NCBI GenBank assembly: GCA_965220315.1 | Contig: CBDCPP010000001.1 | Span: 59,809 to 123,808, forward strand | Source of the DNA: Dehalococcoidia bacterium | GTDB lineage: Bacteria > Chloroflexota > Dehalococcoidia > Bin125 | Direction of reading: 5' to 3' | Length of the DNA stretch: 64,000 bases | Notes under the pieces: generated by a model | The model's input: the letters and a program-made list of their open reading frames with translations, nothing else | What the model was told of the DNA's origin: nothing | Databases searched by the model: none | Shown here: positions 1-64,000 of the stretch, piece by piece | Position numbering within the stretch: position 1 is the first letter of the stretch | Layout of the letters: every line of letters starts with the position of its first letter | Made by a program: the position numbers and the translations under genes

Positions 1-1
1 C

Positions 2-829
2 GCCATGGGCCGCTTCAAGGACTTCAATCCCCAGGCGAAGATCATCCATCTCGATATCGACCCTGCGGAGATCGGCAAAAACTTCCACACACATGCTCCC
101 GTCCTCGGCGACGTGCGCCAATCGCTCCACGCTCTATTGCCTCACATCGCGAGCACGACTCACCCTGACTGGATCCGCTGGATCGACGACATCAAAGATC
201 AGCATCCCACCGATTACGACACCGAGAGCGCCGAAGTCACCGGCCCCTGGCTCTGCCGCGCCATCGCGCAACAGACTCAGCGCAAAGCCACCATCGTCAC
301 CGGCGTCGGCCAGCATCAAATGTGGGCTGCCCAGTACTACAACTACACCCGCCCCCGTCAATACATCAGCAGCGGCGGCCTCGGCACCATGGGCTTCGAG
401 GTGCCCGCCGCTCTTGGCGCTCAGTTCGCCCAAGACGAGCCCGTCTGGTCCGTCTGTGGCGACGGCGGCTTCCAGATGACCTGTCAGGAGCTCCAGACCG
501 TCGCCGAACACAAGCTCCCGATCCGCTACGTCATCTTCAATAACGGCCACCTCGGCATGGTCCGGCAGTGGCAAGAGCTCTTCTACGAAGACAACTACCA
601 TTCCGTCGCCCTCGGCCAGCCCGACTTCGTCAAGCTCGCCGAGGCCTACGGCGTCACCGCAATGCGCGCCACCAACCGCGCGGAAGCCGTCGAGGCACTG
701 CGCAAGGCCGATGCACATGACGGACCCATCGTCCTCGACATCCGCTGCGTCGAGGAGGAGAACGTTTGGCCCATGGTCCCCGCCGGCGCCGCCCTCTCTG
801 AAACGGTCGAGTCCGCGGAGGCGCTCTGA
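2..829 (+). CDS. ilvB: Acetolactate synthase large subunit, C-terminal part (5' end lies outside the window)
   Basis: The ORF translation carries the ThDP-binding region GDGGFQMTCQELQTVAEHKLPIRYVIFNNGHLGMVRQWQ typical of AHAS large subunits. The frame is open to the window start. The stop at 827-829 overlaps the ilvN ATG (tgATGa). Confidence 0.85.
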   Translation, partial: AMGRFKDFNPQAKIIHLDIDPAEIGKNFHTHAPVLGDVRQSLHALLPHIASTTHPDWIRWIDDIKDQHPTDYDTESAEVTGPWLCRAIAQQTQRKATIVTGVGQHQMWAAQYYNYTRPRQYISSGGLGTMGFEVPAALGAQFAQDEPVWSVCGDGGFQMTCQELQTVAEHKLPIRYVIFNNGHLGMVRQWQELFYEDNYHSVALGQPDFVKLAEAYGVTAMRATNRAEAVEALRKADAHDGPIVLDIRCVEEENVWPMVPAGAALSETVESAEAL

Positions 830-1443
830 TGATCGCCACCAACTCGCAGCAACCACACCACCCACAGCGCGTCGTCGTCGCTCACGTCGAGGACCGTCCC
901 GGCGTCCTCGCCCGCGTCGCCTCTCTCTTTCGCCGTCGCGGCTTTAATATTGAGAGCCTTACCGTCGGCCACAGCGACGAGCCCGGTCTTAGCCGCATGA
1001 CTATCGTCGTCGATGGACAGGGCACCCAGGTTCAGCAGGTCGAGCGGCAGCTCTTCAAGCTGGTCGATGTCGTCTCCGCCATCGACATCAGCGAGCGGCC
1101 CTTGGTCGCTCGTGAACTCGCCCTTATCAAAGTCAGCTGCACGCCCCAGAGCCGTCGCGACATCATCGCCCTCGCTGATGTCTTCCGCGCCACGGTCGTC
1201 GATGTCGCCGACGCCAGCGTCATCGTGCAAGTCCTCGGCGACGAAGGCAAAGTGGACGCGTTACTCCGACTCCTCCGCCCCTACGGGCTCCTCGAGCTTG
1301 TGCGTACTGGCCGGGTCGCGATGGTTCGCGGCAGTGGGACCAGCAAGCCCGTGTCCGTTTCGGAGATCGAGCACCGGGCAGAAGAGGAGCGTGCCCAGTT
1401 TGGCCGGCGGCCGGATGGTGCCCTCCCCTTCGCCAGCGACTAA
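829..1443 (+). CDS. ilvN: Acetolactate synthase small (regulatory) subunit, ACT domain
   Basis: N-terminal ACT-domain signature [27 protein letters not shown]. The start overlaps the ilvB stop. The position between ilvB and ilvC is the expected one. Confidence 0.85.
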
Positions 1444-1543
1444 CCGTCTCATCTGCTTGCACCACTGGACGCCACTCCCATCCCCACCTAGCCTTTTTCT
1501 TCGCCCGCCCACCGATCCGGCTGGCCAGGAATGGAGCACCGCC

Positions 1544-2545
1544 ATGGCCCAGATGTTTTACGACAAGGACGCCGATCCCTCCTTCCTCGCAGGCAAGACC
1601 GTCGGCGTCGTCGGCTTCGGCAGCCAGGGCCACGCGCACGCTCTCAACCTCAAGGATTCCGGCGTCAACGTTATCGTCGGGCTCTACCCCGGCTCCCGCT
1701 CTTGGGCCAAGGCGCAGACGGCTGGTCTTCGAGTCGGCACCGTGGACGATGTCTCCGAAGAGGCCGACGTCATCATGATCCTCGCCCCGGACCACATCCA
1801 GAAAACTCTCTACGACGATCACATTGCCCACGGCCTGCGCGAAGGCAAGACCCTGATGTTCGCCCATGGCTTCAACATCCACTACAACCAGATCGCCCCG
1901 CCCGAAGAGATTGACGTCTCGATGGTCGCTCCCAAAGGACCGGGCCACCTCCTCCGCCGGCTCTACGAAGAGGGCAGCGGCATGCCCGGCCTGCTCGCCG
2001 TTCACCAGGACGCCAGTGAAACCGCAAGACAGACCGCCATGGCCTACGCCGCCGCCATCGGCTGCGGGCGCGCCGGCGTCCTGGAGACCAGCTTTCAAGA
2101 AGAGACCGAAACCGATCTCTTCGGCGAACAGGCCGTCCTCTGCGGTGGCGTCTCCGCGCTCATGCAGACTGCATTCGAGACCCTCGTTGAGGCCGGCTAT
2201 CAACCCGAGTCCGCTTACTTCGAAACCATCCACGAACTCAAGCTCATCGTCGACCTCATCTATGAGGGCGGCTTTAGGAATATGCGCTACTCCATCTCCG
2301 ACACCGCTGAGTACGGCGACTACTCCCGCGGCCCCCAAGTTATCGACGACCACGTCCGCGAGAACATGCGCCGCGTTCTCCAGCAGGTGCAGAACGGCGA
2401 GTTCGCCCGCGAGTGGATCCTAGAAAATCAAGCCGGCCGCCCCGCCTTCAACAAACTCCGTCAGCGTGCTGCCGCGCATCCCAGCGAAGAGGTCGGTGAT
2501 GAACTTCGCGGCATGATGGCCTGGCTACACCAAAAGGCCGATTGA
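1544..2545 (+). CDS. ilvC: Ketol-acid reductoisomerase (class I)
   Basis: [11 protein letters not shown]...[27 protein letters not shown] is the Rossmann NADPH-binding motif of KARI. An in-frame ATG at 1544 lies inside the longer track ORF 1013..2545. The product is about 334 aa, typical of class I KARI. Confidence 0.9.
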
Positions 2546-2788
2546 CCGCATAGCGCTTTTCCCGTCCCGTAGGCAGACGGCGTGGACTCGGGCATAATGA
2601 CTCCATAATGAAGGGCCATCCGCGCGCCACGCGCTATGGAGGGATCGACCCACGGGCTGCCTCGGCCCGTGGCGTCCTTGGGCGCTAACTCCCAGGCGAT
2701 CAGTCACACGAGGCGCTAGTTGTATCGGACCGCCGCCTCGTCGCCCCTTTTCTTCCAGGCCCTACGTTCTCCAATGAGGAGCCCTGCC

Positions 2789-4339
<1,551 letters not shown>

Positions 4340-4371
4340 CACGCGACTGGCAGCCAAGGACTCGCACGCGA

Positions 4372-4410
4372 GAAGAAGGGGCGCCGCAGGCGCCCCTTCT
4401 TCTCTTTGAT
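4372..4410 (+). terminator. Rho-independent terminator candidate downstream of leuA
   Basis: A perfect 14-bp inverted repeat gaagaaggggcgcc / ggcgccccttcttc with a 4-nt loop (gcag) is followed by tctttgat. Confidence 0.55.
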
Positions 4411-4679
4411 AGTCGGAATGGCCGTCGGCGGTTATCCGGCTGTTCGCTTCTCCAGCGCCGCTGCCACGGGACCGGTCGCGGGATGCGCGCCGAGCACTGG
4501 GCCGCTCCGTCGGCGGGTTCGCGGAACGAGACGGCCTGTGAGAGGGTGGCACAGCGATCGAATGGCCCCCATAGTGCGGGACAGAGAGGGTGAATGACTG
4601 CGGTACCGAGAACGGGTAGCGTACGAGAATCGCCACCAATGATCTTATTGATCATGGCTGAGACTGGGGGAATGGAATC

Positions 4680-4862
4680 ATGACGGAGCCACAAGATCAC
4701 GCGACGAAAGCCGATCTAGACGTGCTGCGCTCGGAAATCCAGGAGATGAAGGCGACGCTGAGGGCGGCGATGAATGACGCGCATGCGGACACGAAGGCGC
4801 ATCTCGATGTCGCCATCCTGAGCCTGAGCGAGCTCATCGTGACGCGCACCGATTCGGATTGA
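4680..4862 (+). CDS. Small hypothetical protein (60 aa, predicted helical/coiled-coil)
   Basis: An ATG ORF sits in a locally lower-GC intergenic stretch, preceded by a purine-rich ggggga. No family was recognised, so it may not be a real gene. Confidence 0.25.
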   Translation: MTEPQDHATKADLDVLRSEIQEMKATLRAAMNDAHADTKAHLDVAILSLSELIVTRTDSD

Positions 4863-5026
4863 TAGGCCGGCATCCGCATCAATCCTCCTACGCGCTTGAG
4901 CATCGCCGCTCACGCCGTCATGTAGGAGCTATCGAATAAAGAGTGAGCCTATTGCTAGGCTTTAAATTCCCCCAACCGTCCAGGCGCCGACCAGCTGGCT
5001 TGGATACGGTTGTATGTGATCCTCTC

Positions 5027-5962
5027 CTAAAACGCCCCGATCACTTCCGACGCCACCCTGGCGTACACCTCCGGCTCGTTCGGCAGATCCGTGATGATCA
5101 CCTCCTCCGCTCCCGCTTCTTGGAACGCCGCGAGCGCCTCCACCACTCGCCCCGCCGGCCCGATCGGCAACGCCGCCTGCGCCTCCGGCGTCCGCACGAA
5201 CACCCCATAGCGCTCCCGCAGCCGCGCCTCCTCCTCCGCGTTCTCCGTCACGGACAGAAAAGTCAGAATCGACTTCCGGATCTCCCCCGGATCCCGTCCC
5301 GCCTCCTCGCAATGCCGTTCCAGCACCCCGATCTTGCGCCGCAGCTCCGCCGGCGTCGACGCCACCACGTTCATCACCTCCCCGTACCGCGCCACCGTCC
5401 GCAGGGTCCGTTGCTCGCCGCCCCCCGCGATCACCAACGGCGCTCGTGGCCGTTGTAAACAGCGGGGCGCCAGCACCGCCCGTTCCAAGCGGTAGTGCTT
5501 CCCCGCGTAATCGACCGGCCCCTCCGCCGTCAACAGCCGGTGCGTCAGATCACAGGCCTCCTCCAGCATCTCCGACCGCTCTCTCAACGGCGGATACGCC
5601 AGCCCGTACGCCGCGTGCTCCCGGCGGTGGTACCCCGCCCCCAACCCGATCTCCAGCCGTCCCCCGCACATCTGATCCAGCGTCGCCGCCATCTTCGCCA
5701 GCACCACCGGATGCCGAAACGTCACCGGCGAGACCAGCACTCCCAGCCGCACCCGCTCGGTCACCCGCGTCAGCCCCGCCAGCACCGACCAGGCCTCGTA
5801 GCAGTCGGCGCTCTCGTCGCCCAATACCGCCACCAAGTGATCGCCCGTCCACAGGCTGTGCCACGGCCCGGCATCCACCGCCCGCGCCGCCGCCTCGATC
5901 GCCGCCCACTCCGTCGCGATCAGCCGCAACTGCGCACCAAACTGCAGAGTACCCGCCCCCAT
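5027..5962 (-). CDS. LLM-class (luciferase-like) flavin/F420-dependent oxidoreductase
   Basis: [19 protein letters not shown]...LWTGDHL...[29 protein letters not shown] is the bacterial luciferase-like TIM-barrel pattern. The ATG at 5962 is preceded by an AAGGAAAAG RBS. The longer track ORF (to 6985) is an antisense read-through of leuC. Confidence 0.8.
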
Positions 5963-6079
5963 GGCTTTTCCTTCGCAACAATTCTCCCGCACCGCTGGCA
6001 CGGGATAGCTACAATAGCCGCCCGCTTCGATCGGCGCGCTTCGCGCCCGGGCGATCAAGCGAATGCGCCGGAGGAATGC

Positions 6080-7483
6080 ATGCCGCCCCGAACGCTCGCG
6101 CAAAAAATCTGGGACGCCCACCTCGTCTACCGCGAGGAAGGCCGTCCCGACCTCCTCTACATCGACCTCCACCTCACCCATGAGGTCACCTCCGCCCAGG
6201 CCTTCGACGGCCTGCGCGGGAGCGGCCGCAGGCTTCGCCGTCCCGACCTCACCATCGCTACGCCGGACCACAACGTCCCGACCGTCGATCGTGACAAGCC
6301 CTTCCCGGACCCTCTCTCCCAGCAGCAGGTCGATGCGCTCCGCGCCAACTGCGCCGAGTTCGACGTCCCGATCTTCGACGTCCTCGACGCCCGGCAAGGC
6401 ATCGTCCACGTCATCGGCCCCGAGCAAGGTCTCACCCAGCCCGGCATGACCATCGTCTGTGGCGACTCCCACACCTCCACGCACGGAGCCTTCGGCGCTC
6501 TTGCCTTCGGGATCGGCACCTCCGAGGTCGAGCACGTCTTCGCCACTCAAACGCTGCCCCAGCGCCGCCTCAAGCAGATGTCCGTCGAAGTCACGGGCCA
6601 ACTCCCGCCCTGGGGCACTCCCAAGGACATCATCCTCACCATCATCAACCGTATCGGCGTCAGCGGCGGCGTCGGTCACGTCATCGAGTACCGTGGCGAC
6701 GTCATCCGCAACATCTCCATGGAAGGCCGGATGACCATCTGCAACATGACCATTGAAGGCGGCGCCCGCGCTGGCCTCATCGCCCCGGACGACACTACCT
6801 TCGCCTACATCAAGGGCCGCCCGTACGCCCCCGCCGGCGACGGCTGGGACTCCGCCGTCGTCCACTGGCGCGCCTTCACCACGGACTCCGACGCCACCTT
6901 CGACACGGAAATCGTTATCGACGGCGCCGAGATCGAACCCCACGTTACTTGGGGCACCACCCCTGCCCAGAGCGTCCCCGTCCACGGCAATATCCCCGAC
7001 CCGGACGCTTTCGACGATCCCGCCGCCCGTGAGACTGCCAAGCGCGCTCTCGGCTACCAGCAGCTCCAGCCCGGTACCAAGATCACGGAGATCCCCCTGG
7101 ATCGCGTCTTCATCGGCTCCTGCACCAACTCACGCATTGAGGACCTCCGTGCCGCCGCCGCCGTCGTGCGCGGCAAGCGGGTCGCCGACACTGTGCACGC
7201 CATGGTCGTCCCCGGCTCTGGTTTGGTGAAGGCTCAAGCGGAGGAAGAGGGCCTCGCGGATCTCTTCCGCGCCGCCGGATTCGAGTGGCGCGAGGCTGGC
7301 TGCTCTATGTGCCTTGGCATGAACCCAGACATCCTCCAGCCCGGCGAACGCTGCGCTTCCACATCCAACCGCAACTTCGAAGGCCGGCAAGGACCAGGCG
7401 GCCGCACGCACCTCGTCAGCCCCCCCATGGCCGCCGCCGCCGCACTCGCCGGTCACTTCGTCGATCTCCGGGAGCTCTTCTAA
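6080..7483 (+). CDS. leuC: 3-isopropylmalate dehydratase large subunit
   Basis: [16 protein letters not shown]...[14 protein letters not shown] and the aconitase-family Cys ligands ([20 protein letters not shown]) are present. A GGAGG RBS at 6070 precedes the ATG at 6080. The stop overlaps the leuD start. Confidence 0.9.
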
Positions 7484-8079
7484 TGGATCCCGTCGCCACC
7501 GTTACCGGCAGCGCTATTCCCCTCGCTCAAGCCGATGTCGATACCGACCAGATCATTCCCGCCCGCCACCTGAAGCGCATCGAGCGCACCGGCTACGGGG
7601 AGTTCGCTTTCGAGTACTGGCGCAAGAACGCTCCCGACTTCGTCGTCAACCGTCCCGAGTATCAAAACGCTTCCATCCTCCTTGCCGGATCAAACTTTGG
7701 CTGTGGCTCCTCCCGCGAGCACGCCGTCTGGGCCCTCCAGCAAATGGGCCTGCGCGCCATCGTCGGCACCTCTTTCGCCGATATCTTCCGCAACAACAGC
7801 GCCAAGATGGGCCTGCTCCTCGCCTCCCTCGAGCCAGCCGACATCGACTATCTCATGAAGCGCGCGCAAGACACTCCCGATGCGCAGATCACCGTCGACC
7901 TTTCCACCCAGTCCGTCTCTATTCCCGGCGACTGGCAGCGATCCTTCGATATCGACCCGTTCGTCAAGCATTGCCTGCTCAACGGGCTCGATGACATTGG
8001 TCTTACGCTCCAGCACGAAGATTCCATCGCCGCTTTCGAGACCCAGCGCCCCACCCTTCTCCCCCGCACCAAGAGCTAA
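7484..8079 (+). CDS. leuD: 3-isopropylmalate dehydratase small subunit
   Basis: [26 protein letters not shown]...GSNFGCGSSREHAVWAL is the LeuD swivel domain. The taATGg stop/start overlap with leuC is present. Confidence 0.9.
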
Positions 8080-8293
8080 CTGTGTCACCTCACGGCCGCC
8101 CCTCCGACACTTACTCCAACCTCCGGCGCGTTGGAGCCGACGCCGCCATCCGCGGCTGCGCCGCCAACTTCTGGCGCAGACTTCTCCGGCGTCGCGCTTG
8201 CTGCGGCCGCTACGGTGATCCGGGCTGCTGAATCACCTGCGATCGTGCCATCCAGGAGGGATGGACACCACCCGCTGGCTCGCGAGACGGCGC

Positions 8294-9190
8294 CTAAATT
8301 CGCAACGATAGTTGCTGCGGCTCTGGCGATCTTTCGAAACGGCGTTGATCGAGGTCGCTGTAGCCCAAGGCTCTCTTCACCTCGTGCACGCGCCCCTCGA
8401 CCTGTGTCCGGTAGCGTTTTGGCGCGTGTTTCGTCCCGTAGAGCTGTTGATAGCCCGCGAGCAGATCGGGATATTCCTGTTGCAGAAACCCGAAAAAGTG
8501 TTCGCGCACATCGGGGCCGAGGTGCAGTACGTTCGATCCGATGAAGCGTGCGCCGTGCGCCGCCGCCGCGCGCACAGTGGCCGTGACCTTGGTCCGCTCC
8601 GCCGAGAGACCAGGCAGCAACGGTGCCACCAGCACGCCGCAATGCACGCCTGCGGATACTAGCTGCTCCATCACCCGAAGCCGCTGTGGCGGCTCCGGCG
8701 TGCCGGGCTCCGTCCGTTGCCAGATCTCCCGATCGACGGTGGGGACGCTGAAGCATACGCTCACGCCCGCGCGCCGGCCCAGCTCTTGCAGAATGTCGAC
8801 ATCCCGCACGATCAAGGTCCCCTTGGTCACGATCGAGACCGGCGTGCGGAAGCGCGTGAACAGCTCCAAGCTCTGTCGCGTGAGGCGGTAGCGCCCCTCT
8901 GCTGCCTGGTACGGATCCGTCGCCGTTCCCACGGCCACCTGCTCCCGCCGCCACCCCCGCCGTCCCAGCTCCCCCGCCAGCACCTCCGGCAGGTTCGTCT
9001 TGACGAAGATAATCCCCGAGAAGTCTGCTCCGGCCCCGAGTTCGAGATAGCGGTGCGTCGAGCGTGCGAAGCAATACTGGCACCCGTGCACGCAACCCCG
9101 GTACGGGTTCAGCGACCAGCCGAACGCCATCCCCCGGACCCGGTTCAGCGCGGACTTGCATGCGATCTCCCGGTATTCGGCCTGCGCCAT
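8294..9190 (-). CDS. Radical SAM protein, spore-photoproduct-lyase-like DNA repair family (SplB/Rv2578c-like)
   Basis: The CxxxCxxC motif in NPYRGCVHGCQYCFARS is present, with overall similarity to SPL-type radical SAM 'DNA repair photolyase' proteins. The ATG at 9190 is preceded by AAGGTGGAGAGG. The track ORF 8085..9251 in another frame of the same strand is considered spurious. Confidence 0.75.
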   Translation of the reverse strand: MAQAEYREIACKSALNRVRGMAFGWSLNPYRGCVHGCQYCFARSTHRYLELGAGADFSGIIFVKTNLPEVLAGELGRRGWRREQVAVGTATDPYQAAEGRYRLTRQSLELFTRFRTPVSIVTKGTLIVRDVDILQELGRRAGVSVCFSVPTVDREIWQRTEPGTPEPPQRLRVMEQLVSAGVHCGVLVAPLLPGLSAERTKVTATVRAAAAHGARFIGSNVLHLGPDVREHFFGFLQQEYPDLLAGYQQLYGTKHAPKRYRTQVEGRVHEVKRALGYSDLDQRRFERSPEPQQLSLRI

Positions 9191-9266
9191 TGCCTCTCCA
9201 CCTTTCCAGAGCCATTGAACGCGGAGCCCTCTCGCGCTTCGGCCAGGCCATAACGGGGCCACATAT

Positions 9267-9283
9267 TAGAACACAAGTTCTTA
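9267..9283. promoter_or_regulatory. Candidate LexA/SOS (Cheo-type) box, GAAC-N4-GTTC
   Basis: The near-palindromic TAGAACACAAGTTCTTA lies in the divergent intergenic region about 80 nt upstream of the radical SAM DNA-repair gene start. It also lies upstream of leuB on the other strand. Confidence 0.4.
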
Positions 9284-9412
9284 TTAGGGAAAGGGGCAGT
9301 CGCTACGCTGGGGCAGGCGATCGCAAAACGCGCTCCGGTCCCTGCCGGGACAACGGCTACGGCGAGGCCATAAGATCAGTACGCTTTTGGCGTTTCAGCG
9401 GAGAGGACAGAT

Positions 9413-10501
9413 ATGAGCAGCTATCGCATCGCGCTGCTGCCGGGCGACGGCATCGGCCCCGAGGTCATCGCCGAGGCCGTCAAGATCCTTGACGTCGTCG
9501 GCCGCCAGTTCGGCCACGACTTCACCTACAGCGAGGCCACCGTCGGCGGGGCCGCCATCGACGCCTACGGTACCGCTCTCCGCCCGCAGGACCTCGCCAT
9601 GTGCAAGCGCCAGCACGCCGTTCTCTTCGGCGCCGTCGGTGGCCCCCAGTGGGACAATCCCCGCGCCAAAGTCCGTCCCGAGCAAGCCATTCTCGGCCTG
9701 CGCAAAGGCTTGCGCCTCTTCGCCAACATTCGCCCCGTCAAGATGTTCAGCTTTCTCGCCAACAGCACCACGCTCAAACGCGCCGTCGTCAAGGATGTCG
9801 ACATGATCATCCTGCGCGAGCTCACCGGCGGCATCTACTTCGGCAAGCCCCAACGCCGTTGGTCCGACTCCCGCGGCCGCAAGGCCGTCGACACCCTGCG
9901 CTACTCCGAGCAGGAGATCGAGCGTATCGTCCGCCTCGCCTTCGAACTCGCGCGCGGCCGTCGCAAGCACGTCACTTCCGTCGACAAAGCCAACGTCCTC
10001 GACAGCTCCCGGCTCTGGCGCGAAGTCGCGACCGAAGTTGCTCCCGACTACCCGGACGTCACTCTTCGCCACCTTCTCGTCGACGCCGCCGCCATGCACC
10101 TCATCCGCCAGCCCGCCGATTTCGATGTCGTCGTCACCGAAAACCTCTTCGGCGACATCCTCACGGACGAAGCCTCCATGCTCGGCGGCTCCATGGGCAT
10201 GCTGCCCAGTGCCAGCCTCGGCCGCCGCCGCAAGGACGGCACCGGTCTCGGTCTCTACGAGCCCATTCACGGCACCGCTCCCGACATCGCCGGTTCCGGC
10301 AAAGCCAACCCCGCCGCCGCGATCCTCAGCGCCGCCCTGCTGCTGCGCCATTCCCTCGGCCTGGAAGACGAAGCCGCCGCCGTCGAGCGCGCCGTCGAGA
10401 AAGTCCTGCGCGCCGGCCACCGCCCCCCGGACATCGCCTTGCCGGGCAAACGCCCCCTCAAGACTCGCCGGCTGGGCGACCGGATCGCCGCTGCGATCTA
10501 G
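9413..10501 (+). CDS. leuB: 3-isopropylmalate dehydrogenase
   Basis: [26 protein letters not shown] is present, along with the isocitrate/isopropylmalate dehydrogenase motif [39 protein letters not shown] precedes the start. Confidence 0.9.
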
Positions 10502-10688
10502 CGCCCCGGCCGCCGCGCTTGGCACAATCAAGAACCTTCGCGTTGAGATTCAGAAGGGCGTCGTATGTCGAGTTTGGCGGTCAAGCGGTTGGCCAAAGAG
10601 GAGCACTCTGATAGAGCGATCACCCTCGACGATCCTTGCTGTTCAATGCTTACGCTGGACAGGCGAATTGGTCGCGTCAAGATAGCGA

Positions 10689-13600
10689 GTGAGAGTACCA
10701 GTGCCGCGAATCTTCGATAATCTGGCCTCTGACTCCAAGCTCCTTCCCGCCCTGCAGGAGACCTTCGCCCTCTCATCCCGGGCGGACCTATGCGTTGGCT
10801 ACTTCAATCTCAGGGGTTGGGGAGGTCTTGCGCCGTATGTGGATCGTTGGGATTCAGACGTAGGTCCGTGCCGTGTGCTCATTGGGATGCAACGTCTGCC
10901 CCACGAAGAGCTTAGGGACGCCAGCAGTCTGACGGATCGGTTCTCCGGCATGGACAACCAGACGGCGCATCGCCTTAAGGTCCAGTTAGCCGAGCAGCTG
11001 CGCCAGCAACTGACCATTGGAGTACCTACCAACATAGACGAGCAGGTCCTGCGGCGGCTGGCAGCTCAACTTCGCGCGGGTAAGGTCGTTGTTAAGCTCT
11101 ATCTCCGCCACCCTCTCCATGCCAAGCTCTATCTCCTGTTCCGTGACGACCCCATCAATCCGATCGTGGGTTATCTGGGCAGCAGCAATCTGACGTTTTC
11201 CGGCCTGTCTGGCCAAGGTGAACTGAATATTGATGTGCTCGACCACGACGCCGCCCTCAAACTCCAAAAGTGGTTCGAGGACAGGTGGAGCGACAAATAC
11301 TGCATTGACATCACGGACGAGCTGGTCGAGATCATTGAAGAGAGCTGGGCGCGCGAGGCCCTGATCCCGCCTTATCACGTCTACCTCAAGATGGCCTATC
11401 ACCTTTCCCACGAGGCCCGCGCGGGCCTGGCCGAGTTCAAGATTCCAGCAGTCTTTGGTGACCGTCTCTTCGACTTCCAGGCTGCGGCGGTCAAGATCGC
11501 AGCCCACCATCTGAACAAGCGCAACGGTGTACTCATCGGCGACGTGGTGGGGCTCGGCAAGACTCTGATGGCCACGGCCGTGGCTCGCATCTTCGAGGAC
11601 GACTACGGACTAGAGACCCTGATCCTGTGCCCCAAAAACCTCGTCGGCATGTGGGAAGACTACGTCCACGAGTATCGACTGCGAGCCAGAGTCCTCTCAC
11701 TCAGCAAGATGATCAGCGAACTCCCCGATCTGCGCCGGTACCGGCTGGTCATCATCGACGAGAGCCACAATCTCCGGAACCGGGAGGGCAAACGGTATCG
11801 CGCGATTCAGGAGTACGTCCGCGCCAACGACAGTAAGTGCATCCTGCTATCGGCTACGCCTTACAACAAGACCTACTTGGACCTGTCGAATCAGCTGCGC
11901 ATCTTCGTAGAAGATGATCAAGATCTCGGCATCCGTCCCGAGAAGCTTCTCCGCGAATTGGGGGAGGTCGAGTTCAGCAGGCGGCACCAAGCATCCCCCC
12001 GAACTCTGGCGGCCTTCGACCAGAGCAAGCACGCCGCCGACTGGCGCGACCTGATGCGTCTCTATCTCGTGCGCCGGACACGGAGCTTCATCCAGGACAA
12101 CTACGCGGAGACGGACCCGGAAACAGGTCGAAAGTTCCTTACGTACGAGGATGGAAACAGATCGTTCTTCCCAACCCGCGTGCCAAGGACGGTCAAGTTC
12201 ACTATCGACGAGTCTGACCCGGTAGACCAATACGCTCGCCTGTATTCGCAGGACGTGGTCGATATCGTAAAAACGCTGCAACTGCCCCGTTACGGTCTCG
12301 GCAACTACGTCGCTGATGATCCCCACCTTCTGCCCACGCAAGCGGAGGCGGGGCAGATAGAAGACCTCTCACGGGCGGGCAAGCGGCTCATGGGTTTCTG
12401 CCGCACGAACCTTTTAAGCGCCTCGAAAGTAGCGGCGCGGCCTTCCTGCAGTCGGTGGAGCGTCACGTGCTCCGAAACTACGTCTTCCTCCACGCAATCC
12501 GCCAGGGACTGCTGCTGCCTCTGGGCACCCAGGACGCCGAAATGCTCGACTCGCGATTCACCGACGAGGACGCGGACGGGCCTCTGGCTAGCATCTTCGA
12601 ACTCGAAAATGAGGACGAGAAGGATCAAGGAGCCGGAGAGTCCGGCGCCCCAAGAGTACCCATCCTGACGGCGGCCGACTTCGAAGCGCGCGCCGCTGAG
12701 ATATACGCAGAGTACGAGAGCCGCTACCAGCGAAGATTCAAGTGGCTCCGCTCCAGTCTCTTTACGGACGCGCTGGAAGCTGACCTTCAGTCGGACGCCG
12801 CCGCCCTTTTGCAGGTCCTTCAGGCGCATGGAACCTGGAACCCGGAACATGACGCGAAACTGCACGCTCTCCACACTCTCCTCGCGGAGACGTTCCCCGA
12901 CCGGAAGGTGCTGGTCTTCTCTCAGTTCGCGGACACGGTCCGTTATCTGGAGGAGCAACTCGAGGGCAGAGGCGTGACCGCCATGGCCGGAGTGACCGGT
13001 GACTCCGCCGACCCAACGGGACTTGCACAGCGGTTCAGTCCGGTCAGCAACGAGAAGGGGGATGTCATCTCGCCCGGACAGGAACTTCGCATCCTGATTG
13101 CCACCGACGTGCTAAGCGAAGGGCAGAATCTTCAGGACTGCTCGGTGGTCGTGAACTACGATCTGCCGTGGGCAATCATCCGGCTCATCCAGCGTGTGGG
13201 CCGTGTGGACCGCATCGGTCAGAAGGCGGAGGAAATCCTGTGCCACTCTTTCCTGCCCGCCGAAGGGGTCGAGGGCATCATCAAACTCCGTAACCGAGTC
13301 CGGACGCGGCTCCAAGAGAATGCCGAGGTCGTCGGCGCGGACGAAGCGTTCTTCGAAGACGAGGCCGACTCACGGACCATCCTCAACCTCTACCACGAAA
13401 GAGCCGGCATCTTGGATGGCGACGCCGACAGTGAGGTGGACTTGGCCTCCCACGCCTACCAAATATGGAAGAACGCCATCAGTGCGGACCCGTCACTGGA
13501 GAAAGCCGTCGCTAACCTGCCCGACGTGGTGTTCTCGTCGCGGCAGCATGCGCCTATAGCCCAGCGACCGGAGGGCGTCCTCGTCTTCATGCGCACCGCG

Positions 13601-14110
13601 GACGGGAACGACGCTCTCGCCTACGTCGGGCGGGATGGCCGGAGCATCACCGAGTCGCAGATCGAAATCCTCGCCGCTGCCGAGTGCGGGCGGGACACCC
13701 CCGCTCAGCCTCATCACGAGAGCCACCATCACCTTGTTGCCGAGGGGGTCAAGCACATCGTCAAGGAGGAGAAGCGGGTTGGGGGCCAGCTTGGACGGCC
13801 TTCGGGCGCGCGCTTCCGCACCTATACCCGTCTCAAGCAGTACGCGGAGGAGATCAGAGGCCAGCTCTTCGACACCGCACCGCTGCACAAGGCCATCGAC
13901 GACATCTATCGGTACCCCTTGCGCCAGTCGGCCGTTGACACCCTGAACCGGCAGTTACGCAGCGGGGTCGACGACATAGCGCTGGCCGGCATCGTCATCT
14001 CTTTGCACGAGGAAGACCGGCTGTGCGTAACCGACGGCGACGACGCCGAGGTCCAAGAGCCGCGGATCATCTGTTCTCTGGGGCTCTTCGACGGTGAAGA
14101 GGGCGCCTGA
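10689..14110 (+). CDS. PLD(HKD)-family nuclease domain fused to an SNF2/DEAD-like helicase, with an apparent frameshift between two overlapping ORFs (10689..12668 and 12455..14110); possible pseudogene or sequencing error
   Basis: N-terminal HKD motif HPLHAKLYLLFRDD...GYLGSSNLTFSGL. Helicase motif I is LIGDVVGLGKTLMATAV, motif II is IIDESHNLRN and motif VI is QRVGRVDRIGQ. Frame 2 is open from 12320, and the frame-0 tail after about 12420 is Ser/Thr/Cys-rich nonsense. The likely real start is the GTG at 10701, which has a GAGAG RBS. The stop overlaps the methyltransferase ATG (tgATGc). Confidence 0.7.
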
Positions 14111-16974
14111 TGCCGGTCGCGATTGATGAGCTGCGGCCCCACCTGCAGACCTTCGACTTCCGAAGCCTTTTGGTGGAAGGGTTGGGATGGGACCACTACC
14201 TGGCGGAACCCCTGAGCGTTCCGGTGGAAGGTCACGATTATCTCTTGGAGCCGGTCGCGGAGAAGGCTGGATTCGTTGTTTACGCCTGCGGCCCCGGCGC
14301 TGACGGTTCGATCCCCGAGTACCCGGTCCGGCGAAAGATCGAGCAGCAGGTTGCCAAGCTGGCGTTCGAGCACATGCTTATCTTCGTCGATGCCGGACGG
14401 GACACGCAGATCTGGCAGTGGGTCAAGCGGGAGAGCGGAAAGCCCGCTGCCTGCCGCGAGCAAACGTTCCACCGAGGCCAGACAGGGGAGCCCCTGCTCC
14501 AGCGCCTTCAGACCCTTGCCTTTGAGCTGGAAGAACAGGGTCGGCTGAGTATTCCGGAGGTTGCCTCTCGCGTCCAGCGGGCCATGGACGTGGAGAAAAT
14601 CACCAAGCGCTTCTATGAGCGCTTCAAGACGGAACTCGAAGCCTTCCAGAGCTTCATCGACGGCATCGCCGAACAGGGCGACCGCGAGTGGTACGCCTCC
14701 CTGATGCTCAATCGCATGATGTTCATCTACTTCGTCCAGAAGCAGGGCTTCCTCGACGGCGATCCCGACTATCTCCGCAACCGTCTGCACATGGTCCAGA
14801 ACGGGCGCGGCGCCGGACGGTTCCAGCAGTTCTACCGCATCTTCCTGTTGCGGCTGTTCCATGAAGGGCTGGGACGGCCCGAAGCGGAGAGGTCGCCCGA
14901 TCTGGCCGCGCTGCTGGGCAAGGTCCCCTTCCTCAACGGCGGCCTGTTCGACGTGCACGACCTGGAGCGAGACAACCCGGACATCAGCATCCCCGATGAG
15001 GCCTTCGAGGAGGTCTTCGCCTTCTTCGACGGCTACCGCTGGCACCTCGACGAGCGGTCCGACAAGGTCGACAACGAGATCAATCCCGACGTGCTCGGCT
15101 ACATCTTCGAGAAGTACATCAACCAGAAACAGATGGGCGCCTACTACACCAAGGAGGACATCACCGGCTACATCACCCGCAACACGGTGATCCCTTTCCT
15201 CTTCGCCGCCGCCAAGAAAGAATGCCCGGTGGCCTTCGCTCCCGGAGGCGGCGTCTGGCGCCTGCTGCAGGACGACCCCGACCGCTACATCTACCCCGCC
15301 GTCGGGCACGGCCTCGCCTGGGCGTACGCCACCGATGCCGAGCCTCAGCCTCTAGAACATCCTTTGGATCTACCGGAGGAGATCGCTGCGGGCGTTGATG
15401 ACGTGTCCAAGCGCGGGAACTGGAACCAGCCCGCCTCCGCCGCCCACGCCCTGCCCACCGAGACCTGGCGCGAGGTGGTGGCCCGGCGCCAGCGCTACCA
15501 GGAAGTCCGCGCCACGCTTGCGGCGGGCGGGATTTCCGACGTCAACGACTGCATCACCTTGAACCTCAATATCGAGCGGTTTGTAAAGGACGTCATCGTC
15601 CAGAGCGAGGGACCGGAGCTGCTGCGCGCCTTCTGGCACGCCATGCGCGATGTCGCCGTGCTCGATCCTGCCTGCGGGTCGGGCGCTTTCCTCTTCGCCG
15701 CACTCAACATCCTCGAACCGCTCTACACGGCCTGCCTGGAGGGGATGTGGGGCTTCCTCGATGACCTGGAGCGCTCGAACCATCCTCGCCACCCCGAGAC
15801 CATGCGCGACTTCCGAGCCGTTCTGAAACAGGTCGCACAGCACCCCAGCGAGCGCTATTTCATCCTTAAGTCCATCGTCCTCAACAACCTCTACGGCGTC
15901 GATATCATGGAAGAGGCAGTCGAGATCTGTAAGCTGCGTCTCTTCCTCAAGCTCGTCGCCCAGCTCGAAACCCCCGACCAGATCGAGCCGCTGCCCGACA
16001 TCGATTTCAACATCCGCGCCGGCAATACTCTGGTGGGCTTCACCTCGCTCGACGCGGTACAGCAGGCCATGACCATCATGCCCGACGGCCAGCATCGCGC
16101 CCTGTTCGATGAGGAACGGATCATGCTCGACCTCATCAAGGAGGAAGCGGAAGTCGCGAGCCGGGCCTTTGACCAGTTCCGGGAGCAGCAGACCAAGCTC
16201 GGCGGCGAGGTCACCGCCGCAGACAAGGCCGACCTGCGCCTCCGTTTGGAGGGCCTCGGGAACGAACTCGACCGCTACCTGGCGACCGAGTACAGGATCG
16301 ACCCCGACGACCCGGACGCCTTGGGAAGCTGGCGTAAAAGCCACCAACCCTTTCACTGGTTCGTGGAGTTCTACGGGATCATGAACAAAGGTGGGTTCGA
16401 CGTGGTTATCGGGAATCCGCCATACATAGCAAGACGGAAGGTAATCCAGTCGTACACGCCGAAGGGGTTTCGCACGGCAGACTGTCCGGACGTGTACGCC
16501 ACGGTCGTGGAGCGAAGCGTCAACGTCTGTCGGGCCAATGGTCGTATCGGCATGATAGTGCCGCTCAACCTGACCTTCAGCGCGAACTTCGCCAGTCTGC
16601 GCGCGATCATGTACGAGAAATGCGGCTCCAACTGGTTCTCATCGTTTGGACGCATCCCGTCGGCTCTCTTCAGCTTTGATACGCGGGTGCGCAACACGAT
16701 ATATCTAGGACAGAAGTCATCCGGCGCATCCACGCACTGCTTCACCACGCGGCTTCACAGGTGGTTCGACTCCCAGCGGCAAGCGCTGTTCGAGGTCCTG
16801 TCCTACGCTCCCTTCTCGTCGGCGGCTTTCGATGGGTTGGTTGCCCAAGATAGGCAGCGCCCGGCTTCTACGAGATTTTCAGTCTCTGTTGGAGGGCGGA
16901 GAGTATCGGCTCCGGAACGAACTTTCCCCCACACGCGACGGTCATCCTCTTCATTTCAAGCAGACTGCGTATAA
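14110..16974 (+). CDS. Gamma-class N6-adenine DNA methyltransferase, large (PglX/Eco57I/DrmMI-like); the C-terminus may continue into the next ORF by a frameshift
   Basis: Motif X is GAYYTKEDITGYI, motif I is VLDPACGSGAFLFAALN and motif IV is VIGNPPYIARRK, in gamma-class order. There is a long N-terminal helical domain. The last roughly 50 aa of this frame are low-complexity (RQRPASTRFSVSVGGRRVS...). Confidence 0.8.
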   Translation: MPVAIDELRPHLQTFDFRSLLVEGLGWDHYLAEPLSVPVEGHDYLLEPVAEKAGFVVYACGPGADGSIPEYPVRRKIEQQVAKLAFEHMLIFVDAGRDTQIWQWVKRESGKPAACREQTFHRGQTGEPLLQRLQTLAFELEEQGRLSIPEVASRVQRAMDVEKITKRFYERFKTELEAFQSFIDGIAEQGDREWYASLMLNRMMFIYFVQKQGFLDGDPDYLRNRLHMVQNGRGAGRFQQFYRIFLLRLFHEGLGRPEAERSPDLAALLGKVPFLNGGLFDVHDLERDNPDISIPDEAFEEVFAFFDGYRWHLDERSDKVDNEINPDVLGYIFEKYINQKQMGAYYTKEDITGYITRNTVIPFLFAAAKKECPVAFAPGGGVWRLLQDDPDRYIYPAVGHGLAWAYATDAEPQPLEHPLDLPEEIAAGVDDVSKRGNWNQPASAAHALPTETWREVVARRQRYQEVRATLAAGGISDVNDCITLNLNIERFVKDVIVQSEGPELLRAFWHAMRDVAVLDPACGSGAFLFAALNILEPLYTACLEGMWGFLDDLERSNHPRHPETMRDFRAVLKQVAQHPSERYFILKSIVLNNLYGVDIMEEAVEICKLRLFLKLVAQLETPDQIEPLPDIDFNIRAGNTLVGFTSLDAVQQAMTIMPDGQHRALFDEERIMLDLIKEEAEVASRAFDQFREQQTKLGGEVTAADKADLRLRLEGLGNELDRYLATEYRIDPDDPDALGSWRKSHQPFHWFVEFYGIMNKGGFDVVIGNPPYIARRKVIQSYTPKGFRTADCPDVYATVVERSVNVCRANGRIGMIVPLNLTFSANFASLRAIMYEKCGSNWFSSFGRIPSALFSFDTRVRNTIYLGQKSSGASTHCFTTRLHRWFDSQRQALFEVLSYAPFSSAAFDGLVAQDRQRPASTRFSVSVGGRRVSAPERTFPHTRRSSSSFQADCV

Positions 16975-17443
16975 CTGGCTGACCTTTTGCGTAGATCAGC
17001 CTCCCGCATTCGGGCCGGATGGCGATCATATTCTTCAGACCGAGTATGGAACGGTGAAGTTCGGAAATCAGAACAACCGAGATCTGTCCATGTTGCTGGC
17101 GAACGGCAAGCTCATGTTCGTGTGGTGGGCTGGAGTTGGAGACGATTTTCACCTAACTCAGACAGTTCTCAAGAGCGCTCCGGTGGGGCCAAGACAACTC
17201 ACGGAGGAACACCAGAAGTTTCTTCTGGCTTCGCTGCTGGATCTAGAGCGTGCTATGGCTGAGAACGTGGTGTTCAAGCGGAACGCAGGTAAGAACATCG
17301 GGAACTACAACCTGGCCCGCTGCCGCTGGATCACGGACAAAGCGGACAAAGTCTGGCTGGAAGCGCTGGCCCTGAGCGATCTATGGGAGGAGATCCAACT
17401 GGAGTATTCGCTGGTGGTCAGGACCTCCTTTGAGGAGGAGTAA
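16832..17443 (+). CDS. Hypothetical 203-aa ORF; either the methyltransferase target-recognition/C-terminal domain reached by a frameshift, or a separate small gene
   Basis: It overlaps the methyltransferase ORF end by about 140 nt in a different frame, and its frame is open from 16709. Its translation is protein-like, whereas the methyltransferase-frame tail is not. Its end overlaps the start of the next gene, which suggests translational coupling. Confidence 0.45.
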   Translation: MGWLPKIGSARLLRDFQSLLEGGEYRLRNELSPTRDGHPLHFKQTAYNWLTFCVDQPPAFGPDGDHILQTEYGTVKFGNQNNRDLSMLLANGKLMFVWWAGVGDDFHLTQTVLKSAPVGPRQLTEEHQKFLLASLLDLERAMAENVVFKRNAGKNIGNYNLARCRWITDKADKVWLEALALSDLWEEIQLEYSLVVRTSFEEE

Positions 17444-18011
17444 GAAGACGCGTTTGAGGGTCAACCTCCCACCGGCGACTGTGGTGAAGGGCAATCTCGA
17501 CCTGCTTGGTGAGTCGTTGACTGCCCTCTTCTGCTCCGTCCGCTGTCCCGGCGATCTAATTCTCAAAACCTACGATCTCGCCAGGGCGATGCGCGGTTCC
17601 GGCACGCCCGTGATCGGTGGCTTCCAAACGCCGATGGAGAAGGAGTGCCTGCGCCTGCTGCTCCGGGGCAGTCAGCCGGTCGTCGTGTGCCCGGCTCGTG
17701 GCATCGAGAAGATGCGGGTCCCCCGTGACTGGCGCCCAGCCCTGGAGGAAGGCCGGCTGCTGGTCCTCTCCCTCTTCCCGCCCTCGCGCCGCCGTCCCAC
17801 GGCGGAGACCGCCGCCCGGCGCAACGACTTAGTGGCATCCCTCGCCCGCGAGGTCTTCATCGCTCACGCCGCCGCGGGCGGCAAGACCGAAGCCTTCGCC
17901 CGTAAGATCGCGGACTCCGGCAAGCCCCTCCTCACTCTCGACAGCCCTGCCAACGCGAACCTGCTGGCGCTGGGCGCCCGCCCCGTCACGCCGGAGTTCG
18001 CTCAGCGCTGA
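17430..18011 (+). CDS. DprA/Smf-like (SLOG-superfamily Rossmann) protein
   Basis: The pattern GSGTPVIGGFQTPMEKECLRLLL...VVVCPARGIE...RLLVLS...RRNDLVASLAREVFIAHAAAGGKTEAF matches the DprA Rossmann nucleotide/ssDNA-binding fold. It begins at a TTG/GTG alternative start that overlaps the previous ORF. Confidence 0.6.
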   Translation: MRRSKKTRLRVNLPPATVVKGNLDLLGESLTALFCSVRCPGDLILKTYDLARAMRGSGTPVIGGFQTPMEKECLRLLLRGSQPVVVCPARGIEKMRVPRDWRPALEEGRLLVLSLFPPSRRRPTAETAARRNDLVASLAREVFIAHAAAGGKTEAFARKIADSGKPLLTLDSPANANLLALGARPVTPEFAQR

Positions 18012-18261
18012 CGTTGACCATTCACGGCCCTAATTTTTTGGAACTGCTTTTCCCGATTGTCCCGCAGTGGAACGCCCGCTAGTCTGGATCCACGATGTCT
18101 GGTCGTGCGCATGCTTATCCCGAGAGGTCCGTATCCGCCGCGCTCCATCACGCGGCGGATGCGATCGGCCGCTAAGGCGCGCTCCTGCGGGCGCCTCGGA
18201 GCGAGGCGCTTCCGCATCCGACCCGGCACCCCGCTGCTCGTACCCATGAAGGACTGAGACC

Positions 18262-19896
18262 GTGAACGCTCCGCGTGTGATCCTCTACGACACCATTCTC
18301 CGCGACGGCTCCCAGATGGAAGGCATCGCCTTCTCCCTTGAGGACAAGCTCGCCATCGCGCACCGCCTCGACGATATCGGCGTCCACTACATCGAAGGCG
18401 GCTTCCCCGGCTCCAACGAGAAGGACCGCCTCTTCTTTCAAGAGATCAAGCGCACTCCCCTCAAGCATGCCAAGGTGGTCGCCTTCGGTGGCACCCGCCG
18501 CGCCGGCCTCCAGGTCCAGGACGATCCCAACATCCAAGCGATCGCGGATGCGGACACCACCGTCGTCACCCTCGTCGGCAAGGCCAGCAGCTATCAGGTC
18601 CGCGTCGCCCTCGAGACCAGCGGCGAAGAGAACCTCGCCATGATCGCCGACTCCGTCGCTCACTTCAAAGCCCTCGGCCGCGAGGTCGGCTTCGACGCCG
18701 AGCACTTCTTCGACGGTTTCCGTGACGACTCGGACTACGCTCTCCAAACCCTCCGCACTGCCGCCCGCGCCGGCGCCGACACGCTCATCCTCTGTGACAC
18801 CAACGGCGGCGCTCTCACCGCCGACCTCGTGCACGCGATCGAAGCTGCCAAACGAGCCGTCCCGCAGGCGCAGTTTGGCATCCACGTCCACAACGACACC
18901 GGCCTCGCCGTCGCTAACAGCCTCGCCGCCGTCTCCGCCGGCGTTGTGCAAGTCCAAGGCTGCTTCAACGGTTACGGCGAACGCTGCGGTAACGCCAACC
19001 TCGCTACCATCCTCGCCACCCTCCAGCTCAAAATGGGCATTCCCGTTGTCAACAACGAGCAGCTCGCCCGCCTCACCGAGATCTCCCGCTACATCGCCGA
19101 ACTCGCCAACCTCCCCTTAGATTCGCAAGCCCCATACGTCGGCGCCAGTGCCTTCGCCCACAAGGCCGGCTACCACGTCGCCGCCGTCATCAAGGACGAG
19201 AACACCTATCAACACGCGAAACCCGCCGCCGTCGGCAACGACCGCCGGGTCCTCGTCAGCGAGCTCTCCGGGCAGCGCAATATCTCCTACAAACTGCGAG
19301 AGCGCGGCCTGGACCTTCCCCTTACTCCCGAAGAGACCAGGGCCCTGCTCGAACGCGTCAAGCAGATGGAGAGCCGCGGGTACCAGTACGAGGGCGCCGA
19401 TGCCTCCTTCGAGCTACTCGCCCATCGCGCCCGTCCCAACTACACGCCCCCCTTCGAGCTTGAGGACTTTCTCATCGTAGAGCGTCGCCGCCACACGGCT
19501 GATCTTGCCAACGGGGAAGCCGAAAACGAGGCGGCCGAGAACAGTGAGCGCAACGAGATGCTCGCCGAAGCGATGGCCAAGGTCGGCGTTTCCGATCAGC
19601 TCTTCCAGACCGCCGCCGAAGGTAACGGGCCCGTCAACGCGCTCGACCGGGCCGTTCGCAAAGGCTTGCGCGAGGCCTACCCCGCGCTCGACCGCATGCA
19701 CCTGCTCGACTACAAGGTTCGTATCCTCGACGCTGCCGCCGGTACCGAGGCCAAAGTCCGCGTCCTCATCGAATCCACCGACGGCGAGCACATCTGGAAC
19801 ACCGTTGGCTCCTCCACCGATGTGATCGAGGCCTCCTGGCTGGCTCTCGCCGACGCCTTCGAATACTTTCTGCTCAAGCAAGAAGAATGGCGCTAA
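18262..19896 (+). CDS. cimA: LeuA-family 2-isopropylmalate/(R)-citramalate synthase (probably CimA)
   Basis: MNAPRVILYDTILRDGSQMEGIAFSLEDKLAIAHRLDDIGVHYIEGGFPGSN and HVHNDTGLAVANSLAAV are present, with a LeuA-like C-terminal regulatory domain. It is a second paralog besides leuA in an ilv/leu context. The start is a GTG. Confidence 0.85.
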   Translation: MNAPRVILYDTILRDGSQMEGIAFSLEDKLAIAHRLDDIGVHYIEGGFPGSNEKDRLFFQEIKRTPLKHAKVVAFGGTRRAGLQVQDDPNIQAIADADTTVVTLVGKASSYQVRVALETSGEENLAMIADSVAHFKALGREVGFDAEHFFDGFRDDSDYALQTLRTAARAGADTLILCDTNGGALTADLVHAIEAAKRAVPQAQFGIHVHNDTGLAVANSLAAVSAGVVQVQGCFNGYGERCGNANLATILATLQLKMGIPVVNNEQLARLTEISRYIAELANLPLDSQAPYVGASAFAHKAGYHVAAVIKDENTYQHAKPAAVGNDRRVLVSELSGQRNISYKLRERGLDLPLTPEETRALLERVKQMESRGYQYEGADASFELLAHRARPNYTPPFELEDFLIVERRRHTADLANGEAENEAAENSERNEMLAEAMAKVGVSDQLFQTAAEGNGPVNALDRAVRKGLREAYPALDRMHLLDYKVRILDAAAGTEAKVRVLIESTDGEHIWNTVGSSTDVIEASWLALADAFEYFLLKQEEWR

Positions 19897-20093
19897 CTGC
19901 TGGGTCTCCGTCCTCGCCCGCCGCATGATCATGGCCATTTTCTTTCCCTATCAGGCGCCGCTCTGCCCGATTCGTTCGCCTTCACGATACCCCGGTGCCG
20001 AATCATTCACGGGAAGGTAGAATAAGTTGCCGGGTGATCCACGCAGGGTGGGTGCCGGTAGCTCAAACAGGGGAGAGGGAGAGGGAGAGTACC

Positions 20094-20309
20094 GTGGAAG
20101 CAGATGGGATGGGCGAAGGCTTTCCGCCTTGCTTGCGTTGCGATAGTGGCAACCTCGTGCCGCTGTCCGACTTCGGAGGCCATGGTGCGGCAGTGCACTA
20201 CAAAGCCTGGGTTTGCACGAATCCAAGCTGCGGTTACAACATCAAGATCCGTAACGGCGAGATCTACATCGACGAGCCGATCCTCAGCGGAGTTGGCGGT
20301 CGCCGCTAG
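20094..20309 (+). CDS. Small zinc-ribbon protein (about 71 aa)
   Basis: CLRCDSGNL...CTNPSCGYN is a CxxC...CxxxC arrangement. The GTG at 20094 directly follows a long purine-rich GGGGAGAGGGAGAGGGAGAG stretch, and an in-frame ATG lies at 20112. The start is uncertain. Confidence 0.35.
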   Translation: MEADGMGEGFPPCLRCDSGNLVPLSDFGGHGAAVHYKAWVCTNPSCGYNIKIRNGEIYIDEPILSGVGGRR

Positions 20310-20411
20310 CTCGCGCCGAGACTTCCCCCAGGGAAACCGCGAACCTCCCAGGGCGGTCCCCCAGCGTAGGAAACGTGTCGTTCCCGCCGCTCGGCTAGGC
20401 GCTGGATCGCT

Positions 20412-20987
20412 GTGAGCGTTCGGCGACCCTACTCGCCGGCAGGATCCGGTCGGTTCTTCGGATTTCTCACCGCGATCGTGGTCGTGGTGCCGATTGTCGT
20501 CGTTGCCCTGGTTTTTCTGGAGTTCGACATCCTCTCGGACGAGAATGAAGGCGAAGCTCCGGCGCAAGCTCCCAGCGAACTCCAACGCATTGAAGATCTT
20601 CCCGATCCTGATCCCGTCGAAACCCCCAGCGAGGACGAGCCGCTCCCACCCGAAGAAGAAGTTTCCCCTTTCCTCCCGCCTCCCACTGAGCTTGTCCATA
20701 TCGTCGTCGCTGGCGATACCCTCGGCGCCATCGCCCGTACCTTCGGCGTCACTCTCGACGCAATCCTCGCCGTGAACGATATTCCAGATCCAAACGCCTT
20801 ACTCGTTGGCCAACGGATCACTATCCCGGTTGCTGCAACACCGGCGGAAACGACTCCCCAGCTGGAGGCCACTCCCGCCCAGGAGATCCAGCCGCCCGCC
20901 GGCGCTGCGCTCCCAGCCGAAGATCCCGCCCCGTCCTCCGACGGCGTGGGCGACGGGACAGAAAGCGACGTCGACCCCGTCCAGTAG
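20412..20987 (+). CDS. LysM domain-containing membrane-anchored protein
   Basis: An N-terminal hydrophobic helix (FFGFLTAIVVVVPIVVVALVFL) is followed by an acidic/Pro-rich linker and a LysM domain (HIVVAGDTLGAIARTFGVTLDAILAVNDIPDPNALLVGQRITIP). Confidence 0.6.
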   Translation: MSVRRPYSPAGSGRFFGFLTAIVVVVPIVVVALVFLEFDILSDENEGEAPAQAPSELQRIEDLPDPDPVETPSEDEPLPPEEEVSPFLPPPTELVHIVVAGDTLGAIARTFGVTLDAILAVNDIPDPNALLVGQRITIPVAATPAETTPQLEATPAQEIQPPAGAALPAEDPAPSSDGVGDGTESDVDPVQ

Positions 20988-21132
20988 CGCCCCGTAGTGA
21001 GCGCGGACCTTCCACTTGGCCCGCGCGCCGTCCATATTCCTTCCTCAACCGCCACCCCGTGAGTTGCGACCCTCAGAAGCTGCCCGTACGCTGCACACGA
21101 CCTGTCCCGGGTCATAGCTCAGCTACGTACGT

Positions 21133-21210
<78 letters not shown>

Positions 21211-21439
21211 CCCACCTCCTCAATTCCCAGTCAGTTCCACCAACGCATCAGGCTGTTCTTGTTTGTCGGCTCGTGTCCGCCTAGGGCGGCAAAGTTTCTG
21301 CGGACCGTCTGCGCTCCCCGCGACCTTGGCGCTCCACTCCCTTGGCTCAACTGGGACCCCCGCACTACTGACCCAACCGCTTTCAACGACCCTACCTCCC
21401 CCTCTTACTCTGCCCAGACGCATCATCCATCGCTCGGAT

Positions 21440-21465
21440 CGCCAACTCACAACGCCAACTCACAA
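21440..21465. repeat. Perfect tandem duplication of the 13-nt unit CGCCAACTCACAA
   Basis: It lies in the C/T-rich non-coding stretch downstream of tRNA-Pro. Confidence 0.7.
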
Positions 21466-21618
21466 CGTCGTGGTCGTGCTGCCACAATGCCCCCACCTAC
21501 CCGGTTTTTGGGAATCATTCCAGCGAGGCTACACGGCCTTGGTCCGTGCTCTGATTGTGGTCACGGAAGGCAGAAATCAGCGCGCCGGGCCACCTTTCGC
21601 TCGGTGTAGCCTGTGTGA

Positions 21619-24600
21619 ATGCCCCTCTCGTCCGCTCCGCGCCCTGTCATTCACGGTGCCGAAGTCTCCCAGCACCGGTCGATTCGCTCCGCTCTCCACC
21701 TACTGAACGCCGGCGGCAGCGCTCTCCATCCCCTCGCCGCCGAGATCGCCGGCGGCCTCGCCGGCGGCCTCGCCGGCGGCCAGGCGAGCGTCAAAGTCGA
21801 TCGTCCCTCCCGCCTCCTCTACGCCACCGACGCCTCGATCTATGAGATGGAGCCGCTCGCCGTCGTCTATCCCCGCTCCGCCGCGGATGTCGCCCATGTG
21901 CTGCGCGTGGCGGCGCGGCGCGGCCTACCCGTTCTGCCACGCGGCGCCGGCACGAGCCTCGCAGGTCAGACCGTCAACCACGCCGTCGTCCTCGACTTCA
22001 CGCCCCACATGGACCGCATCATCCAGATCGACGCGACGGAGCGCTGGGCCCGCGTCCAGCCCGGTGTTGTGCTGGCCCAGCTCAACCGCGCCCTCCGCGA
22101 TCACGGCCTCCACTACCCGATAGACCCCTCCACCGCTAATCGTGCCACTATCGGCGGCGGCATCGGCAACAACTCCTGCGGCAGTCACTCCGCTGTCTAC
22201 GGCAAGACCGTCGATAATGTCATCGCTCTCGATCTCCTTCTCGCCGACGCGACCGCCGCTCGCTTCACCCACTACGAACCTCAAGTCCTCGCCGCCAAGC
22301 ACGCCCAACCCGGTCGCGAAGGTGACATCTACCGTGCCGTCGAACGCCTCACTACGCAGTACCGCGACGAAATCCGCGCCCGCTTCCCAAAGCTCCTGCG
22401 GCGCGTCTCCGGCTACAACCTTGATGCTTTGGTCCAGGACCCCGCCAACCTCGCCCCACTCATCGTCGGCTCCGAGGGAACCTTCGCTCTCGTCACCGAG
22501 GCGACCGTTCGCCTCGCACCCATCCCCGTCTGCAAGGGGCTCGCCGTCATTCACTTCCGTTCCGTCGTCGAGGCGGCCGAGGCCACGGTCGTCGCCAACC
22601 GCTGTCGCCCCTCCGCTGTCGAGCTCGTTGACGCAACGATCATCGATCGTTGCCGGCAACACCCGAGCTACGCATCGTTGGTGGAGTTCGTCCAGGGCGA
22701 CCCTGGTGCGCTCCTCCTCGTCGAATTCTACGGTGACTCGGCAGCTGAGCTGACCGATAAGCTCGACGCGCTCGCCGCTGCACTAGCGGGTGAGCGTCTC
22801 GGCTATGCCACCGTCATCACCCTTGACCCAGACCAGCAACGCGCCATGTGGCGCATGCGCGAAATAGGCCTCGGCATCCTCATGGGCGTCCGCGGCGACG
22901 CTAAACCGCTCGCCTTCGTGGAAGACACGGCCGTTGACCCTGATCGCCTGCCTCAATTCGTCGCGCGCTTCGACGCCCTAATACGCGACCATGGTTTCAC
23001 CGCCGCTTACTACGGCCACGCCAGCGTTGGCTGCCTCCACATCCGCCCCCACGCGAACATCAAAGACGCCAGCGAGCTTGTCTCCATGCAGCGCCTCGCC
23101 GAGCGCATTGCTGACCTCGTCGTGGAGTTTCAAGGCAGTCTCAGCGGCGAGCACGGCGACGGCATCCTGCGCGGCGCTTTCATGGAGCGCATGTTCGGCC
23201 CCCGGATCGTCCAAGCCTTCCGTGAGCTCAAAGCCGCCTTTGACCCGGATGGTCTCCTCAATCCCGGCAAGATCATTGATGTGCCACCCTTTGCCGACAA
23301 TCTCCGCCTCGGTCCACACACCGTCAATCAGGATCCGTCTACCCACCTGAGTTTTACCGCCGATGGCGGCATCGCCCGTGCCGTCGAACTCTGCAACGGC
23401 CAAGGCGCCTGCCGTAAGTTCGACGGCGGCATGTGTCCTTCTTACATGGTCACTAAAGACGAAGAGCACTCCACCCGCGGGCGTGCCAACCTCCTCCGCC
23501 AAGCGCTCAACGGCGTTTTGCCACCCCAAGACCTTGCCGGTGACCGTATCCACAAAGCCCTCGACCTCTGTGTTGAGTGCAAGGCGTGTAAGAGTGAGTG
23601 CCCCTCCGGCGTTGACATGGCCAAGCTCAAGTATGAAACCCTCACGCATTACCATAATGCTCACGGTCTGCCACGCCGCGCCCGCGCTTTTGGGCATATC
23701 CGCACGCTCGCCCGCGTTGCCGCGCCTGCCGCCCCACTCGTCAACGCCGCTGGACGGGTTGCGCCGCTGCGGATCCTTCTCGAAAAGACGGCAGGCGTCC
23801 ACCGTGCCCGTCCCCTGCCGGCCCTCGTCCGCGAGCCCTTCCCCCGCAGCTTCGCCCGGCGGCGGGCAGACTCAGCCCGCCCGCCCGCACCGCGTGGTGA
23901 AGTCGTTTTCTTCCACGACACCTTCACCGATTACTTTTACCCGGAGGTTGGGCATGCCGCCGTAGCAATCCTGGAAGCGCTCGGCTACGGTGTCCGCCTC
24001 GTCGACGGCCTCGTTTGTTGCGGCCGCCCCGCTATCTCCAAAGGCATGCTCGGCACGGCCCGCAAGTGGGCCCGCCGCAATGTCGAGGCGTTGCGTCCTT
24101 TCGCCGCCGCGCGCATCCCCATCGTCGGCGTCGAGCCCTCGTGTCTCTTCGCTTTACGCGACGAGTACCCTGACCTTCTCCCCGGCCCCGAGGCGAGGCT
24201 CGTCGCCGAGCACGCTCTCCTCCTCGATCAACTTCCCGATCGCCTTGTCCGGGAAGAACCCGCCCTCGCCGATCGCTTCCTCCCCGCGCGGCGCTCTCTT
24301 CTGCTCCATGCACACTGCCACCAGAAGGCCTTGGCTGGTACGGATGCCACGCTCCGTGCACTCCAACTCGCCGGGTTCGACGCCACCCTCATAGACTCCG
24401 GCTGCTGTGGTATGGCCGGCTCTTTCGGATTCGAGGCCGAGCATTACGACATCTCGCGCCGCATGGGCGCCCTCGCGCTCTTTCCCGCCGTTCAGGCCGC
24501 GCCTGCTACTACGGAGATCGCGATCACGGGAGTCTCCTGTCGGCAGCAGATCGACCACTGTACCGGTCGGCGCGCTCGCCACGTCGTCGAATTTCTGGCC

Positions 24601-24630
24601 GATGCACTCCGCCCCAACGAAACCGCCTAG
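21619..24630 (+). CDS. FAD-linked oxidase fused to an Fe-S/CCG-domain module (GlcD/GlcF-like or D-lactate dehydrogenase-like), about 1000 aa
   Basis: FAD-binding PCMH-type domain (LPVLPRGAGTSLAGQTV), a 4Fe-4S cluster-binding region (CVECKACKSECPSGVD) and C-terminal Cys-rich CCG motifs (LVCCG, IDSGCCGMAG) are present. The exact start is uncertain, and a 12-nt tandem repeat lies near the N-terminus. Confidence 0.8.
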   Translation: MPLSSAPRPVIHGAEVSQHRSIRSALHLLNAGGSALHPLAAEIAGGLAGGLAGGQASVKVDRPSRLLYATDASIYEMEPLAVVYPRSAADVAHVLRVAARRGLPVLPRGAGTSLAGQTVNHAVVLDFTPHMDRIIQIDATERWARVQPGVVLAQLNRALRDHGLHYPIDPSTANRATIGGGIGNNSCGSHSAVYGKTVDNVIALDLLLADATAARFTHYEPQVLAAKHAQPGREGDIYRAVERLTTQYRDEIRARFPKLLRRVSGYNLDALVQDPANLAPLIVGSEGTFALVTEATVRLAPIPVCKGLAVIHFRSVVEAAEATVVANRCRPSAVELVDATIIDRCRQHPSYASLVEFVQGDPGALLLVEFYGDSAAELTDKLDALAAALAGERLGYATVITLDPDQQRAMWRMREIGLGILMGVRGDAKPLAFVEDTAVDPDRLPQFVARFDALIRDHGFTAAYYGHASVGCLHIRPHANIKDASELVSMQRLAERIADLVVEFQGSLSGEHGDGILRGAFMERMFGPRIVQAFRELKAAFDPDGLLNPGKIIDVPPFADNLRLGPHTVNQDPSTHLSFTADGGIARAVELCNGQGACRKFDGGMCPSYMVTKDEEHSTRGRANLLRQALNGVLPPQDLAGDRIHKALDLCVECKACKSECPSGVDMAKLKYETLTHYHNAHGLPRRARAFGHIRTLARVAAPAAPLVNAAGRVAPLRILLEKTAGVHRARPLPALVREPFPRSFARRRADSARPPAPRGEVVFFHDTFTDYFYPEVGHAAVAILEALGYGVRLVDGLVCCGRPAISKGMLGTARKWARRNVEALRPFAAARIPIVGVEPSCLFALRDEYPDLLPGPEARLVAEHALLLDQLPDRLVREEPALADRFLPARRSLLLHAHCHQKALAGTDATLRALQLAGFDATLIDSGCCGMAGSFGFEAEHYDISRRMGALALFPAVQAAPATTEIAITGVSCRQQIDHCTGRRARHVVEFLADALRPNETA
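21747..21780 (+). repeat. 12-nt tandem repeat (CGCCGGCGGCCT, about 2.8 copies) inside the FAD/Fe-S oxidase 5' region, encoding (GGLA)n
   Basis: Direct reading shows atcgccggcggcctcgccggcggcctcgccggcggccag. Confidence 0.7.
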
Positions 24631-24683
24631 CCGCGCGGTATCATGCGGCTCCTATCGAGGACTACGCTAGACAAGGAGTCTCC

Positions 24684-26483
24684 GTGTCTCCCAGCGCCCC
24701 TGCTACCACTCTGTCTGACCCCATCACCTTCGAAGTGCTCCGTGCTGCCTTCACCGCCACCTGCAACGAGATGGCGCTCGTCGTCGCCAAGACCGCCTAC
24801 TCCACCCCCGTCAACGAGGGCCACGATTTCGCTGGCGGCCTCTACGACCACCATGGCCAGCTCGTCTCCCAAGGCGAGTTTGATCTCCCCGCCTTCGTCG
24901 GTCTCACCATCCTCACTGTTCCCGAAGTCATTCGCCAGATCGGCCGCGAGAATATGGAGCCCGGCGACATTTACATCATTAACGATCCCTATGTCGCCAG
25001 TACCCACTGCAACGACATCCACTTCGTCAAGCCCATCTTCGTTGAGGGTGAGCTGTTCGCCTTTACGTCTTCTACCGCTCACTGGTCCGATGTCGGAGGC
25101 GTCGTCGCGGGTTCGCTCAATTGCGCCGCACGCAGTCACTTCGAAGAAGGGATGCGCATCCCCGCTATCACCCTCTTCCGTCGCGGTGAAATGAACCACG
25201 ACATCGTTGCGATTCTCCTCCATAACATGCGCCAATCCTGGGAGCGTCTCGGCGACCTCAATGCTCAAGTCGCCGCCGTCCGCGCCGGTGAGGAGCGCAT
25301 CCGCGTTCTCATCGCCCGCCACGGCATCGCCAACGTTCGCGCCGCCATGGCTGAGGTCCAGAACTACTCCGAGCGCCTTGTCCGCGCCGCCTTCACGAGC
25401 TTGCCGGACGGTGTCTATACCGCTGAAGACCATGTCGACCAAGACATCCATACCGGCGAGCGCAAGAGCATCCGTCTGGACTTCATCGTCCAGGGTGACC
25501 ACGCCGTTTTCGACCTCACTCGAAGCGACGGCGCGGCCCAATCCGGCATCAACTGCACCATCGCCGCCTGTACCTCTGCCATTTTCATCGGTCTGGCTGC
25601 GGTGCTGCCGCCCATGCCTATGAACGCCGGCGTCATGCGCGCCGTCGAAATCAAAGCTAAGCGCGGATCGATCGTCTGGGCTCAGCCCCCCGTCGGCATC
25701 TCAGGGCTTGCCATCACCAGTATGGATGCCACCACCGGCGCCACCATGCTCGCCGTTGGTCAAGCGCTGCCGGAGCGTGCTGTCGGCCTCCCTTCCGCCA
25801 TCGTCAACTCGACCTTCGCCGGCGCAGACACGCGCCCCACCTTTAATGCCCCCTTCATTAACTACATCTGGGCCTTCGGCGGCACCGGCGGCACCAAGTA
25901 CAAGGATGGCTCCAACACCCTTGCCTCTCCCTTCGGCGCTTCCTCAACCAACATCCCTTGTGAGCTCCAAGAGCGTCGCTATCCAGTCATCTACTGGGTA
26001 CATCAACTCCTCTCCGATTCTGGAGGTCCCGGCGAAACCCGGGGCGGCTGCGGCTTGGACCAGCTCATCGAGCCCAGCATCCCGGGATCTCTCTCCAACA
26101 TCTGCAATCGAGAGAAGCAAGGCCCGGCCGGTATTTTGGGCGGCGGCCCGGGTTGGACCTCCCGGCTGGTCGTCAATCCTGACACCGAGGCCGAAACCAA
26201 CCTCGGTACCTTCGCCGTCAATGTCCCCGTTGGTCCTGGAGCCAAGCTCTCCTTCTGGTCCAACGGCGCTGGCGGCTACGGCGATCCCCTTGACCGCTCG
26301 ACGGACCGGATCCTCAACGATATCCGCGATGGTTACCTCACCATCCCTGCAGCCCGCGAGCAATACGGCGTCGCCGTCGTGGAGCGCGACCCTCGCCGCC
26401 TTGATTACGCTGTCGACACCAGCGCGACTGACCAGCTCCGCGGAGAGATGCGCCGCGCCCGCGCCGCGCAAGCCGCCCACTAG
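24684..26483 (+). CDS. hyuB: Hydantoinase B/oxoprolinase family protein
   Basis: ITFEVLRAAFTATCNEMALVVAKTAYSTPVNEGHDFAGGLYD...IINDPYVASTHCNDIH is present. An AAGGAG RBS lies 5 nt before the GTG at 24684. Confidence 0.85.
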   Translation: MSPSAPATTLSDPITFEVLRAAFTATCNEMALVVAKTAYSTPVNEGHDFAGGLYDHHGQLVSQGEFDLPAFVGLTILTVPEVIRQIGRENMEPGDIYIINDPYVASTHCNDIHFVKPIFVEGELFAFTSSTAHWSDVGGVVAGSLNCAARSHFEEGMRIPAITLFRRGEMNHDIVAILLHNMRQSWERLGDLNAQVAAVRAGEERIRVLIARHGIANVRAAMAEVQNYSERLVRAAFTSLPDGVYTAEDHVDQDIHTGERKSIRLDFIVQGDHAVFDLTRSDGAAQSGINCTIAACTSAIFIGLAAVLPPMPMNAGVMRAVEIKAKRGSIVWAQPPVGISGLAITSMDATTGATMLAVGQALPERAVGLPSAIVNSTFAGADTRPTFNAPFINYIWAFGGTGGTKYKDGSNTLASPFGASSTNIPCELQERRYPVIYWVHQLLSDSGGPGETRGGCGLDQLIEPSIPGSLSNICNREKQGPAGILGGGPGWTSRLVVNPDTEAETNLGTFAVNVPVGPGAKLSFWSNGAGGYGDPLDRSTDRILNDIRDGYLTIPAAREQYGVAVVERDPRRLDYAVDTSATDQLRGEMRRARAAQAAH

Positions 26484-26669
26484 CCAGGAGGTCCGTGCGC
26501 GTCGAACAGCGTCTCTAGGTTCACCGCGTCTGCCCGGTCGCTAGCGAAAACTGCCGAGCCGAGCGCACGCTTCCATCGGGCATAGCCCGACCGGCGCCCC
26601 GCCTTCGCCTCCCGATCCGGTACCGTGACCCTGTCTGTGTTCCCATATCGCACTCACGGAGGATCGACG

Positions 26670-27620
26670 ATGAGCGTTCGCATTGGCCTCAACATCGTGA
26701 CCTACCCCTTCTCTTCCACTAAGGGCTTCTGGCGTTGGGTCAACCTCTGCGAAGAGAATGACATCGACTCTCTTTGGCAGACCGACAGACTCGTCTCCAA
26801 ACTTCCATTCCTCGAATCCATGACGACCATGGCCGCGCTCGCCGGCGGCACTGAACGTCTCAAATTCGGTATGAACGTCGTCGTCGTGACCTTCCGTGAT
26901 CCACTCGTCCTTGCTAAGCAATGCGCCACGATCGACTTCCTCAGCGACGGTCGTCTCCTCCCTGCCTTCGGCGTGGGCGGTCCCGCCGCTCCGGAATGGG
27001 AAGCGACCGGCCGCACTACGCGCAAGCGCGGCGCCATCGCCAACGAAGCCTTGGAGCTCATGGCCCGTCTCTGGGCCGAAGACCAGGTGACGTACGAGGG
27101 CACGCATTTCCAATATGAAAACGCCAGGGTCGAACCCAAGCCGGTCCAGCAACCCTTGCCTCTGTGGATCGGCGGCGCCAGCGAAGCCGCCATCCGCCGC
27201 ACCGCCCGCCTCGGTAACGGCTGGCTAGGCGGCCTGCAGGCGCCCGAAACGGTCGGCCAAGTCGTCACCGCTATCAAGGCGGCTGCCGCCAAAGAGGGCC
27301 GTGTTATCGACGAAGACCACTACGGCGCCAGCTTCCCTTTCTATTTTGGCCACTGGGATGCCCCAGCCGTGCAGGGCTCGCTTAGTCTCTATCGTCGTGA
27401 GGATGTCTCCTGGGACCCGCCCGACTACTTCGCCGTCGGCGACGCTGCCACCATTCTCGGCCGCATCCGCGCCTATATGGACCAGGGCGTCTCCAAGTTC
27501 GTTATGCGCCCCCTCGGCGATAGCGAGGATGAAATCGTGACTCAGACCCAGCGGCTCGTTGAAGAGGTCGTCCCGCTAGTCCACGGTGCCCCCGTCGCAG
27601 CCAACAACGCGAAAACGTAA
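26670..27620 (+). CDS. LLM-class F420/flavin-dependent oxidoreductase
   Basis: The luciferase-like pattern is present (IGLNIV..., LVLAKQCATIDFLSDGRLLPAFGVGG). A GGAGGA RBS lies 8 nt upstream of the ATG at 26670. Confidence 0.8.
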   Translation: MSVRIGLNIVTYPFSSTKGFWRWVNLCEENDIDSLWQTDRLVSKLPFLESMTTMAALAGGTERLKFGMNVVVVTFRDPLVLAKQCATIDFLSDGRLLPAFGVGGPAAPEWEATGRTTRKRGAIANEALELMARLWAEDQVTYEGTHFQYENARVEPKPVQQPLPLWIGGASEAAIRRTARLGNGWLGGLQAPETVGQVVTAIKAAAAKEGRVIDEDHYGASFPFYFGHWDAPAVQGSLSLYRREDVSWDPPDYFAVGDAATILGRIRAYMDQGVSKFVMRPLGDSEDEIVTQTQRLVEEVVPLVHGAPVAANNAKT

Positions 27621-27668
27621 TCGCGTTTGCGGAGAGGAATGTTGGGTTAGTGGAGATGGCCTAACCGG

Positions 27669-28703
27669 TTATTCGACCTGCCAGGTCGTGTCGCCCCGCA
27701 GCAGTGCGCGAATGTCGCCTTTCCCCCGCTGCGCGAGCGCCGTCTCGATCTGTTCCTCAAGCAGCGTGTCGTAGGTGGGCTTTTCCACATCGCGGAACAC
27801 GCCAACTGGCACCGGCATCTCGGGGTAGTTCATGCGCGCGAGCAGATGCGCGACTGATGGGTCCGTCCGCGATGCGTCGTGGACCAACGGCTCGGCTTCC
27901 GGTTCATCGCGGAGGTTGACGCACTCCGTTGCCAGGCCGTTGAGGCGAACTGCCAGCTCCTGCTCGACCCCGTAGCGCATCGGCTCCCCATCTTTCAAGT
28001 ACAGCATCCGTTCGAGGCGTACCGGTTTATCCGTGAACGCCCGATAGGCACCGTCGTTGAAGATGTTGCAGTTCTGGTACACCTCCACGAATGACCCGCC
28101 CCGGTGTCGTGCTGCTCGTTCCATCGTCTCGATCAGATGCGGGGGATCCGTGTCGAACGACCGCGCCACAAACGTCGCTTCCGCCGCTAGTGCCACGCTG
28201 ATCGGGTTGATCGGCGCGTCGATCGACCCCATGGGTGATGACTTCGTCCGCTTTCCCAGCTCGGACGTCGGCGAGTACTGCCCCTTCGTCAACCCATAGA
28301 TGCGATTGTTGAAGAGGATGATGTTGATGTCGATGTTGCGTCGCAGCGCATGCAGGAAGTGATTTCCCCCAATGCTCAGCGCGTCACCGTCGCCGGTGAT
28401 CACCCAGATCTGCAGATCGGGCCGCGCAACTTTGAGCCCCGTGGCCAGCGTCGGCGCCCGTCCGTGGATGCTGTGGAAGCCATAGGTATTCATGTAATAA
28501 GGGAAGCGGCTGGCGCAGCCGATCCCAGAGATGAACACGAGCTTTTCGCGCGGCACCCCCAGATTGGGCAACATCTTTTGGGTCTGGGCCAAGATGGAAT
28601 AGTCGCCGCAACCCGGGCACCAGCGTGGGTCGGCGGAGGATGCGAAGTCCTTACGAGTCAATTTCGGTGCCGCTTTTGGTTCAGCGATCACGGGACCCCT
28701 CAC
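27669..28703 (-). CDS. korB: 2-oxoacid:ferredoxin oxidoreductase beta subunit (ThDP-binding)
   Basis: CPGCGDYSILAQ...GIGCASRFPYYMNTYGFHSIHGRAPTLATG...GDGDALSIGGNHFLHA is present. The start overlaps the end of the upstream alpha-subunit gene, so the true start may be a few codons downstream. Confidence 0.85.
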   Translation of the reverse strand: MRGPVIAEPKAAPKLTRKDFASSADPRWCPGCGDYSILAQTQKMLPNLGVPREKLVFISGIGCASRFPYYMNTYGFHSIHGRAPTLATGLKVARPDLQIWVITGDGDALSIGGNHFLHALRRNIDINIILFNNRIYGLTKGQYSPTSELGKRTKSSPMGSIDAPINPISVALAAEATFVARSFDTDPPHLIETMERAARHRGGSFVEVYQNCNIFNDGAYRAFTDKPVRLERMLYLKDGEPMRYGVEQELAVRLNGLATECVNLRDEPEAEPLVHDASRTDPSVAHLLARMNYPEMPVPVGVFRDVEKPTYDTLLEEQIETALAQRGKGDIRALLRGDTTWQVE

Positions 28704-30549
28704 TCAGCTGAATGATGCCCTCGGCGATCTCGACCGCCGTGAACGGCTTGCCCGTCACTTTGTTGAGCCCTTGCGCGTCGATCAGGTACTTGGCGCGGAT
28801 CAGAAGAAGCAACTGACCACTGTTGGTCTCAGGGATCAGCACACGCTGGAAGCGGCGCAGTACGGCGCCGAGGTTGCGGGGGAACGGATTGAGGTAGCGC
28901 AAGTGCGCTGTAGACACCGGTGCGCCTTCGGCGCGCGCTTGGTCAGCTGCGGAGAGGACCGCGCCGCGGGTACTGCCCCAGCTCAGCACAAGCAAGTTGC
29001 CTTCCTGTGGCCCCTCTACCTCTAGCATGGGAATGTCCTGCGCGATCCGCTCGATCTTCTCCGCTCGCAGATCCACCATTCGCTGGTGGTTCAGTGGGTC
29101 GTAGGAGACATCACCGCTACCGTCCGCTTTCTCCAGCCCGCCCACCCGATGCTCTAGGCCGGGAGTGCCGGGCAGCGCATACGGCCGCGCGAGCGTCTCA
29201 GGATCGCGGGTGAATGGAGCGAAGCCCTCAGGGTCAGTGCGATGACGGATCACGATCGGGGGGATCTCGTCGATCGTGGGCACGATCCACGGCTCCGACG
29301 TGTTCCCCAGGTATGTATCGGAAAGGAAGATGACCGGAGTCATGTACTTCTGCGCGAGGCGGATCGCCTCGATTGCTAGGTAGAAGCAATCTCCTGGCGA
29401 AGACGGCGCCACAATGCACACTGGACTCTCACTGTTGCGGCCAAAGCTGGCCTGCAGTAAATCGCCCTGCTCCGTCTTGGTTGGCATACCAGTGCTGGGA
29501 CCTGCCCGTTGAATGTCCAAAACGACCAGTGGCAGTTCGGTCGAGACGGCCAAGCCGATCGTCTCTGCCTTGAGCGCTAATCCTGGCCCGCTCGTGCCGG
29601 TTACGCCCAGCGCCCCGCCGAACGCAGCGCCCAGCGCCATGCCCGCTGCGGCGATCTCGTCCTCCGCCTGTACCGTCTTCACGCCGAAGTTACGGTAGCC
29701 CGCGAGTAGCTCCAGCACATCGCTGGCCGGCGTGATCGGATAGCTGGCGTAGACCACCGGCTGCCCGGACAAGTGCCCTGCCGCCACGATACCCAAGCTT
29801 GTGGCCTGGTTGCCGGTGATGTTGCGGTATTCACCCGGCGGCAGTTTGGCTGGCCCCACTCGGATGCTGGCCTCCGCCAGCTCCGCCGTCTCACCGTAGT
29901 TGTAGCCCGCGCGCAGTGCGCTCTGGTTTGCTTGGACAATCGCCGGGTTCTTCTCGAATTTAACGGAGACCCACCGCAGGGTCGGCTCTAGATCACGACC
30001 GTAGAGCCAGCACACCAAGCCCAGCGCCGCTAAGTTCCGCGTGCGCTCCGCTTGCTGCACGCTCACTGGAAACTCGCGCGCTGCCTCCACTGCCAGCTTC
30101 GTGAGCGGCACCGAGATTATCCGGTGGTCGTTCAAGCTGCCATCGGTTAGGGGATTAGCGGCGTAGCCGGCTTTCTTGAGGTTGGTCGTTGTGAAAGCTT
30201 CCTCGTTGACGATAAGCAACCCGCCGCGCGGCAGGTCGCCCAGATTCATCTTGAGCGCGGCCGGATTCATCGCGACCAGCGTATCTGGCGCGTCGCCCGG
30301 GGTATGAATCAGTTGGTTAGCAAAACTGATCTGGAAAGCACTGACTCCTGCCAGCGACCCGGCAGGCGCGCGGATCTCGGCGGGAAAGTCTGGCAGCGTG
30401 CTGAAATCGTTGCCGTATAGCGCTGTCGAGTCTGTGAAGCGATTACCGGCAAGCTGCATGCCGTCGCCGGAGTCGCCGGCGAAGCGGATCGTGACACGGT
30501 CACGCTCCTGGCCAGCGCGGTCGATATCGACCGTTGACTTCACCATCAC
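28681..30549 (-). CDS. korA: 2-oxoacid:ferredoxin oxidoreductase alpha subunit (gamma-alpha fused type)
   Basis: The N-terminal gamma-like domain (TIRFAGDSGDGMQLAGNRFTDSTALYG) is followed by the alpha pyrimidine-binding domain. An AAGGAAG RBS is present. The start is the GTG at 30549 or the ATG at 30546. Confidence 0.85.
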   Translation of the reverse strand: MMVKSTVDIDRAGQERDRVTIRFAGDSGDGMQLAGNRFTDSTALYGNDFSTLPDFPAEIRAPAGSLAGVSAFQISFANQLIHTPGDAPDTLVAMNPAALKMNLGDLPRGGLLIVNEEAFTTTNLKKAGYAANPLTDGSLNDHRIISVPLTKLAVEAAREFPVSVQQAERTRNLAALGLVCWLYGRDLEPTLRWVSVKFEKNPAIVQANQSALRAGYNYGETAELAEASIRVGPAKLPPGEYRNITGNQATSLGIVAAGHLSGQPVVYASYPITPASDVLELLAGYRNFGVKTVQAEDEIAAAGMALGAAFGGALGVTGTSGPGLALKAETIGLAVSTELPLVVLDIQRAGPSTGMPTKTEQGDLLQASFGRNSESPVCIVAPSSPGDCFYLAIEAIRLAQKYMTPVIFLSDTYLGNTSEPWIVPTIDEIPPIVIRHRTDPEGFAPFTRDPETLARPYALPGTPGLEHRVGGLEKADGSGDVSYDPLNHQRMVDLRAEKIERIAQDIPMLEVEGPQEGNLLVLSWGSTRGAVLSAADQARAEGAPVSTAHLRYLNPFPRNLGAVLRRFQRVLIPETNSGQLLLLIRAKYLIDAQGLNKVTGKPFTAVEIAEGIIQLSEGSRDR

Positions 30550-30809
30550 CCGAAGCTTCCTTGGCGATCACTGCCAGAGTGGCAGACCGCCACGAAGTTT
30601 ATCATTGGCGCTGCCGTCGCTCCTAAGCCTCGGCCGCATCGTAGCAGCGCCTCTTGGATGAAACCTCCGCAAGTTACGCTCCGTTAACTCTGGTTCCTCC
30701 GCCTCTCCGGATTGAACTCTGTCCTGCCCACCGGGCGGTAGAATTCTCCCGGCGGGCAAAATGCAGAGCCAGGCCGAGGATCGGCTGAGTTGCAAAAGAG
30801 AGTTTCTCA

Positions 30810-31682
30810 ATGACGAAGTCGAGCGCGCAGCAGAGGGGCGGGCCGGACGAGAGTGCAGGGGCGGCTATGGGTGGGCGATTGGCGGGCAAAGTAGCCGTGG
30901 TAACCGGAGGCGCAAGCGGGATCGGCCGTGCCTGTGCCCTTCGCTTCGCCGCCGAGGGCGCTGCTATCCTCGTGGCCGACCTCGACGCGGCGCGCGGGGC
31001 CGCCGTCGTTGCGGAAATGGAGACTCTTGGTAGTTCCGCTTCCTTCATCGAGACCGATACAGCGTCCGAGCAGGCCTGCGAGGCGATGGCCGACGCCGTG
31101 GTTGAGCGCTTTGGCCGGATCGACGTGCTCGTCGCCGCTGCTGGCATCGCCCATGGCGCTACTCGCCGTGGCGCCCGCGCCAAACGGATCCGCGCCGCCA
31201 CCGACTGGGGAGCGGGCGCCCTGCTCACCAAGTCCCTGCGCTCCTGGGAGCGGGTATTGGCCGTCAACCTCACTGGTGTGATGCTGAGCAACCGGGCGGT
31301 AGCACGTCGCATGATCGAAGGCGGCGCCCACGGGTCGATCGTTAACCTGGGATCGGCCGCCGGCGTCTTCCCCTTCCGTGGGATCGGCGACTATTGCGTC
31401 TCGAAAGCGGGGGTTTGGATGCTCACCAAGGTCCTTGCCAATGAACTGGCAGCCCACCACATCCGCGTCAACGCGCTGGCGCCTGGCTTGGTCGAGACGC
31501 CGATGGCGGCGACCATTCTTACGGATGAAGTTGCCAGTGCGCAGATCCGTGACATCACGCCCATGAACCGTTTTGCTCAACCAGAAGAGATCGCCAGCGC
31601 GGCTCTCTTCTTGGCGTCCGACGAGTCCAGCTATATCACGGGTGAAATACTCTCCATCGACGGAGGGATGTTTACCGGCTAG
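30810..31682 (+). CDS. SDR-family short-chain dehydrogenase/reductase
   Basis: The TGGASGIG NAD(P)-binding motif (KVAVVTGGASGIGRACA) and the catalytic YxxxK region (YCVSKAGVWMLTK) are present. An alternative start is at the internal MGGRL. Confidence 0.8.
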   Translation: MTKSSAQQRGGPDESAGAAMGGRLAGKVAVVTGGASGIGRACALRFAAEGAAILVADLDAARGAAVVAEMETLGSSASFIETDTASEQACEAMADAVVERFGRIDVLVAAAGIAHGATRRGARAKRIRAATDWGAGALLTKSLRSWERVLAVNLTGVMLSNRAVARRMIEGGAHGSIVNLGSAAGVFPFRGIGDYCVSKAGVWMLTKVLANELAAHHIRVNALAPGLVETPMAATILTDEVASAQIRDITPMNRFAQPEEIASAALFLASDESSYITGEILSIDGGMFTG

Positions 31683-31697
31683 CGATCGAGGGAGATC

Positions 31698-32870
31698 ATG
31701 AGCACCGCGAGCAAAGACACGATCCAGCACACCATCCGTGCCCTTTCCGACGATCTGCGGGTGCTGAGTCTCGATATCCATGCGCACCCCGAGCTCAACT
31801 TCAAGGAGCACCACGCCCACGCCGCACTGACTGCTTTCCTTGAGACGCGTGGCTTCATCGTGGAGCGGGGTGCCTACGGCATCGAGACGGCGTTTGTCGC
31901 GCGTTTCGGCAGCGGCAGTCCCACCATCGCTCTGCTCTGCGAATACGACGCCCTTCCGGAGATCGGCCATGCTTGCGGCCATAACCTCATCGCCGCTTCT
32001 GGTGCGGCCGCCGGAATTGGGGTGAAGGAGGCTCTAGCTGGTGGCGCGGGTACGCTGCTGGTTTTGGGAACGCCTGCGGAGGAAGGCGGCGGGGGCAAGA
32101 TCATTCTGATCGACCGTGGGGCGTTCACGCAGGTCGATGTCGCGATGATGCTGCATCCTTCCCCGGGGCATAACGCTTGGCCGGCCATCATGGCCCTGCA
32201 CGAGCTGGAGGTGGAATTCCACGGCAAGAATGCGCACGCGGCGGCTTACCCCTGGGAGGGGATCAATGCCCTCGACGCTTTCGTGCTCGCATACAACGGT
32301 ATCGCTGCATTGCGGCAGCAGCTTGAGCCCGATACGCGCGTGCATGGCATCGTGACCGACGGTGGCGCCAAACCCAACATCATCCCCGATCACACCGCTG
32401 CCGACTTCTACCTCCGCGCGCGTGACAATACCAAGCTGGCTACGCTCAAGGAGCGTATCTTCGCCTGCTTCACAGGCGCTGCCCAGTCGACCGGCTGCCG
32501 CTTAGAGCATCGCTGGGTCGGCCATCCCTACTACAACATGGCCACCAACGATCCCCTTGCGGAGGCTTACGTCGATAGTATGCGCGCCCTCGGCACCACC
32601 CTGCCTCCCAAGGGGATCGGGCCGACGGCCGGCAGCACGGACATGGGTAACGTCAGCCACGTGGTGCCTTCGGTCCACCCAATGTTCGCGATCGAGACCG
32701 CCGGCGGAAACCATACGCTCGAATTCACGGCGGCCGCCGCCACCCCGGTGGCGCATGAGGCGATGCTCACGGCCGCGACTGCTATGGCCATGACCGCCCA
32801 CGACCTCTTCACTGACCACGCGCGCCTCCAACAGGCGCGCGCCGCGTTTGAAGCACAGGCAGGCGCATAG
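31698..32870 (+). CDS. M20-family amidohydrolase/metallopeptidase (M20D, aminoacylase/hippurate hydrolase-like)
   Basis: LCEYDALPEIGHACGHNLIAASG and GTPAEEGGGGK are present, with the typical roughly 390 aa length. A GAGGGAG RBS is present. Confidence 0.8.
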   Translation: MSTASKDTIQHTIRALSDDLRVLSLDIHAHPELNFKEHHAHAALTAFLETRGFIVERGAYGIETAFVARFGSGSPTIALLCEYDALPEIGHACGHNLIAASGAAAGIGVKEALAGGAGTLLVLGTPAEEGGGGKIILIDRGAFTQVDVAMMLHPSPGHNAWPAIMALHELEVEFHGKNAHAAAYPWEGINALDAFVLAYNGIAALRQQLEPDTRVHGIVTDGGAKPNIIPDHTAADFYLRARDNTKLATLKERIFACFTGAAQSTGCRLEHRWVGHPYYNMATNDPLAEAYVDSMRALGTTLPPKGIGPTAGSTDMGNVSHVVPSVHPMFAIETAGGNHTLEFTAAAATPVAHEAMLTAATAMAMTAHDLFTDHARLQQARAAFEAQAGA

Positions 32871-32919
32871 GTTTTGAAGGCATGGTCGGGGGACGCATAA
32901 GCAAGCGAGCGGGAGCGGC

Positions 32920-33555
32920 GTGATGACTTTCACCATCCCCGATCACATCGTCTATGCCGTCCATGACTTGGACGTGGCAATTGCTTGGTTCGGCGAGTGC
33001 ACCGGTGTCACCCCTGTCCCAGGTGGGCCACATCCTGGCCGCGGGACACGGATGGCTCTGGTGGCGCTAGGGGAGCGAATGTACCTGGAGCTGATCGGAC
33101 CGGATCCCAAACAACCAGCGCCGCTGCGACCCCGCTCGTTTGGAATCGATGGCTTGCGCGATCCCAAACTCGCAACTTGGGCCGTTGGCTCAGGCGACCT
33201 TGAAGGACGCGCCGCCGCGGCGCGCACCGCCGGCTACGACCCCGGTGACATCGGGTCCTGGCGCCGCGACCGGCCGGACGGCGTCCATCTCGAATGGCGT
33301 ATGACTGTGCTCCGCGATCCCCTCCCTGCCGCCGGCCTCGTTCCTTTCCTGATCGATTGGGGCAAGACGTCCCACCCAGCCGCGATCGCGCCAAAGGGAT
33401 GCCGTCTCGTCGATTTTCGGGGCGAACACCCGCAACCTGGTCCGGTACAGGAAACTTTGCGCGCGATAGGTGTCGAACTGCCGGTCATTGTTGGTCCAGC
33501 GCCGGCCCTGATCGCGCAACTCCACACACCAAACGGGCGCCTGGAGCTGCGTTAG
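32920..33555 (+). CDS. VOC/glyoxalase-like domain protein
   Basis: The beta-alpha-beta-beta-beta module pattern is present (HIVYAVHDLDVAIAWFGECTGVTP, MYLELIG). Confidence 0.6.
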   Translation: MMTFTIPDHIVYAVHDLDVAIAWFGECTGVTPVPGGPHPGRGTRMALVALGERMYLELIGPDPKQPAPLRPRSFGIDGLRDPKLATWAVGSGDLEGRAAAARTAGYDPGDIGSWRRDRPDGVHLEWRMTVLRDPLPAAGLVPFLIDWGKTSHPAAIAPKGCRLVDFRGEHPQPGPVQETLRAIGVELPVIVGPAPALIAQLHTPNGRLELR

Positions 33556-33578
33556 CCGAGCGAACCTGGCAAACGTCT

Positions 33579-34514
33579 TTAAGAAAGGGCCCTTTTCACT
33601 GCCGCGCCGATCTCTGCTAGGCCATCCTGTGCGAAGGGCAGCCGTCCCTCAAGCGGATGCATGAAGCCGTGGATCGTCCCCTCATAGCGGCTCAGGATCA
33701 CGGGCACGCCATCTTCCCGTAGTTTCGCGGCGTAAGCCTCACCTTCGTCGCGGAGCACGTCACACTCAGCCGTCATCACCAGCGCTGGGGGCAAACTGCG
33801 CAGATGATCGGCCCGCAGAGGCGAGGCATACGGCTCCTCGCCGGCCTGCGCGTTCGGCAGATATTGGTCCCAGAACCAGCGCATATCCGCGGCTTCCAGC
33901 AGGTAGCCGCGGGCGAACTCTTGGTAGGAACCCGTGTCGAAGCGATGGTCCGTGACGGGGTAGATGAGGATCTGGAAGGCGAGTGTCGGACCACCTCGGT
34001 CCCGCGCCATCAATGCCACAGCGGCGGTGAGATTGCCCCCGGCGCTGTCCCCGCCCACCGCGATTCTGGTGGAATCGATCCCGAGCATGGCCGCGTTCTC
34101 GGCTATCCATCGCACGGTCGCGTAACAATCCTCTGCAGCAGCCGGATACTTGTACTCGGGTGCTAGCCGGTAGCTCGGGAAGAAGACCTTGGCTCCCGTC
34201 GCGTTCGCCAGCGCCCGGCTTGCGGCTTGATAGGTGTCCGCTGTTCCTACCACCCAGCCGCCGCCGTGCAGATACACCACTGCGGGGAGGGGCCCCGTTC
34301 CCTTTGGCGTGTAGCTGCGCACTTCGATCGGGCCAAGGGGGCCGGGGATCACTCGATCTTCCGTGGCGGCTACTGGTTCAGGGCCGCCGGAGAACAGAGT
34401 ACAGATCGTGTACCAAGTTTCCCGTGCTTCAGCGGGGGTCATTTGGTTCCAGGACTTCCCACCTGCGGCCGCGATCTCGTCGAGGAACGCTTGGGTTTCG
34501 TGGTGGATGGCCAT
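33579..34514 (-). CDS. Alpha/beta hydrolase, HSL-family esterase/lipase
   Basis: The HGGG oxyanion motif (VVYLHGGGWVVG) and the GDSAGG nucleophile elbow are present. A GGAAGGAG RBS is present. Confidence 0.8.
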   Translation of the reverse strand: MAIHHETQAFLDEIAAAGGKSWNQMTPAEARETWYTICTLFSGGPEPVAATEDRVIPGPLGPIEVRSYTPKGTGPLPAVVYLHGGGWVVGTADTYQAASRALANATGAKVFFPSYRLAPEYKYPAAAEDCYATVRWIAENAAMLGIDSTRIAVGGDSAGGNLTAAVALMARDRGGPTLAFQILIYPVTDHRFDTGSYQEFARGYLLEAADMRWFWDQYLPNAQAGEEPYASPLRADHLRSLPPALVMTAECDVLRDEGEAYAAKLREDGVPVILSRYEGTIHGFMHPLEGRLPFAQDGLAEIGAAVKRALS

Positions 34515-34595
34515 AATTTGCTCCTTCCACGCGCGGGTGGCTGATGCTCAATCCTCTAGCTGGGCGCTGCAGCGCGCTTGCGAAGCGACTGCGCG

Positions 34596-35060
34596 CTACG
34601 AACGCTGAGCCAAGATCAGGGCGCGCGTGAGACTAATGTGCCCCAGGTGCTCGGCGGCGTGGCGGATGCCAACGGCCAGGATCGTGTGCCCGGTCATGGG
34701 GCCGAGGATCGGGTGCTCGTGAGTGGCGTCGAGTCGGGCGCCGTCAACGCTATCGAGCGCCTCACTCAGCCGGGCGCCGACCATCTCCCAGGCCGCGCGC
34801 AGCGGGGCCGCCGAGTCGCCGCTGGCACGGAACTCCTCTTCGCGGTCGCGGTCGATGGACTGCCCGCAGAGAGTTTGAAGGATGTGGCCTTGCGAGGCGC
34901 CGACCACGTGTGTGGCGATCACCAGAGCGCTGTTGCCGTCGGCTACGGGCGGTTTCCAGTTGAGTTCCTCGGCGCTGAGACCGTCCAGTGCGTCCAGCAC
35001 ACTGTTGATGATGGTGTCGAGCATCGCGAAAGCCGCCTCGATCTCGGACAGCTTGGCCAT
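34596..35060 (-). CDS. DinB/YfiT-like (mycothiol maleylpyruvate isomerase N-terminal domain-like) protein
   Basis: A four-helix metal-binding pattern with conserved His residues (ATHVVGASQGH...AAEHLGH) is present. An AAGGAG RBS is present. Confidence 0.65.
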   Translation of the reverse strand: MAKLSEIEAAFAMLDTIINSVLDALDGLSAEELNWKPPVADGNSALVIATHVVGASQGHILQTLCGQSIDRDREEEFRASGDSAAPLRAAWEMVGARLSEALDSVDGARLDATHEHPILGPMTGHTILAVGIRHAAEHLGHISLTRALILAQRS

Positions 35061-35224
35061 GGACCGAACTCCTTCTTTAGTGACTTTGGTGAGCGCTGCA
35101 GTGAGCGACGATGGGAATCGAGTGCAAGCTAGGCGCTCCGGCTGCGCCTAGGCAAGCGCCGAACGAGAGGACGGGGACCGAACGGCCCCCGTCCTCTCCC
35201 CCGAGCAGGAGTAAGTCGCTCCCG

Positions 35225-35968
35225 CTAGCTGTCTTCTGGCGTGTCACCGACCGGCTGAAGGAAGACGAACTGGTAAAGCAATCCGCCCAGAGCCGCACCG
35301 ATGGCCGGGCCAATGATGTAGATCCAGAACGAGTCGAAGGCGTTGGAAATCAGCGCCGGGCCGAAGGTCCGTGCCGGGTTCGCCGAAGCCCCGGTCAATG
35401 GTATTGCCGCTAGGTGGATGGCCATGACCGTCAATCCGATGACCAGCGGTGCCATGATGCCATAGTTATCTCGAGCGACTGCCACCGCCAAAATCACCAT
35501 GACCAACACGGCGGTGATGACCAGTTCAACTAGCAGGGCCCCTCCCTCTCCGGCTACACCCTCGCTGATGCTGTGTGCACCGAAGTTGGTGAGGTTACCG
35601 AAGTCGTTTTCCAGAGCGAGGTAGAGCAGTCCGGTTGCCGCGATCCCGCCTACTACCTGCGCCACGATGTAGATGAAGCCCTTTGCCGGCTTCATCCGCT
35701 GCGTCACGATCATCGCGAAAGTCACCGCCGGATTGATGTGGCCGCCGGAGATCTTGGCCGTCATGTAAACCATGATGGCGATGCCCAAACCGTGCGCGAG
35801 CGCGACGATCGGTACCCTCGCCGCCACTGGGAACTCAGCGGTTCCAGTGACGATCACCGCGCTCGTTCCGATCAGGACGAAGATCATCGTCCCCAGGAAT
35901 TCGGCGATATAGGCTCGTATGGAAGAGGGTGATCGCAGCTCCTCAAGGCCTAGTTGATCGGCAGCCAT
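35225..35968 (-). CDS. MIP-family channel (aquaporin/glycerol facilitator)
   Basis: Two NPA boxes (GGHINPAVTFAM and GASANPARTFGP) and six hydrophobic segments are present. The ATG at 35968 has an AAGGGGA RBS; the track ORF begins 6 codons earlier. Confidence 0.85.
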   Translation of the reverse strand: MAADQLGLEELRSPSSIRAYIAEFLGTMIFVLIGTSAVIVTGTAEFPVAARVPIVALAHGLGIAIMVYMTAKISGGHINPAVTFAMIVTQRMKPAKGFIYIVAQVVGGIAATGLLYLALENDFGNLTNFGAHSISEGVAGEGGALLVELVITAVLVMVILAVAVARDNYGIMAPLVIGLTVMAIHLAAIPLTGASANPARTFGPALISNAFDSFWIYIIGPAIGAALGGLLYQFVFLQPVGDTPEDS

Positions 35969-36144
35969 AAGCAGTTCCCCTTGCATCCCACTACGCGCGT
36001 GTATTTGGGGCGACTATCATTCTTCGTGATTCCGACGTCAACCCGCTTCTATCGATTAGCGCTTACGTCGAGTTCTGCTAGGCAACGCGGCCGACGGCAT
36101 CGTTGATAGCTAGCTATCTTGTGCGAGTTCCCCAGGAGAGCGGC

Positions 36145-37098
36145 ATGCATCTTAACGAATTCGCGAGCGACCTCACCTCCCTCGACATGACCCAATTCGA
36201 CGAATTTCAGAGCTTGCTCAGGAGCGCTGATGATCTCGGAATCTCGCATGATCCCACCGTGTCCTATTTCTCGCGGAACACGGTGGTCCGGCATCTGCGG
36301 CTCCACTTCTTGGAATGGGGTGATCCAGATGCCCCCCCGCTTCTCCTGATCCACGGCGGCAATCAATCGGCGCATTCGTGGGACCTGGTCAGCCTCCACT
36401 TGGCCGCTCGCTTCCACATCTACGCCCTGGACCAGCGAGGCCATGGTGACAGCGAATGGTCGCGCGATGCGGACTATTCCGTACCCGCGCTCGCGTCGGA
36501 CGCGCGTGGGTTTATTGCCCAGCTCGGCTTGATGGATCCGATCATCGTGGGACACTCACTTGGAGGGCTTGTGACGATGACCTTGGCGGCGGAGTCGCCC
36601 GCATTACCGCGGGCACTGGTGATCGTCGATACGGCGCCGGAGATCTCGCAGCAAGGATCGCAAGTGGTCCGTAACTTCATCTTGGCGAACGCCGAGTTCG
36701 ACAGCATCGATCAGTTCGTCGATCGCGTCGGTAAGTACGATCCGTACCGCTCGCCCGAGCATATTCAGCGGACCGTGCGCTACAACCTGTTGGAACGAGT
36801 GGACGGGCGCTTCATCGCCAAGTCCGATCGCATGCTGCACGACGCCGAATTCGCCAAGCGGCGTCCTATGGGCGAAGGTCGGCCCGTCGACCTGGAAAGC
36901 GTGCGCGCGATCGACTGCCCAACCCTCGTCATTCGCGGCGGGGACTCCGAGGTACTGGAGCCCGACGCTGCTGAGCGCTTCGCTGCGGCGCTACCGCGCG
37001 GACAGCTCGCGACCGTGCCCAAGGCAGGACATAACGTGCATGGACAGAACACCACAGGCTTCCTGGAGTCGCTGTGTCCCTTCATTGAGGGTCTCTAG
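36145..37098 (+). CDS. Alpha/beta-fold hydrolase
   Basis: LLLIHGGNQSAHSW...GHSLGG (nucleophile elbow)...GGDSEV...GHNVHGQN are present. The ATG at 36145 follows an AGGAGA RBS; the track ORF begins earlier at 36103. Confidence 0.75.
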   Translation: MHLNEFASDLTSLDMTQFDEFQSLLRSADDLGISHDPTVSYFSRNTVVRHLRLHFLEWGDPDAPPLLLIHGGNQSAHSWDLVSLHLAARFHIYALDQRGHGDSEWSRDADYSVPALASDARGFIAQLGLMDPIIVGHSLGGLVTMTLAAESPALPRALVIVDTAPEISQQGSQVVRNFILANAEFDSIDQFVDRVGKYDPYRSPEHIQRTVRYNLLERVDGRFIAKSDRMLHDAEFAKRRPMGEGRPVDLESVRAIDCPTLVIRGGDSEVLEPDAAERFAAALPRGQLATVPKAGHNVHGQNTTGFLESLCPFIEGL

Positions 37099-37411
37099 CG
37101 GTCGTCTACCGCATCAGGGGTCGTCCTCCACGCCAGACTGGACGCTGTAATTGCCACGCCTGGAGAACTTGCGGATGCGGGCGAAAGCCTCATCGCCGTT
37201 GTTGGCGGTGAGGCGAGGTCTCTAATCGCCAGGCGGATCCGCCGTGGCCTATGGGACCTCGAATTCGGACATTCGAGGGACTCGTTCACGGCAGGCTTCC
37301 CGTACTAGGCTCGCATAGGGACAGAGCTGCTTTGTTCGCAGCGCAGCGACGCATTGGTGGCCGGCGCTACTATGTCGGCTGGAACGTGTGCTATCGGATC
37401 TGAAGGGCGTA

Positions 37412-37903
37412 ATGCCGGAGCAATACGTCGCCACGGACAAGCGCTCGGGGCTCGAAGTCACCGTGACCGGCGATTTCCCCGCGCACCCCGATGATCGCGT
37501 TCGCATCGCTCGCACTTGCACGCTGTTCACCCGCTTGGTAGCGACCATCCTGGGCAACAGCGAAGCGGAACGCCGCCATGGCTTCCGTGCCGTGGAAATT
37601 CAGCTGGAGCTCGCGGACGCGCTCATTCAGCAGAACATGGACGAAGTGCGACGCCTGGTGCGCGAAACGATGCAGACGATGGGTATTACCAACACGCAGT
37701 TGGATGATCTGGCTCGCCAGCTGCACGGGCTCGGCTTCGATTCAGGACTGCGGGACTCTGGCGCCGCTGATGACCTTCCGGTTTCTGAAACCGGGCCGAC
37801 GATCGATTTACCCGCCGACCTCCCTTCGGATCACGAGTCGCCTGGCGACGGCAAGGGCGATAAGCGGGACTCTGATCAAGAGCCACCCATCGTGAGTGGT
37901 TGA
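37412..37903 (+). CDS. Hypothetical protein (acidic C-terminal tail)
   Basis: The ORF has a GAAGGG RBS before the ATG at 37412; the track ORF starts at the GTG at 37388. No family was recognised. Confidence 0.35.
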   Translation: MPEQYVATDKRSGLEVTVTGDFPAHPDDRVRIARTCTLFTRLVATILGNSEAERRHGFRAVEIQLELADALIQQNMDEVRRLVRETMQTMGITNTQLDDLARQLHGLGFDSGLRDSGAADDLPVSETGPTIDLPADLPSDHESPGDGKGDKRDSDQEPPIVSG

Positions 37904-37930
37904 GCGGTCGTTTCGGAGAAGAGGAATACG

Positions 37931-38458
37931 GTGACGCAAGCGGAGTATCTGTACCAAGGGATGAAGTATCTTCACGCCTCGCTGCGTGACGCACGTAACG
38001 CCAGCGAAGAGCAGTTGCACTTCACGCCGGATCATCAAACCCATTCCGTCGCATGGGTGCTGTGGCATTCGGCCCGGATCGAAGACTCCATCATCCAGCG
38101 GGTCGCGCAGGAAGAGGACCTTATCTGGAGACAGAGCGACTGGGCGGCGCGGAGCGGCTTGCCGGCCAAGGGCATTGGGACCGGGCAGTCGCCGGAGGAG
38201 GCGCAGCAGCTTCGCATCACAGGCCTAAAGGTGTTCGGCGAATATGCGGAAGCGGTTGCGGATGCTACGGAGGCGTACCTGCGCGGCACAACAGCCGCCG
38301 AACTTGAGCGTGAGGTTCAGGTGGGTGAGCGTACCGAAACTGTGGGCGGCGCCATCCTGCTGCACCTGATCACGCATCTCAATGGCCATCGGGGAGAGAT
38401 CAATGCGCTTCGGGGGATGCAGGGGCTCCCGCCGGTCGTCCCGAACCTAGGGGGGTAG
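37931..38458 (+). CDS. DinB-family (DinB_2) protein
   Basis: VAWVLWHSARIED...LITHLNGHRGEI is the conserved His-triad pattern of DinB/YfiT-like proteins. A GAGGAA RBS is present. Confidence 0.65.
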   Translation: MTQAEYLYQGMKYLHASLRDARNASEEQLHFTPDHQTHSVAWVLWHSARIEDSIIQRVAQEEDLIWRQSDWAARSGLPAKGIGTGQSPEEAQQLRITGLKVFGEYAEAVADATEAYLRGTTAAELEREVQVGERTETVGGAILLHLITHLNGHRGEINALRGMQGLPPVVPNLGG

Positions 38459-38460
38459 CG

Positions 38461-39339
38461 GTGCAGCTGCTAGTCACGGGTGCCAGCGGCTTGGTTGGGA
38501 CGGCGCTGAGCCGTGCGCTGCGCGATCGCGGCGATACCGTGATCGGCGTGTCGCGCCGATCCGAGCGTCGAGGCCAAGGGATGATCCGCTGGGTTGGCTG
38601 GGACGATCTGCCCTCTGCGATTGAGGGCACAGACGCCGCCATCCACTTGGCGGGCGCAGGTATCGCGGCGAAGCGTTGGTCCGCGGCGCGGAAACGTACC
38701 CTGCGCGAGAGTCGGATCGACACCGCGCAGCGGCTCGTGACGGCGATCAACGGCGCCGCTAATCCGCCAGGCGTGCTCGTCTCGGCCTCGGCGGTTGGGT
38801 ACTACGGCCCGCGCGGCAGTGAAGAGCTTGATGAGGACTCGCCGGTCGGCTCTGATTTTCTGGCGACACTTTGCCATGATTGGGAAGCCGCAGCTGCCGT
38901 GGCCAACTGCCGCGTCGTGCGGGCGCGGCTCGGAGTGGTGCTCTCCAGGCAAGGCGGAGCGCTCCCGCAGATGCTCTTGCCCTTCAAGCTGGGGCTCGGC
39001 GGCCCCATTGGGCGCGGCCGTCACTGGTTTTCCTGGGTGCACATTGACGACGTGGTGGGCGCGCTGCTCCATGCGGTCGATGACGCGAGCGTCCGCGGTG
39101 CGATCAACGTGACGGCTCCCGTACCCCTCACAAACGCGGATTTCAGCAAGGATCTGGGCCGTGCGCTGCACCGGCCCGCTATCGTCCCAGTCCCTCCCTT
39201 GCTGCTGAAAATGCGGTTTGGCGACGGCGCGGCGATCCTGACGACGGGGCAGCGCGTGATCCCGCGCCGCACAGCGGCCTCCGGATACCAATTCCGGTAC
39301 GGTCAGATCGATGAAGCGCTGGCGGATCTGCTTGTCTGA
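38461..39339 (+). CDS. TIGR01777/YfcH-like NAD-dependent epimerase/dehydratase family protein
   Basis: MQLLVTGASGLVGTALSRAL is the Rossmann GxxGxxG motif. A C-terminal DUF1731-like region is present, and the length is about 292 aa. Confidence 0.75.
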   Translation: MQLLVTGASGLVGTALSRALRDRGDTVIGVSRRSERRGQGMIRWVGWDDLPSAIEGTDAAIHLAGAGIAAKRWSAARKRTLRESRIDTAQRLVTAINGAANPPGVLVSASAVGYYGPRGSEELDEDSPVGSDFLATLCHDWEAAAAVANCRVVRARLGVVLSRQGGALPQMLLPFKLGLGGPIGRGRHWFSWVHIDDVVGALLHAVDDASVRGAINVTAPVPLTNADFSKDLGRALHRPAIVPVPPLLLKMRFGDGAAILTTGQRVIPRRTAASGYQFRYGQIDEALADLLV

Positions 39340-39439
39340 TCGTTGTCGTCCGAGCCATTGTTGTTTTCTGTGACGAGGCACAAGAGGATCCGGGCTAAGC
39401 CAATTCACTTGACCAACCCTCAGGCGGCCGCTACTCACA

Positions 39440-40663
39440 ATGGGCAGAGGAAGCGTGCGATCGGGAAGGCCAACTTGTGACGGGAGCACTGTGATCTCTG
39501 AGGTCGCCCTACGCTACGGCACGAACCCCCACCAGACGCCCGCCCGCGCACGGCGCTCCGGCGCCCCCTTGCCATTCGAGGTGCTCAATGGCGCGCCTGG
39601 TTATATCAACCTGCTCGACGCACTCAACGGCTGGCCATTGGTGCGCGAGTTGCGTGCGGCGACGGGCGAGCCGTCCGCTGCCTCGTTTAAGCACGTCAGC
39701 CCGGCTGGGGCGGCGATCGGACTACCGCTTTCGGAAGCGCTGCAGCACGCTTACGCTCTCGGTGGGACAGAGCTGTCGCCGCTGGCCGCTGCCTATGCGC
39801 GCGCACGCGGTGGCGACCTCATCTCCTCTTACGGTGATTTTGCCGCATGCAGCGACACCGTTGACGCCTCGGTGGCGGAGGTGCTGCGGCGCGAAGTGTC
39901 CGACGGGATCATCGCTCCTGGTTACGACGCGGATGCGCTGAAGATCTTGCGCGCCAAGAAAGCCGGGAAATACCTGATCATTCAGATCGACCCGGATTTC
40001 GAGCCTCCGCCGACCGAACTGCGAGATGTATTCGGGATCCAACTGGAGCAACCGCGTGATACAGAGCCCGTGACACTCGATCGGCTCACCAACGTTGTGA
40101 CGAAGAAAAAAACGATTCCATCCGAGGCGCAGCGCGACTTGCTCGTCGCGACCATCGCGCTGCGGTACACGCAGTCGAATTCGGTGTGCGTGGCAAACGG
40201 CGGCCAGGTGATCGGACTGGGCGCCGGACAGCAGTCGCGGATCCACTGTTCACGCATCGCCTGCTCTAAGGCAGATCGCTGGATGCTGCAGCAACATCCG
40301 CGAGTGCTGCAGCTGCCGCTGAGAAAAAAACTCAAGCGGCCGGAACGCTTCACGGCGCGCGAACAGTTCATCGCGCATGATGAGCTGTCTCCTGCCGAGC
40401 AGGTGCACCTCGCGAACCAGATGACCGAGCCGGTGCAGCCGCTAAGTCCGGAGGAGCGGCGCGCGTGGATCGGCGAATTCACGAACGTCCTTAGCCACGA
40501 CGCCTTCATGCCGTTCCGCGACAATGTCGACCGCGCGCAAGCGAGCGGCGTGCGCCACATCCTGCAGCCCGGCGGCTCCATCGCCGATGAGGGAGTGATC
40601 GCTGCGGCGGATGAATACGGCATGGCGATGGCCTTCTCCGGGCTACGCCTTTTCCATCACTAA
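39440..40663 (+). CDS. Standalone AICAR transformylase (PurH formyltransferase domain only; no MGS-like IMP cyclohydrolase domain)
   Basis: ALRYGTNPHQ (compare PurH GxNPHQ), SFKHVSPAGAAIG and ...GGSIADEGVIAAADEYGMAMAFSGLRLFHH match the AICARFT domain. The start may instead be the GTG at 39491, which has a GGGAG RBS. Confidence 0.75.
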   Translation: MGRGSVRSGRPTCDGSTVISEVALRYGTNPHQTPARARRSGAPLPFEVLNGAPGYINLLDALNGWPLVRELRAATGEPSAASFKHVSPAGAAIGLPLSEALQHAYALGGTELSPLAAAYARARGGDLISSYGDFAACSDTVDASVAEVLRREVSDGIIAPGYDADALKILRAKKAGKYLIIQIDPDFEPPPTELRDVFGIQLEQPRDTEPVTLDRLTNVVTKKKTIPSEAQRDLLVATIALRYTQSNSVCVANGGQVIGLGAGQQSRIHCSRIACSKADRWMLQQHPRVLQLPLRKKLKRPERFTAREQFIAHDELSPAEQVHLANQMTEPVQPLSPEERRAWIGEFTNVLSHDAFMPFRDNVDRAQASGVRHILQPGGSIADEGVIAAADEYGMAMAFSGLRLFHH

Positions 40664-40674
40664 GCGGTCCGCCC

Positions 40675-41412
40675 ATGGATCTGCGAGCGGAAGCCCAGGC
40701 GAACTTTCGTCGGCACCTGCAAGAGAACAGCTACCCCGGCCGCGGTTTGCTGATCGGATTGTCGGAGGACGAGGAGTCCTGGCTGCAGCTCTATTGGATC
40801 ATGGGCCGCAGCTCCAACAGCCGGAATCGCATCTTCGTGGCAGACGGGGGCGAGCTGCGTACCGCCGCTGCCGACCCCTCCAAGCTCGAAGACCCCAGTC
40901 TGATCATTTACGAGGCAATGCTGGAGCTACCGGATCTCTACCTCGTCAGCAACGGTGGCCAGACGCGCTCAATGCGCGACGTCATCGCTTCGGGCGGCAC
41001 CTTCGCGGGTGCCCTGGCGCCGCACGAGCGTGAGCCGGACGCGCCCAACTACACGCCTCGCATCAGTGGGATGCTGGACCTGCGATCCCGAACGCCGGCG
41101 CTGGCCTTGCACAGCATTCGTGCCAATGCCGCCGACCCTGCTCTCAGTGATCACACAGCGTTCTGGGCGCCGCCGCCGCCGCCTGGATTGGGACGTTGCC
41201 TTACTACCTACCAAGGCGACGGCAAACCGTTGCCGCCCTTTGAGGACGCGCCGCTCTGGCTCCCGCTGGGCGGCTCCCCCAACGCCGTCCTGACCTCGTA
41301 TTGGAACGCACTGGATCAAGACAACCGCGTTTCGCTGGCGCTGAAGGTGATCCCTGTAGCAGGCGGCGAAAGCACGATCACGATCCGCAATCGCTTTACC
41401 GCGGTCGGATAG
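40675..41412 (+). CDS. purO: Archaeal-type IMP cyclohydrolase (PurO family)
   Basis: YWIMGRSSNSRNRIF, VSNGGQTRSM and NYTPRISGM resemble conserved PurO blocks. The gene lies immediately downstream of the cyclohydrolase-less AICARFT gene. Confidence 0.6.
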   Translation: MDLRAEAQANFRRHLQENSYPGRGLLIGLSEDEESWLQLYWIMGRSSNSRNRIFVADGGELRTAAADPSKLEDPSLIIYEAMLELPDLYLVSNGGQTRSMRDVIASGGTFAGALAPHEREPDAPNYTPRISGMLDLRSRTPALALHSIRANAADPALSDHTAFWAPPPPPGLGRCLTTYQGDGKPLPPFEDAPLWLPLGGSPNAVLTSYWNALDQDNRVSLALKVIPVAGGESTITIRNRFTAVG

Positions 41413-41429
41413 CGCGGCCGGGGACTGAC

Positions 41430-42179
41430 TTAAACCAGAGGCCAGGGATAAGGGCGGCGGTCCCTGGGTGGTTCTGGCAAGCGGCCCGCTTGCACGATCG
41501 CAGCGGCGCGTTTACCGAGCATCTCTACTTCCGCTGGCGTGAGGCATTCGCGCAACTGCAAGACGATCGCGCCGTCGAATAGCTGCGCGGCGAGCCTTTC
41601 GATGTCGGTGAGTAACGCCGGTGCGATCGCGATCCCCGCGTAGTCCCAGATTACCGTGCGGAGTTTCTCTTCAGGGTGGAACGTTAGTCCGTGATCGATC
41701 CCCCAAAGGTGCTCGCTGGCGTCGAGGATCACGTGACCGGCCTTGCGATCCGCGTTGTTGGTGAGCCAGTCGAAGACGGCGAAGCGTTGCATCTCTGCCG
41801 GGAAACGGCTGCGCAAGTCGAAGAAAGTATGGTGGTGATCGTGGGGGATGTAGAGCTGAAGGGAGCCGATGCCGTGCTCTAGGCCTTCCTCGCGTACGAT
41901 CGTGGGCGGCACGATGCGCCAGCCCAGCGCCTCGCTGACGACGTAGCTGGCGCACTCGCGACGGTGCAGGTCGGGTGGAAAGTCCCATAGCGCTGCCACT
42001 CCACGCCTGGGCTTGTAGATTGCGTAGCCGCGTCCGGCGGTTGCATCCTCTAGCGCGGCGAGGAAAACGTAATTGGAAGCGCTGAGGATCAACCCTTCAT
42101 CAACGACCGGTGCTTTGGCCAGCAGCGTGTGGATGTCGGGATGGTCGGGACTCCAGGAGTGCCTGGGAAAGCGGTCCAT
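41430..42179 (-). CDS. SCO1664-family protein (PI3/PI4-kinase-like fold)
   Basis: The overall pattern is that of actinobacterial SCO1664/TIGR03843-family proteins (...FDWLTNNADRKAGHVI...GIDHGLTFH...). Confidence 0.55.
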   Translation of the reverse strand: MDRFPRHSWSPDHPDIHTLLAKAPVVDEGLILSASNYVFLAALEDATAGRGYAIYKPRRGVAALWDFPPDLHRRECASYVVSEALGWRIVPPTIVREEGLEHGIGSLQLYIPHDHHHTFFDLRSRFPAEMQRFAVFDWLTNNADRKAGHVILDASEHLWGIDHGLTFHPEEKLRTVIWDYAGIAIAPALLTDIERLAAQLFDGAIVLQLRECLTPAEVEMLGKRAAAIVQAGRLPEPPRDRRPYPWPLV

Positions 42180-42200
42180 CGGCGTTGCTTGGGGGAGCCG

Positions 42201-42980
42201 TTAGTCCAACACGGTGATCGGATCGCCGGGCTTGATACGCCCGCCCCGCAGGACCGCCGCTTCGACACCAAAGTCGAGGTGACCGTACTCGTTCTTCAAC
42301 AGGTCGAGGACGGGAATGTCGCGGCCGCCGCCGCCCGGCGAAGCGTTCACGGCTTTGCAACGCTTGAGCGGCGCCGTGACTTGTAGCTCCGCATCGCCGA
42401 CGGTGAGGCGATGGTCGGCCCAAGCGAACTCTCCCCAAGGCTCCAGGCCACGCACGGCCAAGTTAAGGCGGAAGCGACTCAGCGCTATGTCCAGCCCGGC
42501 TCGATCCGAAAGCGCGCGCGCGCTTTCTTCCGCCCCGAGGCTGATCTGCTCCGCGCGCCGGTCGGCGAAGCGCGCCGTACCGTCGCCGAGGAGTTGGAGC
42601 GGGAGGCGAGTGGGCCGGGCGGCTAATGGATGCTTCTCGAATCCCAGCACCACTTCGGTGAGCCAGTCGGCGAGAGCACGGCGCTCGCCCGCGTCATCGA
42701 TCGAGCCGCTCACTTCGCCATGCTTCGGCGCAGCGAGCAGGAGTCGGTGGGCTTCCGTACTGCAGCTCGCGGTAATCGACGCGAGCTGCGGGGTGTTCAC
42801 TAAGGTGAGTGCTTCGTGTTTGGAGACCCAGCCATCCGGGTCGACATTGGCGTCGGCGAAGGCGAAAACGAAAGCGCGGTCGCCCTGCGCCGTGCTGCCC
42901 GCTTCAAGGTCGAGATGGTCGGCTGGCGCGCAGGTCATGCCCTTGACGGGGTAGAGATAGCAGGCGGCGACCTCCGCCAT
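42201..42980 (-). CDS. MOSC domain-containing protein (with MOSC N-terminal beta-barrel)
   Basis: YLYPVKGM (N-terminal barrel) and ...PLKRCKAVNASPGGGGRD (MOSC Cys region) are present. The ATG at 42980 is preceded by GGTAGGAGGGG. The start lies just after the pepN stop. Confidence 0.75.
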   Translation of the reverse strand: MAEVAACYLYPVKGMTCAPADHLDLEAGSTAQGDRAFVFAFADANVDPDGWVSKHEALTLVNTPQLASITASCSTEAHRLLLAAPKHGEVSGSIDDAGERRALADWLTEVVLGFEKHPLAARPTRLPLQLLGDGTARFADRRAEQISLGAEESARALSDRAGLDIALSRFRLNLAVRGLEPWGEFAWADHRLTVGDAELQVTAPLKRCKAVNASPGGGGRDIPVLDLLKNEYGHLDFGVEAAVLRGGRIKPGDPITVLD

Positions 42981-42988
42981 CGCCCCTC

Positions 42989-45544
42989 CTACCCGGCCGC
43001 GAAGGCGCGGCAAGCACGCGCTCGTTTCAGATCGTCCAATGCCTCCAGCAACTTGCGCTGCAAGGAAGGATCCTCATCGTCGAGGGTCCCGAGCAGCGCC
43101 GTCGTGCGAGCGATGACGGTGTCGTCGGGGCGATAGTGCGGGAAAAGTGCGCCGAAGTAGCGGTTGGCGAAATCCTTATCGTGGGATTGGAAGATACCGT
43201 GCACCTCGCTGAGAAACCGCCCGACATAGGGCTCGAGCACGTCTGCTTGATGTGTCCAGAGAAAGCCGTCCATGGCTGCGCCCATCATGTGCAACGATAC
43301 GTCGCGGTCGCTAGTGAACTGCTCCCATGCGCGCGCCTTGTGATCAGCGTCTGGAGCGGCCGTGGCCGCGCGGGCGACGGCGCGTTGGCCGCGGTCGCTA
43401 GGGTCGCGCTCGCTCTCCCGCACGACCCGCTCCTGGCCACCGGGGATACCGTAGGCCACCTGTTTCACTGCCAGGGACCAGCGCATGTCTTGGTCGAGCT
43501 CGAAACCGGTGATGCCCGTGCCCCGATCGATGAGCTCCAGCATGCGGGACACCGTCGCCGGTTCTTGCGCCGTCGCGACTGCCGCGCGCGCCCAAGTAAT
43601 CCGGCGGTTTTGGTCAGGGGCGGCGAACAGTCGTTCGTGCACGACCTCAAAGAGTGCGGCTGCTTCCACGACGCGCCGTGACTCTGGAACGAACCAGGCG
43701 ATGGCCGCCTGGGCGTTGCCGAGCACGGTATCGATCAACTCCAATTCCTCCTCGAACACGATTTTGTCGCGGACGAGGGGGAGGTAATCCGTAGACCGGA
43801 ATTGCTGGTCTCGGACCATGTCCCAGAGCGTGCGCCAGAGTTGCTGGCGGAGGAGCGGGTCGCGGAAGCGCTCGATCCGGGCGCGGACATAGTCCCGAGA
43901 CCGCGCATCCAAGACGATCTTGACGTAGGCGTGGTCGTCATAGTTCGGGAAGACGCAAGCGGGAGCCGGCCGCCCGGCCGCCTCCTCGATCACTGTCCGG
44001 GGACCGTCGATCTGTACCGGGATCGTGTCCTGGATCACTGGTGCGTCGGCCACTTCGGCGACGAGCGCCAACTGCAGGGCGTGAGGGCGCAACGTCGGAT
44101 GATCTTTCTCGGCGCGCTGTTCGACGGCCAACGCTGACACCTCGCCATTTGCGTGCCAGGACGTCTCGATCGTGTTGAGGCCTTCCGTTTCGATCCAAAG
44201 CCGTGACCATTCCTTGAGGTCGCGGGCTGCTCCGTGTTCGAGCGCGCCCAAAAACTGGCGAAGCGTCGTGTTCTTCCAGGCGTAGGTATCGAAGTAGTGG
44301 CGCATGCCTGCTCGGAAGCTGTCCAGTCCGATCGTGGCTGCAAGTTGCTTGAGCACGGCCGCGCCCTTGCCGTAGGTGATCCCGTCAAAGTTGAGGAAGG
44401 TGGCGTCCGTATCCGGCACGGCGCCGGCGATCGGATGCGTGGTGACTAATTGATCCTGGTGATAGGCCCAAGCCTTCATGCGCGAATGGAACGCCTGCCA
44501 GGCGCGATCGCGGAAGCGCGTGGCACTGCCCATCGCGAGATAGGCCATATAAGTGGCGAAGCTTTCATTGAGCCAGAGGTCGTTCCACCAACGCATGGTC
44601 ACGAGATCGCCGAACCACATATGCGCCATTTCGTGGAGGATCACTTCTGCGCGATTGAGCCGTTGCAGGTCGGTCGGTGGATCGCGGAAGACCATGCGCT
44701 CCGAGAAGGTGATCGCGCCGACGTTCTCCATGGCCCCCGCATTGAACTCCGGGACAAAGATCTGGTCGTACTTGTCGAACGGATAAGGAAAGTCGAAGAA
44801 CTCGCTGAAATAGGCCAAGCCCTGCCGGGTGATCTCGAAAAGCTCGTCACTGTCGATGTGTGGCCTCAGAGACTGCCGGGCGTAGAAGCTGAGAGGTACA
44901 TCTTCCCAGCGTGATGTGAAGCGTTCGTAGGGACCGGCGATCACCGCGAAGAGGTAGGTCGCGATCGGCGGTGTCTCCGCGTACGCATGCCGGAGGCGCC
45001 CATCCGTCTCTGTAGTGGTCTCGGTTTCACTGGTGTTCGCGATCACCGTCCATTCCGGCGGTGCTGTGACGGATAGGCGCAGCTTCGCGCGGATATCCGG
45101 CTGGTCGAAGCAGGGCAGTAGGCGGTGAGCTTCGTACGGCTCGAAGTTGGTGTAGATGTACTCTTGGCCGTCCACCGGATCAGCGAAGTAATGAAAACCA
45201 GCACCGGTGCGGTCAAAGATGTTGGTGTAACGAATTCGCACAGTGTTCTGCTCGCGCAGAAGGGCGCCGTCGAGCACGAGCCGGTTCGATTCCCAAGCCG
45301 CACTTGGAGTCTCTTCGCCGTTAACTTCGAGCTGTTCAATAGACTTGCCCGTGCAGTCGAAGAAAGTGCCCTCGCGCGGCGCCGCGTGGCGGAACTCAAT
45401 CGTCACGTCGCCGGTGTATTCGCCGCCACCGCTGGAGAGAGAAAGGGAGAGTGCGTAGCGCACGTCGGTAATCTGCGTGGCGCGGATCTCGGCCTCACGC
45501 TGCGTGAGGCGGTTGGGCCCCTGCGGATTGCGGTGACTAATCAT
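42989..45544 (-). CDS. pepN: Aminopeptidase N (M1 family)
   Basis: The HEMAHMWFGDLVTMRWWNDLWLNESFATY zinc-binding HEXXH-18-E motif and the GAMEN motif (FNAGAMENVGAITF) are present. The start is assigned to the ATG at 45544, which overlaps the amidase stop (ATGA); the track ORF extends to 45694. Confidence 0.85.
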   Translation of the reverse strand: MISHRNPQGPNRLTQREAEIRATQITDVRYALSLSLSSGGGEYTGDVTIEFRHAAPREGTFFDCTGKSIEQLEVNGEETPSAAWESNRLVLDGALLREQNTVRIRYTNIFDRTGAGFHYFADPVDGQEYIYTNFEPYEAHRLLPCFDQPDIRAKLRLSVTAPPEWTVIANTSETETTTETDGRLRHAYAETPPIATYLFAVIAGPYERFTSRWEDVPLSFYARQSLRPHIDSDELFEITRQGLAYFSEFFDFPYPFDKYDQIFVPEFNAGAMENVGAITFSERMVFRDPPTDLQRLNRAEVILHEMAHMWFGDLVTMRWWNDLWLNESFATYMAYLAMGSATRFRDRAWQAFHSRMKAWAYHQDQLVTTHPIAGAVPDTDATFLNFDGITYGKGAAVLKQLAATIGLDSFRAGMRHYFDTYAWKNTTLRQFLGALEHGAARDLKEWSRLWIETEGLNTIETSWHANGEVSALAVEQRAEKDHPTLRPHALQLALVAEVADAPVIQDTIPVQIDGPRTVIEEAAGRPAPACVFPNYDDHAYVKIVLDARSRDYVRARIERFRDPLLRQQLWRTLWDMVRDQQFRSTDYLPLVRDKIVFEEELELIDTVLGNAQAAIAWFVPESRRVVEAAALFEVVHERLFAAPDQNRRITWARAAVATAQEPATVSRMLELIDRGTGITGFELDQDMRWSLAVKQVAYGIPGGQERVVRESERDPSDRGQRAVARAATAAPDADHKARAWEQFTSDRDVSLHMMGAAMDGFLWTHQADVLEPYVGRFLSEVHGIFQSHDKDFANRYFGALFPHYRPDDTVIARTTALLGTLDDEDPSLQRKLLEALDDLKRARACRAFAAG

Positions 45545-46983
45545 GGCTGGGTCGAGTATATCGCTGCGGGTCGCTCGTCCGGTTGGGACAGCGAAGGCCA
45601 ACGGTCGTGCCAGGGCCGCGCCCGCTCGTACGCGTACGAGGCCTGAAGCACGAGATCGTCGCGATGTCGGGGCCCAACGATTTGCAGCCCGCAAGGTAAG
45701 CCCGCATCGCTGAAACCTGCCCGCACCGAGGCTGCGGGATGGCCGGTGAAGTTGAACGGATAGGTGAAGACGATCGGGTCGTGCGGGACACCGTCCTTCT
45801 GTAAGGGGGTAGGCCCCTCGGCATTGAACGCCTCCGAAGCAAGCGTTGGTGTGAGCAGCAAGTCGTACTGCTCGAAGAGTTCCCAGGTCCAGCGCTGGAT
45901 CTGCCCGCGTGCACTGTAGAACGCTCGGAAGTCAGTGGCGTTCACGTCCAAGGAGGCATCTAGATACCGGACGAAGTCGGCGGTGAACTCGCTATGGCGA
46001 TCGCGGTACTCCTCCCAGAGAAGTGCCAGCGCTTGGAAGCCGAACATGCGGATCCAGTGCTCCGCCGTCTGAGGGATGGCGTCGGCGTTGTCGACGACTG
46101 TGTGCCCAAGATCGCGAAAGACCTGAACGCTGGCCTCAACTTCGCGCATGATGTCCGCTGGGACGTCCGCCTGACCGAGCGTGCGATTGTAGGCGATACG
46201 TAGCTTTGGCAAAGGACGGTCGAGCGCCGCGATGTAGGACTCTGTCGGCGGTGGCAACGATATGGGATCGGAGCCGTGCGGCCCGGCGACCTGATCTAGG
46301 TAGAGCGCGGCATCGCGGACCGTGCGGGTGAGTGGACCGTAGACGCTGATATTCATCCACGGTTGCATCGCGCGCGGTCCGATGGGCACGCGGCCGAACG
46401 ATGTCTTAAGTCCGTAGAGTCCTGTGTACGCCGCGGGAATGCGGATTGATCCGCCGCCGTCGGAAGCGGTAGCGAGGGGCACGAGGCCGCCCGCTATCGC
46501 TGCTGCCGATCCCCCGCTGGAACCGCCGGGCGTACGTTCTAGGTTCCAGGGATTGCGCGATGCTCCGAATAGATCGTTGCTCGAGAAGGCGGCATAGCCG
46601 AACTCGGGCGTGTTGGTTTTGCCGACGACGATCGCGCCGGCCGCGCGCAGCCGCGTCACGTGCACGTCATCCCATTCGGCGTAATGATCTTTGAGCACCC
46701 GTGATCCGCAGGTCGTAGGGAAGCCGGCGGCGTTCTCTAAATCCTTCACCCCGAGGGGGAGACCGCCCAAAGGACCCAATTCTTCCCCACGGGCCAGCTG
46801 CTCCGTTTGGCGGGCCGCTTCGGCGCGAGCGGTCTCTGCGTCGAGGGCAACGAAGGCGTTGAGGGCGGGATTGAGTGCCTCGATCCGATCGAGCGCGTGG
46901 TCGAGGAGTTCGGTGGGCGAGATCACTCGCCTGCGGATGAGGCTACTGAGTTCTTCGGCGCTGGCGAAATCGAGGTCGGTCAC
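45541..46983 (-). CDS. Amidase (amidase-signature family)
   Basis: The [32 protein letters not shown] signature with Ser-cisSer-Lys is present. An AGGAGG RBS lies 5 nt before the GTG at 46983. Confidence 0.85.
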
Positions 46984-47141
46984 TGTCCTCCTACGGCGCG
47001 GACGCGATTCTAGTAGGCTCTTCGCGCCCGGTCTCTCCGAAAAATAGCCGAGCAGGCTACGCTGAGACGGACGGTCCCCTTATATTGGATACGGCTCGGC
47101 GGGATGCGGGCGGCTCGTCGTCCGCAGGTGACTGACGGACA

Positions 47142-48434
47142 ATGAGTATCGTCCGCTTCGTCCACGCCGCTGATCTGCACCTCGACAGCCCTTTCCGCGG
47201 TCTGCGAGAGGTGGAGCCTGCCATCGGGGCCGAGCTGCGTGAGGCCACCTTCGCGGCCTACGACAAGATCATCGACCTTTGCTTGACTGAGAAAGTCGAT
47301 GCGCTGCTGGTCGCCGGCGACATCTACGACGCACGCGACCGCAGCCTGCGCGCACAGCTGCGTTTCCGCGATGGCTTGCAGCGCCTCGCAGATGCAGGGA
47401 TTCGCTCCTTCGTGTGCCATGGCAATCACGACCCGCTGGATGGCTGGGAGGCGCGGATCGACATGCCTGAGGGCTGCCAGCGCTTTGGGTCCGAAGTGGA
47501 GGCGGTGCCGCTCGATCCAAACGAGCCGGATGCCGTCGTCGTCTATGGTGTCAGCTTCCCGCAGCAAGATGTGCGCGAGAACCTAGCGCGCCGCTTTCAG
47601 CGCGACACACGCCACTTGTACGCAATCGGCCTGCTGCACGCCAACGTCGGAGGCGATAGCGGGCACGAGCCCTACGCTCCCTGCACTGTCGAAGATCTTG
47701 AACGCTCTGGGATGGACTATTGGGCGCTCGGCCATGTGCATACGCGCCGTGTGCTGCGCGAGTACGACCCGGTCGTGGTTTACCCGGGTAACCCGCAGGG
47801 TCGCCATCGCCGAGAGAGCGGAGCGCGGGGCGTTGCCTTGGTCGATGTTGGCAACGATCGGCAGGCGCAAGTGCGCTTTCGTGATGTCGATGTCGTGCGC
47901 TGGGAAACGACCGTTCTCAATATCGCCGACCTCTCCGGCGAGCAACAGCTCCTGGAGGTTTTGGACGAGCGTCTTAACGGTATCGCTGCCGCAGACCGGC
48001 ACGCGGTCGTCATCGTGCGGCTGATCGGCCGGGGCGCGCTGCACTCCACACTGCGACGTGGCGACATGGCTGAGGACCTGCGCGCACAGCTGAACGACTC
48101 ACTGCGTGGTCGTGACCCGTTTGTCTGGTGCGCCGCCGTCGAGGTGGAAACGGCGCCGCCGTTTGATCGCGCGGAGCGCAGACAGACACAAGATTTTCTA
48201 GCGGACATCCTGCGCTTGGTGGATGAGATCCAAGCACAGGAGGCGCCGCCCGCGTGGTTACGGGAGCCGCTGGCGGCGCTGTATGCGCAGGGCAAGGCCC
48301 GCCGCTATTTGGGATCGGATCCGTTGACCAATGCGGAGCTGCTACAACTTTTGGACCGCGCCGAGGAGTGCTGCGTCGACGCGTTGCTGGCGGCGGAAGA
48401 TAGCAGCGGAGCGGCTGAGAGTTCGCCATCGTGA
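47142..48434 (+). CDS. SbcD/Mre11-like metallophosphoesterase (DNA repair exonuclease subunit)
   Basis: MSIVRFVHAADLHLDSPF, VAGDIYD and FVCHGNHD are calcineurin-like phosphoesterase motifs. The 4-nt overlap with the downstream ATPase gene is present. Confidence 0.8.
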   Translation: MSIVRFVHAADLHLDSPFRGLREVEPAIGAELREATFAAYDKIIDLCLTEKVDALLVAGDIYDARDRSLRAQLRFRDGLQRLADAGIRSFVCHGNHDPLDGWEARIDMPEGCQRFGSEVEAVPLDPNEPDAVVVYGVSFPQQDVRENLARRFQRDTRHLYAIGLLHANVGGDSGHEPYAPCTVEDLERSGMDYWALGHVHTRRVLREYDPVVVYPGNPQGRHRRESGARGVALVDVGNDRQAQVRFRDVDVVRWETTVLNIADLSGEQQLLEVLDERLNGIAAADRHAVVIVRLIGRGALHSTLRRGDMAEDLRAQLNDSLRGRDPFVWCAAVEVETAPPFDRAERRQTQDFLADILRLVDEIQAQEAPPAWLREPLAALYAQGKARRYLGSDPLTNAELLQLLDRAEECCVDALLAAEDSSGAAESSPS

Positions 48435-51400
48435 AGCTCCGGCGTCTGCACCTCAAGGGCTTTGGCCACTTCAGTGATGTCGAACTTCCGGCCGACAACG
48501 CTGATCTTTCTGGGCGACTGACGGTGATTCACGGGCCCAACGAAGCGGGCAAGTCGACCCTGCTCGAATTCATCCGCACCATGCTTTTTGGCTTCGCCGT
48601 GCGTGAGCGCGACCGCCGCTTCCCGCCATTGGCAGGCGGGCGGCACGGCGGGCGCTTGCAGGTGCTGGACGACGAAAAGCGCGCCTACGTGATCGAGCGT
48701 TTCGCCGGCCGCGGCAGTGGCACGCTGACTGTCAGCGCTGAGAACGGTCGACGCGTGGAGCCGGCGACGCTCCAGCGCATGCTTGGCCACGCATCGGTGC
48801 TCCTGTTTAAGAACGTGTTTGCCTTCGATTTGGACCAGTTGCGCGATGTCACAGCGCTGCAGGAGGCTGGCGTAACGGACAGCATCTACAGCGCGGGAGT
48901 GGGCGCGGCCGGATTGACGCAGGCGCTGACCCAGTTCGATGCATCCCGTCGGAAGATCTACCTGCCGAACGGAAGAAAGCAGCCTGTCGCTCAGGCCTTG
49001 AACGCGTTGGCCTCGGTGGAGGAAAAGCTGGCAGCGTCAGCTGAAGCGGCGAGCCAGTACAGCAAGCTGCAGGCGGAGCGCGAAACGACCGAACGTGCGC
49101 TGGCGGCGGCGGATGCCGCGCGCGCGCGCGCGCAACAAGAGAGCATCCGCGCGGAGCGGCTCCACGAGGCCTGGTCGGACTGGGTGACCCTGCGGGAGTT
49201 GGAGCGTGAACTGGAACAGATTCCCCCGCGCCCTGAGTTTCCCAGCGACGCGACAACTCGCTTGGAGAATGCCGAGGCGAGTCTTGGGGAGGTCTCAGTA
49301 CGGCTGGAGAGAGAACGGACGGAGCTGGCGCGTTGTCGCAGCGCCACTGCTGCGATCAAGTTCGACGCGAAGCTACTGGAGGCTGCGGCGGAGATCGAAA
49401 CGCTCCGCCGCAAGCGAGACACCTTCGCTGTCTCGCTGGATGACCTGCCGAATTGTCGAGAGGAAATGCAGGGTCTCGAGCAGGAAGTGGCGCAGGATAT
49501 ACGTACGTTGGGGCGCGCTTGGAACGCTGATCGCGTCGAGCGGTTCGACACGTCGGCACCCGTGCGCAAGGAGCTGGCGGAGGTCGGCGCGGCCTACAAT
49601 GCCGCACTGCAATCGCGGCGGGATGGCGAGATCGCTTGTGAGAGCGTAGACCGGCGTCTCCGCGACGAGTTAGTACGTTTGGAGGCGGCGCGGGAGGCGC
49701 TGCACGAACTCCCCGCCCCGATCCTGGATGTCGACACGCTGGGAGCCCGCCGCATCGCGGTGAATCGCCTTCGCGACGAGTTGGTGGGCTTGGAGGCGGC
49801 GCGTACGCTTCGCGATCAGGAGAATGCGCGCCTCGGTGAATTGCAAACACAGCGGCCGGAAGCGCAGCCGGTGCCCTTCTGGCAGCGAACGGAGTGGATC
49901 GGAGCTGGAGCAACGGCAACAGCAGGCGCGCTTGCCCTCGTCGGCGGCGTCTTGGCGGGCGGAACCGGCTTGATTTTCGGTCTCGTCGCGGCGGGCCTGC
50001 TCGCGGCGACGGCGATCTTCCTGGCGCTGCGGGCGCGCAAGGCGCCGGTCCCGCTGGCCTGGAAGCAGTTCGATAAAGCGATCCGCGCGCAGCAGGAACG
50101 AGAGACGGCAGCGACGCAGGCAGTGGAGGCGATCGAAGCGCGCTTGCCGGAGTTGACGGCGGAGGCGCAGTTGGGAACGGGGGCGTCGGAGAGCGACATC
50201 ACTGAGGTGAAGGAAGAGCTCGATTCGGCGCAGAAGACGCTCGATACGCACCTTGAGCGTGAGGGCGATCTCCGCGCGGCCGAGCGGCAGGTGCAATTGG
50301 CGCAGCAGGAAGTAGAGCGAGCACGGACGGCCACGGCAGAGGCGGATGCATCCGCTGAGGTGGCTCAACGTGCCTGGACCCTGTGGCTGGACTCGCGGGA
50401 GCTGATGGAGACGATGCAGCCGGACGAGGTGACTGAGCTGTTCGGTCAGCTGGACACAGTTCGTGCAAAGCTGGGGCAGCTTGCCGATCGTCGGCGGCGC
50501 TTGGCCGCGATCGAGCATGACATTGAGGAGTTCTGCGTCCTGGCCAAGCCGCTGCTTCAGCAGCGCGAAGATGCGCACCAGCAGACGCCGGCGCAGCTCG
50601 AACCCGAAGTCGACGCGCTGATCGCCGCGTTCGACGCCAGTCGCGAAGCTAGAGAAGAGAAAGATCGCTTAGCCGCACAGGGGAAGGTCGCTCGCCGCCG
50701 CCTAGCGGACGTGACCGCCGAACAGAAGCGCACGGAAGAGGCGCTACAGAACCTCCTTACCTCAGCGGGTGTGGACGACCCGGTCGAGTACCGGCGTCTG
50801 GCGGCGCAGCAAGCGCGCCGCGCGGAGTTGGAGCCACAAGCTCGGGAGTGCGTAGCCGGGCTGGTGCGGCGGAGCGGTCCCGACCAAGCCTTCAGAGAAT
50901 TCCGGGCCGCGCTGGAAACATCCGACCAAGATACCCTACAGCAGAACATGGAGCGCGCGGCGGATCGTCTCGCCGACCAAGAAGAGCGCCGCGACCAACG
51001 CATCGCCCGTCTGGGCGAACTGCGGCAGCAGCTCGAAACCCTGGAGCGCGATGTAAGCGCGGCCGAGTTGCGCCAGGATCGCGAAGTGTTGCAGACAGAG
51101 CTGGCCGCGCTAGCGCGCGAATGGTCGATGCTCACACTTGCCAAGGTGCTTCTCGAGCAGGCGCGCCGCCGCTATGAGGAGGAGCGTCAGCCAGGAGTCG
51201 TGCGGCGCGCGGAGGAATACTTCGGACGGATTACGGGGGGACGCTACCCGCGACTCAATGCACCATTGGACCAGCAACAGATCGAGATCATCCAAGACAA
51301 CGGCGATCGGAAGACTCCAACCGAGCTGAGCCGGGGGACGCAGGAGCAACTCTATCTGTCACTGCGCTTCGGATTGATCGAAGAGTTCGCTCACCACTCG

Positions 51401-51595
51401 GCGCGGCTCCCGGTAATCGTCGACGACATTCTGGTCAACTTCGATCCAGAGCGGGCCGAGCGGGCTGCGGATGCGCTGCGCCAGCTGGCGCGCTCCAATC
51501 AAGTGTTGGTGTTCACTTGCCATCCTTCGACAGTAGAGCTGTTCCAGCGCGTTGCTCCAGAAGTTGACACCTTGCCGCTGCCCGATCGCGGCTGA
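48431..51595 (+). CDS. SbcC/Rad50-like AAA ATPase (YhaN-like), with a hydrophobic insert in the coiled-coil
   Basis: The N-terminal Walker A is IHGPNEAGKSTLLEFI, there is a long coiled-coil, and the C-terminus has signature/D-loop motifs (LSRGTQEQLYLSLRF, LPVIVDDILVNFD, LVFTCH). A central roughly 45-aa hydrophobic segment (WIGAGATATAGALALVGGVLAGGTGLIFGLVAAGLLAATAIFLAL) lies at about 49890-50040. Confidence 0.8.
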   Translation: MKLRRLHLKGFGHFSDVELPADNADLSGRLTVIHGPNEAGKSTLLEFIRTMLFGFAVRERDRRFPPLAGGRHGGRLQVLDDEKRAYVIERFAGRGSGTLTVSAENGRRVEPATLQRMLGHASVLLFKNVFAFDLDQLRDVTALQEAGVTDSIYSAGVGAAGLTQALTQFDASRRKIYLPNGRKQPVAQALNALASVEEKLAASAEAASQYSKLQAERETTERALAAADAARARAQQESIRAERLHEAWSDWVTLRELERELEQIPPRPEFPSDATTRLENAEASLGEVSVRLERERTELARCRSATAAIKFDAKLLEAAAEIETLRRKRDTFAVSLDDLPNCREEMQGLEQEVAQDIRTLGRAWNADRVERFDTSAPVRKELAEVGAAYNAALQSRRDGEIACESVDRRLRDELVRLEAAREALHELPAPILDVDTLGARRIAVNRLRDELVGLEAARTLRDQENARLGELQTQRPEAQPVPFWQRTEWIGAGATATAGALALVGGVLAGGTGLIFGLVAAGLLAATAIFLALRARKAPVPLAWKQFDKAIRAQQERETAATQAVEAIEARLPELTAEAQLGTGASESDITEVKEELDSAQKTLDTHLEREGDLRAAERQVQLAQQEVERARTATAEADASAEVAQRAWTLWLDSRELMETMQPDEVTELFGQLDTVRAKLGQLADRRRRLAAIEHDIEEFCVLAKPLLQQREDAHQQTPAQLEPEVDALIAAFDASREAREEKDRLAAQGKVARRRLADVTAEQKRTEEALQNLLTSAGVDDPVEYRRLAAQQARRAELEPQARECVAGLVRRSGPDQAFREFRAALETSDQDTLQQNMERAADRLADQEERRDQRIARLGELRQQLETLERDVSAAELRQDREVLQTELAALAREWSMLTLAKVLLEQARRRYEEERQPGVVRRAEEYFGRITGGRYPRLNAPLDQQQIEIIQDNGDRKTPTELSRGTQEQLYLSLRFGLIEEFAHHSARLPVIVDDILVNFDPERAERAADALRQLARSNQVLVFTCHPSTVELFQRVAPEVDTLPLPDRG

Positions 51596-51666
51596 TTCTC
51601 CATCTTCAGGCCGATTGCCGCGCTTTTGGAGGCACTGCTAGGCTTCCGGAACTTACGCGGCGCTTT

Positions 51667-52497
51667 GTGCGCGCGGTGCGCGAGTGGAAAGGATCTATCG
51701 TGCCAGCTGCTGCTCACGTGTCATTCCCCGCTGAAGGCGTAGGAATGGTGTTGATGGATGATCCACCGAAGAACTTCGGCTCGTATGAGCTGCTAGCGCA
51801 GGTCGAAGAGGGAATCGAAGAGGTCAAGGCCGCTGGCGCGCGCGTGCTATTGCTCGCCTCGGACGTGCCCGGTTACTTCATGGCGCACGCATGGCTGCCG
51901 GATGTGTTGAACGCCTATGAGGGCAGCAAACCGAGCGGCGATCCGCGTCTCTGGCGTCGGCTGACGAACGAGTTGGAGCGCGGACCGCTCATCTCGATCG
52001 CGGTGAATCATGCACAAGCCTGGGGCGGCGGCGCTGAATTGAGCTGGGCCTGCAATCTGCGCGTGGCGGGTCGGAGCGCGACCTACTGTCAGGTTGAGAG
52101 CATTCTCGGGGTGATCCCGGGAGGTGGCGGCACGGTCCGCCTCTCCCGGCTAGTAGGGCAGTCCAAGGCGATGGAGATCTTGCTGGCCGGTGAGCCGATG
52201 ACCGCTGAGGAGTTGCACACCCTCGGCTTGGTGAACAAAATCTTCGACGACGACGATCTGCGCGCGAGTGCGATCGCCTGGGGGGCACTGATCGCGACTC
52301 GGCCTCACTGGTCTCTGCAGGCTTGCAAGCGTGGCCTGTTGCAGGCTTGGGATATGCACTTCGAGGACGCCTGCCGAATCGAGAACTATATCTTCAACTC
52401 AATGATGCGGCCGCGCACCATCGAGATCATGCAAGAGATTCAAGATCGTTACGATGCGGGCGCCGATTCCTGGGAGGCGTACGAACTTCAGCGTTAG
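51667..52497 (+). CDS. Enoyl-CoA hydratase/isomerase (crotonase) family protein
   Basis: The crotonase fold is present (AVNHAQAWGGGAELSWACNLRVA; oxyanion-hole region). The likely true start is the GTG at 51700, which has an AAAGGA RBS. Confidence 0.75.
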   Translation: MRAVREWKGSIVPAAAHVSFPAEGVGMVLMDDPPKNFGSYELLAQVEEGIEEVKAAGARVLLLASDVPGYFMAHAWLPDVLNAYEGSKPSGDPRLWRRLTNELERGPLISIAVNHAQAWGGGAELSWACNLRVAGRSATYCQVESILGVIPGGGGTVRLSRLVGQSKAMEILLAGEPMTAEELHTLGLVNKIFDDDDLRASAIAWGALIATRPHWSLQACKRGLLQAWDMHFEDACRIENYIFNSMMRPRTIEIMQEIQDRYDAGADSWEAYELQR

Positions 52498-52509
52498 ATC
52501 GCGAGATGC

Positions 52510-54474
52510 ATGACCGAGGAGCTATTTAACTACGCCACAGTCACACCGGAGACGATCCGTGATGGCTGCGACGATGCCGTGCGGCGAGCGGAGACGCTAG
52601 TCGCGGAGATCGCGGCCCTGCCCGACGGCCGGCGGAGTTTCGTCAACACACTCCTTCCAATGGAGGAGATCGCGGACGTGCTACGCCAGGCTGGCGGTCG
52701 CTACGCTTTCTTAGCGCATGTGGCAAGCGACGCGGCCGTGCGTGAAACGGCACGCAAACAGGAAGAGCGCCTGGACCAATACAGCAGTGCGCTCGGGTTT
52801 CGTGAGGAACTCTACCGATCTGCGCTGGCGTTCTCGCAGACGGCGCAGGCCCAGGCGCTGGCAAGCGTGGAGGGGCGGCTACTGGAGTACACGCTGCGCG
52901 ACTTTCGCCGCAATGGACTGGGGCTTCCGGCGGCGGCGCGCAAGCGCGTCCAGGAGAGAAAAGAGCGGCTGGTCACGCTCGGGATCAACTTCCGCCGCAA
53001 TATTGACGAATACGACGATGGCCTCTGGCTTACCAGGGATCAGCTTGCCGGATTGCCCGATACGTTCCTCGAAGGGCTGCGCAGCAAGGAGCAGTTAGGC
53101 GGGACGCGCTACCGCGTATCGCTTGACTATCCGGAGCTGCACCCGGTTTTGGATTCTGCGGATGATGGTGCTGTGCGTGAAGAGCTCTTCCGCAAGAACC
53201 ACAACAAGGCAGCGGACACGAACCTGCCGATCCTCGCCGAGGCGATCGACCTGCGGCACGAAATCGCCACAGCGCTTGGTTACCCTTCCTGGGCCGACTA
53301 CGTGATCGAGCTGCGTGTTGCTAAGAAGGCACCAACGGTCCGCGCATTCCTCGTGGATTTGGAGCAGCGCGTACGCGTGAAAGCGGAACAGGACATGCAG
53401 ATGTTGCGCGCCGCGCGCGGCGGCGGTGAACCGATCGAGTTGTGGGATTGGCGCTACTACACGCAACAGATCCTGCGCGAGCAGTACCACGTCGATCCGT
53501 TTGCGATCGCGGAATATTTTCCCTTGGATGCCACGCTCAGCGGGCTCTTCCAGATCTGCGAGGAGTTGCTCGGCGTGCGCTTTGTCGCGCAAACCGACGC
53601 GAACGCGTGGGATACGGACGTTCAGCTATTCGAGTGTGTCGATGCACGTGACGGACGTGGCCTTGCGCATTTTTATCTGGACCTCTTCCCGCGCCCCGAT
53701 AAGTACGGCCACGCGGCTGCGTTCAGTCTGCGGGGCGGCCGCACATTGCCGGATGGCTCATATCAGCGCCCGATCAGCGCCATCGTCGCGAACTTCACGA
53801 AGCCCACCGCTTCAGCACCGTCGCTGCTACGGCACTCCGAGGTCGTGACACTGTTCCACGAGTTCGGGCATATCCTGCATCAGACCCTCACACAAGTTCC
53901 CTATCCGTCCTTCGCTGGGACACAGGTCGAGCGGGACTTCGTGGAAGCGCCCTCGCAAATGCTGGAGCATTGGTGCTGGTCGCCGGAGATCTTGCGATCG
54001 TTCTCACGGCACCATCGCAGCGGGGATCCGCTACCTGCTCGGCTCGTTGAGCGGATGGTCGAGGCGCGCAACCTGAGTAGCGGCATCGCCAGCCTGCGCC
54101 AGATTTATTTCTCGCGGCTCGATCTCGCTTATCACGAGGCGGGAGCGCGAAAGGACACGGATCGGATCGCCGAGGAGCTGCACCCAATCACTGGCTTCAC
54201 CTTTCCGAGAGAGACCCACGTCCAAGCAGGCTTCGGACATCTCTTCGGCTACGACGCTGGCTACTACAGCTATCTCTGGTCACGAGTCTACGGTGACGAC
54301 ATGTTCACGCGTTTCGAGGAGACGAGTCTGGGTGATCCCAGCGTGGGGCACGACTACCGCCGTCTCATCCTGGAGCGTGGTGGGTCGCTGGACGGCGACG
54401 TGCTGGTCCGTGACTTCCTAGGTCGTGAACCTAACTCTGAGGCATTCCTGCGACACCTAGGACTAGACGACTAA
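52510..54474 (+). CDS. M3-family metallopeptidase (oligopeptidase A/Dcp/thimet-like)
   Basis: The HEFGHILHQ HEXXH motif and a downstream Glu ligand region are present. The length is about 654 aa. Confidence 0.85.
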   Translation: MTEELFNYATVTPETIRDGCDDAVRRAETLVAEIAALPDGRRSFVNTLLPMEEIADVLRQAGGRYAFLAHVASDAAVRETARKQEERLDQYSSALGFREELYRSALAFSQTAQAQALASVEGRLLEYTLRDFRRNGLGLPAAARKRVQERKERLVTLGINFRRNIDEYDDGLWLTRDQLAGLPDTFLEGLRSKEQLGGTRYRVSLDYPELHPVLDSADDGAVREELFRKNHNKAADTNLPILAEAIDLRHEIATALGYPSWADYVIELRVAKKAPTVRAFLVDLEQRVRVKAEQDMQMLRAARGGGEPIELWDWRYYTQQILREQYHVDPFAIAEYFPLDATLSGLFQICEELLGVRFVAQTDANAWDTDVQLFECVDARDGRGLAHFYLDLFPRPDKYGHAAAFSLRGGRTLPDGSYQRPISAIVANFTKPTASAPSLLRHSEVVTLFHEFGHILHQTLTQVPYPSFAGTQVERDFVEAPSQMLEHWCWSPEILRSFSRHHRSGDPLPARLVERMVEARNLSSGIASLRQIYFSRLDLAYHEAGARKDTDRIAEELHPITGFTFPRETHVQAGFGHLFGYDAGYYSYLWSRVYGDDMFTRFEETSLGDPSVGHDYRRLILERGGSLDGDVLVRDFLGREPNSEAFLRHLGLDD

Positions 54475-54556
54475 CCGTAGGCCGCTAGACTCCCTCTCGC
54501 GTTGAGGGTTCCTGGCCCGCCGCGCAAGCGAGTCATTCCAGCGTTCGGAGGCGGCT

Positions 54557-55768
54557 GTGCTGCAAGCGAGGTCCGTGGAAGAAGCAACGGAGCATTTCGG
54601 ACAGCTAGTCAATGCACAATTGGCGCGGATAGAACGCATCAAAAAGGAAGCCGACTGGATCGACTACCAAGCACTGGACCAGATCGTCATTGGGGTCCTG
54701 GGAGGCGACGGGATCGGCCCGGCGATCTCTCACGAGGCCCAGCGCATCTTGGAAGATCTTCTCTCAGACCAAGTTTCCTCCGGCAAGGTTGTATTCCGCA
54801 CGATCGATGGCCTCACGATCGAGCGCCGCGCTGAAGAGATGGCTGCGATTCCCGCAGCCGTCCTGGAGGAGATTCGAGAGTGCCACGTCACACTCAAAGG
54901 CCCCACGACCACGCCGGAGCAGGGCGATGCCTGGCCCAACATTGAGAGCGCGAACGTCGCGATGCGCAAGGAGCTCGACCTCTTCGCCAACGTGCGGCCT
55001 GTCCGCGTGCCGGCTGAGGGAATCGACTGGACCTTCTTCCGTGAGAACACGGAAGACCTCTACGCGGTTGGCAGCCAGGGAGTGACGCTCGGCGACCTCG
55101 CAGTCGACTTTAAGATGATCACCAAGCCCGGTAGCGACCGGCTAATCCGCGCGGCCTTCGCCTTTGCCAAGAAGAATGGCAAGGACCGCTTGACGATCGT
55201 CACGAAGGCAAACGTCGTCAAGACGACCGACGGCACTTTCTTGGATGCCGCACGCGAGGTGGCGAAAGACTACCCCGGGATCAAGTGGGAAGGCTGGTAT
55301 ATCGACATCATGACCGCCAAGCTCATCGATCCGAAGCGCCGCCGCGATTTCCAAGTGTTGGCTTTGCCCAACCTCTACGGCGACATCCTCACCGATGAAG
55401 CTGCTGAATTTCAGGGTGGTGTAGGGACGGCCGGCAGTGCCAATATCGGCAAGCGCTACGCGATGTTCGAGGCTATTCACGGCTCCGCCCCGCGCATGGT
55501 GCGGGAGGGACGGGCCCAGTACGCGGATCCATCCTCCATGGTGCGAGCTGGGGCGATGATGCTGTCACACATCGGCTATCAAGAGCTCGGCGAACGGTTG
55601 GGCAAGGCGTTGGATCTCTGCGGGCAATACGAAGCGAAGCTCACGATGACCGGTCGCGATACGGGCGCCACTTCGCGGCTGTTCGGGGACTACATTCTGG
55701 AGACCGTTCGTGCGCCTGACCTGGAGCCGCGCTGGGACGCGGCGGTGCGAGCCGCTGTCCAGGGATAG
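54557..55768 (+). CDS. Isocitrate/isopropylmalate dehydrogenase family protein (probable isocitrate dehydrogenase)
   Basis: [40 protein letters not shown] and IHGSAPRM are present. A GGAGG RBS lies 5 nt before the GTG. Confidence 0.8.
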   Translation: MLQARSVEEATEHFGQLVNAQLARIERIKKEADWIDYQALDQIVIGVLGGDGIGPAISHEAQRILEDLLSDQVSSGKVVFRTIDGLTIERRAEEMAAIPAAVLEEIRECHVTLKGPTTTPEQGDAWPNIESANVAMRKELDLFANVRPVRVPAEGIDWTFFRENTEDLYAVGSQGVTLGDLAVDFKMITKPGSDRLIRAAFAFAKKNGKDRLTIVTKANVVKTTDGTFLDAAREVAKDYPGIKWEGWYIDIMTAKLIDPKRRRDFQVLALPNLYGDILTDEAAEFQGGVGTAGSANIGKRYAMFEAIHGSAPRMVREGRAQYADPSSMVRAGAMMLSHIGYQELGERLGKALDLCGQYEAKLTMTGRDTGATSRLFGDYILETVRAPDLEPRWDAAVRAAVQG

Positions 55769-55930
55769 TGGCGGCGCTCCTCGGACGGAGCCGATCTGTT
55801 CCCGGCGGGCCACTCCAGTTCTGTTAGCCGGGTTGCCTCTGCAACCATTCGCCGCTAGGCGGTCTTCCTACCGGACTGCATACTGGTTTCGTTCTGCACA
55901 ACGGTTCAACTCGACTAGCGATCGGCAAGT

Positions 55931-58294
55931 ATGCACATGGTCATCGCCAGTAATCTTGGCTACCCGCGTATCGGACCCGGGCGTGAGCTAAAGAAAGCGC
56001 TGGAGAGCTTCTGGGGCGGTCGGAGCGACGCGGCGGCACTGGACACTGCGAGCGCTGCGCTGCGTCGCGCCAGCTGGGAACTGCAGCATGCCGCTGGGAT
56101 CAACCAGATCCCATCCAATGACTTTTCCTTGTATGACCACGTGCTGGATACGGCGGCAATGCTCGGCGCAGTCCCCTCGCGGTTCGGATGGAACGGCGAG
56201 ATGGTCGATCACGACACCTATTTCGCTATGGCGCGCGGCGGGCCCGATACGCCGGCTATGGAGATGACGAAGTGGTTCGATACGAACTACCACTACATCG
56301 TGCCGGAATTCGAGCCTGGGATGGTGTTCCGGCTCGCCTCCAGCAAGGCGATCGATGAGTATCGCGAGGCGAAGGCGCTGGGGATCGAGACGCGGCCCAA
56401 ACTCCTGGGTCCCATGTCGTTTCTGCTTCTGGGGAAGTCGCGGCATGCCGGGATCGAACCGCTCGACCTGCTTGATCAAGCGCTTCCCGTCTACGAGCAA
56501 GTACTGCGCCAGCTCGCCGACGCCGGTGCCGTGTGGGTTCAGGTTGACGAACCGATGCTGGTGTTGGACCTCGGCGCGCAGGCACGTGCTGCATACGGCC
56601 AGGCTTACGCACGCCTCAGCGCCGCCTGCCCGTCACTCAAACTGCTCCTCGCAACATACTTCGGTGACCCCGGCGATAACCTCGAAACCGCGCTGAAGCT
56701 GCCGGTGACGGGACTGCATCTGGACCTCACGCGCGCTTCCCGTTTAGTGCAACGGATGTTGTCCACGGTTCCCGATGATCTAACGCTGTCCTTGGGGCTC
56801 GTCGATGGCCGCAACGTGTGGCGTACGGATATCGACGCGGCCCTGAGGACGGCGCGGACAGTGGTGGACGCTGTCGGCCCCCAGCGGGTGATGATCGGAC
56901 CGTCGTGTTCGCTATTGCACGCGCCTGTCGACCTCGAGCTTGAAACGGAGCTGGACGAGGAGCTGCACTCGTGGCTGGCTTTCGCGCGGCAAAAAGTCGA
57001 TGAGATCGTGCTACTCGCGCGTGCCCTGGTCGATGAAGCAGCGGTGGCGGCAGAGCTGGAGGCGAGCCGCGCTGCAGTAGCTGGCCGTCGCGCCTCAAGC
57101 CGGGTCCACGATCCTTCGGTTGCGGCGCGGATACGATCAGTGGATCAGGCCATGAAGCGCCGGACGACTGCCTTTGCGCAGCGCCAAGCCGCCCAGCAGG
57201 CGCAATTACAGCTGCCCGTGCTCCCCACGACCACGATCGGCTCCTTCCCGCAGACCGACGCGGTGCGCAAGACCCGCGCGGCGTTCAAAGCCGGACGTCT
57301 GAGCGCTGCGGAGTACGACAGCTTCCTGGAATCTGAAATCGAGCGAGCCGTGCGCTTCCAGGAAGAAGTGGGATTGGATGTCCTTGTGCACGGAGAGCCC
57401 GAGCGTACCGACATGGTCGAGTACTTTGGCGAACGCTTGGCTGGCGTGGCGGTCACGAAACATGGATGGGTCCAAAGCTACGGATCGCGCTGTGCGCGGC
57501 CGCCGATCATCTATGGAGACGTTTCACGACCGAAGCCGATGACGGTGCGGTGGGCGCAGTACGCGCAGTCGCTGACTGATCGGCCCATGAAAGGCATGCT
57601 GACAGGACCGATCACCATTCTGCAGTGGTCATTTGTTCGGGATGATCAGCCACGTCGGGACACGGCCGGACAGATCGCCCTCGCGATTCGCGACGAGGTG
57701 CGGGATCTGGAAGCTACCGGCATCCGGGTTATCCAGATCGACGAGCCCGCCCTGCGTGAGGGGCTGCCACTGCGACGCACGGAATGGGAAGCCTACCTCG
57801 AATGGGCGGTTGAAAGCTTCCGGCTGGCGTCGGCCGGCGTGGGTGATGAAACGCAGATCCATACGCACATGTGTTATGCGGAGTTCAACGACATCCTGGA
57901 GGCGATTGCGCGGATGGACGCCGACGTGATCTCGATCGAAGCGTCGCGGTCGCAGATGGAACTTTTGGAAGGCTTCGCGCGCTTCCGCTACCCCAACCAG
58001 ATCGGACCCGGTGTTTACGATATCCACTCACCACGCGTGCCGAGCCGGGAAAGCATGGAGACGCTGATCGATTACGCCTTGGATGTCATCGCAGCCAATC
58101 AACTCTGGATTAATCCAGACTGTGGGCTCAAAACTCGCCATTGGGACGAAGTGCGTCCTAGCCTGACACACATGGTGGCGGCGGCCGAGCGGCAGCGCAG
58201 TCTGGTTACCGCGTCCTCGATGAGCGGCGCGCTCGCACGTCCTGATGACGCTGTCCGCGAGCGCTTCCACGCTGAAGGACGAGTGCGAGAGTAG
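55931..58294 (+). CDS. metE: Cobalamin-independent methionine synthase (5-methyltetrahydropteroyltriglutamate--homocysteine methyltransferase)
   Basis: MVIASNLGYPRIGPGRELKKALESFW (MetE N-terminus) and C-terminal zinc-site motifs (IHTHMCYAEF, DCGLKTR) are present. The product is about 787 aa. Confidence 0.9.
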   Translation: MHMVIASNLGYPRIGPGRELKKALESFWGGRSDAAALDTASAALRRASWELQHAAGINQIPSNDFSLYDHVLDTAAMLGAVPSRFGWNGEMVDHDTYFAMARGGPDTPAMEMTKWFDTNYHYIVPEFEPGMVFRLASSKAIDEYREAKALGIETRPKLLGPMSFLLLGKSRHAGIEPLDLLDQALPVYEQVLRQLADAGAVWVQVDEPMLVLDLGAQARAAYGQAYARLSAACPSLKLLLATYFGDPGDNLETALKLPVTGLHLDLTRASRLVQRMLSTVPDDLTLSLGLVDGRNVWRTDIDAALRTARTVVDAVGPQRVMIGPSCSLLHAPVDLELETELDEELHSWLAFARQKVDEIVLLARALVDEAAVAAELEASRAAVAGRRASSRVHDPSVAARIRSVDQAMKRRTTAFAQRQAAQQAQLQLPVLPTTTIGSFPQTDAVRKTRAAFKAGRLSAAEYDSFLESEIERAVRFQEEVGLDVLVHGEPERTDMVEYFGERLAGVAVTKHGWVQSYGSRCARPPIIYGDVSRPKPMTVRWAQYAQSLTDRPMKGMLTGPITILQWSFVRDDQPRRDTAGQIALAIRDEVRDLEATGIRVIQIDEPALREGLPLRRTEWEAYLEWAVESFRLASAGVGDETQIHTHMCYAEFNDILEAIARMDADVISIEASRSQMELLEGFARFRYPNQIGPGVYDIHSPRVPSRESMETLIDYALDVIAANQLWINPDCGLKTRHWDEVRPSLTHMVAAAERQRSLVTASSMSGALARPDDAVRERFHAEGRVRE

Positions 58295-58348
58295 TGAGCG
58301 CGCGGCTGGGCCGCCATTGATGAGCGTCTTCATCTGTAGGGAACGCAC

Positions 58349-59719
58349 GTGAGCACGCCCTGGGATCGCGTTACTTGGCAGGAGAGCGACCACGTCCTTG
58401 CGCGGATCGCGGTGCAGCCGGTTAGCCGGTTCATGCGCATTGAAGCGGCGGGCGGTCTGGCGCTGGTAGCGGCAGCGCTAGTTGGGCTGATCTGGGTCAA
58501 TATCGACGGCGCGGCTTACCATGGTTTTTGGGAAACCCAGCTCTCGGTAGAACTCTCGATCGTCCACCTTGACCTGACTTTGGCTGAGTGGGTCCGCGAC
58601 CTGCTCATGACGTTCTTTTTCTTGGTGGTCTCGCTGGAGATCAAGCGGGAGTTCGCGCACGGCGAACTCTCGGACCGGCGTCGCGCGGCACTGCCACTCA
58701 TCTCGGCGGCGGGCGGGATGATCGTACCAGTGGCGATCTACGTTGCATTCAATGTGGGAGGGGCTGGGATCGATGGTTGGCCGATCCCGATCGCCACGGA
58801 CATCGCCTTTGCCCTCGGCGTTTTGTCGCTCTTGGGCAAACGTGTCCCACTCGCATTAAAGATCTTCTTGCTTGCGCTGGCGATTGCCGACGATGTGGGG
58901 GGCATCGTTGTGATCGCCGTCTTCTTCACAGAGACAATCGACGCCGTCGCCTTGGGGATCGCACTGGCGCTGCTGGCTCTTGTGTTTGTGATGCACCGAG
59001 TGCAAGTGCGGTCACTCGGCGCTTACACGGTAGTCGGTGCGGCGCTCTGGATCGCGATGCATGAATCAGGGGTGCACGCCACGATCGCTGGCGTGGCTAT
59101 GGGCCTCGCTGCTCCTGCGGCCGCACCTTACGCGCGGGAGTGGTTCCTGGATTCGCTGGCGCGCTTCCAGAACCGGTTCGAGGAGGGGATGACTCTGGGC
59201 GACGAGAAGGAGAGTCGCGATCAGACCACCGCTGCGCTACACGGTATTGAGGAGTTGGCCCGCGAGTCGGAGTCGTCGTTGGATCGGGTCGTGCATATGC
59301 TCGTGCCCTGGACCAGCTTCGTGGTCGTGCCGATTTTCGCGCTGGCCAACGCCGACATCGAATTCGGAGGGAGCGTACTCCCCGATGCCCTCAAGAGCCC
59401 CGTGGCTTGGGGGGCAGGCGTGGGCTTGGTGGTGGGGAAGATCGTGGGAATTACAGGGGCTGCATTCCTCGCCGTGCACTTTGGGTTGGCGGCACGACCG
59501 CGCGGAGTTTCTTGGCTCCAGATGAGCGGGGTAGCGTTGCTGGGAGGGATCGGCTTCACCGTGGCGGTCTTCCTCGCAAGTCTGTCCTTTGGTGATGAGC
59601 AGCTAGTTGCGAACGCAAAGATTGGGATCTTTGCGGCATCCCTCGTGGCGGCGGTTCTGGGTTACACACTGCTGCGGCTAACACTGGGTGAGCAGGAGCC
59701 CGATCACTCGGAAACCTGA
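58349..59719 (+). CDS. nhaA: Na+/H+ antiporter NhaA
   Basis: PIATDIAFALGVLSLLG and IADDVGGIVVIAVFF are NhaA core motifs. Multiple TM segments are present. Confidence 0.85.
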   Translation: MSTPWDRVTWQESDHVLARIAVQPVSRFMRIEAAGGLALVAAALVGLIWVNIDGAAYHGFWETQLSVELSIVHLDLTLAEWVRDLLMTFFFLVVSLEIKREFAHGELSDRRRAALPLISAAGGMIVPVAIYVAFNVGGAGIDGWPIPIATDIAFALGVLSLLGKRVPLALKIFLLALAIADDVGGIVVIAVFFTETIDAVALGIALALLALVFVMHRVQVRSLGAYTVVGAALWIAMHESGVHATIAGVAMGLAAPAAAPYAREWFLDSLARFQNRFEEGMTLGDEKESRDQTTAALHGIEELARESESSLDRVVHMLVPWTSFVVVPIFALANADIEFGGSVLPDALKSPVAWGAGVGLVVGKIVGITGAAFLAVHFGLAARPRGVSWLQMSGVALLGGIGFTVAVFLASLSFGDEQLVANAKIGIFAASLVAAVLGYTLLRLTLGEQEPDHSET

Positions 59720-59740
59720 CCCTGTCGCTGCGTACGACGC

Positions 59741-60649
59741 CTAGATCAGGAAACTCGCCGCCAGCAGTAGCCCGAAAAGCAAGTGCAGCTGTCCCGTTTG
59801 CTTGAGGAGCGGGGTAAGGGCGCTTCCCTCGGTGCGGGAGGCGATACGTTGGCCAAGGTAAGAGGCGAGCGGTGCGCTCATCCAAACCAGCAGCGACCAC
59901 CGGGGCAACAAGTCGGCGGTGGCGAAGGCCGTCACGAGCACGTAAGGCAAGCCGATAAGCAGTAGATACTGCGCACGGGTCGCTCGCGCGCCGATCATGA
60001 CCGCCAGCGTGCGCTTGCCGCTGCGACGGTCCCCTGCGATGTCGCGAAGGTTGTTGACGACGAGGATCGCGGTCACGGTCATGCCCACGGGGACCGCGGC
60101 GGCGAAGGCGGTATCGGAGAGCGCCTCGGTCTGCAGGAAATAGCTCCCCGCCACCGCAGCGAGACCGAAGAACACGAAGACGAACACGTCACCCAAGCCG
60201 TGATATCCGAAAGGCCAGGGTCCGCCCGTATAGGCGATCGCCGCCACGATCGCCGCCACGCCCAGCACCAGGATCGGCCAGCCCGCCACAGTGATGAGGT
60301 AGACGCCGATTAGCGCCGCCGCGCTGAGCACGATCGCGGTCGCCCAGCGCATGACCGACGGCGTAACCAGCCCGCCCTGTACGACCCGCGGGGGGCCGAG
60401 GCGGTCGTCCCGGTCGGCTCCACGCTCGAAGTCGGCCAAATCGTTGGCGAAGTTGGCGCCGATCTGCAATAGGATGGCTGCTCCCAGCGCAGCCACGAAA
60501 GGGAGTTCGCGCAGCGGCACGACGGTGCTGGCGGCGGCGGTGCCCACGAAGACCGGCGCGACGGCCGCAGTCAAGGTGGCGGGACGGGTGGCCCGCACCC
60601 AGATGCGCCAGGCAGGGAGAGCCTTTGACGCTTGATCGTCTCGGGACAC
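59741..60649 (-). CDS. menA: 1,4-dihydroxy-2-naphthoate polyprenyltransferase (UbiA family)
   Basis: The UbiA-family Asp-rich motif (NDLADFERGADRDDR) and multi-TM topology are present. It lies adjacent to menB. Confidence 0.8.
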   Translation of the reverse strand: MSRDDQASKALPAWRIWVRATRPATLTAAVAPVFVGTAAASTVVPLRELPFVAALGAAILLQIGANFANDLADFERGADRDDRLGPPRVVQGGLVTPSVMRWATAIVLSAAALIGVYLITVAGWPILVLGVAAIVAAIAYTGGPWPFGYHGLGDVFVFVFFGLAAVAGSYFLQTEALSDTAFAAAVPVGMTVTAILVVNNLRDIAGDRRSGKRTLAVMIGARATRAQYLLLIGLPYVLVTAFATADLLPRWSLLVWMSAPLASYLGQRIASRTEGSALTPLLKQTGQLHLLFGLLLAASFLI

Positions 60650-60654
60650 GTTGG

Positions 60655-61494
60655 TTAGGGGAAGCGTGGGAACTTCGAGAAGTCCGGTTTGCGCTTCTCT
60701 AGGAACGCGCGCTGACCTTCCTTCGCTTCATCGGTGAGGTAATAGAGCAGCGTGGAGTCGCCGGCGAGCTGTTGGATCCCGACGAGCCCGTCCGTGTCCG
60801 CATTGAATGAGGCTTTGAGCATGCGGATCGCTATCGGACTTTTCTCCAGAATCTCCTTGCACCAAGCTACGGTTTCCTCTTCCAGCCGCGCCAGAGGGAC
60901 GGCGGTGTTGATAAGTCCCATCTCCAGTGCCTCTTGAGCCGAGTACTGACGGCAGAGGTACCAGATCTCTCGCGCTTTCTTGTGCCCCACAATGCGCGCC
61001 AGTTGGGTGGATCCGAAGCCCCCATCGAACGAGCCAACCATGGGCCCCGTTTGGCCGAAGATCGCGTTGTCGGCCGCGATCGTGAGGTCACAGACGATGT
61101 GCAAGACGTGGCCGCCACCGATGGCATAACCCGCCACCATGGCGATCACGGGCTTGGGGATCGTGCGGATCTGGCGCTGCAGTTGCAAAACACTCAGCTC
61201 CGGCGTGCCCGCATCATCCACGTAACCGCCGTCGCCGCGGATACGCTGGTCGCCGCCGGAGCAGAAGGCGCGGTCCCCCGCGCCCGTGAGGACGATGACG
61301 CCGGTGTCGGGATCCAAATGGGCGCGCGTGAACGCGTCGCGGAGCTCCGCCAACGTTCTGGGCCGGAACGCGTTGCGCACTTCGGGACGGTTGATCGTGA
61401 TCTTGCTGATCCCTTCTGCGCGCTCGTACAGGATGTCGTCGTAGCCTTCGTGCTGGGATTGCCAAGCGATCGGATGCGGTTGCGTGGTTGTCAT
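60655..61494 (-). CDS. menB: 1,4-dihydroxy-2-naphthoyl-CoA synthase (crotonase family)
   Basis: [12 protein letters not shown]...[11 protein letters not shown]...[13 protein letters not shown]...FLEKR is the characteristic MenB pattern. Confidence 0.9.
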
Positions 61495-62121
61495 CTAGAC
61501 CGTCCCTGCGAGTTCTGTTGATCTATCAACGGTGAGGCCCACGCTTTGAAGCATAAGCCGGCGTAAAACGGGGAAGAGTTCATCCATGGGGCGAGCCTTG
61601 GGATCGAGCAACCAGCGCATGAGTACGGCGTGGAGGATTCCTACCCAAGCTTGGGCGGCGATGCCTGTCTCCACCGGCGCGATCACGCCGCGTGTGATCG
61701 CCTCATCGAGTTGCTCTTCGATGATCTCCTCAAAACTCCGCTGCAGCTCGAGGATGCGACGGTTGAGCTTTGGCCCGGCGCCCAGCGCTTCGACCGCGAA
61801 CACGCGTGCCAAGGAGCGATGCTTGCCGAGCGTATGCAGCAGAGTCAGCAGCGCCGCCGCCGCCCTGTCCACCGGCTCCTCCTGCTCTTCAAGCGCAGCG
61901 TGAACGCGGCTCATCAGCAGCCCGCTCGTATGATCAAGGAGTGCGAGCAATAGTGCTTCCTTCCCGGAGAAATGGAAATAGAGTCCACCTTTCGAGGTGT
62001 TCGCCGCCGTCGCGATCTCGTCAACCCCTGCATCGCCGTAGCCACGCTGCGCGAAAACATCGGCCGCGGCTTCAAGGATGCGTTGCTTTCGGTCGCGCGC
62101 TCGCGCTTGTTTCCCGACCAT
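61495..62121 (-). CDS. TetR-family transcriptional regulator
   Basis: An N-terminal HTH is present (ILEAAADVFAQRGYGDAGVDEIATAANTSKGGLYFHFSGKEAL). Confidence 0.8.
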   Translation of the reverse strand: MVGKQARARDRKQRILEAAADVFAQRGYGDAGVDEIATAANTSKGGLYFHFSGKEALLLALLDHTSGLLMSRVHAALEEQEEPVDRAAAALLTLLHTLGKHRSLARVFAVEALGAGPKLNRRILELQRSFEEIIEEQLDEAITRGVIAPVETGIAAQAWVGILHAVLMRWLLDPKARPMDELFPVLRRLMLQSVGLTVDRSTELAGTV

Positions 62122-62245
62122 GGTGCCTCGCGGAGCGAAAACCGACTCAGTGGTCGGTTTCGGCTACGCTAGCAAAGCGCAGCGACGGCTCACAAGCGTG
62201 TGCGCGAGAGAGGCGCCGCGACCGCTGGAGTGCGTGGGCGGTGCG

Positions 62246-62986
62246 ATGACCACTCGATATCCAACGGTTTCCGAACCCGATCGCGAGCGGGCAGTCGCGA
62301 TCCAAACGATGTTTGGGCGCCTTGTCCCTTGGTACGATCGCATGAACCGCTGCATGACCATCGGACTAGACGGACGCTGGCGGCATGCTGCAGCGGCGGC
62401 GGCTGAGCCCGAAAGCGCCCTGGTGCTGGATCTTGGTTCCGGTACGGGTGACCTCGCGCGGGCACTGGAACGTGCGGGCGCGGCGCGAGTGATCCGTGTT
62501 GATTTCACACGACTGATGTTGGTAGCGGACCGTCGCAAGGCGGAAGCACGGGGGGAAGTACTGCCCTCGGTCTTGCAGGCCGACGCGCTGCAGGTTCCCT
62601 TCCCCGACGCCAGCTTCGATGCTGTCACCAGTGGCTTCCTGCTGCGTAACCTGGTCGACCTTCCCCAGGGTTTGCAGGAGATGTTGCGAGTTCTGCGACC
62701 GGGCGGGCGACTGGTGGCGTTGGACATCACCCACGTCCCGGCGGGTCCGCTCGCGCTGCCCCGCCGCTTCGTCTTCCATCGACTGGCGACGGGAGTCGCG
62801 GCCCGGCTGAGCGGTGACCATGATGCCTATCGGTACTTGTCGCGTTCGCTTGACGGCTACCCTGACGTCAAAGCGCTCGCGCAGATGCTGATGGATGCGG
62901 GAGCGGTGAATGTGCGGTTTCGGCGTATGGGGGCCGGAACCATCGCTTTGCATAGCGCCCGCCGCCCGCTGCCTGATGTGGAGTAG
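62246..62986 (+). CDS. ubiE: Demethylmenaquinone/ubiquinone C-methyltransferase (UbiE/MenG family)
   Basis: SAM-binding motif I is VLDLGSGTGD and post I is ...VIRVDF... The family pattern RLVPWYDRMNRCMTIG is present. The ATG at 62246 lies inside a longer track ORF. Confidence 0.8.
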   Translation: MTTRYPTVSEPDRERAVAIQTMFGRLVPWYDRMNRCMTIGLDGRWRHAAAAAAEPESALVLDLGSGTGDLARALERAGAARVIRVDFTRLMLVADRRKAEARGEVLPSVLQADALQVPFPDASFDAVTSGFLLRNLVDLPQGLQEMLRVLRPGGRLVALDITHVPAGPLALPRRFVFHRLATGVAARLSGDHDAYRYLSRSLDGYPDVKALAQMLMDAGAVNVRFRRMGAGTIALHSARRPLPDVE

Positions 62987-63134
62987 AGCTTCATAGGGGC
63001 TCAGTGGTTTTAGGTTGGAATGTGAGGTCTTGGCACCGCTACGCAGTCGGTATACTGCTCCTGCCCAGCGGGTGACTCACTCAATAGCCATAACTCGGCA
63101 GCCGCGGGTTGTCGAGCCTTGTAAGGATGCAGAT

Positions 63135-64000
63135 ATGCCTGAAGTGACCTACACAATTGGAGGCGCTGCCGGGCAGGGCGTGGAGTCGTCGGGGGCGGGA
63201 TTGACCCAGGCTCATGCCCGTGCCGGATACCATATTTTCGCCGCGCAGGATTACGAGTCGCGCATTCGTGGAGGACACAACTTCTACCAACTGCGCGCCT
63301 CCGACGAGCCGGTCCGTGCGCATACTCGGCATCACTCGATCCTCATCGCCCTCGACGACGTATCCGTGCCTCAGCATGTGCCGGAGATGCAGATGGGCGG
63401 CGCCGTCATCTACGACGCAGGCCGCGACGATGTCGACGCCGGCGCGATCGAGGATGTCGGCGCTCGTGCGGTCTCGGCGCCTCTGATCGAGATCGCGACG
63501 ACGGTTGGTAGCGATAAAGTGATGGCCAATACCGTGGCGCTCAGCATCGCCTCGGCGCTGACCCACTTCGACTTCGACGCGATCGCGCAAGTTATCCGCG
63601 AGAACTTCTCCCGCAAGGGCGAAGCTGCCGTCGAGGAGAACCTGGCGGTGGCGCGCGCGGGCTACGAGTGGGGTGCCGAGCGGGTGGACGGCTTCGCTCA
63701 CCGGCTGCCTCCTCCTCCGGCGAGGGACGGTGCTGTTCCCTCGATGCTGATCCATGGCAACCAGGCGGTCGCCTTGGGAGCGATCGCGGCGGGCTGCAAG
63801 GCCGTTGGCGGCTACCCTATGACTCCTTGGTCGTCCATTCTTGAAGAGCTGACGAGCGCTCGTGATCTCGGCATCGTGGTCCAGCAGACAGAAGACGAGA
63901 TCGCTGCGATTTCGTTCGCGTTGGGGGCGTCTTGGGGCGGAGTGCGCGCGCTCACAGGATCCTCAGGCGGCGGCTTCGCACTCATGGTGGAGCACCTTTC
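63135..64000 (+). CDS. 2-oxoacid:ferredoxin oxidoreductase alpha subunit, second paralog (gamma-alpha fused; 3' end outside the window)
   Basis: It is absent from the ORF track because no stop is reached. The ATG at 63135 has an AAGGA RBS. The translation MPEVTYTIGGAAGQGVESSGAGLTQAHARAGYHIF...GYPMTPWSSILEEL parallels the korA product at 28681-30549. Confidence 0.75.
   Translation, partial: MPEVTYTIGGAAGQGVESSGAGLTQAHARAGYHIFAAQDYESRIRGGHNFYQLRASDEPVRAHTRHHSILIALDDVSVPQHVPEMQMGGAVIYDAGRDDVDAGAIEDVGARAVSAPLIEIATTVGSDKVMANTVALSIASALTHFDFDAIAQVIRENFSRKGEAAVEENLAVARAGYEWGAERVDGFAHRLPPPPARDGAVPSMLIHGNQAVALGAIAAGCKAVGGYPMTPWSSILEELTSARDLGIVVQQTEDEIAAISFALGASWGGVRALTGSSGGGFALMVEHL

Follow-up and report, generated by a model that had tools for sequence, protein, structure and literature searches.

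Our analysis of a window of 64,000 nucleotides from a Dehalococcoidia bacterium suggested that the block at 10689-18011 is probably a copy, acquired horizontally and since inactivated, of a widespread defence module of three genes resembling restriction-modification (R-M) systems, as judged from sequence comparison. The block is composed of three genes, coding for a PLD-SNF2 helicase, a methyltransferase (MTase) and a DprA-like protein, and both large genes are frameshifted (Table 1). Four genes had been counted in the original prediction, which was wrong, as the supposed third gene, an ORF of 203 aa, is the tail of the MTase, cut off by an extra G. All of the motifs quoted in that prediction were located at the positions it had given, and the overlapping junctions it described were found as TGATG at 14108-14112 and as a 14-nt overlap at 17430-17443. 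Its reading of the block as an R-M-like defence module was supported as well.

Table 1. Features of the block, in coordinates of the window.
Feature	Position	Strand	Remarks
PLD(HKD)-SNF2 helicase gene	10689..14110	+	~1136-1140 aa once repaired; pseudogene here
N-terminal PLD nuclease domain, single HKD motif	10689..11303	+	HAKLYLLF 11118-11141 (HAK 11118-11126); GSSNLT 11178-11195, containing GSSN
SNF2 motor	11478..13222	+	GLGKT 11550-11564; DESH 11757-11768; SATPYN 11850-11867; Helicase_C ~12857-13219; QRVGRVDRIGQ 13190-13222
Frameshift 1, 1-nt deletion	12412-12415, in CTTTTAAG at 12411..12418	+	homologues have CT(N)TTCAA(G/A) = LFK
Eco57I/PglX-like gamma-class N6-adenine MTase gene	14110..17443	+	~1110 aa once repaired; pseudogene here; GAYYTK 15136-15153; DPACGSGAFL 15664-15693; NPPY 16414-16425
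Family-specific N-terminal alpha/beta domain of MTase, ~135 aa	14110..14514	+	
Frameshift 2, extra G	16843	+	without the G, AAFDGLVPKIGSARLL matches homologues
C-terminal variable region of MTase, presumed target-recognition domain	16844..17443	+	203-aa ORF of the original prediction (16832-17443)
DprA-like protein (DprA/Smf Rossmann fold), 193 aa	17430..18011	+	ORF intact

The helicase gene is not a single ORF here but consists of two overlapping ORFs (10689-12668 and 12455-14110), and its true start is likely the GTG at 10701. Once repaired, its product was 80-84% identical to intact proteins of 1127-1141 aa, with 99-100% of the length covered. The predicted fusion of an N-terminal PLD domain with an SNF2/Helicase_C motor was confirmed by Pfam matches to PLDc_2, RE_NgoFVII, SNF2-rel_dom and Helicase_C; specifically, residues 120-203, in the PLD domain, matched PLDc_2 (E = 8.3e-8) and the N-terminal PLD of RE_NgoFVII (E = 4.3e-6). 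A motif scan detected HxK once in the entire protein, the PLD residues being H144 and K146. The catalytic HKD and GSxN motifs are kept, joined to the motor, throughout the helicase family.

The second gene was identified as coding for an Eco57I-type MTase, in line with the prediction, by Pfam (Eco57I, 1.9e-26, plus MmeI_Mtase), PADLOC and NCBIfam. PADLOC left the block as a whole without assignment but called the MTase alone by a Type IIG model (PDLC03628, E = 2.8e-283, profile positions 11-895 of 1100). Intact MTase homologues are single proteins of 1100-1130 aa spanning 100% of the repaired query, and the nearest solved structure is PglX/BrxX. The family-specific domain stands at the N-terminus in almost all of the 869 representative clusters that carry it, and among the matches listed none of these proteins exceeds 1175 aa. 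The tail of ~200 residues is contiguous with the MTase core in homologous loci L001, L004, L011, L012, L015, L016 and L023. It is the most variable part, with a median identity of 34% (core, 53%; helicase, 65%), and one third of tail pairs were undetectable in the identity comparison; such hypervariability fits the expectation for a specificity domain.

A homologous pair is present on Synechocystis pSYSX, where the MTase gene slr6050 lies downstream of the helicase gene; slr6050 shares 43% identity with P0121, an intact homologue, and the helicase 53% with P0001. The asymmetric motif GA(m6A)GGC has been tentatively assigned to slr6050 (M.Ssp6803IV), and segregation of its deletion could not be achieved. 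The latter would follow if unmethylated DNA were restricted by the helicase-nuclease encoded upstream. The apparent essentiality may also have other causes. The claim that the gene combination is undescribed stood insofar as our literature search found no paper naming a PLD-SNF2 helicase plus MTase, with or without the DprA-like gene; on the other hand, M.Ssp6803IV has been studied, and a table in the literature already lists, in passing, a PLD-SNF helicase paired with a Type II RM gene.

The DprA-like nature of the last gene, also predicted, was borne out by domain evidence from Pfam, PADLOC and NCBIfam. The protein scored 30.7 bits for DNA_processg_A, barely over the cut-off of 29.6, and matched PsyrA in PADLOC (E = 3.5e-16); its AlphaFold2 model (pLDDT 90.4) matched DprA and ShosA in Foldseek (TM ~0.72, E ~1e-9). 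Canonical DprA was rejected, with 24.6 bits for TIGR00732 vs a cut-off of 191, though the fold is common to both. Of the 61 loci whose downstream sequence extends for 9 kb or more, 42 carry the gene there in the same orientation, often preceded by inserted defence cargo. In the reverse test, an MTase or helicase lay upstream in 26 of the 40 loci that a DprA-like query retrieved. It is missing in ~30% of loci, also in the Synechocystis and Anabaena copies, and a few homologues occur alone among housekeeping genes. The gene is thus a frequent rather than a fixed partner.

The proposed check of gene order in other genomes revealed strong conservation amid defence and mobile genes. Intact helicase homologues fall into over 8000 protein clusters; of 185,579 species genomes, no fewer than 587, from many phyla, contain relatives. 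At 77 of 80 loci the MTase gene comes after the helicase gene in the same orientation and no more than 2 kb away, with stop and start codons often overlapping. Neighbours and embedded cargo of the homologues include integrase, transposases, VapBC, SMODS plus Cap17-like, AAA_21 ATPase, MTaX1-HNH and YhcG, and some copies are plasmid-borne; the position of the module differs in every genome, typically being a defence or mobile island or a plasmid. The window copy sits between leuB and cimA, with only its three genes in between, thereby interrupting the ilv-leu operon, and neither integrase nor repeats were found at this copy. Its GC skew (~-0.015 to -0.09) differs from that of the flanks (-0.13 to -0.20), which together with the interrupted operon argues for a foreign origin of the block.

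Regarding the state of this copy, frameshift 1 is situated in a run of four T, at a site where all 120 homologues among the matches listed have TNLFKRLESS or INLFKRLESS, and dropping the G at 16843 restores AAFDGLVPKIGSARL, the homologue consensus. Both frameshifts could be assembly errors, for instance a systematic sequencing error common to the two long-read assemblies, in a module that is intact and active in the organism, a reading we regard as unlikely. It draws on the evident origin of the sequence from long-read metagenome assemblies and on the four-T run at frameshift 1, and long-read basecallers err systematically, for example at methylated motifs. It also draws on the sister contig L083, from another, independent assembly of this organism, which has 4x coverage and differs from the window by 15 other indel sites, mostly in short homopolymers. 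However, both frameshifts are identical in L083 despite those differences, frameshift 2 does not alter a homopolymer, and none of the other window genes checked was broken (29 of 29 had full-length domain matches); loss of both restriction and modification genes is also where the decay of an R-M system should finally lead. Because both frameshifts recur in L083 and the 29 flanking housekeeping genes look intact, this copy of the module is probably non-functional.

Several known systems resemble the block in part. Class 1 DISARM likewise has an SNF2 helicase adjoining a large Eco57I/PglX-type N6-adenine MTase, which there marks a non-palindromic site, and includes a PLD nuclease; however, its PLD is the separate DrmC, whereas that of the block forms the N-terminus of the SNF2 protein, and the block has a DprA-like partner, unlike class 1 DISARM. 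Neither the DrmA helicase nor DrmB (DUF1998), which make up the DISARM core triplet together with DrmC, was found in the block and no DUF1998 in the annotated neighbourhoods of homologous loci L001 and L002. DISARM DrmD models (NF038317/NF038318) reached at best 107.6 bits vs a cut-off of 610, and the DrmMI PADLOC model matched the MTase partially (E = 3.3e-25, far from the value of the Type IIG model). BREX PglZ and BrxC/PglY were absent from the block, its flanks, L001 and L002, and BREX PglX (NCBIfam BREX_x_MTaseX) scored at best 70.7 bits vs 500. The exclusion of DISARM and BREX, argued originally from the absent core genes, is thus sustained by NCBIfam scores far under the cut-offs. Type-2 BREX-related (BR)/Hma-like systems comprise a DUF499 AAA+ ATPase, an N6-methyltransferase, an HKD-Swi2/Snf2 helicase and a stand-alone DUF3780 gene (PMC12839542), and their effector has the architecture of the block, with an N-terminal HKD endonuclease fused to Swi2/Snf2 and paired with an N6-adenine MTase. 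The PADLOC HKD+Snf2 model ranked top for the N-terminal helicase ORF (4.7e-21) and third, after two DrmD models, for the C-terminal one (1.2e-24), a partial sequence match only (E ~1e-21 to 1e-25); the Eco57I/PglX type of the MTase is unlike BR/Hma-like systems, and neither a DUF499 ATPase nor a DUF3780 gene was found in the block, L001 or L002.

Type ISP (LlaGI/LlaBIII) and Type III systems appear similar in logic, combining a motor, a nuclease and an MTase with a specificity domain, presumably at asymmetric, hemimethylated sites; the one hint of such behaviour is the asymmetric motif tentatively assigned to slr6050. Type ISP is one polypeptide with an Mrr nuclease and was ruled out by the two genes, PLD nuclease and SNF2 motor of the block; Type III (beta-class Mod plus Res with C-terminal PD-(D/E)xK) was rejected on the gamma-class MTase, the N-terminal PLD and the reversed gene order, the nuclease-motor coming first and the MTase second in the block, which also differs from Type ISP. 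NgoAVII/CglI share an NgoFVII-type PLD nuclease (Pfam match), which relies on an SF2 ATPase motor for cleavage. PsyrTA (RqlHI) and ShosTA encode a DprA-fold protein beside a DNA-acting partner: RqlI holds back the helicase-PRTase RqlH, and ShosA, whose structure 8zva matched the DprA-like model with TM 0.73, binds ssDNA and RecA. The DprA-like protein of the block, unlike these, is a Rossmann core only and optional in the module. No PRTase domain was found by Pfam in any product, by which PsyrTA/ShosTA, whose toxin (RecQ-PRTase or ShosT) contains one, were rejected, and the PsyrT PADLOC model gave only 6.6e-5, inside the generic helicase C-lobe.

In an intact module, the MTase would read a short asymmetric site through its variable C-terminal domain, to which the Synechocystis homologue lends partial support, and would methylate one adenine there, marking host DNA. 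The PLD-SNF2 protein, to judge by its domains, would translocate with ATP on unmethylated double-stranded DNA. Since it has only one HKD half-site, two copies would have to meet and join into a complete nuclease centre before cutting, much like the collision or dimerisation by which Type III, Type ISP and ATP-dependent PLD restriction enzymes work. The dispensable DprA-like partner might, by speculative analogy with RqlI/PsyrA and ShosA, most likely bind ssDNA and regulate or restrain the nuclease-helicase. We tentatively propose that the PLD-SNF2 protein and the N-domain-bearing Eco57I-like MTase, with or without the DprA-like protein, could constitute a distinct, unnamed class of ATP-dependent R-M, a 'split Type ISP with a PLD nuclease', in which two converging motor-nucleases complete one HKD site to cut, a DprA-fold ssDNA/RecA binder gates the nuclease, and the interval between the MTase and DprA-like genes is an insertion hotspot gathering other defence genes.

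Other functional readings seem considerably less probable. The MTase might be a Type IIG enzyme complete in itself, with nuclease, methylation and specificity in one chain, in which case PLD-SNF2 would be an auxiliary protein or a further effector and not the restriction subunit. The MTase is labelled as Type IIG by REBASE and PADLOC, it shares with Type IIG/IIL enzymes (Eco57I, MmeI, DrdV, Cj0031) and PglX a gamma-class core (FxGxG, NPPY), a large size and a C-terminal specificity domain, and it unites MTase and specificity domain in one polypeptide belonging to a REBASE-derived model. We consider this improbable. The nuclease of the block, unlike that of Type IIG/IIL, belongs to a motor protein of its own that is ATP-dependent. 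The N-terminal domain of the MTase, with conserved residues K52, E78, E87, H88 and D94, showed no nuclease motif, and the MTase as a whole contained no convincing nuclease domain or motif. An equally poor candidate, in our estimation, is exclusion of the BREX/DISARM kind, in which the pair would block replication of an unmethylated invader without classical cleavage and PLD would be dispensable. SNF2 helicases are paired with PglX-like MTases in class 1 DISARM (DrmD-DrmMI), BREX type 3 (BrxHII-PglXI) and ARMADA (ArmA-ArmB), and PglX/BrxX is the closest solved MTase; class 1 DISARM works without the PLD gene drmC, and its DrmD-DrmMI pair causes no autoimmunity or toxicity once methylases are removed, so a helicase-MTase pair need not act as classical R-M. 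Against such exclusion stand the family-wide conservation of motor-fused HKD and GSxN motifs, the lack of other BREX/DISARM core genes, and the Synechocystis homologue, which appears essential, unlike DrmMI.

A module for cleavage-based defence is favoured even more clearly over a function outside defence, namely an orphan regulatory MTase, a helicase serving repair or recombination and a DprA paralogue involved in DNA uptake, which we judge very improbable. The window copy does lie within an operon for amino-acid biosynthesis and lacks integrase and repeats, DprA functions in transformation, and some DprA-like homologues are found amid housekeeping genes. This reading is nevertheless contradicted by the ever-changing position of the module, typically in defence or mobile islands or plasmids, by the hypervariable specificity domain, by the fusion of a nuclease to the motor, and by the TIGR00732 score of the DprA-like protein, far below the 191-bit cut-off.

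The block at 10689-18011, whose ORFs are all co-directional on the + strand, contains three genes and not the four of the original prediction, because the methyltransferase ORF and the 203-aa ORF are one frameshifted gene. It follows a PLD-SNF2 helicase gene, which a frameshift likewise splits into two ORFs, and precedes a gene for a DprA-like protein. Every motif quoted in that prediction was found in the translations of the block, and the Pfam domains concur, in the order PLDc_2 and RE_NgoFVII, SNF2-rel_dom, Helicase_C, Eco57I and MmeI_Mtase, and DNA_processg_A. The stop/start overlaps proposed at the gene junctions are also real (TGATG at 14108-14112, and an overlap at 17430-17443).

Coordinates of the features of the block and of its flanking genes
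Feature	Positions	Strand	Basis
leuB	9413-10501		
Helicase gene as two overlapping ORFs	10689-12668 and 12455-14110	+	frameshift 1
PLD signature, single HKD (H144/K146)/GSxN	HAKLYLLF 11118-11141; GSSNLT 11178-11195	+	translation
SNF2 motifs	GLGKT 11550; DESH 11757; QRVGRVDRIGQ 13190	+	translation
Methyltransferase gene as two ORFs	954-aa ORF 14110-16974; 203-aa ORF 16832-17443	+	extra G at 16843 (frameshift 2)
Gamma-class methyltransferase motifs	GAYYTK 15136; DPACGSGAFL 15664; NPPY 16414	+	translation
cimA/leuA-type gene	18262-19896		

In the helicase gene, CTTTTAAG at 12411-18 becomes TNLFKRLESSGAAFLQSVERHV when read with one extra base, and (T/I)NLFKRLESS (codons AAC CTN TTC AAR) stands at this site in 120 of 120 helicase homologues among the matches listed. 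The repaired helicase of 1140 aa aligns end to end with intact proteins of 1127-1141 aa at 80-84% identity. In the methyltransferase gene, deletion of the extra G yields AAFDGLVPKIGSARLL, the homologue consensus. In homologues, this enzyme is one undivided chain of about 1100-1130 aa that covers 100% of the repaired query, and in seven loci the match to the 203-aa ORF follows directly after the methyltransferase core in the same frame. The 203-aa ORF was rejected as a separate gene; it is the part of the methyltransferase gene that the extra G splits off.

Both frameshifts are common to the window and to a contig from another assembly of this organism (L083, 98 kb, 4x coverage), which shows 99.93% identity to the window over 22.6 kb, with 15 indels and one mismatch. 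A systematic long-read error common to both assemblies could produce such sharing, and we regard this explanation as rather unlikely. Frameshift 2 is not a change of homopolymer length, and a hunt for further frameshifts in the window, performed as a test of the assembly-error idea, found complete Pfam coverage in 29 of the 29 other genes checked, including ilvB, ilvN, ilvC, leuA, leuC, leuD, leuB, cimA, hydantoinase B, the M1 and M3 peptidases, amidase, POR subunits, MetE and an SbcCD-like pair. As far as the sequence goes, the restriction of the two frameshifts to the 7.3-kb block points to true decay of the restriction-like and modification genes, and the locus is probably a dead copy of a widespread, uncharacterised ATP-dependent restriction-modification variant.

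Suspected frameshift-split pairs elsewhere in the window (ilvN/ilvC, M1 peptidase/amidase, the POR subunits, the SbcCD-like genes and epimerase/short PurH) were rejected, each being separate, complete genes. The PurH-like gene (39440-40663) has the AICARFT part only (profile positions 76-311), without the MGS/IMPCH domain; the ORF upstream encodes a complete epimerase that is unrelated to it, so the gene is a short form without a frameshift. In the second assembly (L083/L084; ENA ERZ25072076 ctg239168_4x_l), the 15 extra single-base indels break leuD, cimA and further defence-gene parts, an illustration of gene fragmentation in low-coverage long-read contigs.

The block is surrounded by an ilvBNC-leuA-leuCD-leuB cluster. 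GC skew is about -0.015 to -0.09 inside the block versus -0.13 to -0.20 in the flanks, which is consistent with a foreign origin. No integrase was found at the block in the window, and direct and inverted repeats sought around it as insertion scars gave chance-level short matches only. A prophage origin was dropped because the helicase family was essentially absent from the phage genomes searched, with one weak partial match. We read this copy as a decayed insertion in the leucine biosynthesis operon. On the - strand (5027-6985 and 8297-9265), the otherwise co-directional ilv-leu cluster also contains genes for a luciferase-like monooxygenase and a radical-SAM protein, the latter identified from the gene calls of L083. 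Over the whole window, GC skew has strongly negative values between 1 and about 28 kb, stays close to zero at 28-42 kb and turns positive beyond; the cumulative-skew minimum near 32-36 kb may mark a replication-origin-type skew switch.

The helicase family is large and broadly distributed, with at least 8000 protein clusters at 90% identity and relatives in at least 587 species in a scan of one genome per species. The closest among the matches listed come from Dehalococcoidia (about 80% identity); relatives also occur in Nitrospirota, Acidobacteriota, Latescibacterota, Poribacteria, Desulfobacterota, Alphaproteobacteria, Clostridia and others, and plasmid-borne copies in cyanobacteria and actinobacteria. 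The gene order proved to be conserved: in 77 of 80 species loci the methyltransferase comes after the helicase, on its strand and at most 2 kb away, although in one of these it was seen just as a short N-terminal match; a small PIN/VapBC cassette sometimes lies between the two genes. Cultured strains with an intact operon include Pseudaminobacter salicylatoxidans DSM 6986 (L057) and Mesorhizobium sp. M0587 (L049), and L026 and L048 are among the loci that contain the DprA-like gene. Across 59 loci, the median pairwise identity was 65% for the helicase, 53% for the methyltransferase core and 34% for the methyltransferase C-terminal ~200-215 aa, in which one third of the pairs had no detectable similarity. 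Such variation in the C-terminal part is what a target-recognition domain would show.

Insertion of a PIN/VapC (VapBC-type) toxin-antitoxin between the pair recurs in distant lineages (loci L007, L008, L009, L032, L062 and L071) and in Synechocystis plasmid pSYSX (L165, 12487-13120). In addition, an ATP-binding (AAA_21/AAA_15) protein and then a ~200-aa protein directly follow the methyltransferase in distant lineages (Anabaena cylindrica plasmid pANACY.05, L166 7503-9301; L021, L042 and L061); the small protein is labelled DUF4276 solely in the Anabaena record.

The first ~135 residues of the methyltransferase were modelled with confidence (pLDDT 88.5) as an alpha/beta domain, which occurs in 869 clusters at 50% identity in the representative library. 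With few exceptions it is N-terminal, in full-length proteins of ~1050-1175 aa. One library protein (P0416, 1050 aa) has four separate matches to the domain, the best at residues 630-717, which suggests that, in contrast to other family members, its architecture is repeated or rearranged. A single-sequence search of PDB sequences with the methyltransferase gave no matches, and a PDB profile search reached methyltransferase cores and nothing beyond; among solved structures, the catalytic core matched BREX PglX/BrxX best, then CamA, TaqI, BseCI and MmeI.

The DprA-like assignment of the last gene was borne out by a match marginally above threshold to Pfam DNA_processg_A and by an AlphaFold2 model (pLDDT 90.4) that matches the DprA structures of three species, and that of the antitoxin ShosA, at TM about 0.72-0.73. 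The protein scores 24.6 bits against TIGR00732 (canonical DprA; cut-off 191 bits) and 3.5e-16 against the PADLOC PsyrA model. Among the 61 loci with at least 9 kb of downstream sequence, a subfamily HMM placed the gene downstream on the same strand in 42; it was found upstream once. Conversely, a search with the DprA-like protein as query gave 40 metagenomic loci with >2.5 kb of upstream sequence each, and in 26 of them the methyltransferase or helicase lay upstream of the DprA-like gene. A minority of homologues (47-51% identity) stand alone among housekeeping genes, and neither the Synechocystis nor the Anabaena plasmid copy has the gene. These counts of presence and absence make it a frequent, specific, yet optional partner.

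Where the DprA-like gene stands apart from the methyltransferase, recognisable defence cargo lies between them, comprising VapBC, SMODS plus Cap17-like proteins, an AAA_21/AAA_15 ATPase, MTaX1-HNH, YhcG/DUF1016 and a DEAD-HIRAN helicase, and the interval resembles a hotspot for insertions between conserved genes. It spans about 0.1 to 5.5 kb (L005, L007, L009, L014, L017, L021, L042, L051, L061, L016, L062 and L079) and also includes a 1009-aa protein that has no annotation, accompanied by one of 210-231 aa. In a Ktedonobacterales locus (L054), the DprA-like gene is upstream of the helicase and not downstream of the methyltransferase; it was placed at about 5850-6400, a distance of about 4.1 kb from the helicase stop, whereas tblastn puts this match at 9308-9826.

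As originally argued, the module is neither DISARM nor BREX, failing at least one defining feature of each, and the same is true of BR/Hma, Type ISP, Type III and PsyrTA/ShosTA. Its parts are familiar: class 1 DISARM, BREX-3 and ARMADA all share, as a building block, an SNF2 protein paired with a PglX-like methyltransferase, and the effector of type-2 BR systems is an HKD-Snf2 fusion like the helicase of the module. PADLOC recognised the methyltransferase, as Type IIG, but not the rest of the block. No name or description of the gene pair as a system was found in the literature searched. The nearest mention is in a table of programmed-inversion loci (Milman et al., 2023), where Type II RM genes stand next to a gene that encodes phospholipase D and SNF helicase domains, an entry likened to this family by description and not by sequence. 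The pairing had therefore already been tabulated; overall, the earlier observation was partly confirmed and its interpretation partly supported.

We propose a mechanism that starts from the observed domain content, conserved gene pair, hypervariable methyltransferase C-terminus, single HKD per helicase, DprA fold and defence-island context. The methyltransferase would mark one strand of an asymmetric site, and the SNF2 motor would translocate on DNA with unmodified sites. Cutting would need the pairing of two PLD half-sites, so that cleavage would depend on two enzymes coming together, as happens in Type III and Type ISP systems. More speculatively, the DprA-like protein might restrain or trigger the nuclease-helicase via ssDNA or RecA binding, by analogy with RqlI, which restrains the helicase-PRTase RqlH, and with the ssDNA- and RecA-binding protein ShosA.

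Should the intact module operate in this way, it would add a restriction-modification architecture that is very common, spans a wide range of phyla and is half recognised by current defence-finder tools, which call a lone 'Type IIG' and miss the nuclease-motor and its DprA-like partner. It would also provide a new case of an SNF2 motor driving a PLD nuclease, and a further example of the emerging role of DprA-fold proteins in regulating bacterial immunity. The family merits experimental attention, while the individual locus is of modest interest; for the window itself the message is smaller, that one claimed 'gene' is a frameshift artefact.

In Synechocystis PCC 6803, pSYSX carries in order a helicase homologue (43696-47151; 53% identity to P0001), VapBC and the 1100-aa methyltransferase slr6050 (43% identity to the intact homologue P0121). 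The latter (M.Ssp6803IV) was tentatively assigned the asymmetric motif GA(m6A)GGC, and its deletion did not segregate, from which the authors concluded that the gene is essential; the upstream helicase was not considered in that study (Hagemann et al., 2018, PMC6105098). We infer, beyond the claims of those authors, that an undeletable slr6050 would be expected if the adjoining PLD-SNF2 protein restricts unmethylated host DNA. If true, this would explain why some 'orphan' large methyltransferases are undeletable, such as slr6050 in this model cyanobacterium. The Synechocystis copy is directly followed, on the other strand, by a cluster for ubiquitin-like conjugation (L165 16924-19545; pSYSX 51619-54240) with multiubiquitin, E2/UBC, ThiF-type E1 and DUF6527, which resembles Bil-type defence systems and is adjoined by an HTH and ImmA/IrrE pair.

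Follow-up and report, generated by a model that had tools for sequence, protein, structure and literature searches.

The window, a 64,000-nucleotide stretch of DNA from a Dehalococcoidia bacterium, contains a three-gene cassette in which the restriction gene and the modification gene each carry a single-base indel. These indels likely represent a real and recent pseudogenization of both genes. The cassette itself is most likely an ordinary restriction-modification-like cassette that was recently disabled. The first frameshift, in a helicase-nuclease gene, had been noticed in the first-pass annotation of this DNA. The second was absent from it and lies in the adjoining Eco57I-family methyltransferase gene (14110..17443), which has an extra G at 16843. 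The present analysis chiefly adds this second frameshift, places both lesions exactly, and recognizes the intact cassette as widespread.

An ORF was present at 10689..12668 of the plus strand (frame 0), and frame 2 of the same strand was open from 12320 to 14110, overlapping it. Up to the break, frame 0 read ...RLMGFCRTNL (in fuller form ...AGKRLMGFCRTNL). Past the break it read LSASKVAARPSCSRWSVTCSETTSSS..., a nonsense tail rich in Ser, Thr, and Cys that ran for 84 codons as far as the stop at 12666-12668. Frame 2 read FKRLESSGAAFLQSVERHVLRNYVFLHA... from 12413 onward. The features of the gene are as follows.

Positions 10701 to 12668, plus strand: 5' fragment of the PLD(HKD)-SNF2 helicase-nuclease gene, with the HKD nuclease and RecA lobe 1 (GxGKT, DESH, and SAT), in frame through the Leu codon at 12411-12413.
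Positions 12412 to 12415, plus strand: site of the one-base deletion, AAC CTT TT- AAG versus AAC CTN TTY AAG (N L F K) in homologues.
Positions 12413 to 14110, plus strand: 3' part of the helicase gene, in frame 2 only, with the FKRLESS motif, RecA lobe 2 (Helicase_C), and the C-terminal domain.
Within positions 12390 to 12440, plus strand: allele forms at the helicase site; the window has CTTTTAAG, and an intact gene would read CTTTTCAAG or CTTTTTAAG (CTTTT[C/T]AAG).

Inserting one base in the T run at 12412-12415 gave a single ORF encoding a PLD(HKD)-SNF2 protein. In this repaired protein, Pfam placed PLDc_2/NgoFVII at residues 120-203, SNF2-rel_dom at 264-330, and Helicase_C at 724-844. PLDc_2/NgoFVII (the N-terminal domain), SNF2-rel_dom, and DEAD/ResIII were located 5' of the break and Helicase_C was located 3' of it, in agreement with the earlier assignment of a DEXH half upstream and a HELICc half downstream. 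The GTG at 10701 aligned with Met-1 of the homologues and was also the start called on a sister contig. It is probably the true start, which would give a repaired product of 1136 aa. The first-pass annotation had estimated about 1130 aa for the fused product, and the intact homologues have 1127-1168 aa. The repaired helicase covered 99-100% of more than 120 of these homologues at 79-84% identity.

The first-pass annotation had proposed that a single-base indel near the cctttt run splits one gene and had suggested aligning the fused protein with intact homologues to place the shift. The alignment put the break precisely at the L/F boundary in the invariant CRTNLFKRLESS (CRTNL/FKRLESS, the slash marking the break), and the repaired ORF was colinear with the homologues. 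By these alignments, ORF 10701..12668 and the frame at 12320-14110 are two halves of one PLD(HKD)-SNF2 gene, a correspondence far beyond chance. The direction of the indel, left earlier as "+/-1", is not ambiguous: the shift from frame 0 to frame 2 is specifically the loss of one base. The Phe codon at the break was TTC in 68 of 72 homologues and TTT in the other 4. Because TTC dominates, the missing base was probably a lone C (CTT TTC AAG), rather than one T lost by contraction of the run.

The two ORFs themselves are all that speaks for a natural two-gene arrangement, in which the N and C halves of the helicase are normally separate overlapping genes. The first-pass annotation had allowed for homologues of this kind. 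The relatives contradicted it: in each of 80 related loci from reference genomes (the best 80 of 178 genome matches, a choice in which broken copies may be under-sampled), the helicase was one frame without a break, and so it was in L006 and L007, two loci used below for comparison. Besides, the first ORF bears the 84-residue nonsense tail. The second ORF begins only 14 residues into the conserved segment and lacks a good start; the first in-frame start of the 3' part is the GTG at 12455, which has no obvious ribosome-binding site. The probability of a natural two-gene arrangement is next to nil.

Programmed -1 ribosomal frameshifting or transcriptional slippage could in principle yield a full-length helicase from the split gene. 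The shift needed is indeed -1, and at C CUU UUA the tRNA-Leu(UUA) could re-pair weakly on UUU. However, this sequence is not an X XXY YYZ heptamer, and the 80 nt 3' of the site folded no better than shuffled sequences (z = +0.86), giving no stimulatory structure. The T4 run is too short for polymerase slippage. Recoding was not conserved either, as this site was in frame in all 80 relatives and also in the database homologues, which numbered more than 120. We consider recoding extremely unlikely.

The methyltransferase gene starts directly after the helicase gene, with its ATG overlapping the helicase stop (ATGA). The gene order and the overlapping stop and start suggest that the cassette is one operon. 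Its remaining features are as follows.

Positions 14110 to 16974, plus strand: 5' fragment of an Eco57I/MmeI-family N6-adenine methyltransferase gene, with VLDPACGSGAF and GNPPY intact; the frame is good to the Val codon at 16840-16842 and a nonsense tail follows.
Position 16843, plus strand: the extra G, GTT G CCC AAG; homologues have L[VI]PK[LI]G.
Positions 16844 to 17443, plus strand: 3' part of the methyltransferase gene, the C-terminal specificity-variable region, in the shifted frame only.
Positions 17430 to 18011, plus strand: intact DprA-like or PsyrA-like gene, 193 aa (Pfam DNA_processg_A; PADLOC PsyrA, 3.5e-16).

The methyltransferase frame ended early at 16974, and the C-terminal ~200 residues ran on in another frame to 17443. 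This 3' part was 71% identical to residues 919-1120 of the L007 homologue. The ORF that contains it (16832..17443) opens with a fortuitous ATG, three codons before the conserved PKIGSARLL. The extra G lies outside any homopolymer. Deleting it gave a methyltransferase of 1110 aa, colinear with the homologues of 1106-1120 aa that are encoded 3' of intact helicases in L006 and L007. The protein matched the PADLOC model REase_MTase_IIG (PDLC03628, a REBASE-derived Type IIG model) with E = 1.9e-283, and Pfam detected Eco57I (1.9e-26), MmeI_Mtase (6.1e-08), and N6_Mtase. The motifs were in the gamma-class order, FxGxG and then NPPY. Both L006 and L007 also had the DprA-like gene 3' of the cassette, as did at least 38 of the 80 related loci.

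The cassette lies between leuB (9413..10501) and a citramalate/isopropylmalate-synthase-like gene, cimA (18262..19896), within a cluster of branched-chain amino-acid genes (ilvBN, ilvC, leuA, and leuCD). Its G+C content was 61.5%, versus 63.5-65% in the flanks. Neither direct or inverted repeats flanking the cassette nor a mobility gene was found.

The lesions were compared with ERZ25072076 ctg239168_4x_l (98 kb, labelled 4x), another contig of this strain, which overlaps positions 1-28003 of the window. Over these 28 kb, 15 one-base indels and 1 SNP separated the two. Nine discordant sites were in recognizable genes: leuD (7664), the helicase (12859 and 12867), the methyltransferase (14321 and 16692), cimA (19336 and 19570), and a LysM gene (20723 and 20934). 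At all nine, the frame was kept in the window and broken in the 4x contig. Therefore, the window is an accurate consensus, and the 4x contig illustrates the random errors at this locus. The LysM gene had been considered as another gene broken in the window and was rejected; the window has the correct 191-aa LysM, and the 275-aa call on the sister contig results from three indel errors.

An assembly or consensus error would mean that the helicase of the organism is intact and that the missing base is a long-read artefact. The source is apparently a PacBio HiFi/metaMDBG metagenome assembly (judging by contig naming and project papers; Sanger Aquatic Symbiosis Genomics pipeline), and one-base indels are the typical residual error of such assemblies. 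The 4x sister contig has about one one-base error per 1.9 kb. Among its 15 private errors is one insertion outside a homopolymer, and the kind of indel seen here is therefore compatible with an error as well. On the other hand, T4 at 12412-12415 and the G at 16843 were common to both contigs, and none of the 15 private errors of the sister was shared with the window. The two long-read contigs possibly derive from one read set.

The methyltransferase lesion recurred in an independent k-mer assembly of another run. Logan contig L009 (run ERR13602196, 1721 bp) was an exact substring of the window at 15937..17657, across the lesion and with the same premature stop. A data note for the same submission batch gives ERR13605512 as Revio HiFi and ERR13602175 as Illumina NovaSeq X Hi-C; from the accession blocks, ERR13602196 is probably Illumina Hi-C, and ERR13605531 is the likely PacBio HiFi run of the source sample. 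The ends of the Logan contig did not coincide with Hi-C restriction sites and hence gave no support for the run type. For the helicase site, no second-technology contig across 12413 emerged from exact-product look-ups with ORF2 starts at 12455, 12542, and 12809 or from one with an ORF1 product guessed to be cut at a contig edge (11754..12668). With the start at 12908, only the 4x sister contig matched. A protein search with the nonsense tail of ORF1 gave no matches at all, missing even the ORF of the window, and so carries no weight. An exact DNA pattern across the helicase junction (T4 plus 0-1 extra base) had 0 matches in JGI metagenome contigs.

The distribution of frameshifts in the window also bears on an error. 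A window-wide check was made by Pfam profile coverage of 30 genes, a GC3 frame plot being too noisy. Full-profile matches in the 30 flanking genes plus leuB and cimA gave 0 frameshifts outside the cassette, versus 2 within its 7.3 kb. If errors were uniform, the chance of both falling in the cassette would be roughly 0.01-0.03. Two minus-strand ORFs, 42989..45694 and 45541..46983, were examined as a possible split gene and rejected, as they encode a separate full-length M1 aminopeptidase and an amidase. The window has four homopolymers of 7 nt, and at least two of them (7420 in leuC and 40106 in the AICARFT gene) lie in Pfam-matched regions with the frame kept, which makes an error at a run of 4-5 nt unlikely. 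In addition, neither lesion is a change of homopolymer length, since a lone C was probably lost in one and a lone G gained in the other.

The repaired helicase departed from the homologues at 5 of 670 near-invariant columns (one being the GTG start); the corresponding mean for intact homologues was 4.3 (sd 4.2). Compared with its nearest homologue, it was 86% identical before the break and 83% after it. Because the repaired protein shows no further degeneration, its sequence indicates that the inactivation is recent, with no drift since. An assembly error would likewise leave a single lesion in a gene without other decay.

Phase variation, in which the assembly caught the OFF state of a reversible slippage at a repeat tract, was considered as well. 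Restriction-modification genes are classic phase-variable loci, and the helicase shift adjoins a T run. However, this tract is only T4 (T5 at most if intact), and the homologues mostly have CTG TTC or CTC TTC, with no conserved tract. The methyltransferase lesion (GTTGCCC at 16843) is in unique sequence without a repeat. The shift site had neither a tandem oligonucleotide repeat nor a homopolymer of about 7 nt or longer; the cassette as a whole has no run of 7 nt or longer. The two available consensuses were in the same state at both lesions, with no length heterogeneity at 12412-12415. Phase variation is thus exceedingly improbable.

The first-pass annotation had left inactivation, phase variation, and assembly error unranked. 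Inactivation is now favoured, phase variation is unsupported, and an assembly error is weakened for the helicase site, where we regard it as unlikely. Genuine lesions are favoured because the partner gene is also frameshifted, the lesions are common to a second consensus, and the flanking genes are clean.

The domain content suggests how an intact cassette would work. The methyltransferase would mark host sites and determine which sequences are recognized. Driven by ATP, the SNF2 motor would translocate along the DNA, and unmarked DNA would be cut by the single-HKD nuclease, which probably works as a dimer. With the base lost at 12412-12415, the helicase-nuclease would end after RecA lobe 1. 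This lesion would destroy the invariant FKRLESS and leave lobe 2 without an efficient start. With lobe 2 cut off and FKRLESS lost, ATP-driven translocation should be abolished. The extra G at 16843 would remove the C-terminal ~200 residues of the methyltransferase, the most variable and presumably the target-recognition region. As predicted from the sequence, both enzymatic activities of the cassette should be gone.

In a different reading, the lesions would make a working split system, with a core methyltransferase, a separately translated C-terminal specificity piece, and a truncated HKD-lobe-1 protein that has an altered or moonlighting role; or populations of the sponge symbiont would toggle the cassette by non-repeat indels. 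We hold this to be very unlikely and prefer the recent loss of both genes. A frameshifted methyltransferase gene was also found beside an intact helicase-nuclease gene in two other genomes (L028 and L060), so the cassette decays elsewhere too. Loss of the methyltransferase beside an intact nuclease is lethal in classical Type II systems and tolerable if the nuclease needs the methyltransferase to find its targets, as in Type I and Type III. Because L028 and L060 tolerate this combination, they hint that the nuclease of the cassette may depend on the methyltransferase for target recognition.

The relatives (the best 80 of 178 matches, which did not include the genome of the window) were mostly metagenome-assembled genomes (MAGs) from marine sponges and belonged to Dehalococcoidia, Tepidiformaceae, Bryobacterales, Gemmatimonadota, Poribacteria, and Spirochaetia. 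Two copies of the cassette were present in several of them. OZ246422.1 is one relative whose cassette is intact. The intact form is strongly conserved: the helicase was 62-84% identical across MAGs of Chloroflexota, Acidobacteriota, Gemmatimonadota, Poribacteria, and Spirochaetia, most of them sponge-associated. Judging by best matches and G+C content, the genome of the window is probably that of a member of the Chloroflexota (Dehalococcoidia), and it is probably sponge-associated. The intact cassette is widespread and barely characterized in sponge symbionts, and defence databases offer only candidate or putative models for it.

These results have consequences for annotation. The two helicase ORFs should be recorded as one pseudogene, the same applies to the split methyltransferase, and the cassette should not count as an active defence system. 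The frameshift itself is ordinary, since broken restriction-modification-like gene pairs are common. A naturally disabled copy beside intact relatives offers a comparison for methylome studies.

Inactivation of restriction-modification genes by frameshift is a general phenomenon, known for example in Helicobacter and Neisseria. The cassette resembles such cases in that its restriction component is cut short by a one-base indel, its methyltransferase is knocked out as well, and there is no other decay. It differs in that its lesions lie away from long homopolymers or repeats and show no sign of reversible switching.

In Type III and Type ISP systems, an SF2 motor with a nuclease takes its specificity from the methyltransferase or target recognition domain (TRD), and the R component is conserved while the M/TRD part varies. 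The cassette is similar in this respect. Across loci, the helicase was 62-84% identical and the methyltransferase 43-74%, and a helicase more conserved than the methyltransferase is the pattern of restriction-modification systems whose specificity is set by M/TRD. It differs from both types in its nuclease, an HKD/PLD domain at the N terminus in place of PD-(D/E)XK, in its SNF2-type motor, and in its large gamma-class methyltransferase of the Eco57I family. This methyltransferase has a gamma-class N6A domain and a presumed TRD in ~1000-1200 aa, as Type IIG enzymes of the Eco57I/MmeI family do. Type IIG enzymes also carry a PD-(D/E)XK endonuclease domain at the N terminus of the polypeptide; here, Pfam found no nuclease family in residues 1-500. 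The conserved partner, the HKD-SNF2 gene, suggests that cleavage would be delegated to it.

Class 1 DISARM consists of the SNF2 helicase DrmD, the methyltransferase DrmMI, the PLD nuclease DrmC, DrmA, and DrmB. The cassette shares its three activities, including an Eco57I-like N6A methyltransferase, and differs in that a single protein combines PLD with SNF2. The DrmD and DrmMI matches were weak to moderate. The DrmA and DrmD matches were limited to the generic Helicase_C region, and NCBIfam DrmD scored 140 bits versus a cut-off of 610. The DISARM core of DrmA and DrmB (DUF1998) was absent: the interval from leuB to cimA holds only three genes, not one of which matched DrmB.

SauUSI, a Type IV restriction enzyme, is summarized as an N-terminal PLD nuclease and an SF2 ATPase in one polypeptide (ref. 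79 in PMC12839542), a layout that the cassette helicase shares. Unlike the cassette, SauUSI is modification-dependent and is not known to have a partner methyltransferase. A PDB sequence search with the helicase gave generic SF2/SNF2 matches only, with no SauUSI match and no close solved structure.

The nearest described effector architecture is that of the Type-2 BR (BREX-related) systems, in which an N-terminal HKD nuclease is fused to a Swi2/Snf2 helicase (PMC12839542). The cassette shares this fusion and likewise pairs the effector with an N6-adenine methyltransferase in a restriction-modification-like logic. The defining components of Type-2 BR systems are a DUF499 ATPase, DUF3780, and a methyltransferase of the DUF1156 type (PMC12839542), whereas the cassette had no Pfam matches to DUF499, DUF3780, or DUF1156; its methyltransferase is Eco57I/MmeI-like (type IIG-like) and its third gene DprA-like. 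The best PADLOC match of the helicase was the candidate model 'HKD+Snf2' (C3a139, 4.6e-47). The cassette is a member of the broad restriction-modification-like class that combines a helicase-nuclease with an N6-methyltransferase, and it stands outside every named multi-gene system with which it was compared.

An extra G at position 16843 shifts the reading frame of the methyltransferase gene (14110..17443), which adjoins the helicase gene, and the C-terminal ~200 residues of the methyltransferase are open only in a different frame. The sequence of this lesion was common to the window, the sister contig (ERZ25072076 ctg239168_4x_l, a second assembly of the same strain) and L009, a Logan contig from run ERR13602196.

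The sister contig (pieces L001, L004, L005, L008 and L010) was compared with window positions 1-28003. Fifteen one-base indel errors were found in it, and they broke leuD, the 3' half of the helicase gene, the methyltransferase gene, cimA and the gene of the LysM protein. A 275-aa 'LysM' gene call on this contig was rejected as an artefact of three one-base indel errors. The two assemblies also differed by a single C/T substitution, at position 21825. Two further Logan contigs from different runs, L002 and L003 (ERR13602196 and ERR13605531), started identically at position 7789, and both ended within the helicase gene (11782 and 10975). Their common start suggests a graph branch just upstream of 7789, e.g. 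strain variation.

The three-gene cassette (10502..18261) sits between leuB and a cimA/leuA-like gene, surrounded by a branched-chain amino-acid biosynthesis cluster. Its G+C content is about 2-3 points lower than that of the flanks. No integrase, transposase or flanking repeats were found at the cassette. Its third gene was annotated as follows.

17430..18011, + strand: DprA-like protein (Pfam DNA_processg_A), resembling PADLOC PsyrA

Among the best 80 of 178 related loci (L011-L090), the intact cassette was strongly conserved, with helicase amino acid identities of 62-84% across phyla. The methyltransferase was far more variable than the helicase. The hosts were mostly sponge-associated MAGs of Dehalococcoidia, Bryobacterales, Gemmatimonadota, Poribacteria and Spirochaetia, and at least five genomes (OZ253489.1, OZ242262.1, CATOSD01, CBDCTC01 and CBDCYU01) carried two copies. 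The DprA-like gene recurred 3' of the cassette in at least 38 of these 80 best matches; in some related loci, 1-3 kb of other genes separated it from the methyltransferase gene.

Two other features of the window were annotated.

21133..21206, + strand: tRNA gene 3' of the LysM gene (Rfam RF00005, 63.5 bits)
47142..51595, + strand: overlapping genes for a Metallophos phosphoesterase (430 aa) and an AAA_27/AAA_23/SMC_N ATPase (1054 aa)

The phosphoesterase-ATPase pair looks SbcCD-like; alternatively, it could be a defence-related nuclease-ATPase pair.

In two of the related loci, L028 (~14359-14374) and L060 (~12895-12898), the methyltransferase gene was frameshifted and the adjoining helicase-nuclease gene was intact. 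In a classical R-M pair, a broken methyltransferase beside an intact nuclease would be lethal, which hints that targeting by the cassette nuclease depends on the methyltransferase.

Follow-up and report, generated by a model that had tools for sequence, protein, structure and literature searches.

The gene at positions 17430–18011 of the window, by which we mean the whole 64,000-nucleotide stretch of DNA analysed here, encodes a DprA-like single-domain SLOG protein that follows the genes for an HKD-SNF2 helicase-nuclease and an N6-adenine DNA methyltransferase. The DprA-like gene is the usual, not obligatory, third gene of this restriction-modification-like cassette, and its product, rather than acting in competence, most likely binds DNA and regulates the methyltransferase as its partner. 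The cassette is widespread and, as far as our literature search showed, apparently undescribed.

The cassette and its flanks

The cassette lies on the + strand, bounded on the left by leuB (isopropylmalate dehydrogenase; 9413–10501, + strand; Pfam Iso_dh, E 5e-132) and on the right by a leuA/cimA-like 2-isopropylmalate/citramalate synthase gene (18262–19896, + strand; Pfam HMGL-like, HCS_D2 and LeuA_dimer), both given here as context only. As the first-pass annotation had proposed, the DprA-like gene stands last in a methyltransferase/helicase operon, and the next gene downstream is the leuA/cimA-like one. The GC content of the cassette is 0.57–0.64 against 0.64–0.69 in the flanks, with a shift in GC skew as well; to judge from its sequence, the cassette is a horizontally acquired segment inserted between leuB and leuA/cimA. 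Its chromosomal sites differ among genomes, with leu genes here and an amidohydrolase gene or transposases elsewhere.

The first gene (10689–14110, + strand, about 1130 aa) encodes an HKD(PLD)-SNF2 helicase-nuclease, as recognized by Pfam (PLDc_2, RE_NgoFVII, SNF2-rel_dom, ResIII and Helicase_C) and by PADLOC ('HKD+Snf2', C3a139), and the motifs HAK...GSSN, GLGKT, DESH and QRVGRVDRIGQ are all present. It reads as two open reading frames (10689–12668 and 12455–14110), apparently because one nucleotide has been lost from the T-run at 12412–12415; an intact homologue of 1129 aa covers both frames, at 84% and 76% identity, and the frames meet where MGFCRTNL is followed by FKRLESSGAAF, at CCTTTTAAG. 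The helicase stop overlaps the methyltransferase start (TGATG, 14108–14112).

The second gene (14110–17443, + strand, about 1100 aa) encodes an Eco57I/MmeI-family (type IIG/IIL-like) N6-adenine DNA methyltransferase, identified by Pfam (Eco57I, 93.6 bits, and MmeI_Mtase) and PADLOC (REase_MTase_IIG, PDLC03628, E 2.8e-283), with motif I (DPACGSG) and motif IV (NPPY) in place. The family alignment is conserved over residues 1–820 and at the C-terminus, on either side of a variable stretch at about 820–1040, the target-recognition region. Searches of the N-terminus gave no PD-ExK match in Pfam and nothing significant in Foldseek. This gene too is read as two open reading frames (14110–16974 and 16832–17443), because of a frameshift near 16828–16840. 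We considered and rejected the frame at 16832–17443 as a separate gene; it is the frameshifted C-terminus of the methyltransferase, with about 75% identity over its last 66–73 aa to the C-termini of intact homologues. Also rejected, given homopolymer breaks in a 4x long-read contig, was the idea that the split helicase and methyltransferase frames are pseudogenes or separate subunits. We read the frameshifts as probable assembly errors because the breaks fall at short homopolymer runs and other genes of the contig are split too. Many database homologues that come from long-read assemblies are truncated too.

The DprA-like frame runs on the + strand from TTG at 17430 to TGA at 18009–18011 and encodes 193 aa, or 185 aa if translation starts at the alternative TTG at 17454. 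The first of these starts overlaps the methyltransferase stop (TAA, 17441–17443) by 14 nt and the second lies 10 nt past it, and the translational coupling claimed at first pass is plausible in the window; in most relatives, however, the two genes are 0.6–6 kb apart, with a median spacing of about 3.1 kb, and tight coupling is the minority arrangement. A scan for promoters and terminators around the DprA-like gene gave nothing informative.

All four peptides previously picked out (GGFQTP, ARGIE, RNDLVASLA and AAAGGKTEAF) occur in the translation, and the gene is real and strongly conserved, with thousands of homologues, a low dN/dS and a confident fold. The homologues form 3252 clusters at 90% identity, the best 120 of which are 72–88% identical to the window protein, and 578 representatives of 50%-identity clusters match it at E ≤ 1e-30. 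The ratio dN/dS is about 0.2 (pairwise dN 0.13–0.21 against dS 0.63–1.8; median pN/pS 0.29), and these homologue numbers and this ratio rule out a chance open reading frame. The proteins are single-domain, and 110 of 121 complete frames encode 180–240 aa. The gene, whose linkage as a standalone domain to a restriction-modification-like module had been called unusual, is not rare; its family is large. No homologue was found in viral contigs, GenBank phages or PLSDB plasmids, so neither carriage on plasmids nor an origin in phage anti-restriction has support.

Fold and family placement of the DprA-like protein

The assignment to DprA/Smf is clear by structure and barely holds by sequence. The AF2 model (pLDDT 90.6) has a DprA-type Rossmann/SLOG fold, and with it Foldseek retrieves the DprA structures of H. 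pylori, S. pneumoniae and R. palustris (4ljl, 3uqz and 3maj; E 1e-9 to 1e-8, TM 0.71–0.73, identity about 20%) and ShosA (PDB 8zva; E 1.4e-8, TM 0.73). In this comparison of DprA, LOG, YpsA and other SLOG families the DprA clade and ShosA are closest, and YgdH, LOG, MoCo-carrier and YpsA proteins lie farther off (E 7e-5 to 1e-3, TM 0.46–0.58); a Pfam search gave no match to the LOG, YpsA, MoCo-carrier or TPALS clades. Pfam DNA_processg_A scores 30.7 bits, just above its gathering score of 29.6, and a sequence search of solved structures, whether with the single protein or with a 32-sequence profile, found no DprA at E ≤ 1. The best named sequence family is PsyrA (PADLOC PDLC03927, 57.3 bits, E 3.5e-16), in a match that spans profile positions 109–293 of 398 only, the central Rossmann part. 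The PADLOC ShosA model did not match the window protein at E ≤ 0.01.

Within the family alignment R38, G63-G64-F65-Q66-T67, M69, E70, E72, R131-N132 and T153-E154 are invariant, as are four cysteines (C35, C39, C73 and C87). When residues are mapped onto the DprA motifs by the secondary structure of the model, not by superposition, S36-x-R38 takes the place of the DprA G-S/T/A-R in the beta-alpha loop, and A128-A129-x-R131-N132 falls in the helix equivalent to that of DprA x-x-R-N/D. The second conserved loop of the family reads GGFQTPMExE, at a place where the DprA consensus is SGxAxGID. Given S-x-R in place of G-S/T/A-R, this loop and the unexplained cysteines, the ligand may be other than ssDNA. 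The DprA motifs for ssDNA are G-S/T/A-R in the beta3-alpha3 loop and F/L/Y-x-x-R-N/D or A-M-x-R-N/D in helix alpha6 (PMC3950713), and such motifs or residues are experimentally needed for ssDNA binding in HpDprA (PMC3950713) and ShosA (PMC12961424).

It is scarcely credible that the gene is a bona fide dprA/smf that serves natural transformation by loading RecA. The Pfam match just above threshold points that way, as does the name 'DNA-processing protein DprA' that some database records give to homologues. Yet the canonical DprA/Smf equivalog model TIGR00732 reaches 24.6 bits, below its cutoff of 191.15, the protein has one domain only, of about 190–220 aa, and reaches no solved DprA in sequence and profile searches, and the gene belongs to a cassette that was acquired horizontally. 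Its neighbours are leu genes and the restriction-modification-like cassette, with no competence genes nearby. A canonical competence DprA is effectively refuted by equivalog score, domain make-up and neighbourhood. The outcome named beforehand as contrary to a link with the cassette, homologues that are competence dprA genes without methyltransferase or helicase association, was looked for and is not what we found: in 59 of 73 loci the closest homologues follow the same helicase and methyltransferase genes.

Linkage to the cassette, fusions and variable cargo

The functional link of the DprA-like gene to the restriction-modification-like module is upheld by three independent kinds of evidence: synteny across phyla, co-variation and fusions. 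Among the 73 DprA-like-anchored loci with at least 9 kb of upstream sequence, 59 have the methyltransferase gene upstream in the same orientation, and methyltransferase-linked loci span Chloroflexota, Acidobacteriota, Latescibacterota, Gemmatimonadota, Planctomycetota and others. The DprA-like gene lies downstream in 18 of the 26 metagenome loci that were anchored on the methyltransferase and extend at least 6 kb downstream of it; the other eight hold the helicase-methyltransferase core without it, and no gene family common to these eight turned up as a replacement for the third gene. Matrices of pairwise identity are correlated for helicase and DprA-like protein (r = 0.92), methyltransferase and DprA-like protein (r = 0.88) and helicase and methyltransferase (r = 0.92), with Mantel p = 0.001 and n = 50, values that partly reflect the shared ancestry of the loci.

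It is very improbable that the DprA-like gene has no functional link to the cassette and stands as the conserved right border of a defence-island hotspot, working by itself or in general DNA repair. Such a border would fit the variable cargo that usually parts it from the methyltransferase, the 14 of 73 loci with no methyltransferase within 10 kb, and the unrelated contexts of more distant relatives. On the other hand, the gene always keeps the same strand and order, co-varies as strongly as do the two undisputed partners, is found fused to methyltransferase sequence and moves with the cassette across phyla into different sites, and most of the loci counted as having no methyltransferase keep typical cargo or methyltransferase remnants upstream.

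The two-gene core is also present, in the same gene order, on plasmids pSYSX of Synechocystis PCC 6803, where Slr6050 (M.Ssp6803IV) adjoins a 'helicase-related protein', and pPRO1 of Pelobacter propionicus; this homologous core differs from the cassette in that a search of both plasmids found no DprA-like gene. Its proteins are 44–48% (methyltransferase) and 51–54% (helicase) identical to the intact Bryobacterales proteins (L002), and Slr6050 is 48.6% identical to the window methyltransferase. The Synechocystis core, into which a VapBC pair is inserted, retains intact HKD (GSSN), GLGKT, DESH and NPPY motifs. Slr6050 methylates GAm6AGGC and its knockout fails to segregate (PMC6105098); the gene is treated there as an orphan-like methyltransferase, and the helicase goes unmentioned (PMC6105098). 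That slr6050 cannot be deleted fits a live restriction partner working without a DprA-like protein, and the core offers a simple explanation for this resistance of a plasmid methyltransferase to deletion, in a genetically tractable organism.

Nine independent 50%-identity clusters, together with one homologue of fusion protein P0125, comprise proteins of 688–770 aa in which a truncated methyltransferase is fused to a C-terminal DprA-like domain. They join methyltransferase residues of about 12–133 and 480–770 to that domain, which is 50–58% identical, and their methyltransferase halves end at GGFDVV(L), without NPPY, so they show association with the methyltransferase scaffold, not an active enzyme. 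Every fusion found joins methyltransferase sequence and none joins the helicase, in a family that is sparsely sampled (the search with P0125 gave at least three matches). The fusion genes occur outside the cassette context, and the fusion proteins could be decay products.

That the fusions involve the methyltransferase bears on two other readings. In the first, which we consider rather unlikely, the DprA-like protein would be an antitoxin of the PsyrA/RqlI type that binds and restrains the HKD-SNF2 helicase-nuclease, its loss or titration on infection releasing the nuclease. No other named family matches as well as PsyrA, the DprA-like gene follows an SF2 helicase gene as in rqlH-rqlI, many helicase genes have no DprA-like partner, here as for rqlH (PMC4670107), and helicase and DprA-like protein form the most strongly co-varying pair. 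The absence of helicase fusions argues against this, however, as do the role of the methyltransferase as an existing protective partner, the N-terminal region that RqlI needs for activity (PMC4670107) and the DprA-like protein lacks, and the toxic PRTase module of RqlH, which is missing here. In the second, a quite unlikely reading, the protein would be an activating sensor for ssDNA or DNA ends that invade by conjugation, by transformation or with ssDNA or replicating phages, and would bring in or license the helicase-nuclease. The DprA-type pocket residues are kept, an accessory component could widen the target range, and in ShosTA the interaction between the DprA-like protein and RecA is modulated by ssDNA, which may trigger the system (PMC12961424). 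Nevertheless, the known DprA-like defence proteins neutralize rather than activate, the fusions are to the methyltransferase scaffold, and no effector or adaptor domain exists beyond the single Rossmann fold.

Usually a bay of variable cargo (VapBC, CBASS cyclase or HNH genes) parts the methyltransferase gene from the DprA-like gene. Directly upstream of the DprA-like gene, across a spacer of about 40 nt, a CBASS-type cyclase (PADLOC Cyclase PDLC00790, E 2e-94; Pfam SMODS) is found in 38 of 80 genome-set loci, in 27 of which no other candidate receptor lies between the two, and a Cap17-like N-terminal SLOG gene without effector domain is inserted beside the DprA-like gene in 11 loci. A cyclase occurs in one of 80 methyltransferase-anchored metagenome loci, and there is none in the window. 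In about half of the closest loci the immediate upstream neighbour is the cyclase, not the methyltransferase, an observation that counts against a partnership with the methyltransferase.

These cyclase loci would suit a second-messenger receptor, in which the SLOG domain binds a cyclic oligonucleotide or other nucleotide and couples the signal to the restriction module, a role that we regard as highly doubtful. The cyclases with no other candidate receptor and the effectorless Cap17-like genes are consistent with it, SLOG domains are reported to sense nucleotides in Thoeris ThsA (PMC11204291), and the invariant acidic loop GGFQTPMExE is unlike that of DprA. By contrast, most of the wider DprA-like family, like the window, has no cyclase, the cyclase and its accompanying VapBC pair are one among many alternative cargo sets, and the fold is far closer to DprA and ShosA than to LOG, YpsA and other SLOG clades. 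A bolder proposal, speculative at best, would make the DprA-like protein the ligand-gated switch of an undescribed three-component system, wired to the cyclase in the closest clade, in which a signal or ssDNA picks methylation or cleavage. The components would be an HKD-SNF2 motor-nuclease, a methyltransferase of the M.Ssp6803IV type and the DprA-like subunit, the signal would be a cyclic oligonucleotide, and the junction would be a module-capturing bay. If true, the cyclase-wired switch would link second-messenger immunity to restriction-modification by a direct mechanism. The cargo bay offers a way to discover more small defence modules.

Proposed regulatory model and comparison with known systems

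The reading that we prefer, plausible if tentative, is that the DprA-like protein is a non-catalytic accessory regulatory subunit of an ATP-dependent, restriction-modification-like defence cassette. The methyltransferase would use its variable recognition region to read a short asymmetric motif and would mark host DNA with N6-methyladenine, and the SNF2 motor with its N-terminal HKD nuclease would translocate on and cut unmarked DNA. The DprA-like protein may dock on the N-terminal half of the methyltransferase, and its DprA-type pocket (R38, R131 and N132) may bind ssDNA or a nucleotide. As a safety or regulatory factor it would steer the complex to modification or restrain cleavage, perhaps at transiently single-stranded or unmethylated host DNA such as replication forks and repair gaps. 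Both roles offered at first pass, a sensor of ssDNA or DNA ends and a modulator, are ones that we infer.

Three precedents inform this model. HpDprA makes physical contact with methyltransferases and stimulates methylation, and it also inhibits type II restriction enzymes (PMC3597690); the RecQ-like helicase RqlH/PsyrT is held in check by RqlI/PsyrA, whose gene lies downstream of the helicase gene (PMC4670107); and ShosA is a DprA-like, ssDNA-binding antitoxin (PMC12961424). By likeness to HpDprA, PsyrA/RqlI and ShosA the regulation would be protective, though an activating effect would fit our results too. The cassette would be a third setting, after PsyrTA and ShosTA, where bacterial immunity has taken up a stripped-down DprA domain, here in company with a helicase-nuclease system based on methylation. 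From the fusions and the accessory distribution follow testable predictions on how self-restriction is avoided where only one strand of an asymmetric site is methylated.

Set beside the type IIL/IIG enzymes MmeI, DrdV and Eco57I, the cassette shares a gamma-class N6-adenine methyltransferase with a fused recognition domain, but it differs in that Pfam and Foldseek recognized no active N-terminal PD-ExK nuclease, cleavage presumably being delegated to the separate HKD-SNF2 motor, and in carrying the third, DprA-like gene. With DISARM class 1, BREX and the Hma/BREX-related type 2 systems it has in common the combination of an Eco57I-like or N6-adenine methyltransferase, an SNF2 helicase and a PLD/HKD nuclease, and type-2 BR systems also carry an N-terminal HKD domain on the SNF2 helicase (PMC12839542). 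The matches of its proteins to DrmD, DrmMI and PglX are weak, and every equivalog score is far below its cutoff; those to DrmD and DrmMI fall below threshold (e.g. 107.6 bits against a cutoff of 610), the DISARM class 1 core of DrmA helicase, DrmB and DrmC is absent, and those to PglX models reach at most 70.7 bits against cutoffs of 400–900. We found no DrmA, DrmB (DUF1998), PglZ, BrxC, DUF499 ATPase or DUF1156 methyltransferase in the cassette, and between its bounds at leuB and leuA there is no DUF1998 gene and no second helicase gene. MANTIS (BREX-related, with a dual ATPase) is probably a DUF499-type system, and some overlap of MANTIS with the cassette is conceivable. The descriptions found of DISARM, BREX and Hma-BR systems include no DprA-like component, and our literature search found no paper that joins a DprA-like protein, SNF2 and a methyltransferase in defence.

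Canonical DprA typically carries SAM and C-terminal winged-helix domains. The DprA-like protein shares its Rossmann/SLOG fold and keeps the R...R-N pocket residues, but it has no such accessory domains, fails the equivalog model, has other conserved loops and four invariant cysteines, and lies outside any competence context. Like PsyrA/RqlI, it belongs to a conflict system and is a DprA-type Rossmann domain whose gene follows that of an SF2 helicase, and in both cases the helicase is often found without the DprA-like partner. PsyrA/RqlI, however, has about 400 aa with an N-terminal region and a C-terminal HTH, of which the DprA-like protein corresponds to the central part only, and its partner is a RecQ-PRTase instead of an HKD-SNF2 helicase and a methyltransferase. 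PsyrT has a marginal match in the window, to the generic Helicase_C region only (E 6.6e-5), and no PRTase domain or gene of the PsyrT/RqlH or ShosT type was found in the cassette. ShosA, too, is a defence-associated, non-competence DprA-like protein, and its ssDNA-binding arginines have counterparts in R38 and R131, whereas it is 308 aa long, is paired with a PRTase toxin and acts through RecA. The closest functional precedent for the DprA-like protein is the effect of HpDprA on restriction-modification enzymes.

Gene content and integrity of the cassette

The DprA-like ORF runs on the + strand from a TTG start at 17430 to a TGA stop at 18009-18011 and encodes 193 aa, and its translation contains all of the peptide strings quoted in the first-pass annotation. 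The window holds many overlapping ORFs, and chance ORFs of such size arise in DNA of 62-66% GC; the number of its homologues and the constraint on its dN/dS nevertheless mark 17430-18011 clearly, at the sequence level, as a gene and not a chance ORF. A cluster search returned 3252 homologous clusters at 90% identity, the best 120 of which are 72-88% identical to it and 179-246 aa long, while 1.84 billion cluster representatives, scanned in full, contained 2776 matches at E ≤ 0.001, of which 1620 reach E ≤ 1e-10 and 578 reach E ≤ 1e-30. Compared with close homologues, the gene shows a dN of 0.13-0.21, a dS of 0.63-1.8 and a median pN/pS of 0.29. Across the fetched loci the protein is a single domain, 180-240 aa long in 110 of 121 complete ORFs. 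Many of the carriers are presumably sponge-associated MAGs, to judge from bin names (APA_bin, RHO3_bin, SAR202).

The four apparent ORFs upstream represent two genes. ORFs 10689-12668 and 12455-14110 align along the full length of a single intact 1129-aa protein (at 84% and 76% identity), with the frame changing at CCTTTTAAG, a T-run at 12412-12415 (the intact homologue reads ...CRTNLFKRLE... there). ORFs 14110-16974 and 16832-17443 match one protein of ~1100 aa, with a break near 16828-16840, and over the final 66-73 residues identity to the C-termini of intact homologues is ~75%. Both frameshifts fall at short homopolymer runs and are most likely assembly errors, since the contig is a '4x' long-read assembly on which the database gene calls (L001) also show leuA (18262-19896) split and leuD split or shortened, and since many methyltransferase homologues from long-read assemblies and MAGs are truncated; a pseudogene reading of the two split genes was rejected on the same grounds.

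The first gene (10689-14110, + strand) encodes an HKD(PLD)-SNF2 helicase-nuclease (Pfam PLDc_2, NgoFVII-type PLD, SNF2-rel_dom, ResIII and Helicase_C; PADLOC 'HKD+Snf2') with the motifs HAK...GSSN, GLGKT, DESH and QRVGRVDRIGQ. The second (14110-17443, + strand) encodes an Eco57I/MmeI-family N6-adenine methyltransferase (Eco57I, 93.6 bits; PADLOC type IIG PDLC03628, E 2.8e-283) with DPACGSG and NPPY. Within its family, residues 1-820 and the C-terminus are conserved and ~820-1040 variable, the pattern expected if the variable stretch were a swappable recognition domain. Its first 140 residues have a confident fold with no recognisable active nuclease, and the enzyme is type IIG/IIL-like. Helicase and methyltransferase genes overlap stop to start (TGATG). 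Counted from the TTG at 17430, the DprA-like gene overlaps the end of the methyltransferase gene by 14 nt; another possible TTG start, at 17454, lies 10 nt past the methyltransferase stop.

The cassette is flanked by leuB on the left, with leuC and leuD further left, and by a leuA/cimA-like gene on the right. It is an inserted island, judged by a GC content lower than that of its flanks (0.57-0.64 versus 0.64-0.69) and a differing GC skew. The competence-gene neighbourhood that the first-pass annotation had set against its own reading is absent, with no competence gene near the DprA-like gene. Left of the cassette, a 388-aa ORF (8085-9251, - strand) between leuD and leuB interrupts the leu run; it had no Pfam match in the scan of the window, and a shorter L001 gene call at the site is annotated Radical_SAM.

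To examine whether the DprA-like gene belongs to the cassette, we used 80 loci from species-representative genomes, anchored on this gene with up to 10 kb fetched upstream. They come mostly from Dehalococcoidia and other Chloroflexota, but also from Bryobacterales, Latescibacterota, Gemmatimonadota, Isosphaeraceae, Methylomirabilota and others. At least 9 kb of upstream sequence was available for 73 distinct loci, the window among them. In 59 of these the methyltransferase gene precedes the DprA-like gene in the same orientation, nearly always with the helicase directly before it, so that the association with methyltransferase and helicase genes proposed in the first-pass annotation is borne out. 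Most of the remaining loci still have typical intervening genes or methyltransferase remnants, and their core may have been lost or may sit more than 10 kb upstream, outside the fetched stretch. In the reverse direction, 80 metagenome loci from varied environments were anchored on the methyltransferase at ~50% identity. The helicase adjoins the methyltransferase almost wherever sequence is available, and of the 26 loci that extend at least 6 kb downstream, 18 carry the DprA-like gene there; the other eight lack it, also by HMM search, and share no substitute gene. Pairwise-identity matrices from 50 loci with all three genes complete co-vary strongly (helicase/DprA-like, r = 0.92; methyltransferase/DprA-like, 0.88; helicase/methyltransferase, 0.92; Mantel p = 0.001), and still at 0.84-0.90 within the close clade. 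Shared descent contributes to this co-variation. Even so, by these measures the DprA-like gene follows the cassette, across phyla and insertion sites, as tightly as helicase and methyltransferase follow each other, and it is very probably a functional part of it.

Family, fold and fusions of the DprA-like protein

By sequence alone, the protein can be called a DprA only marginally. Pfam DNA_processg_A scores 30.7 bits (gathering score 29.6) and the NCBI DprA equivalog 24.6 bits (cutoff 191), and no solved DprA was matched at E ≤ 1 by the sequence or by a 32-member family profile. Among named families it matches best to PsyrA, which is DprA-like and partners the PsyrT helicase (57 bits, E 3.5e-16, covering the central part of the 398-position model only). 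The AF2 model (pLDDT 90.6, pTM 0.85) has alternating beta-alpha elements and makes the predicted DprA assignment firm: Foldseek matches it to DprA of H. pylori, S. pneumoniae and R. palustris (E 1e-9 to 1e-8, TM 0.71-0.73, ~20% identity) and to ShosA, the DprA-like antitoxin of ShosTA (E 1.4e-8), with weaker matches to YgdH, LOG, MoCo-carrier and YpsA (E 7e-5 to 1e-3, TM ~0.5). On this ranking the choice among SLOG families posed by the first-pass annotation falls to the DprA clade, not to LOG or YpsA.

Invariant in the family alignment are R38 (in FCSxRCPG), R131-N132, T153-E154 and the loop G63-G64-F65-Q66-T67-x-M69-E70-x-E72. Four cysteines, C35, C39, C73 and C87 (17532-17690), are also invariant, two of them flanking the conserved arginine in FCSxRCPG; we know of no such conservation in canonical DprA, and they could form a putative metal or redox site. 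In the AF2 secondary structure, the loop following core strand one holds R38 and the helix preceding strand four holds R131-N132, predicted positions that correspond to the DprA ssDNA-binding motifs. In HpDprA these are G-S/T/A-R and F/L/Y-x-x-R-N/D, with a variant A-M-x-R-N/D (PMC3950713), and in ShosA the corresponding arginines are needed for ssDNA binding and antitoxin activity (PMC12961424). We therefore judge from the model that the basic pocket residues are probably kept, the remaining conserved loops being unlike those of DprA.

Nine of the 150 best cluster representatives are longer proteins, of 688-770 aa, that end in a DprA-like domain (50-58% identical), and one further homologue, found separately, has the same layout (P0125, P0137, P0141, P0146, P0147, P0164, P0181, P0187, P0267 and P0271; loci L087 and L088). 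Homology to methyltransferase residues ~12-133 and ~480-770 accounts for their N-terminal parts; a motif-I-like LDPxCGxG is kept and the methyltransferase part ends at GGFDVV(L). Lacking NPPY and the recognition domain, the fusions are not proof of an active fused enzyme. As Rosetta-stone evidence they suggest that it is the N-terminal, SAM-binding half of this methyltransferase family that the DprA-like domain works together with. They sit outside the cassette, away from any SNF2 helicase; one fusion gene adjoins or overlaps rmuC, and a RecQ and a SAM synthetase gene lie close to another.

A variable cargo bay

The distance from methyltransferase to DprA-like gene ranges from 58 to ~6200 nt (median ~3.1 kb), and the co-oriented genes between them vary among loci (L005, L010 and L015-L081; e.g. 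L005 6047-9972, L015 6917-9993). Their products include a VapBC-like pair made up of a 77-aa protein and a PIN toxin, an oligonucleotide cyclase of CBASS type (Pfam SMODS; PADLOC PDLC00790, E 2e-94), and a Cap17-like N-terminal (TPALS/SLOG) protein that lacks an effector domain. Nucleases (MTaX1-HNH and HNH-like), HicAB, DUF2442, pentapeptide-FRG and HTH-IrrE accompanied by a PIN-like protein also occur; several families, including the 370-aa c7 and 336-aa c19, have no Pfam match. This junction is a variable bay for small defence and toxin-antitoxin modules, and the window cassette is a compact version without cargo. The helicase/methyltransferase junction also takes cargo, given its PIN/VapBC inserts and a gap that widens from the usual 3-40 nt to ~580-760 nt in a dozen loci. 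Such a module was sometimes seen there, as at L005 2263-2739 and at 8332-8965 of L172, the Synechocystis locus.

The cyclase occurs in 38 of the 80 genome-set loci, in the clade closest to the window, and in just one of the 80 metagenome loci. It ends ~40 nt before the DprA-like gene (e.g. L015, L018, L019, L021, L023, L024, L027, L038 and L040) or is separated from it by the Cap17-like gene (11 loci); in 27 of the 38, no other candidate receptor or effector lies between. On the strength of this adjacency, the DprA-like protein may be a nucleotide receptor.

Proposed function and relation to known systems

The two-gene core has a cultured exemplar. Slr6050, from plasmid pSYSX of Synechocystis PCC 6803 (locus L172, 43696-51129), shares 48.6% identity with the window methyltransferase across 99% of the latter's intact part. 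Directly upstream of slr6050, a 'helicase-related protein' of 1151 aa shares 51% identity with the intact helicase of a Bryobacterales locus (L002), with GSSN, GLGKT and DESH present; a VapBC pair lies between the two genes, and pSYSX has no DprA-like gene. The same pair occurs on Pelobacter propionicus pPRO1 (L173). Slr6050 has been assigned as M.Ssp6803IV, which methylates the asymmetric motif GAm6AGGC, and attempts to segregate its knockout failed; the adjacent helicase goes unmentioned in the published analysis (PMC6105098). A neighbouring nuclease-motor attacking unmethylated DNA would account for this apparent essentiality, and the slr6050 data are indirect experimental support for a core that behaves like a restriction-modification system, whose methylation and cleavage activities can exist without the DprA-like protein.

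The three-gene unit combines two genes whose catalytic motifs are intact, those of one for methylation and those of the other for ATP-driven translocation with HKD cleavage, and a third whose product has a conserved DprA fold, looks non-enzymatic and retains basic pocket residues. We propose that this product docks on the methyltransferase, as the fusions suggest, binds ssDNA or a nucleotide in its pocket, and would modulate the choice between modification and cleavage. Tentatively, we favour a protective, ssDNA-binding protein that promotes modification, because every characterised relative acts protectively: HpDprA associates with methyltransferases, raises methylation and inhibits restriction enzymes (PMC3597690), RqlI/PsyrA restrains helicase-borne toxicity (PMC4670107), and ShosA neutralises ShosT via ssDNA and RecA binding (PMC12961424). 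Methylation of one strand of an asymmetric site would also leave unmethylated sites at each replication, calling for safeguards, and the DprA-like component is dispensable for the core, as expected of a modulator. The protein may instead be an activating sensor.

The cassette differs from each known system compared. The DprA-like protein falls outside canonical DprA on equivalog score, architecture and context, and outside PsyrTA and ShosTA, as PsyrT and ShosT are absent; the cassette lacks the core genes of DISARM, BREX and Hma/BR, with models far below cutoff. We found no description of the three-gene arrangement in the literature covered, which left out one recent preprint on a BREX-related system. 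The cassette is an ATP-dependent restriction-modification-like system of recognisable type, to which, to our knowledge, the DprA-like accessory subunit and the internal cargo bay are new.
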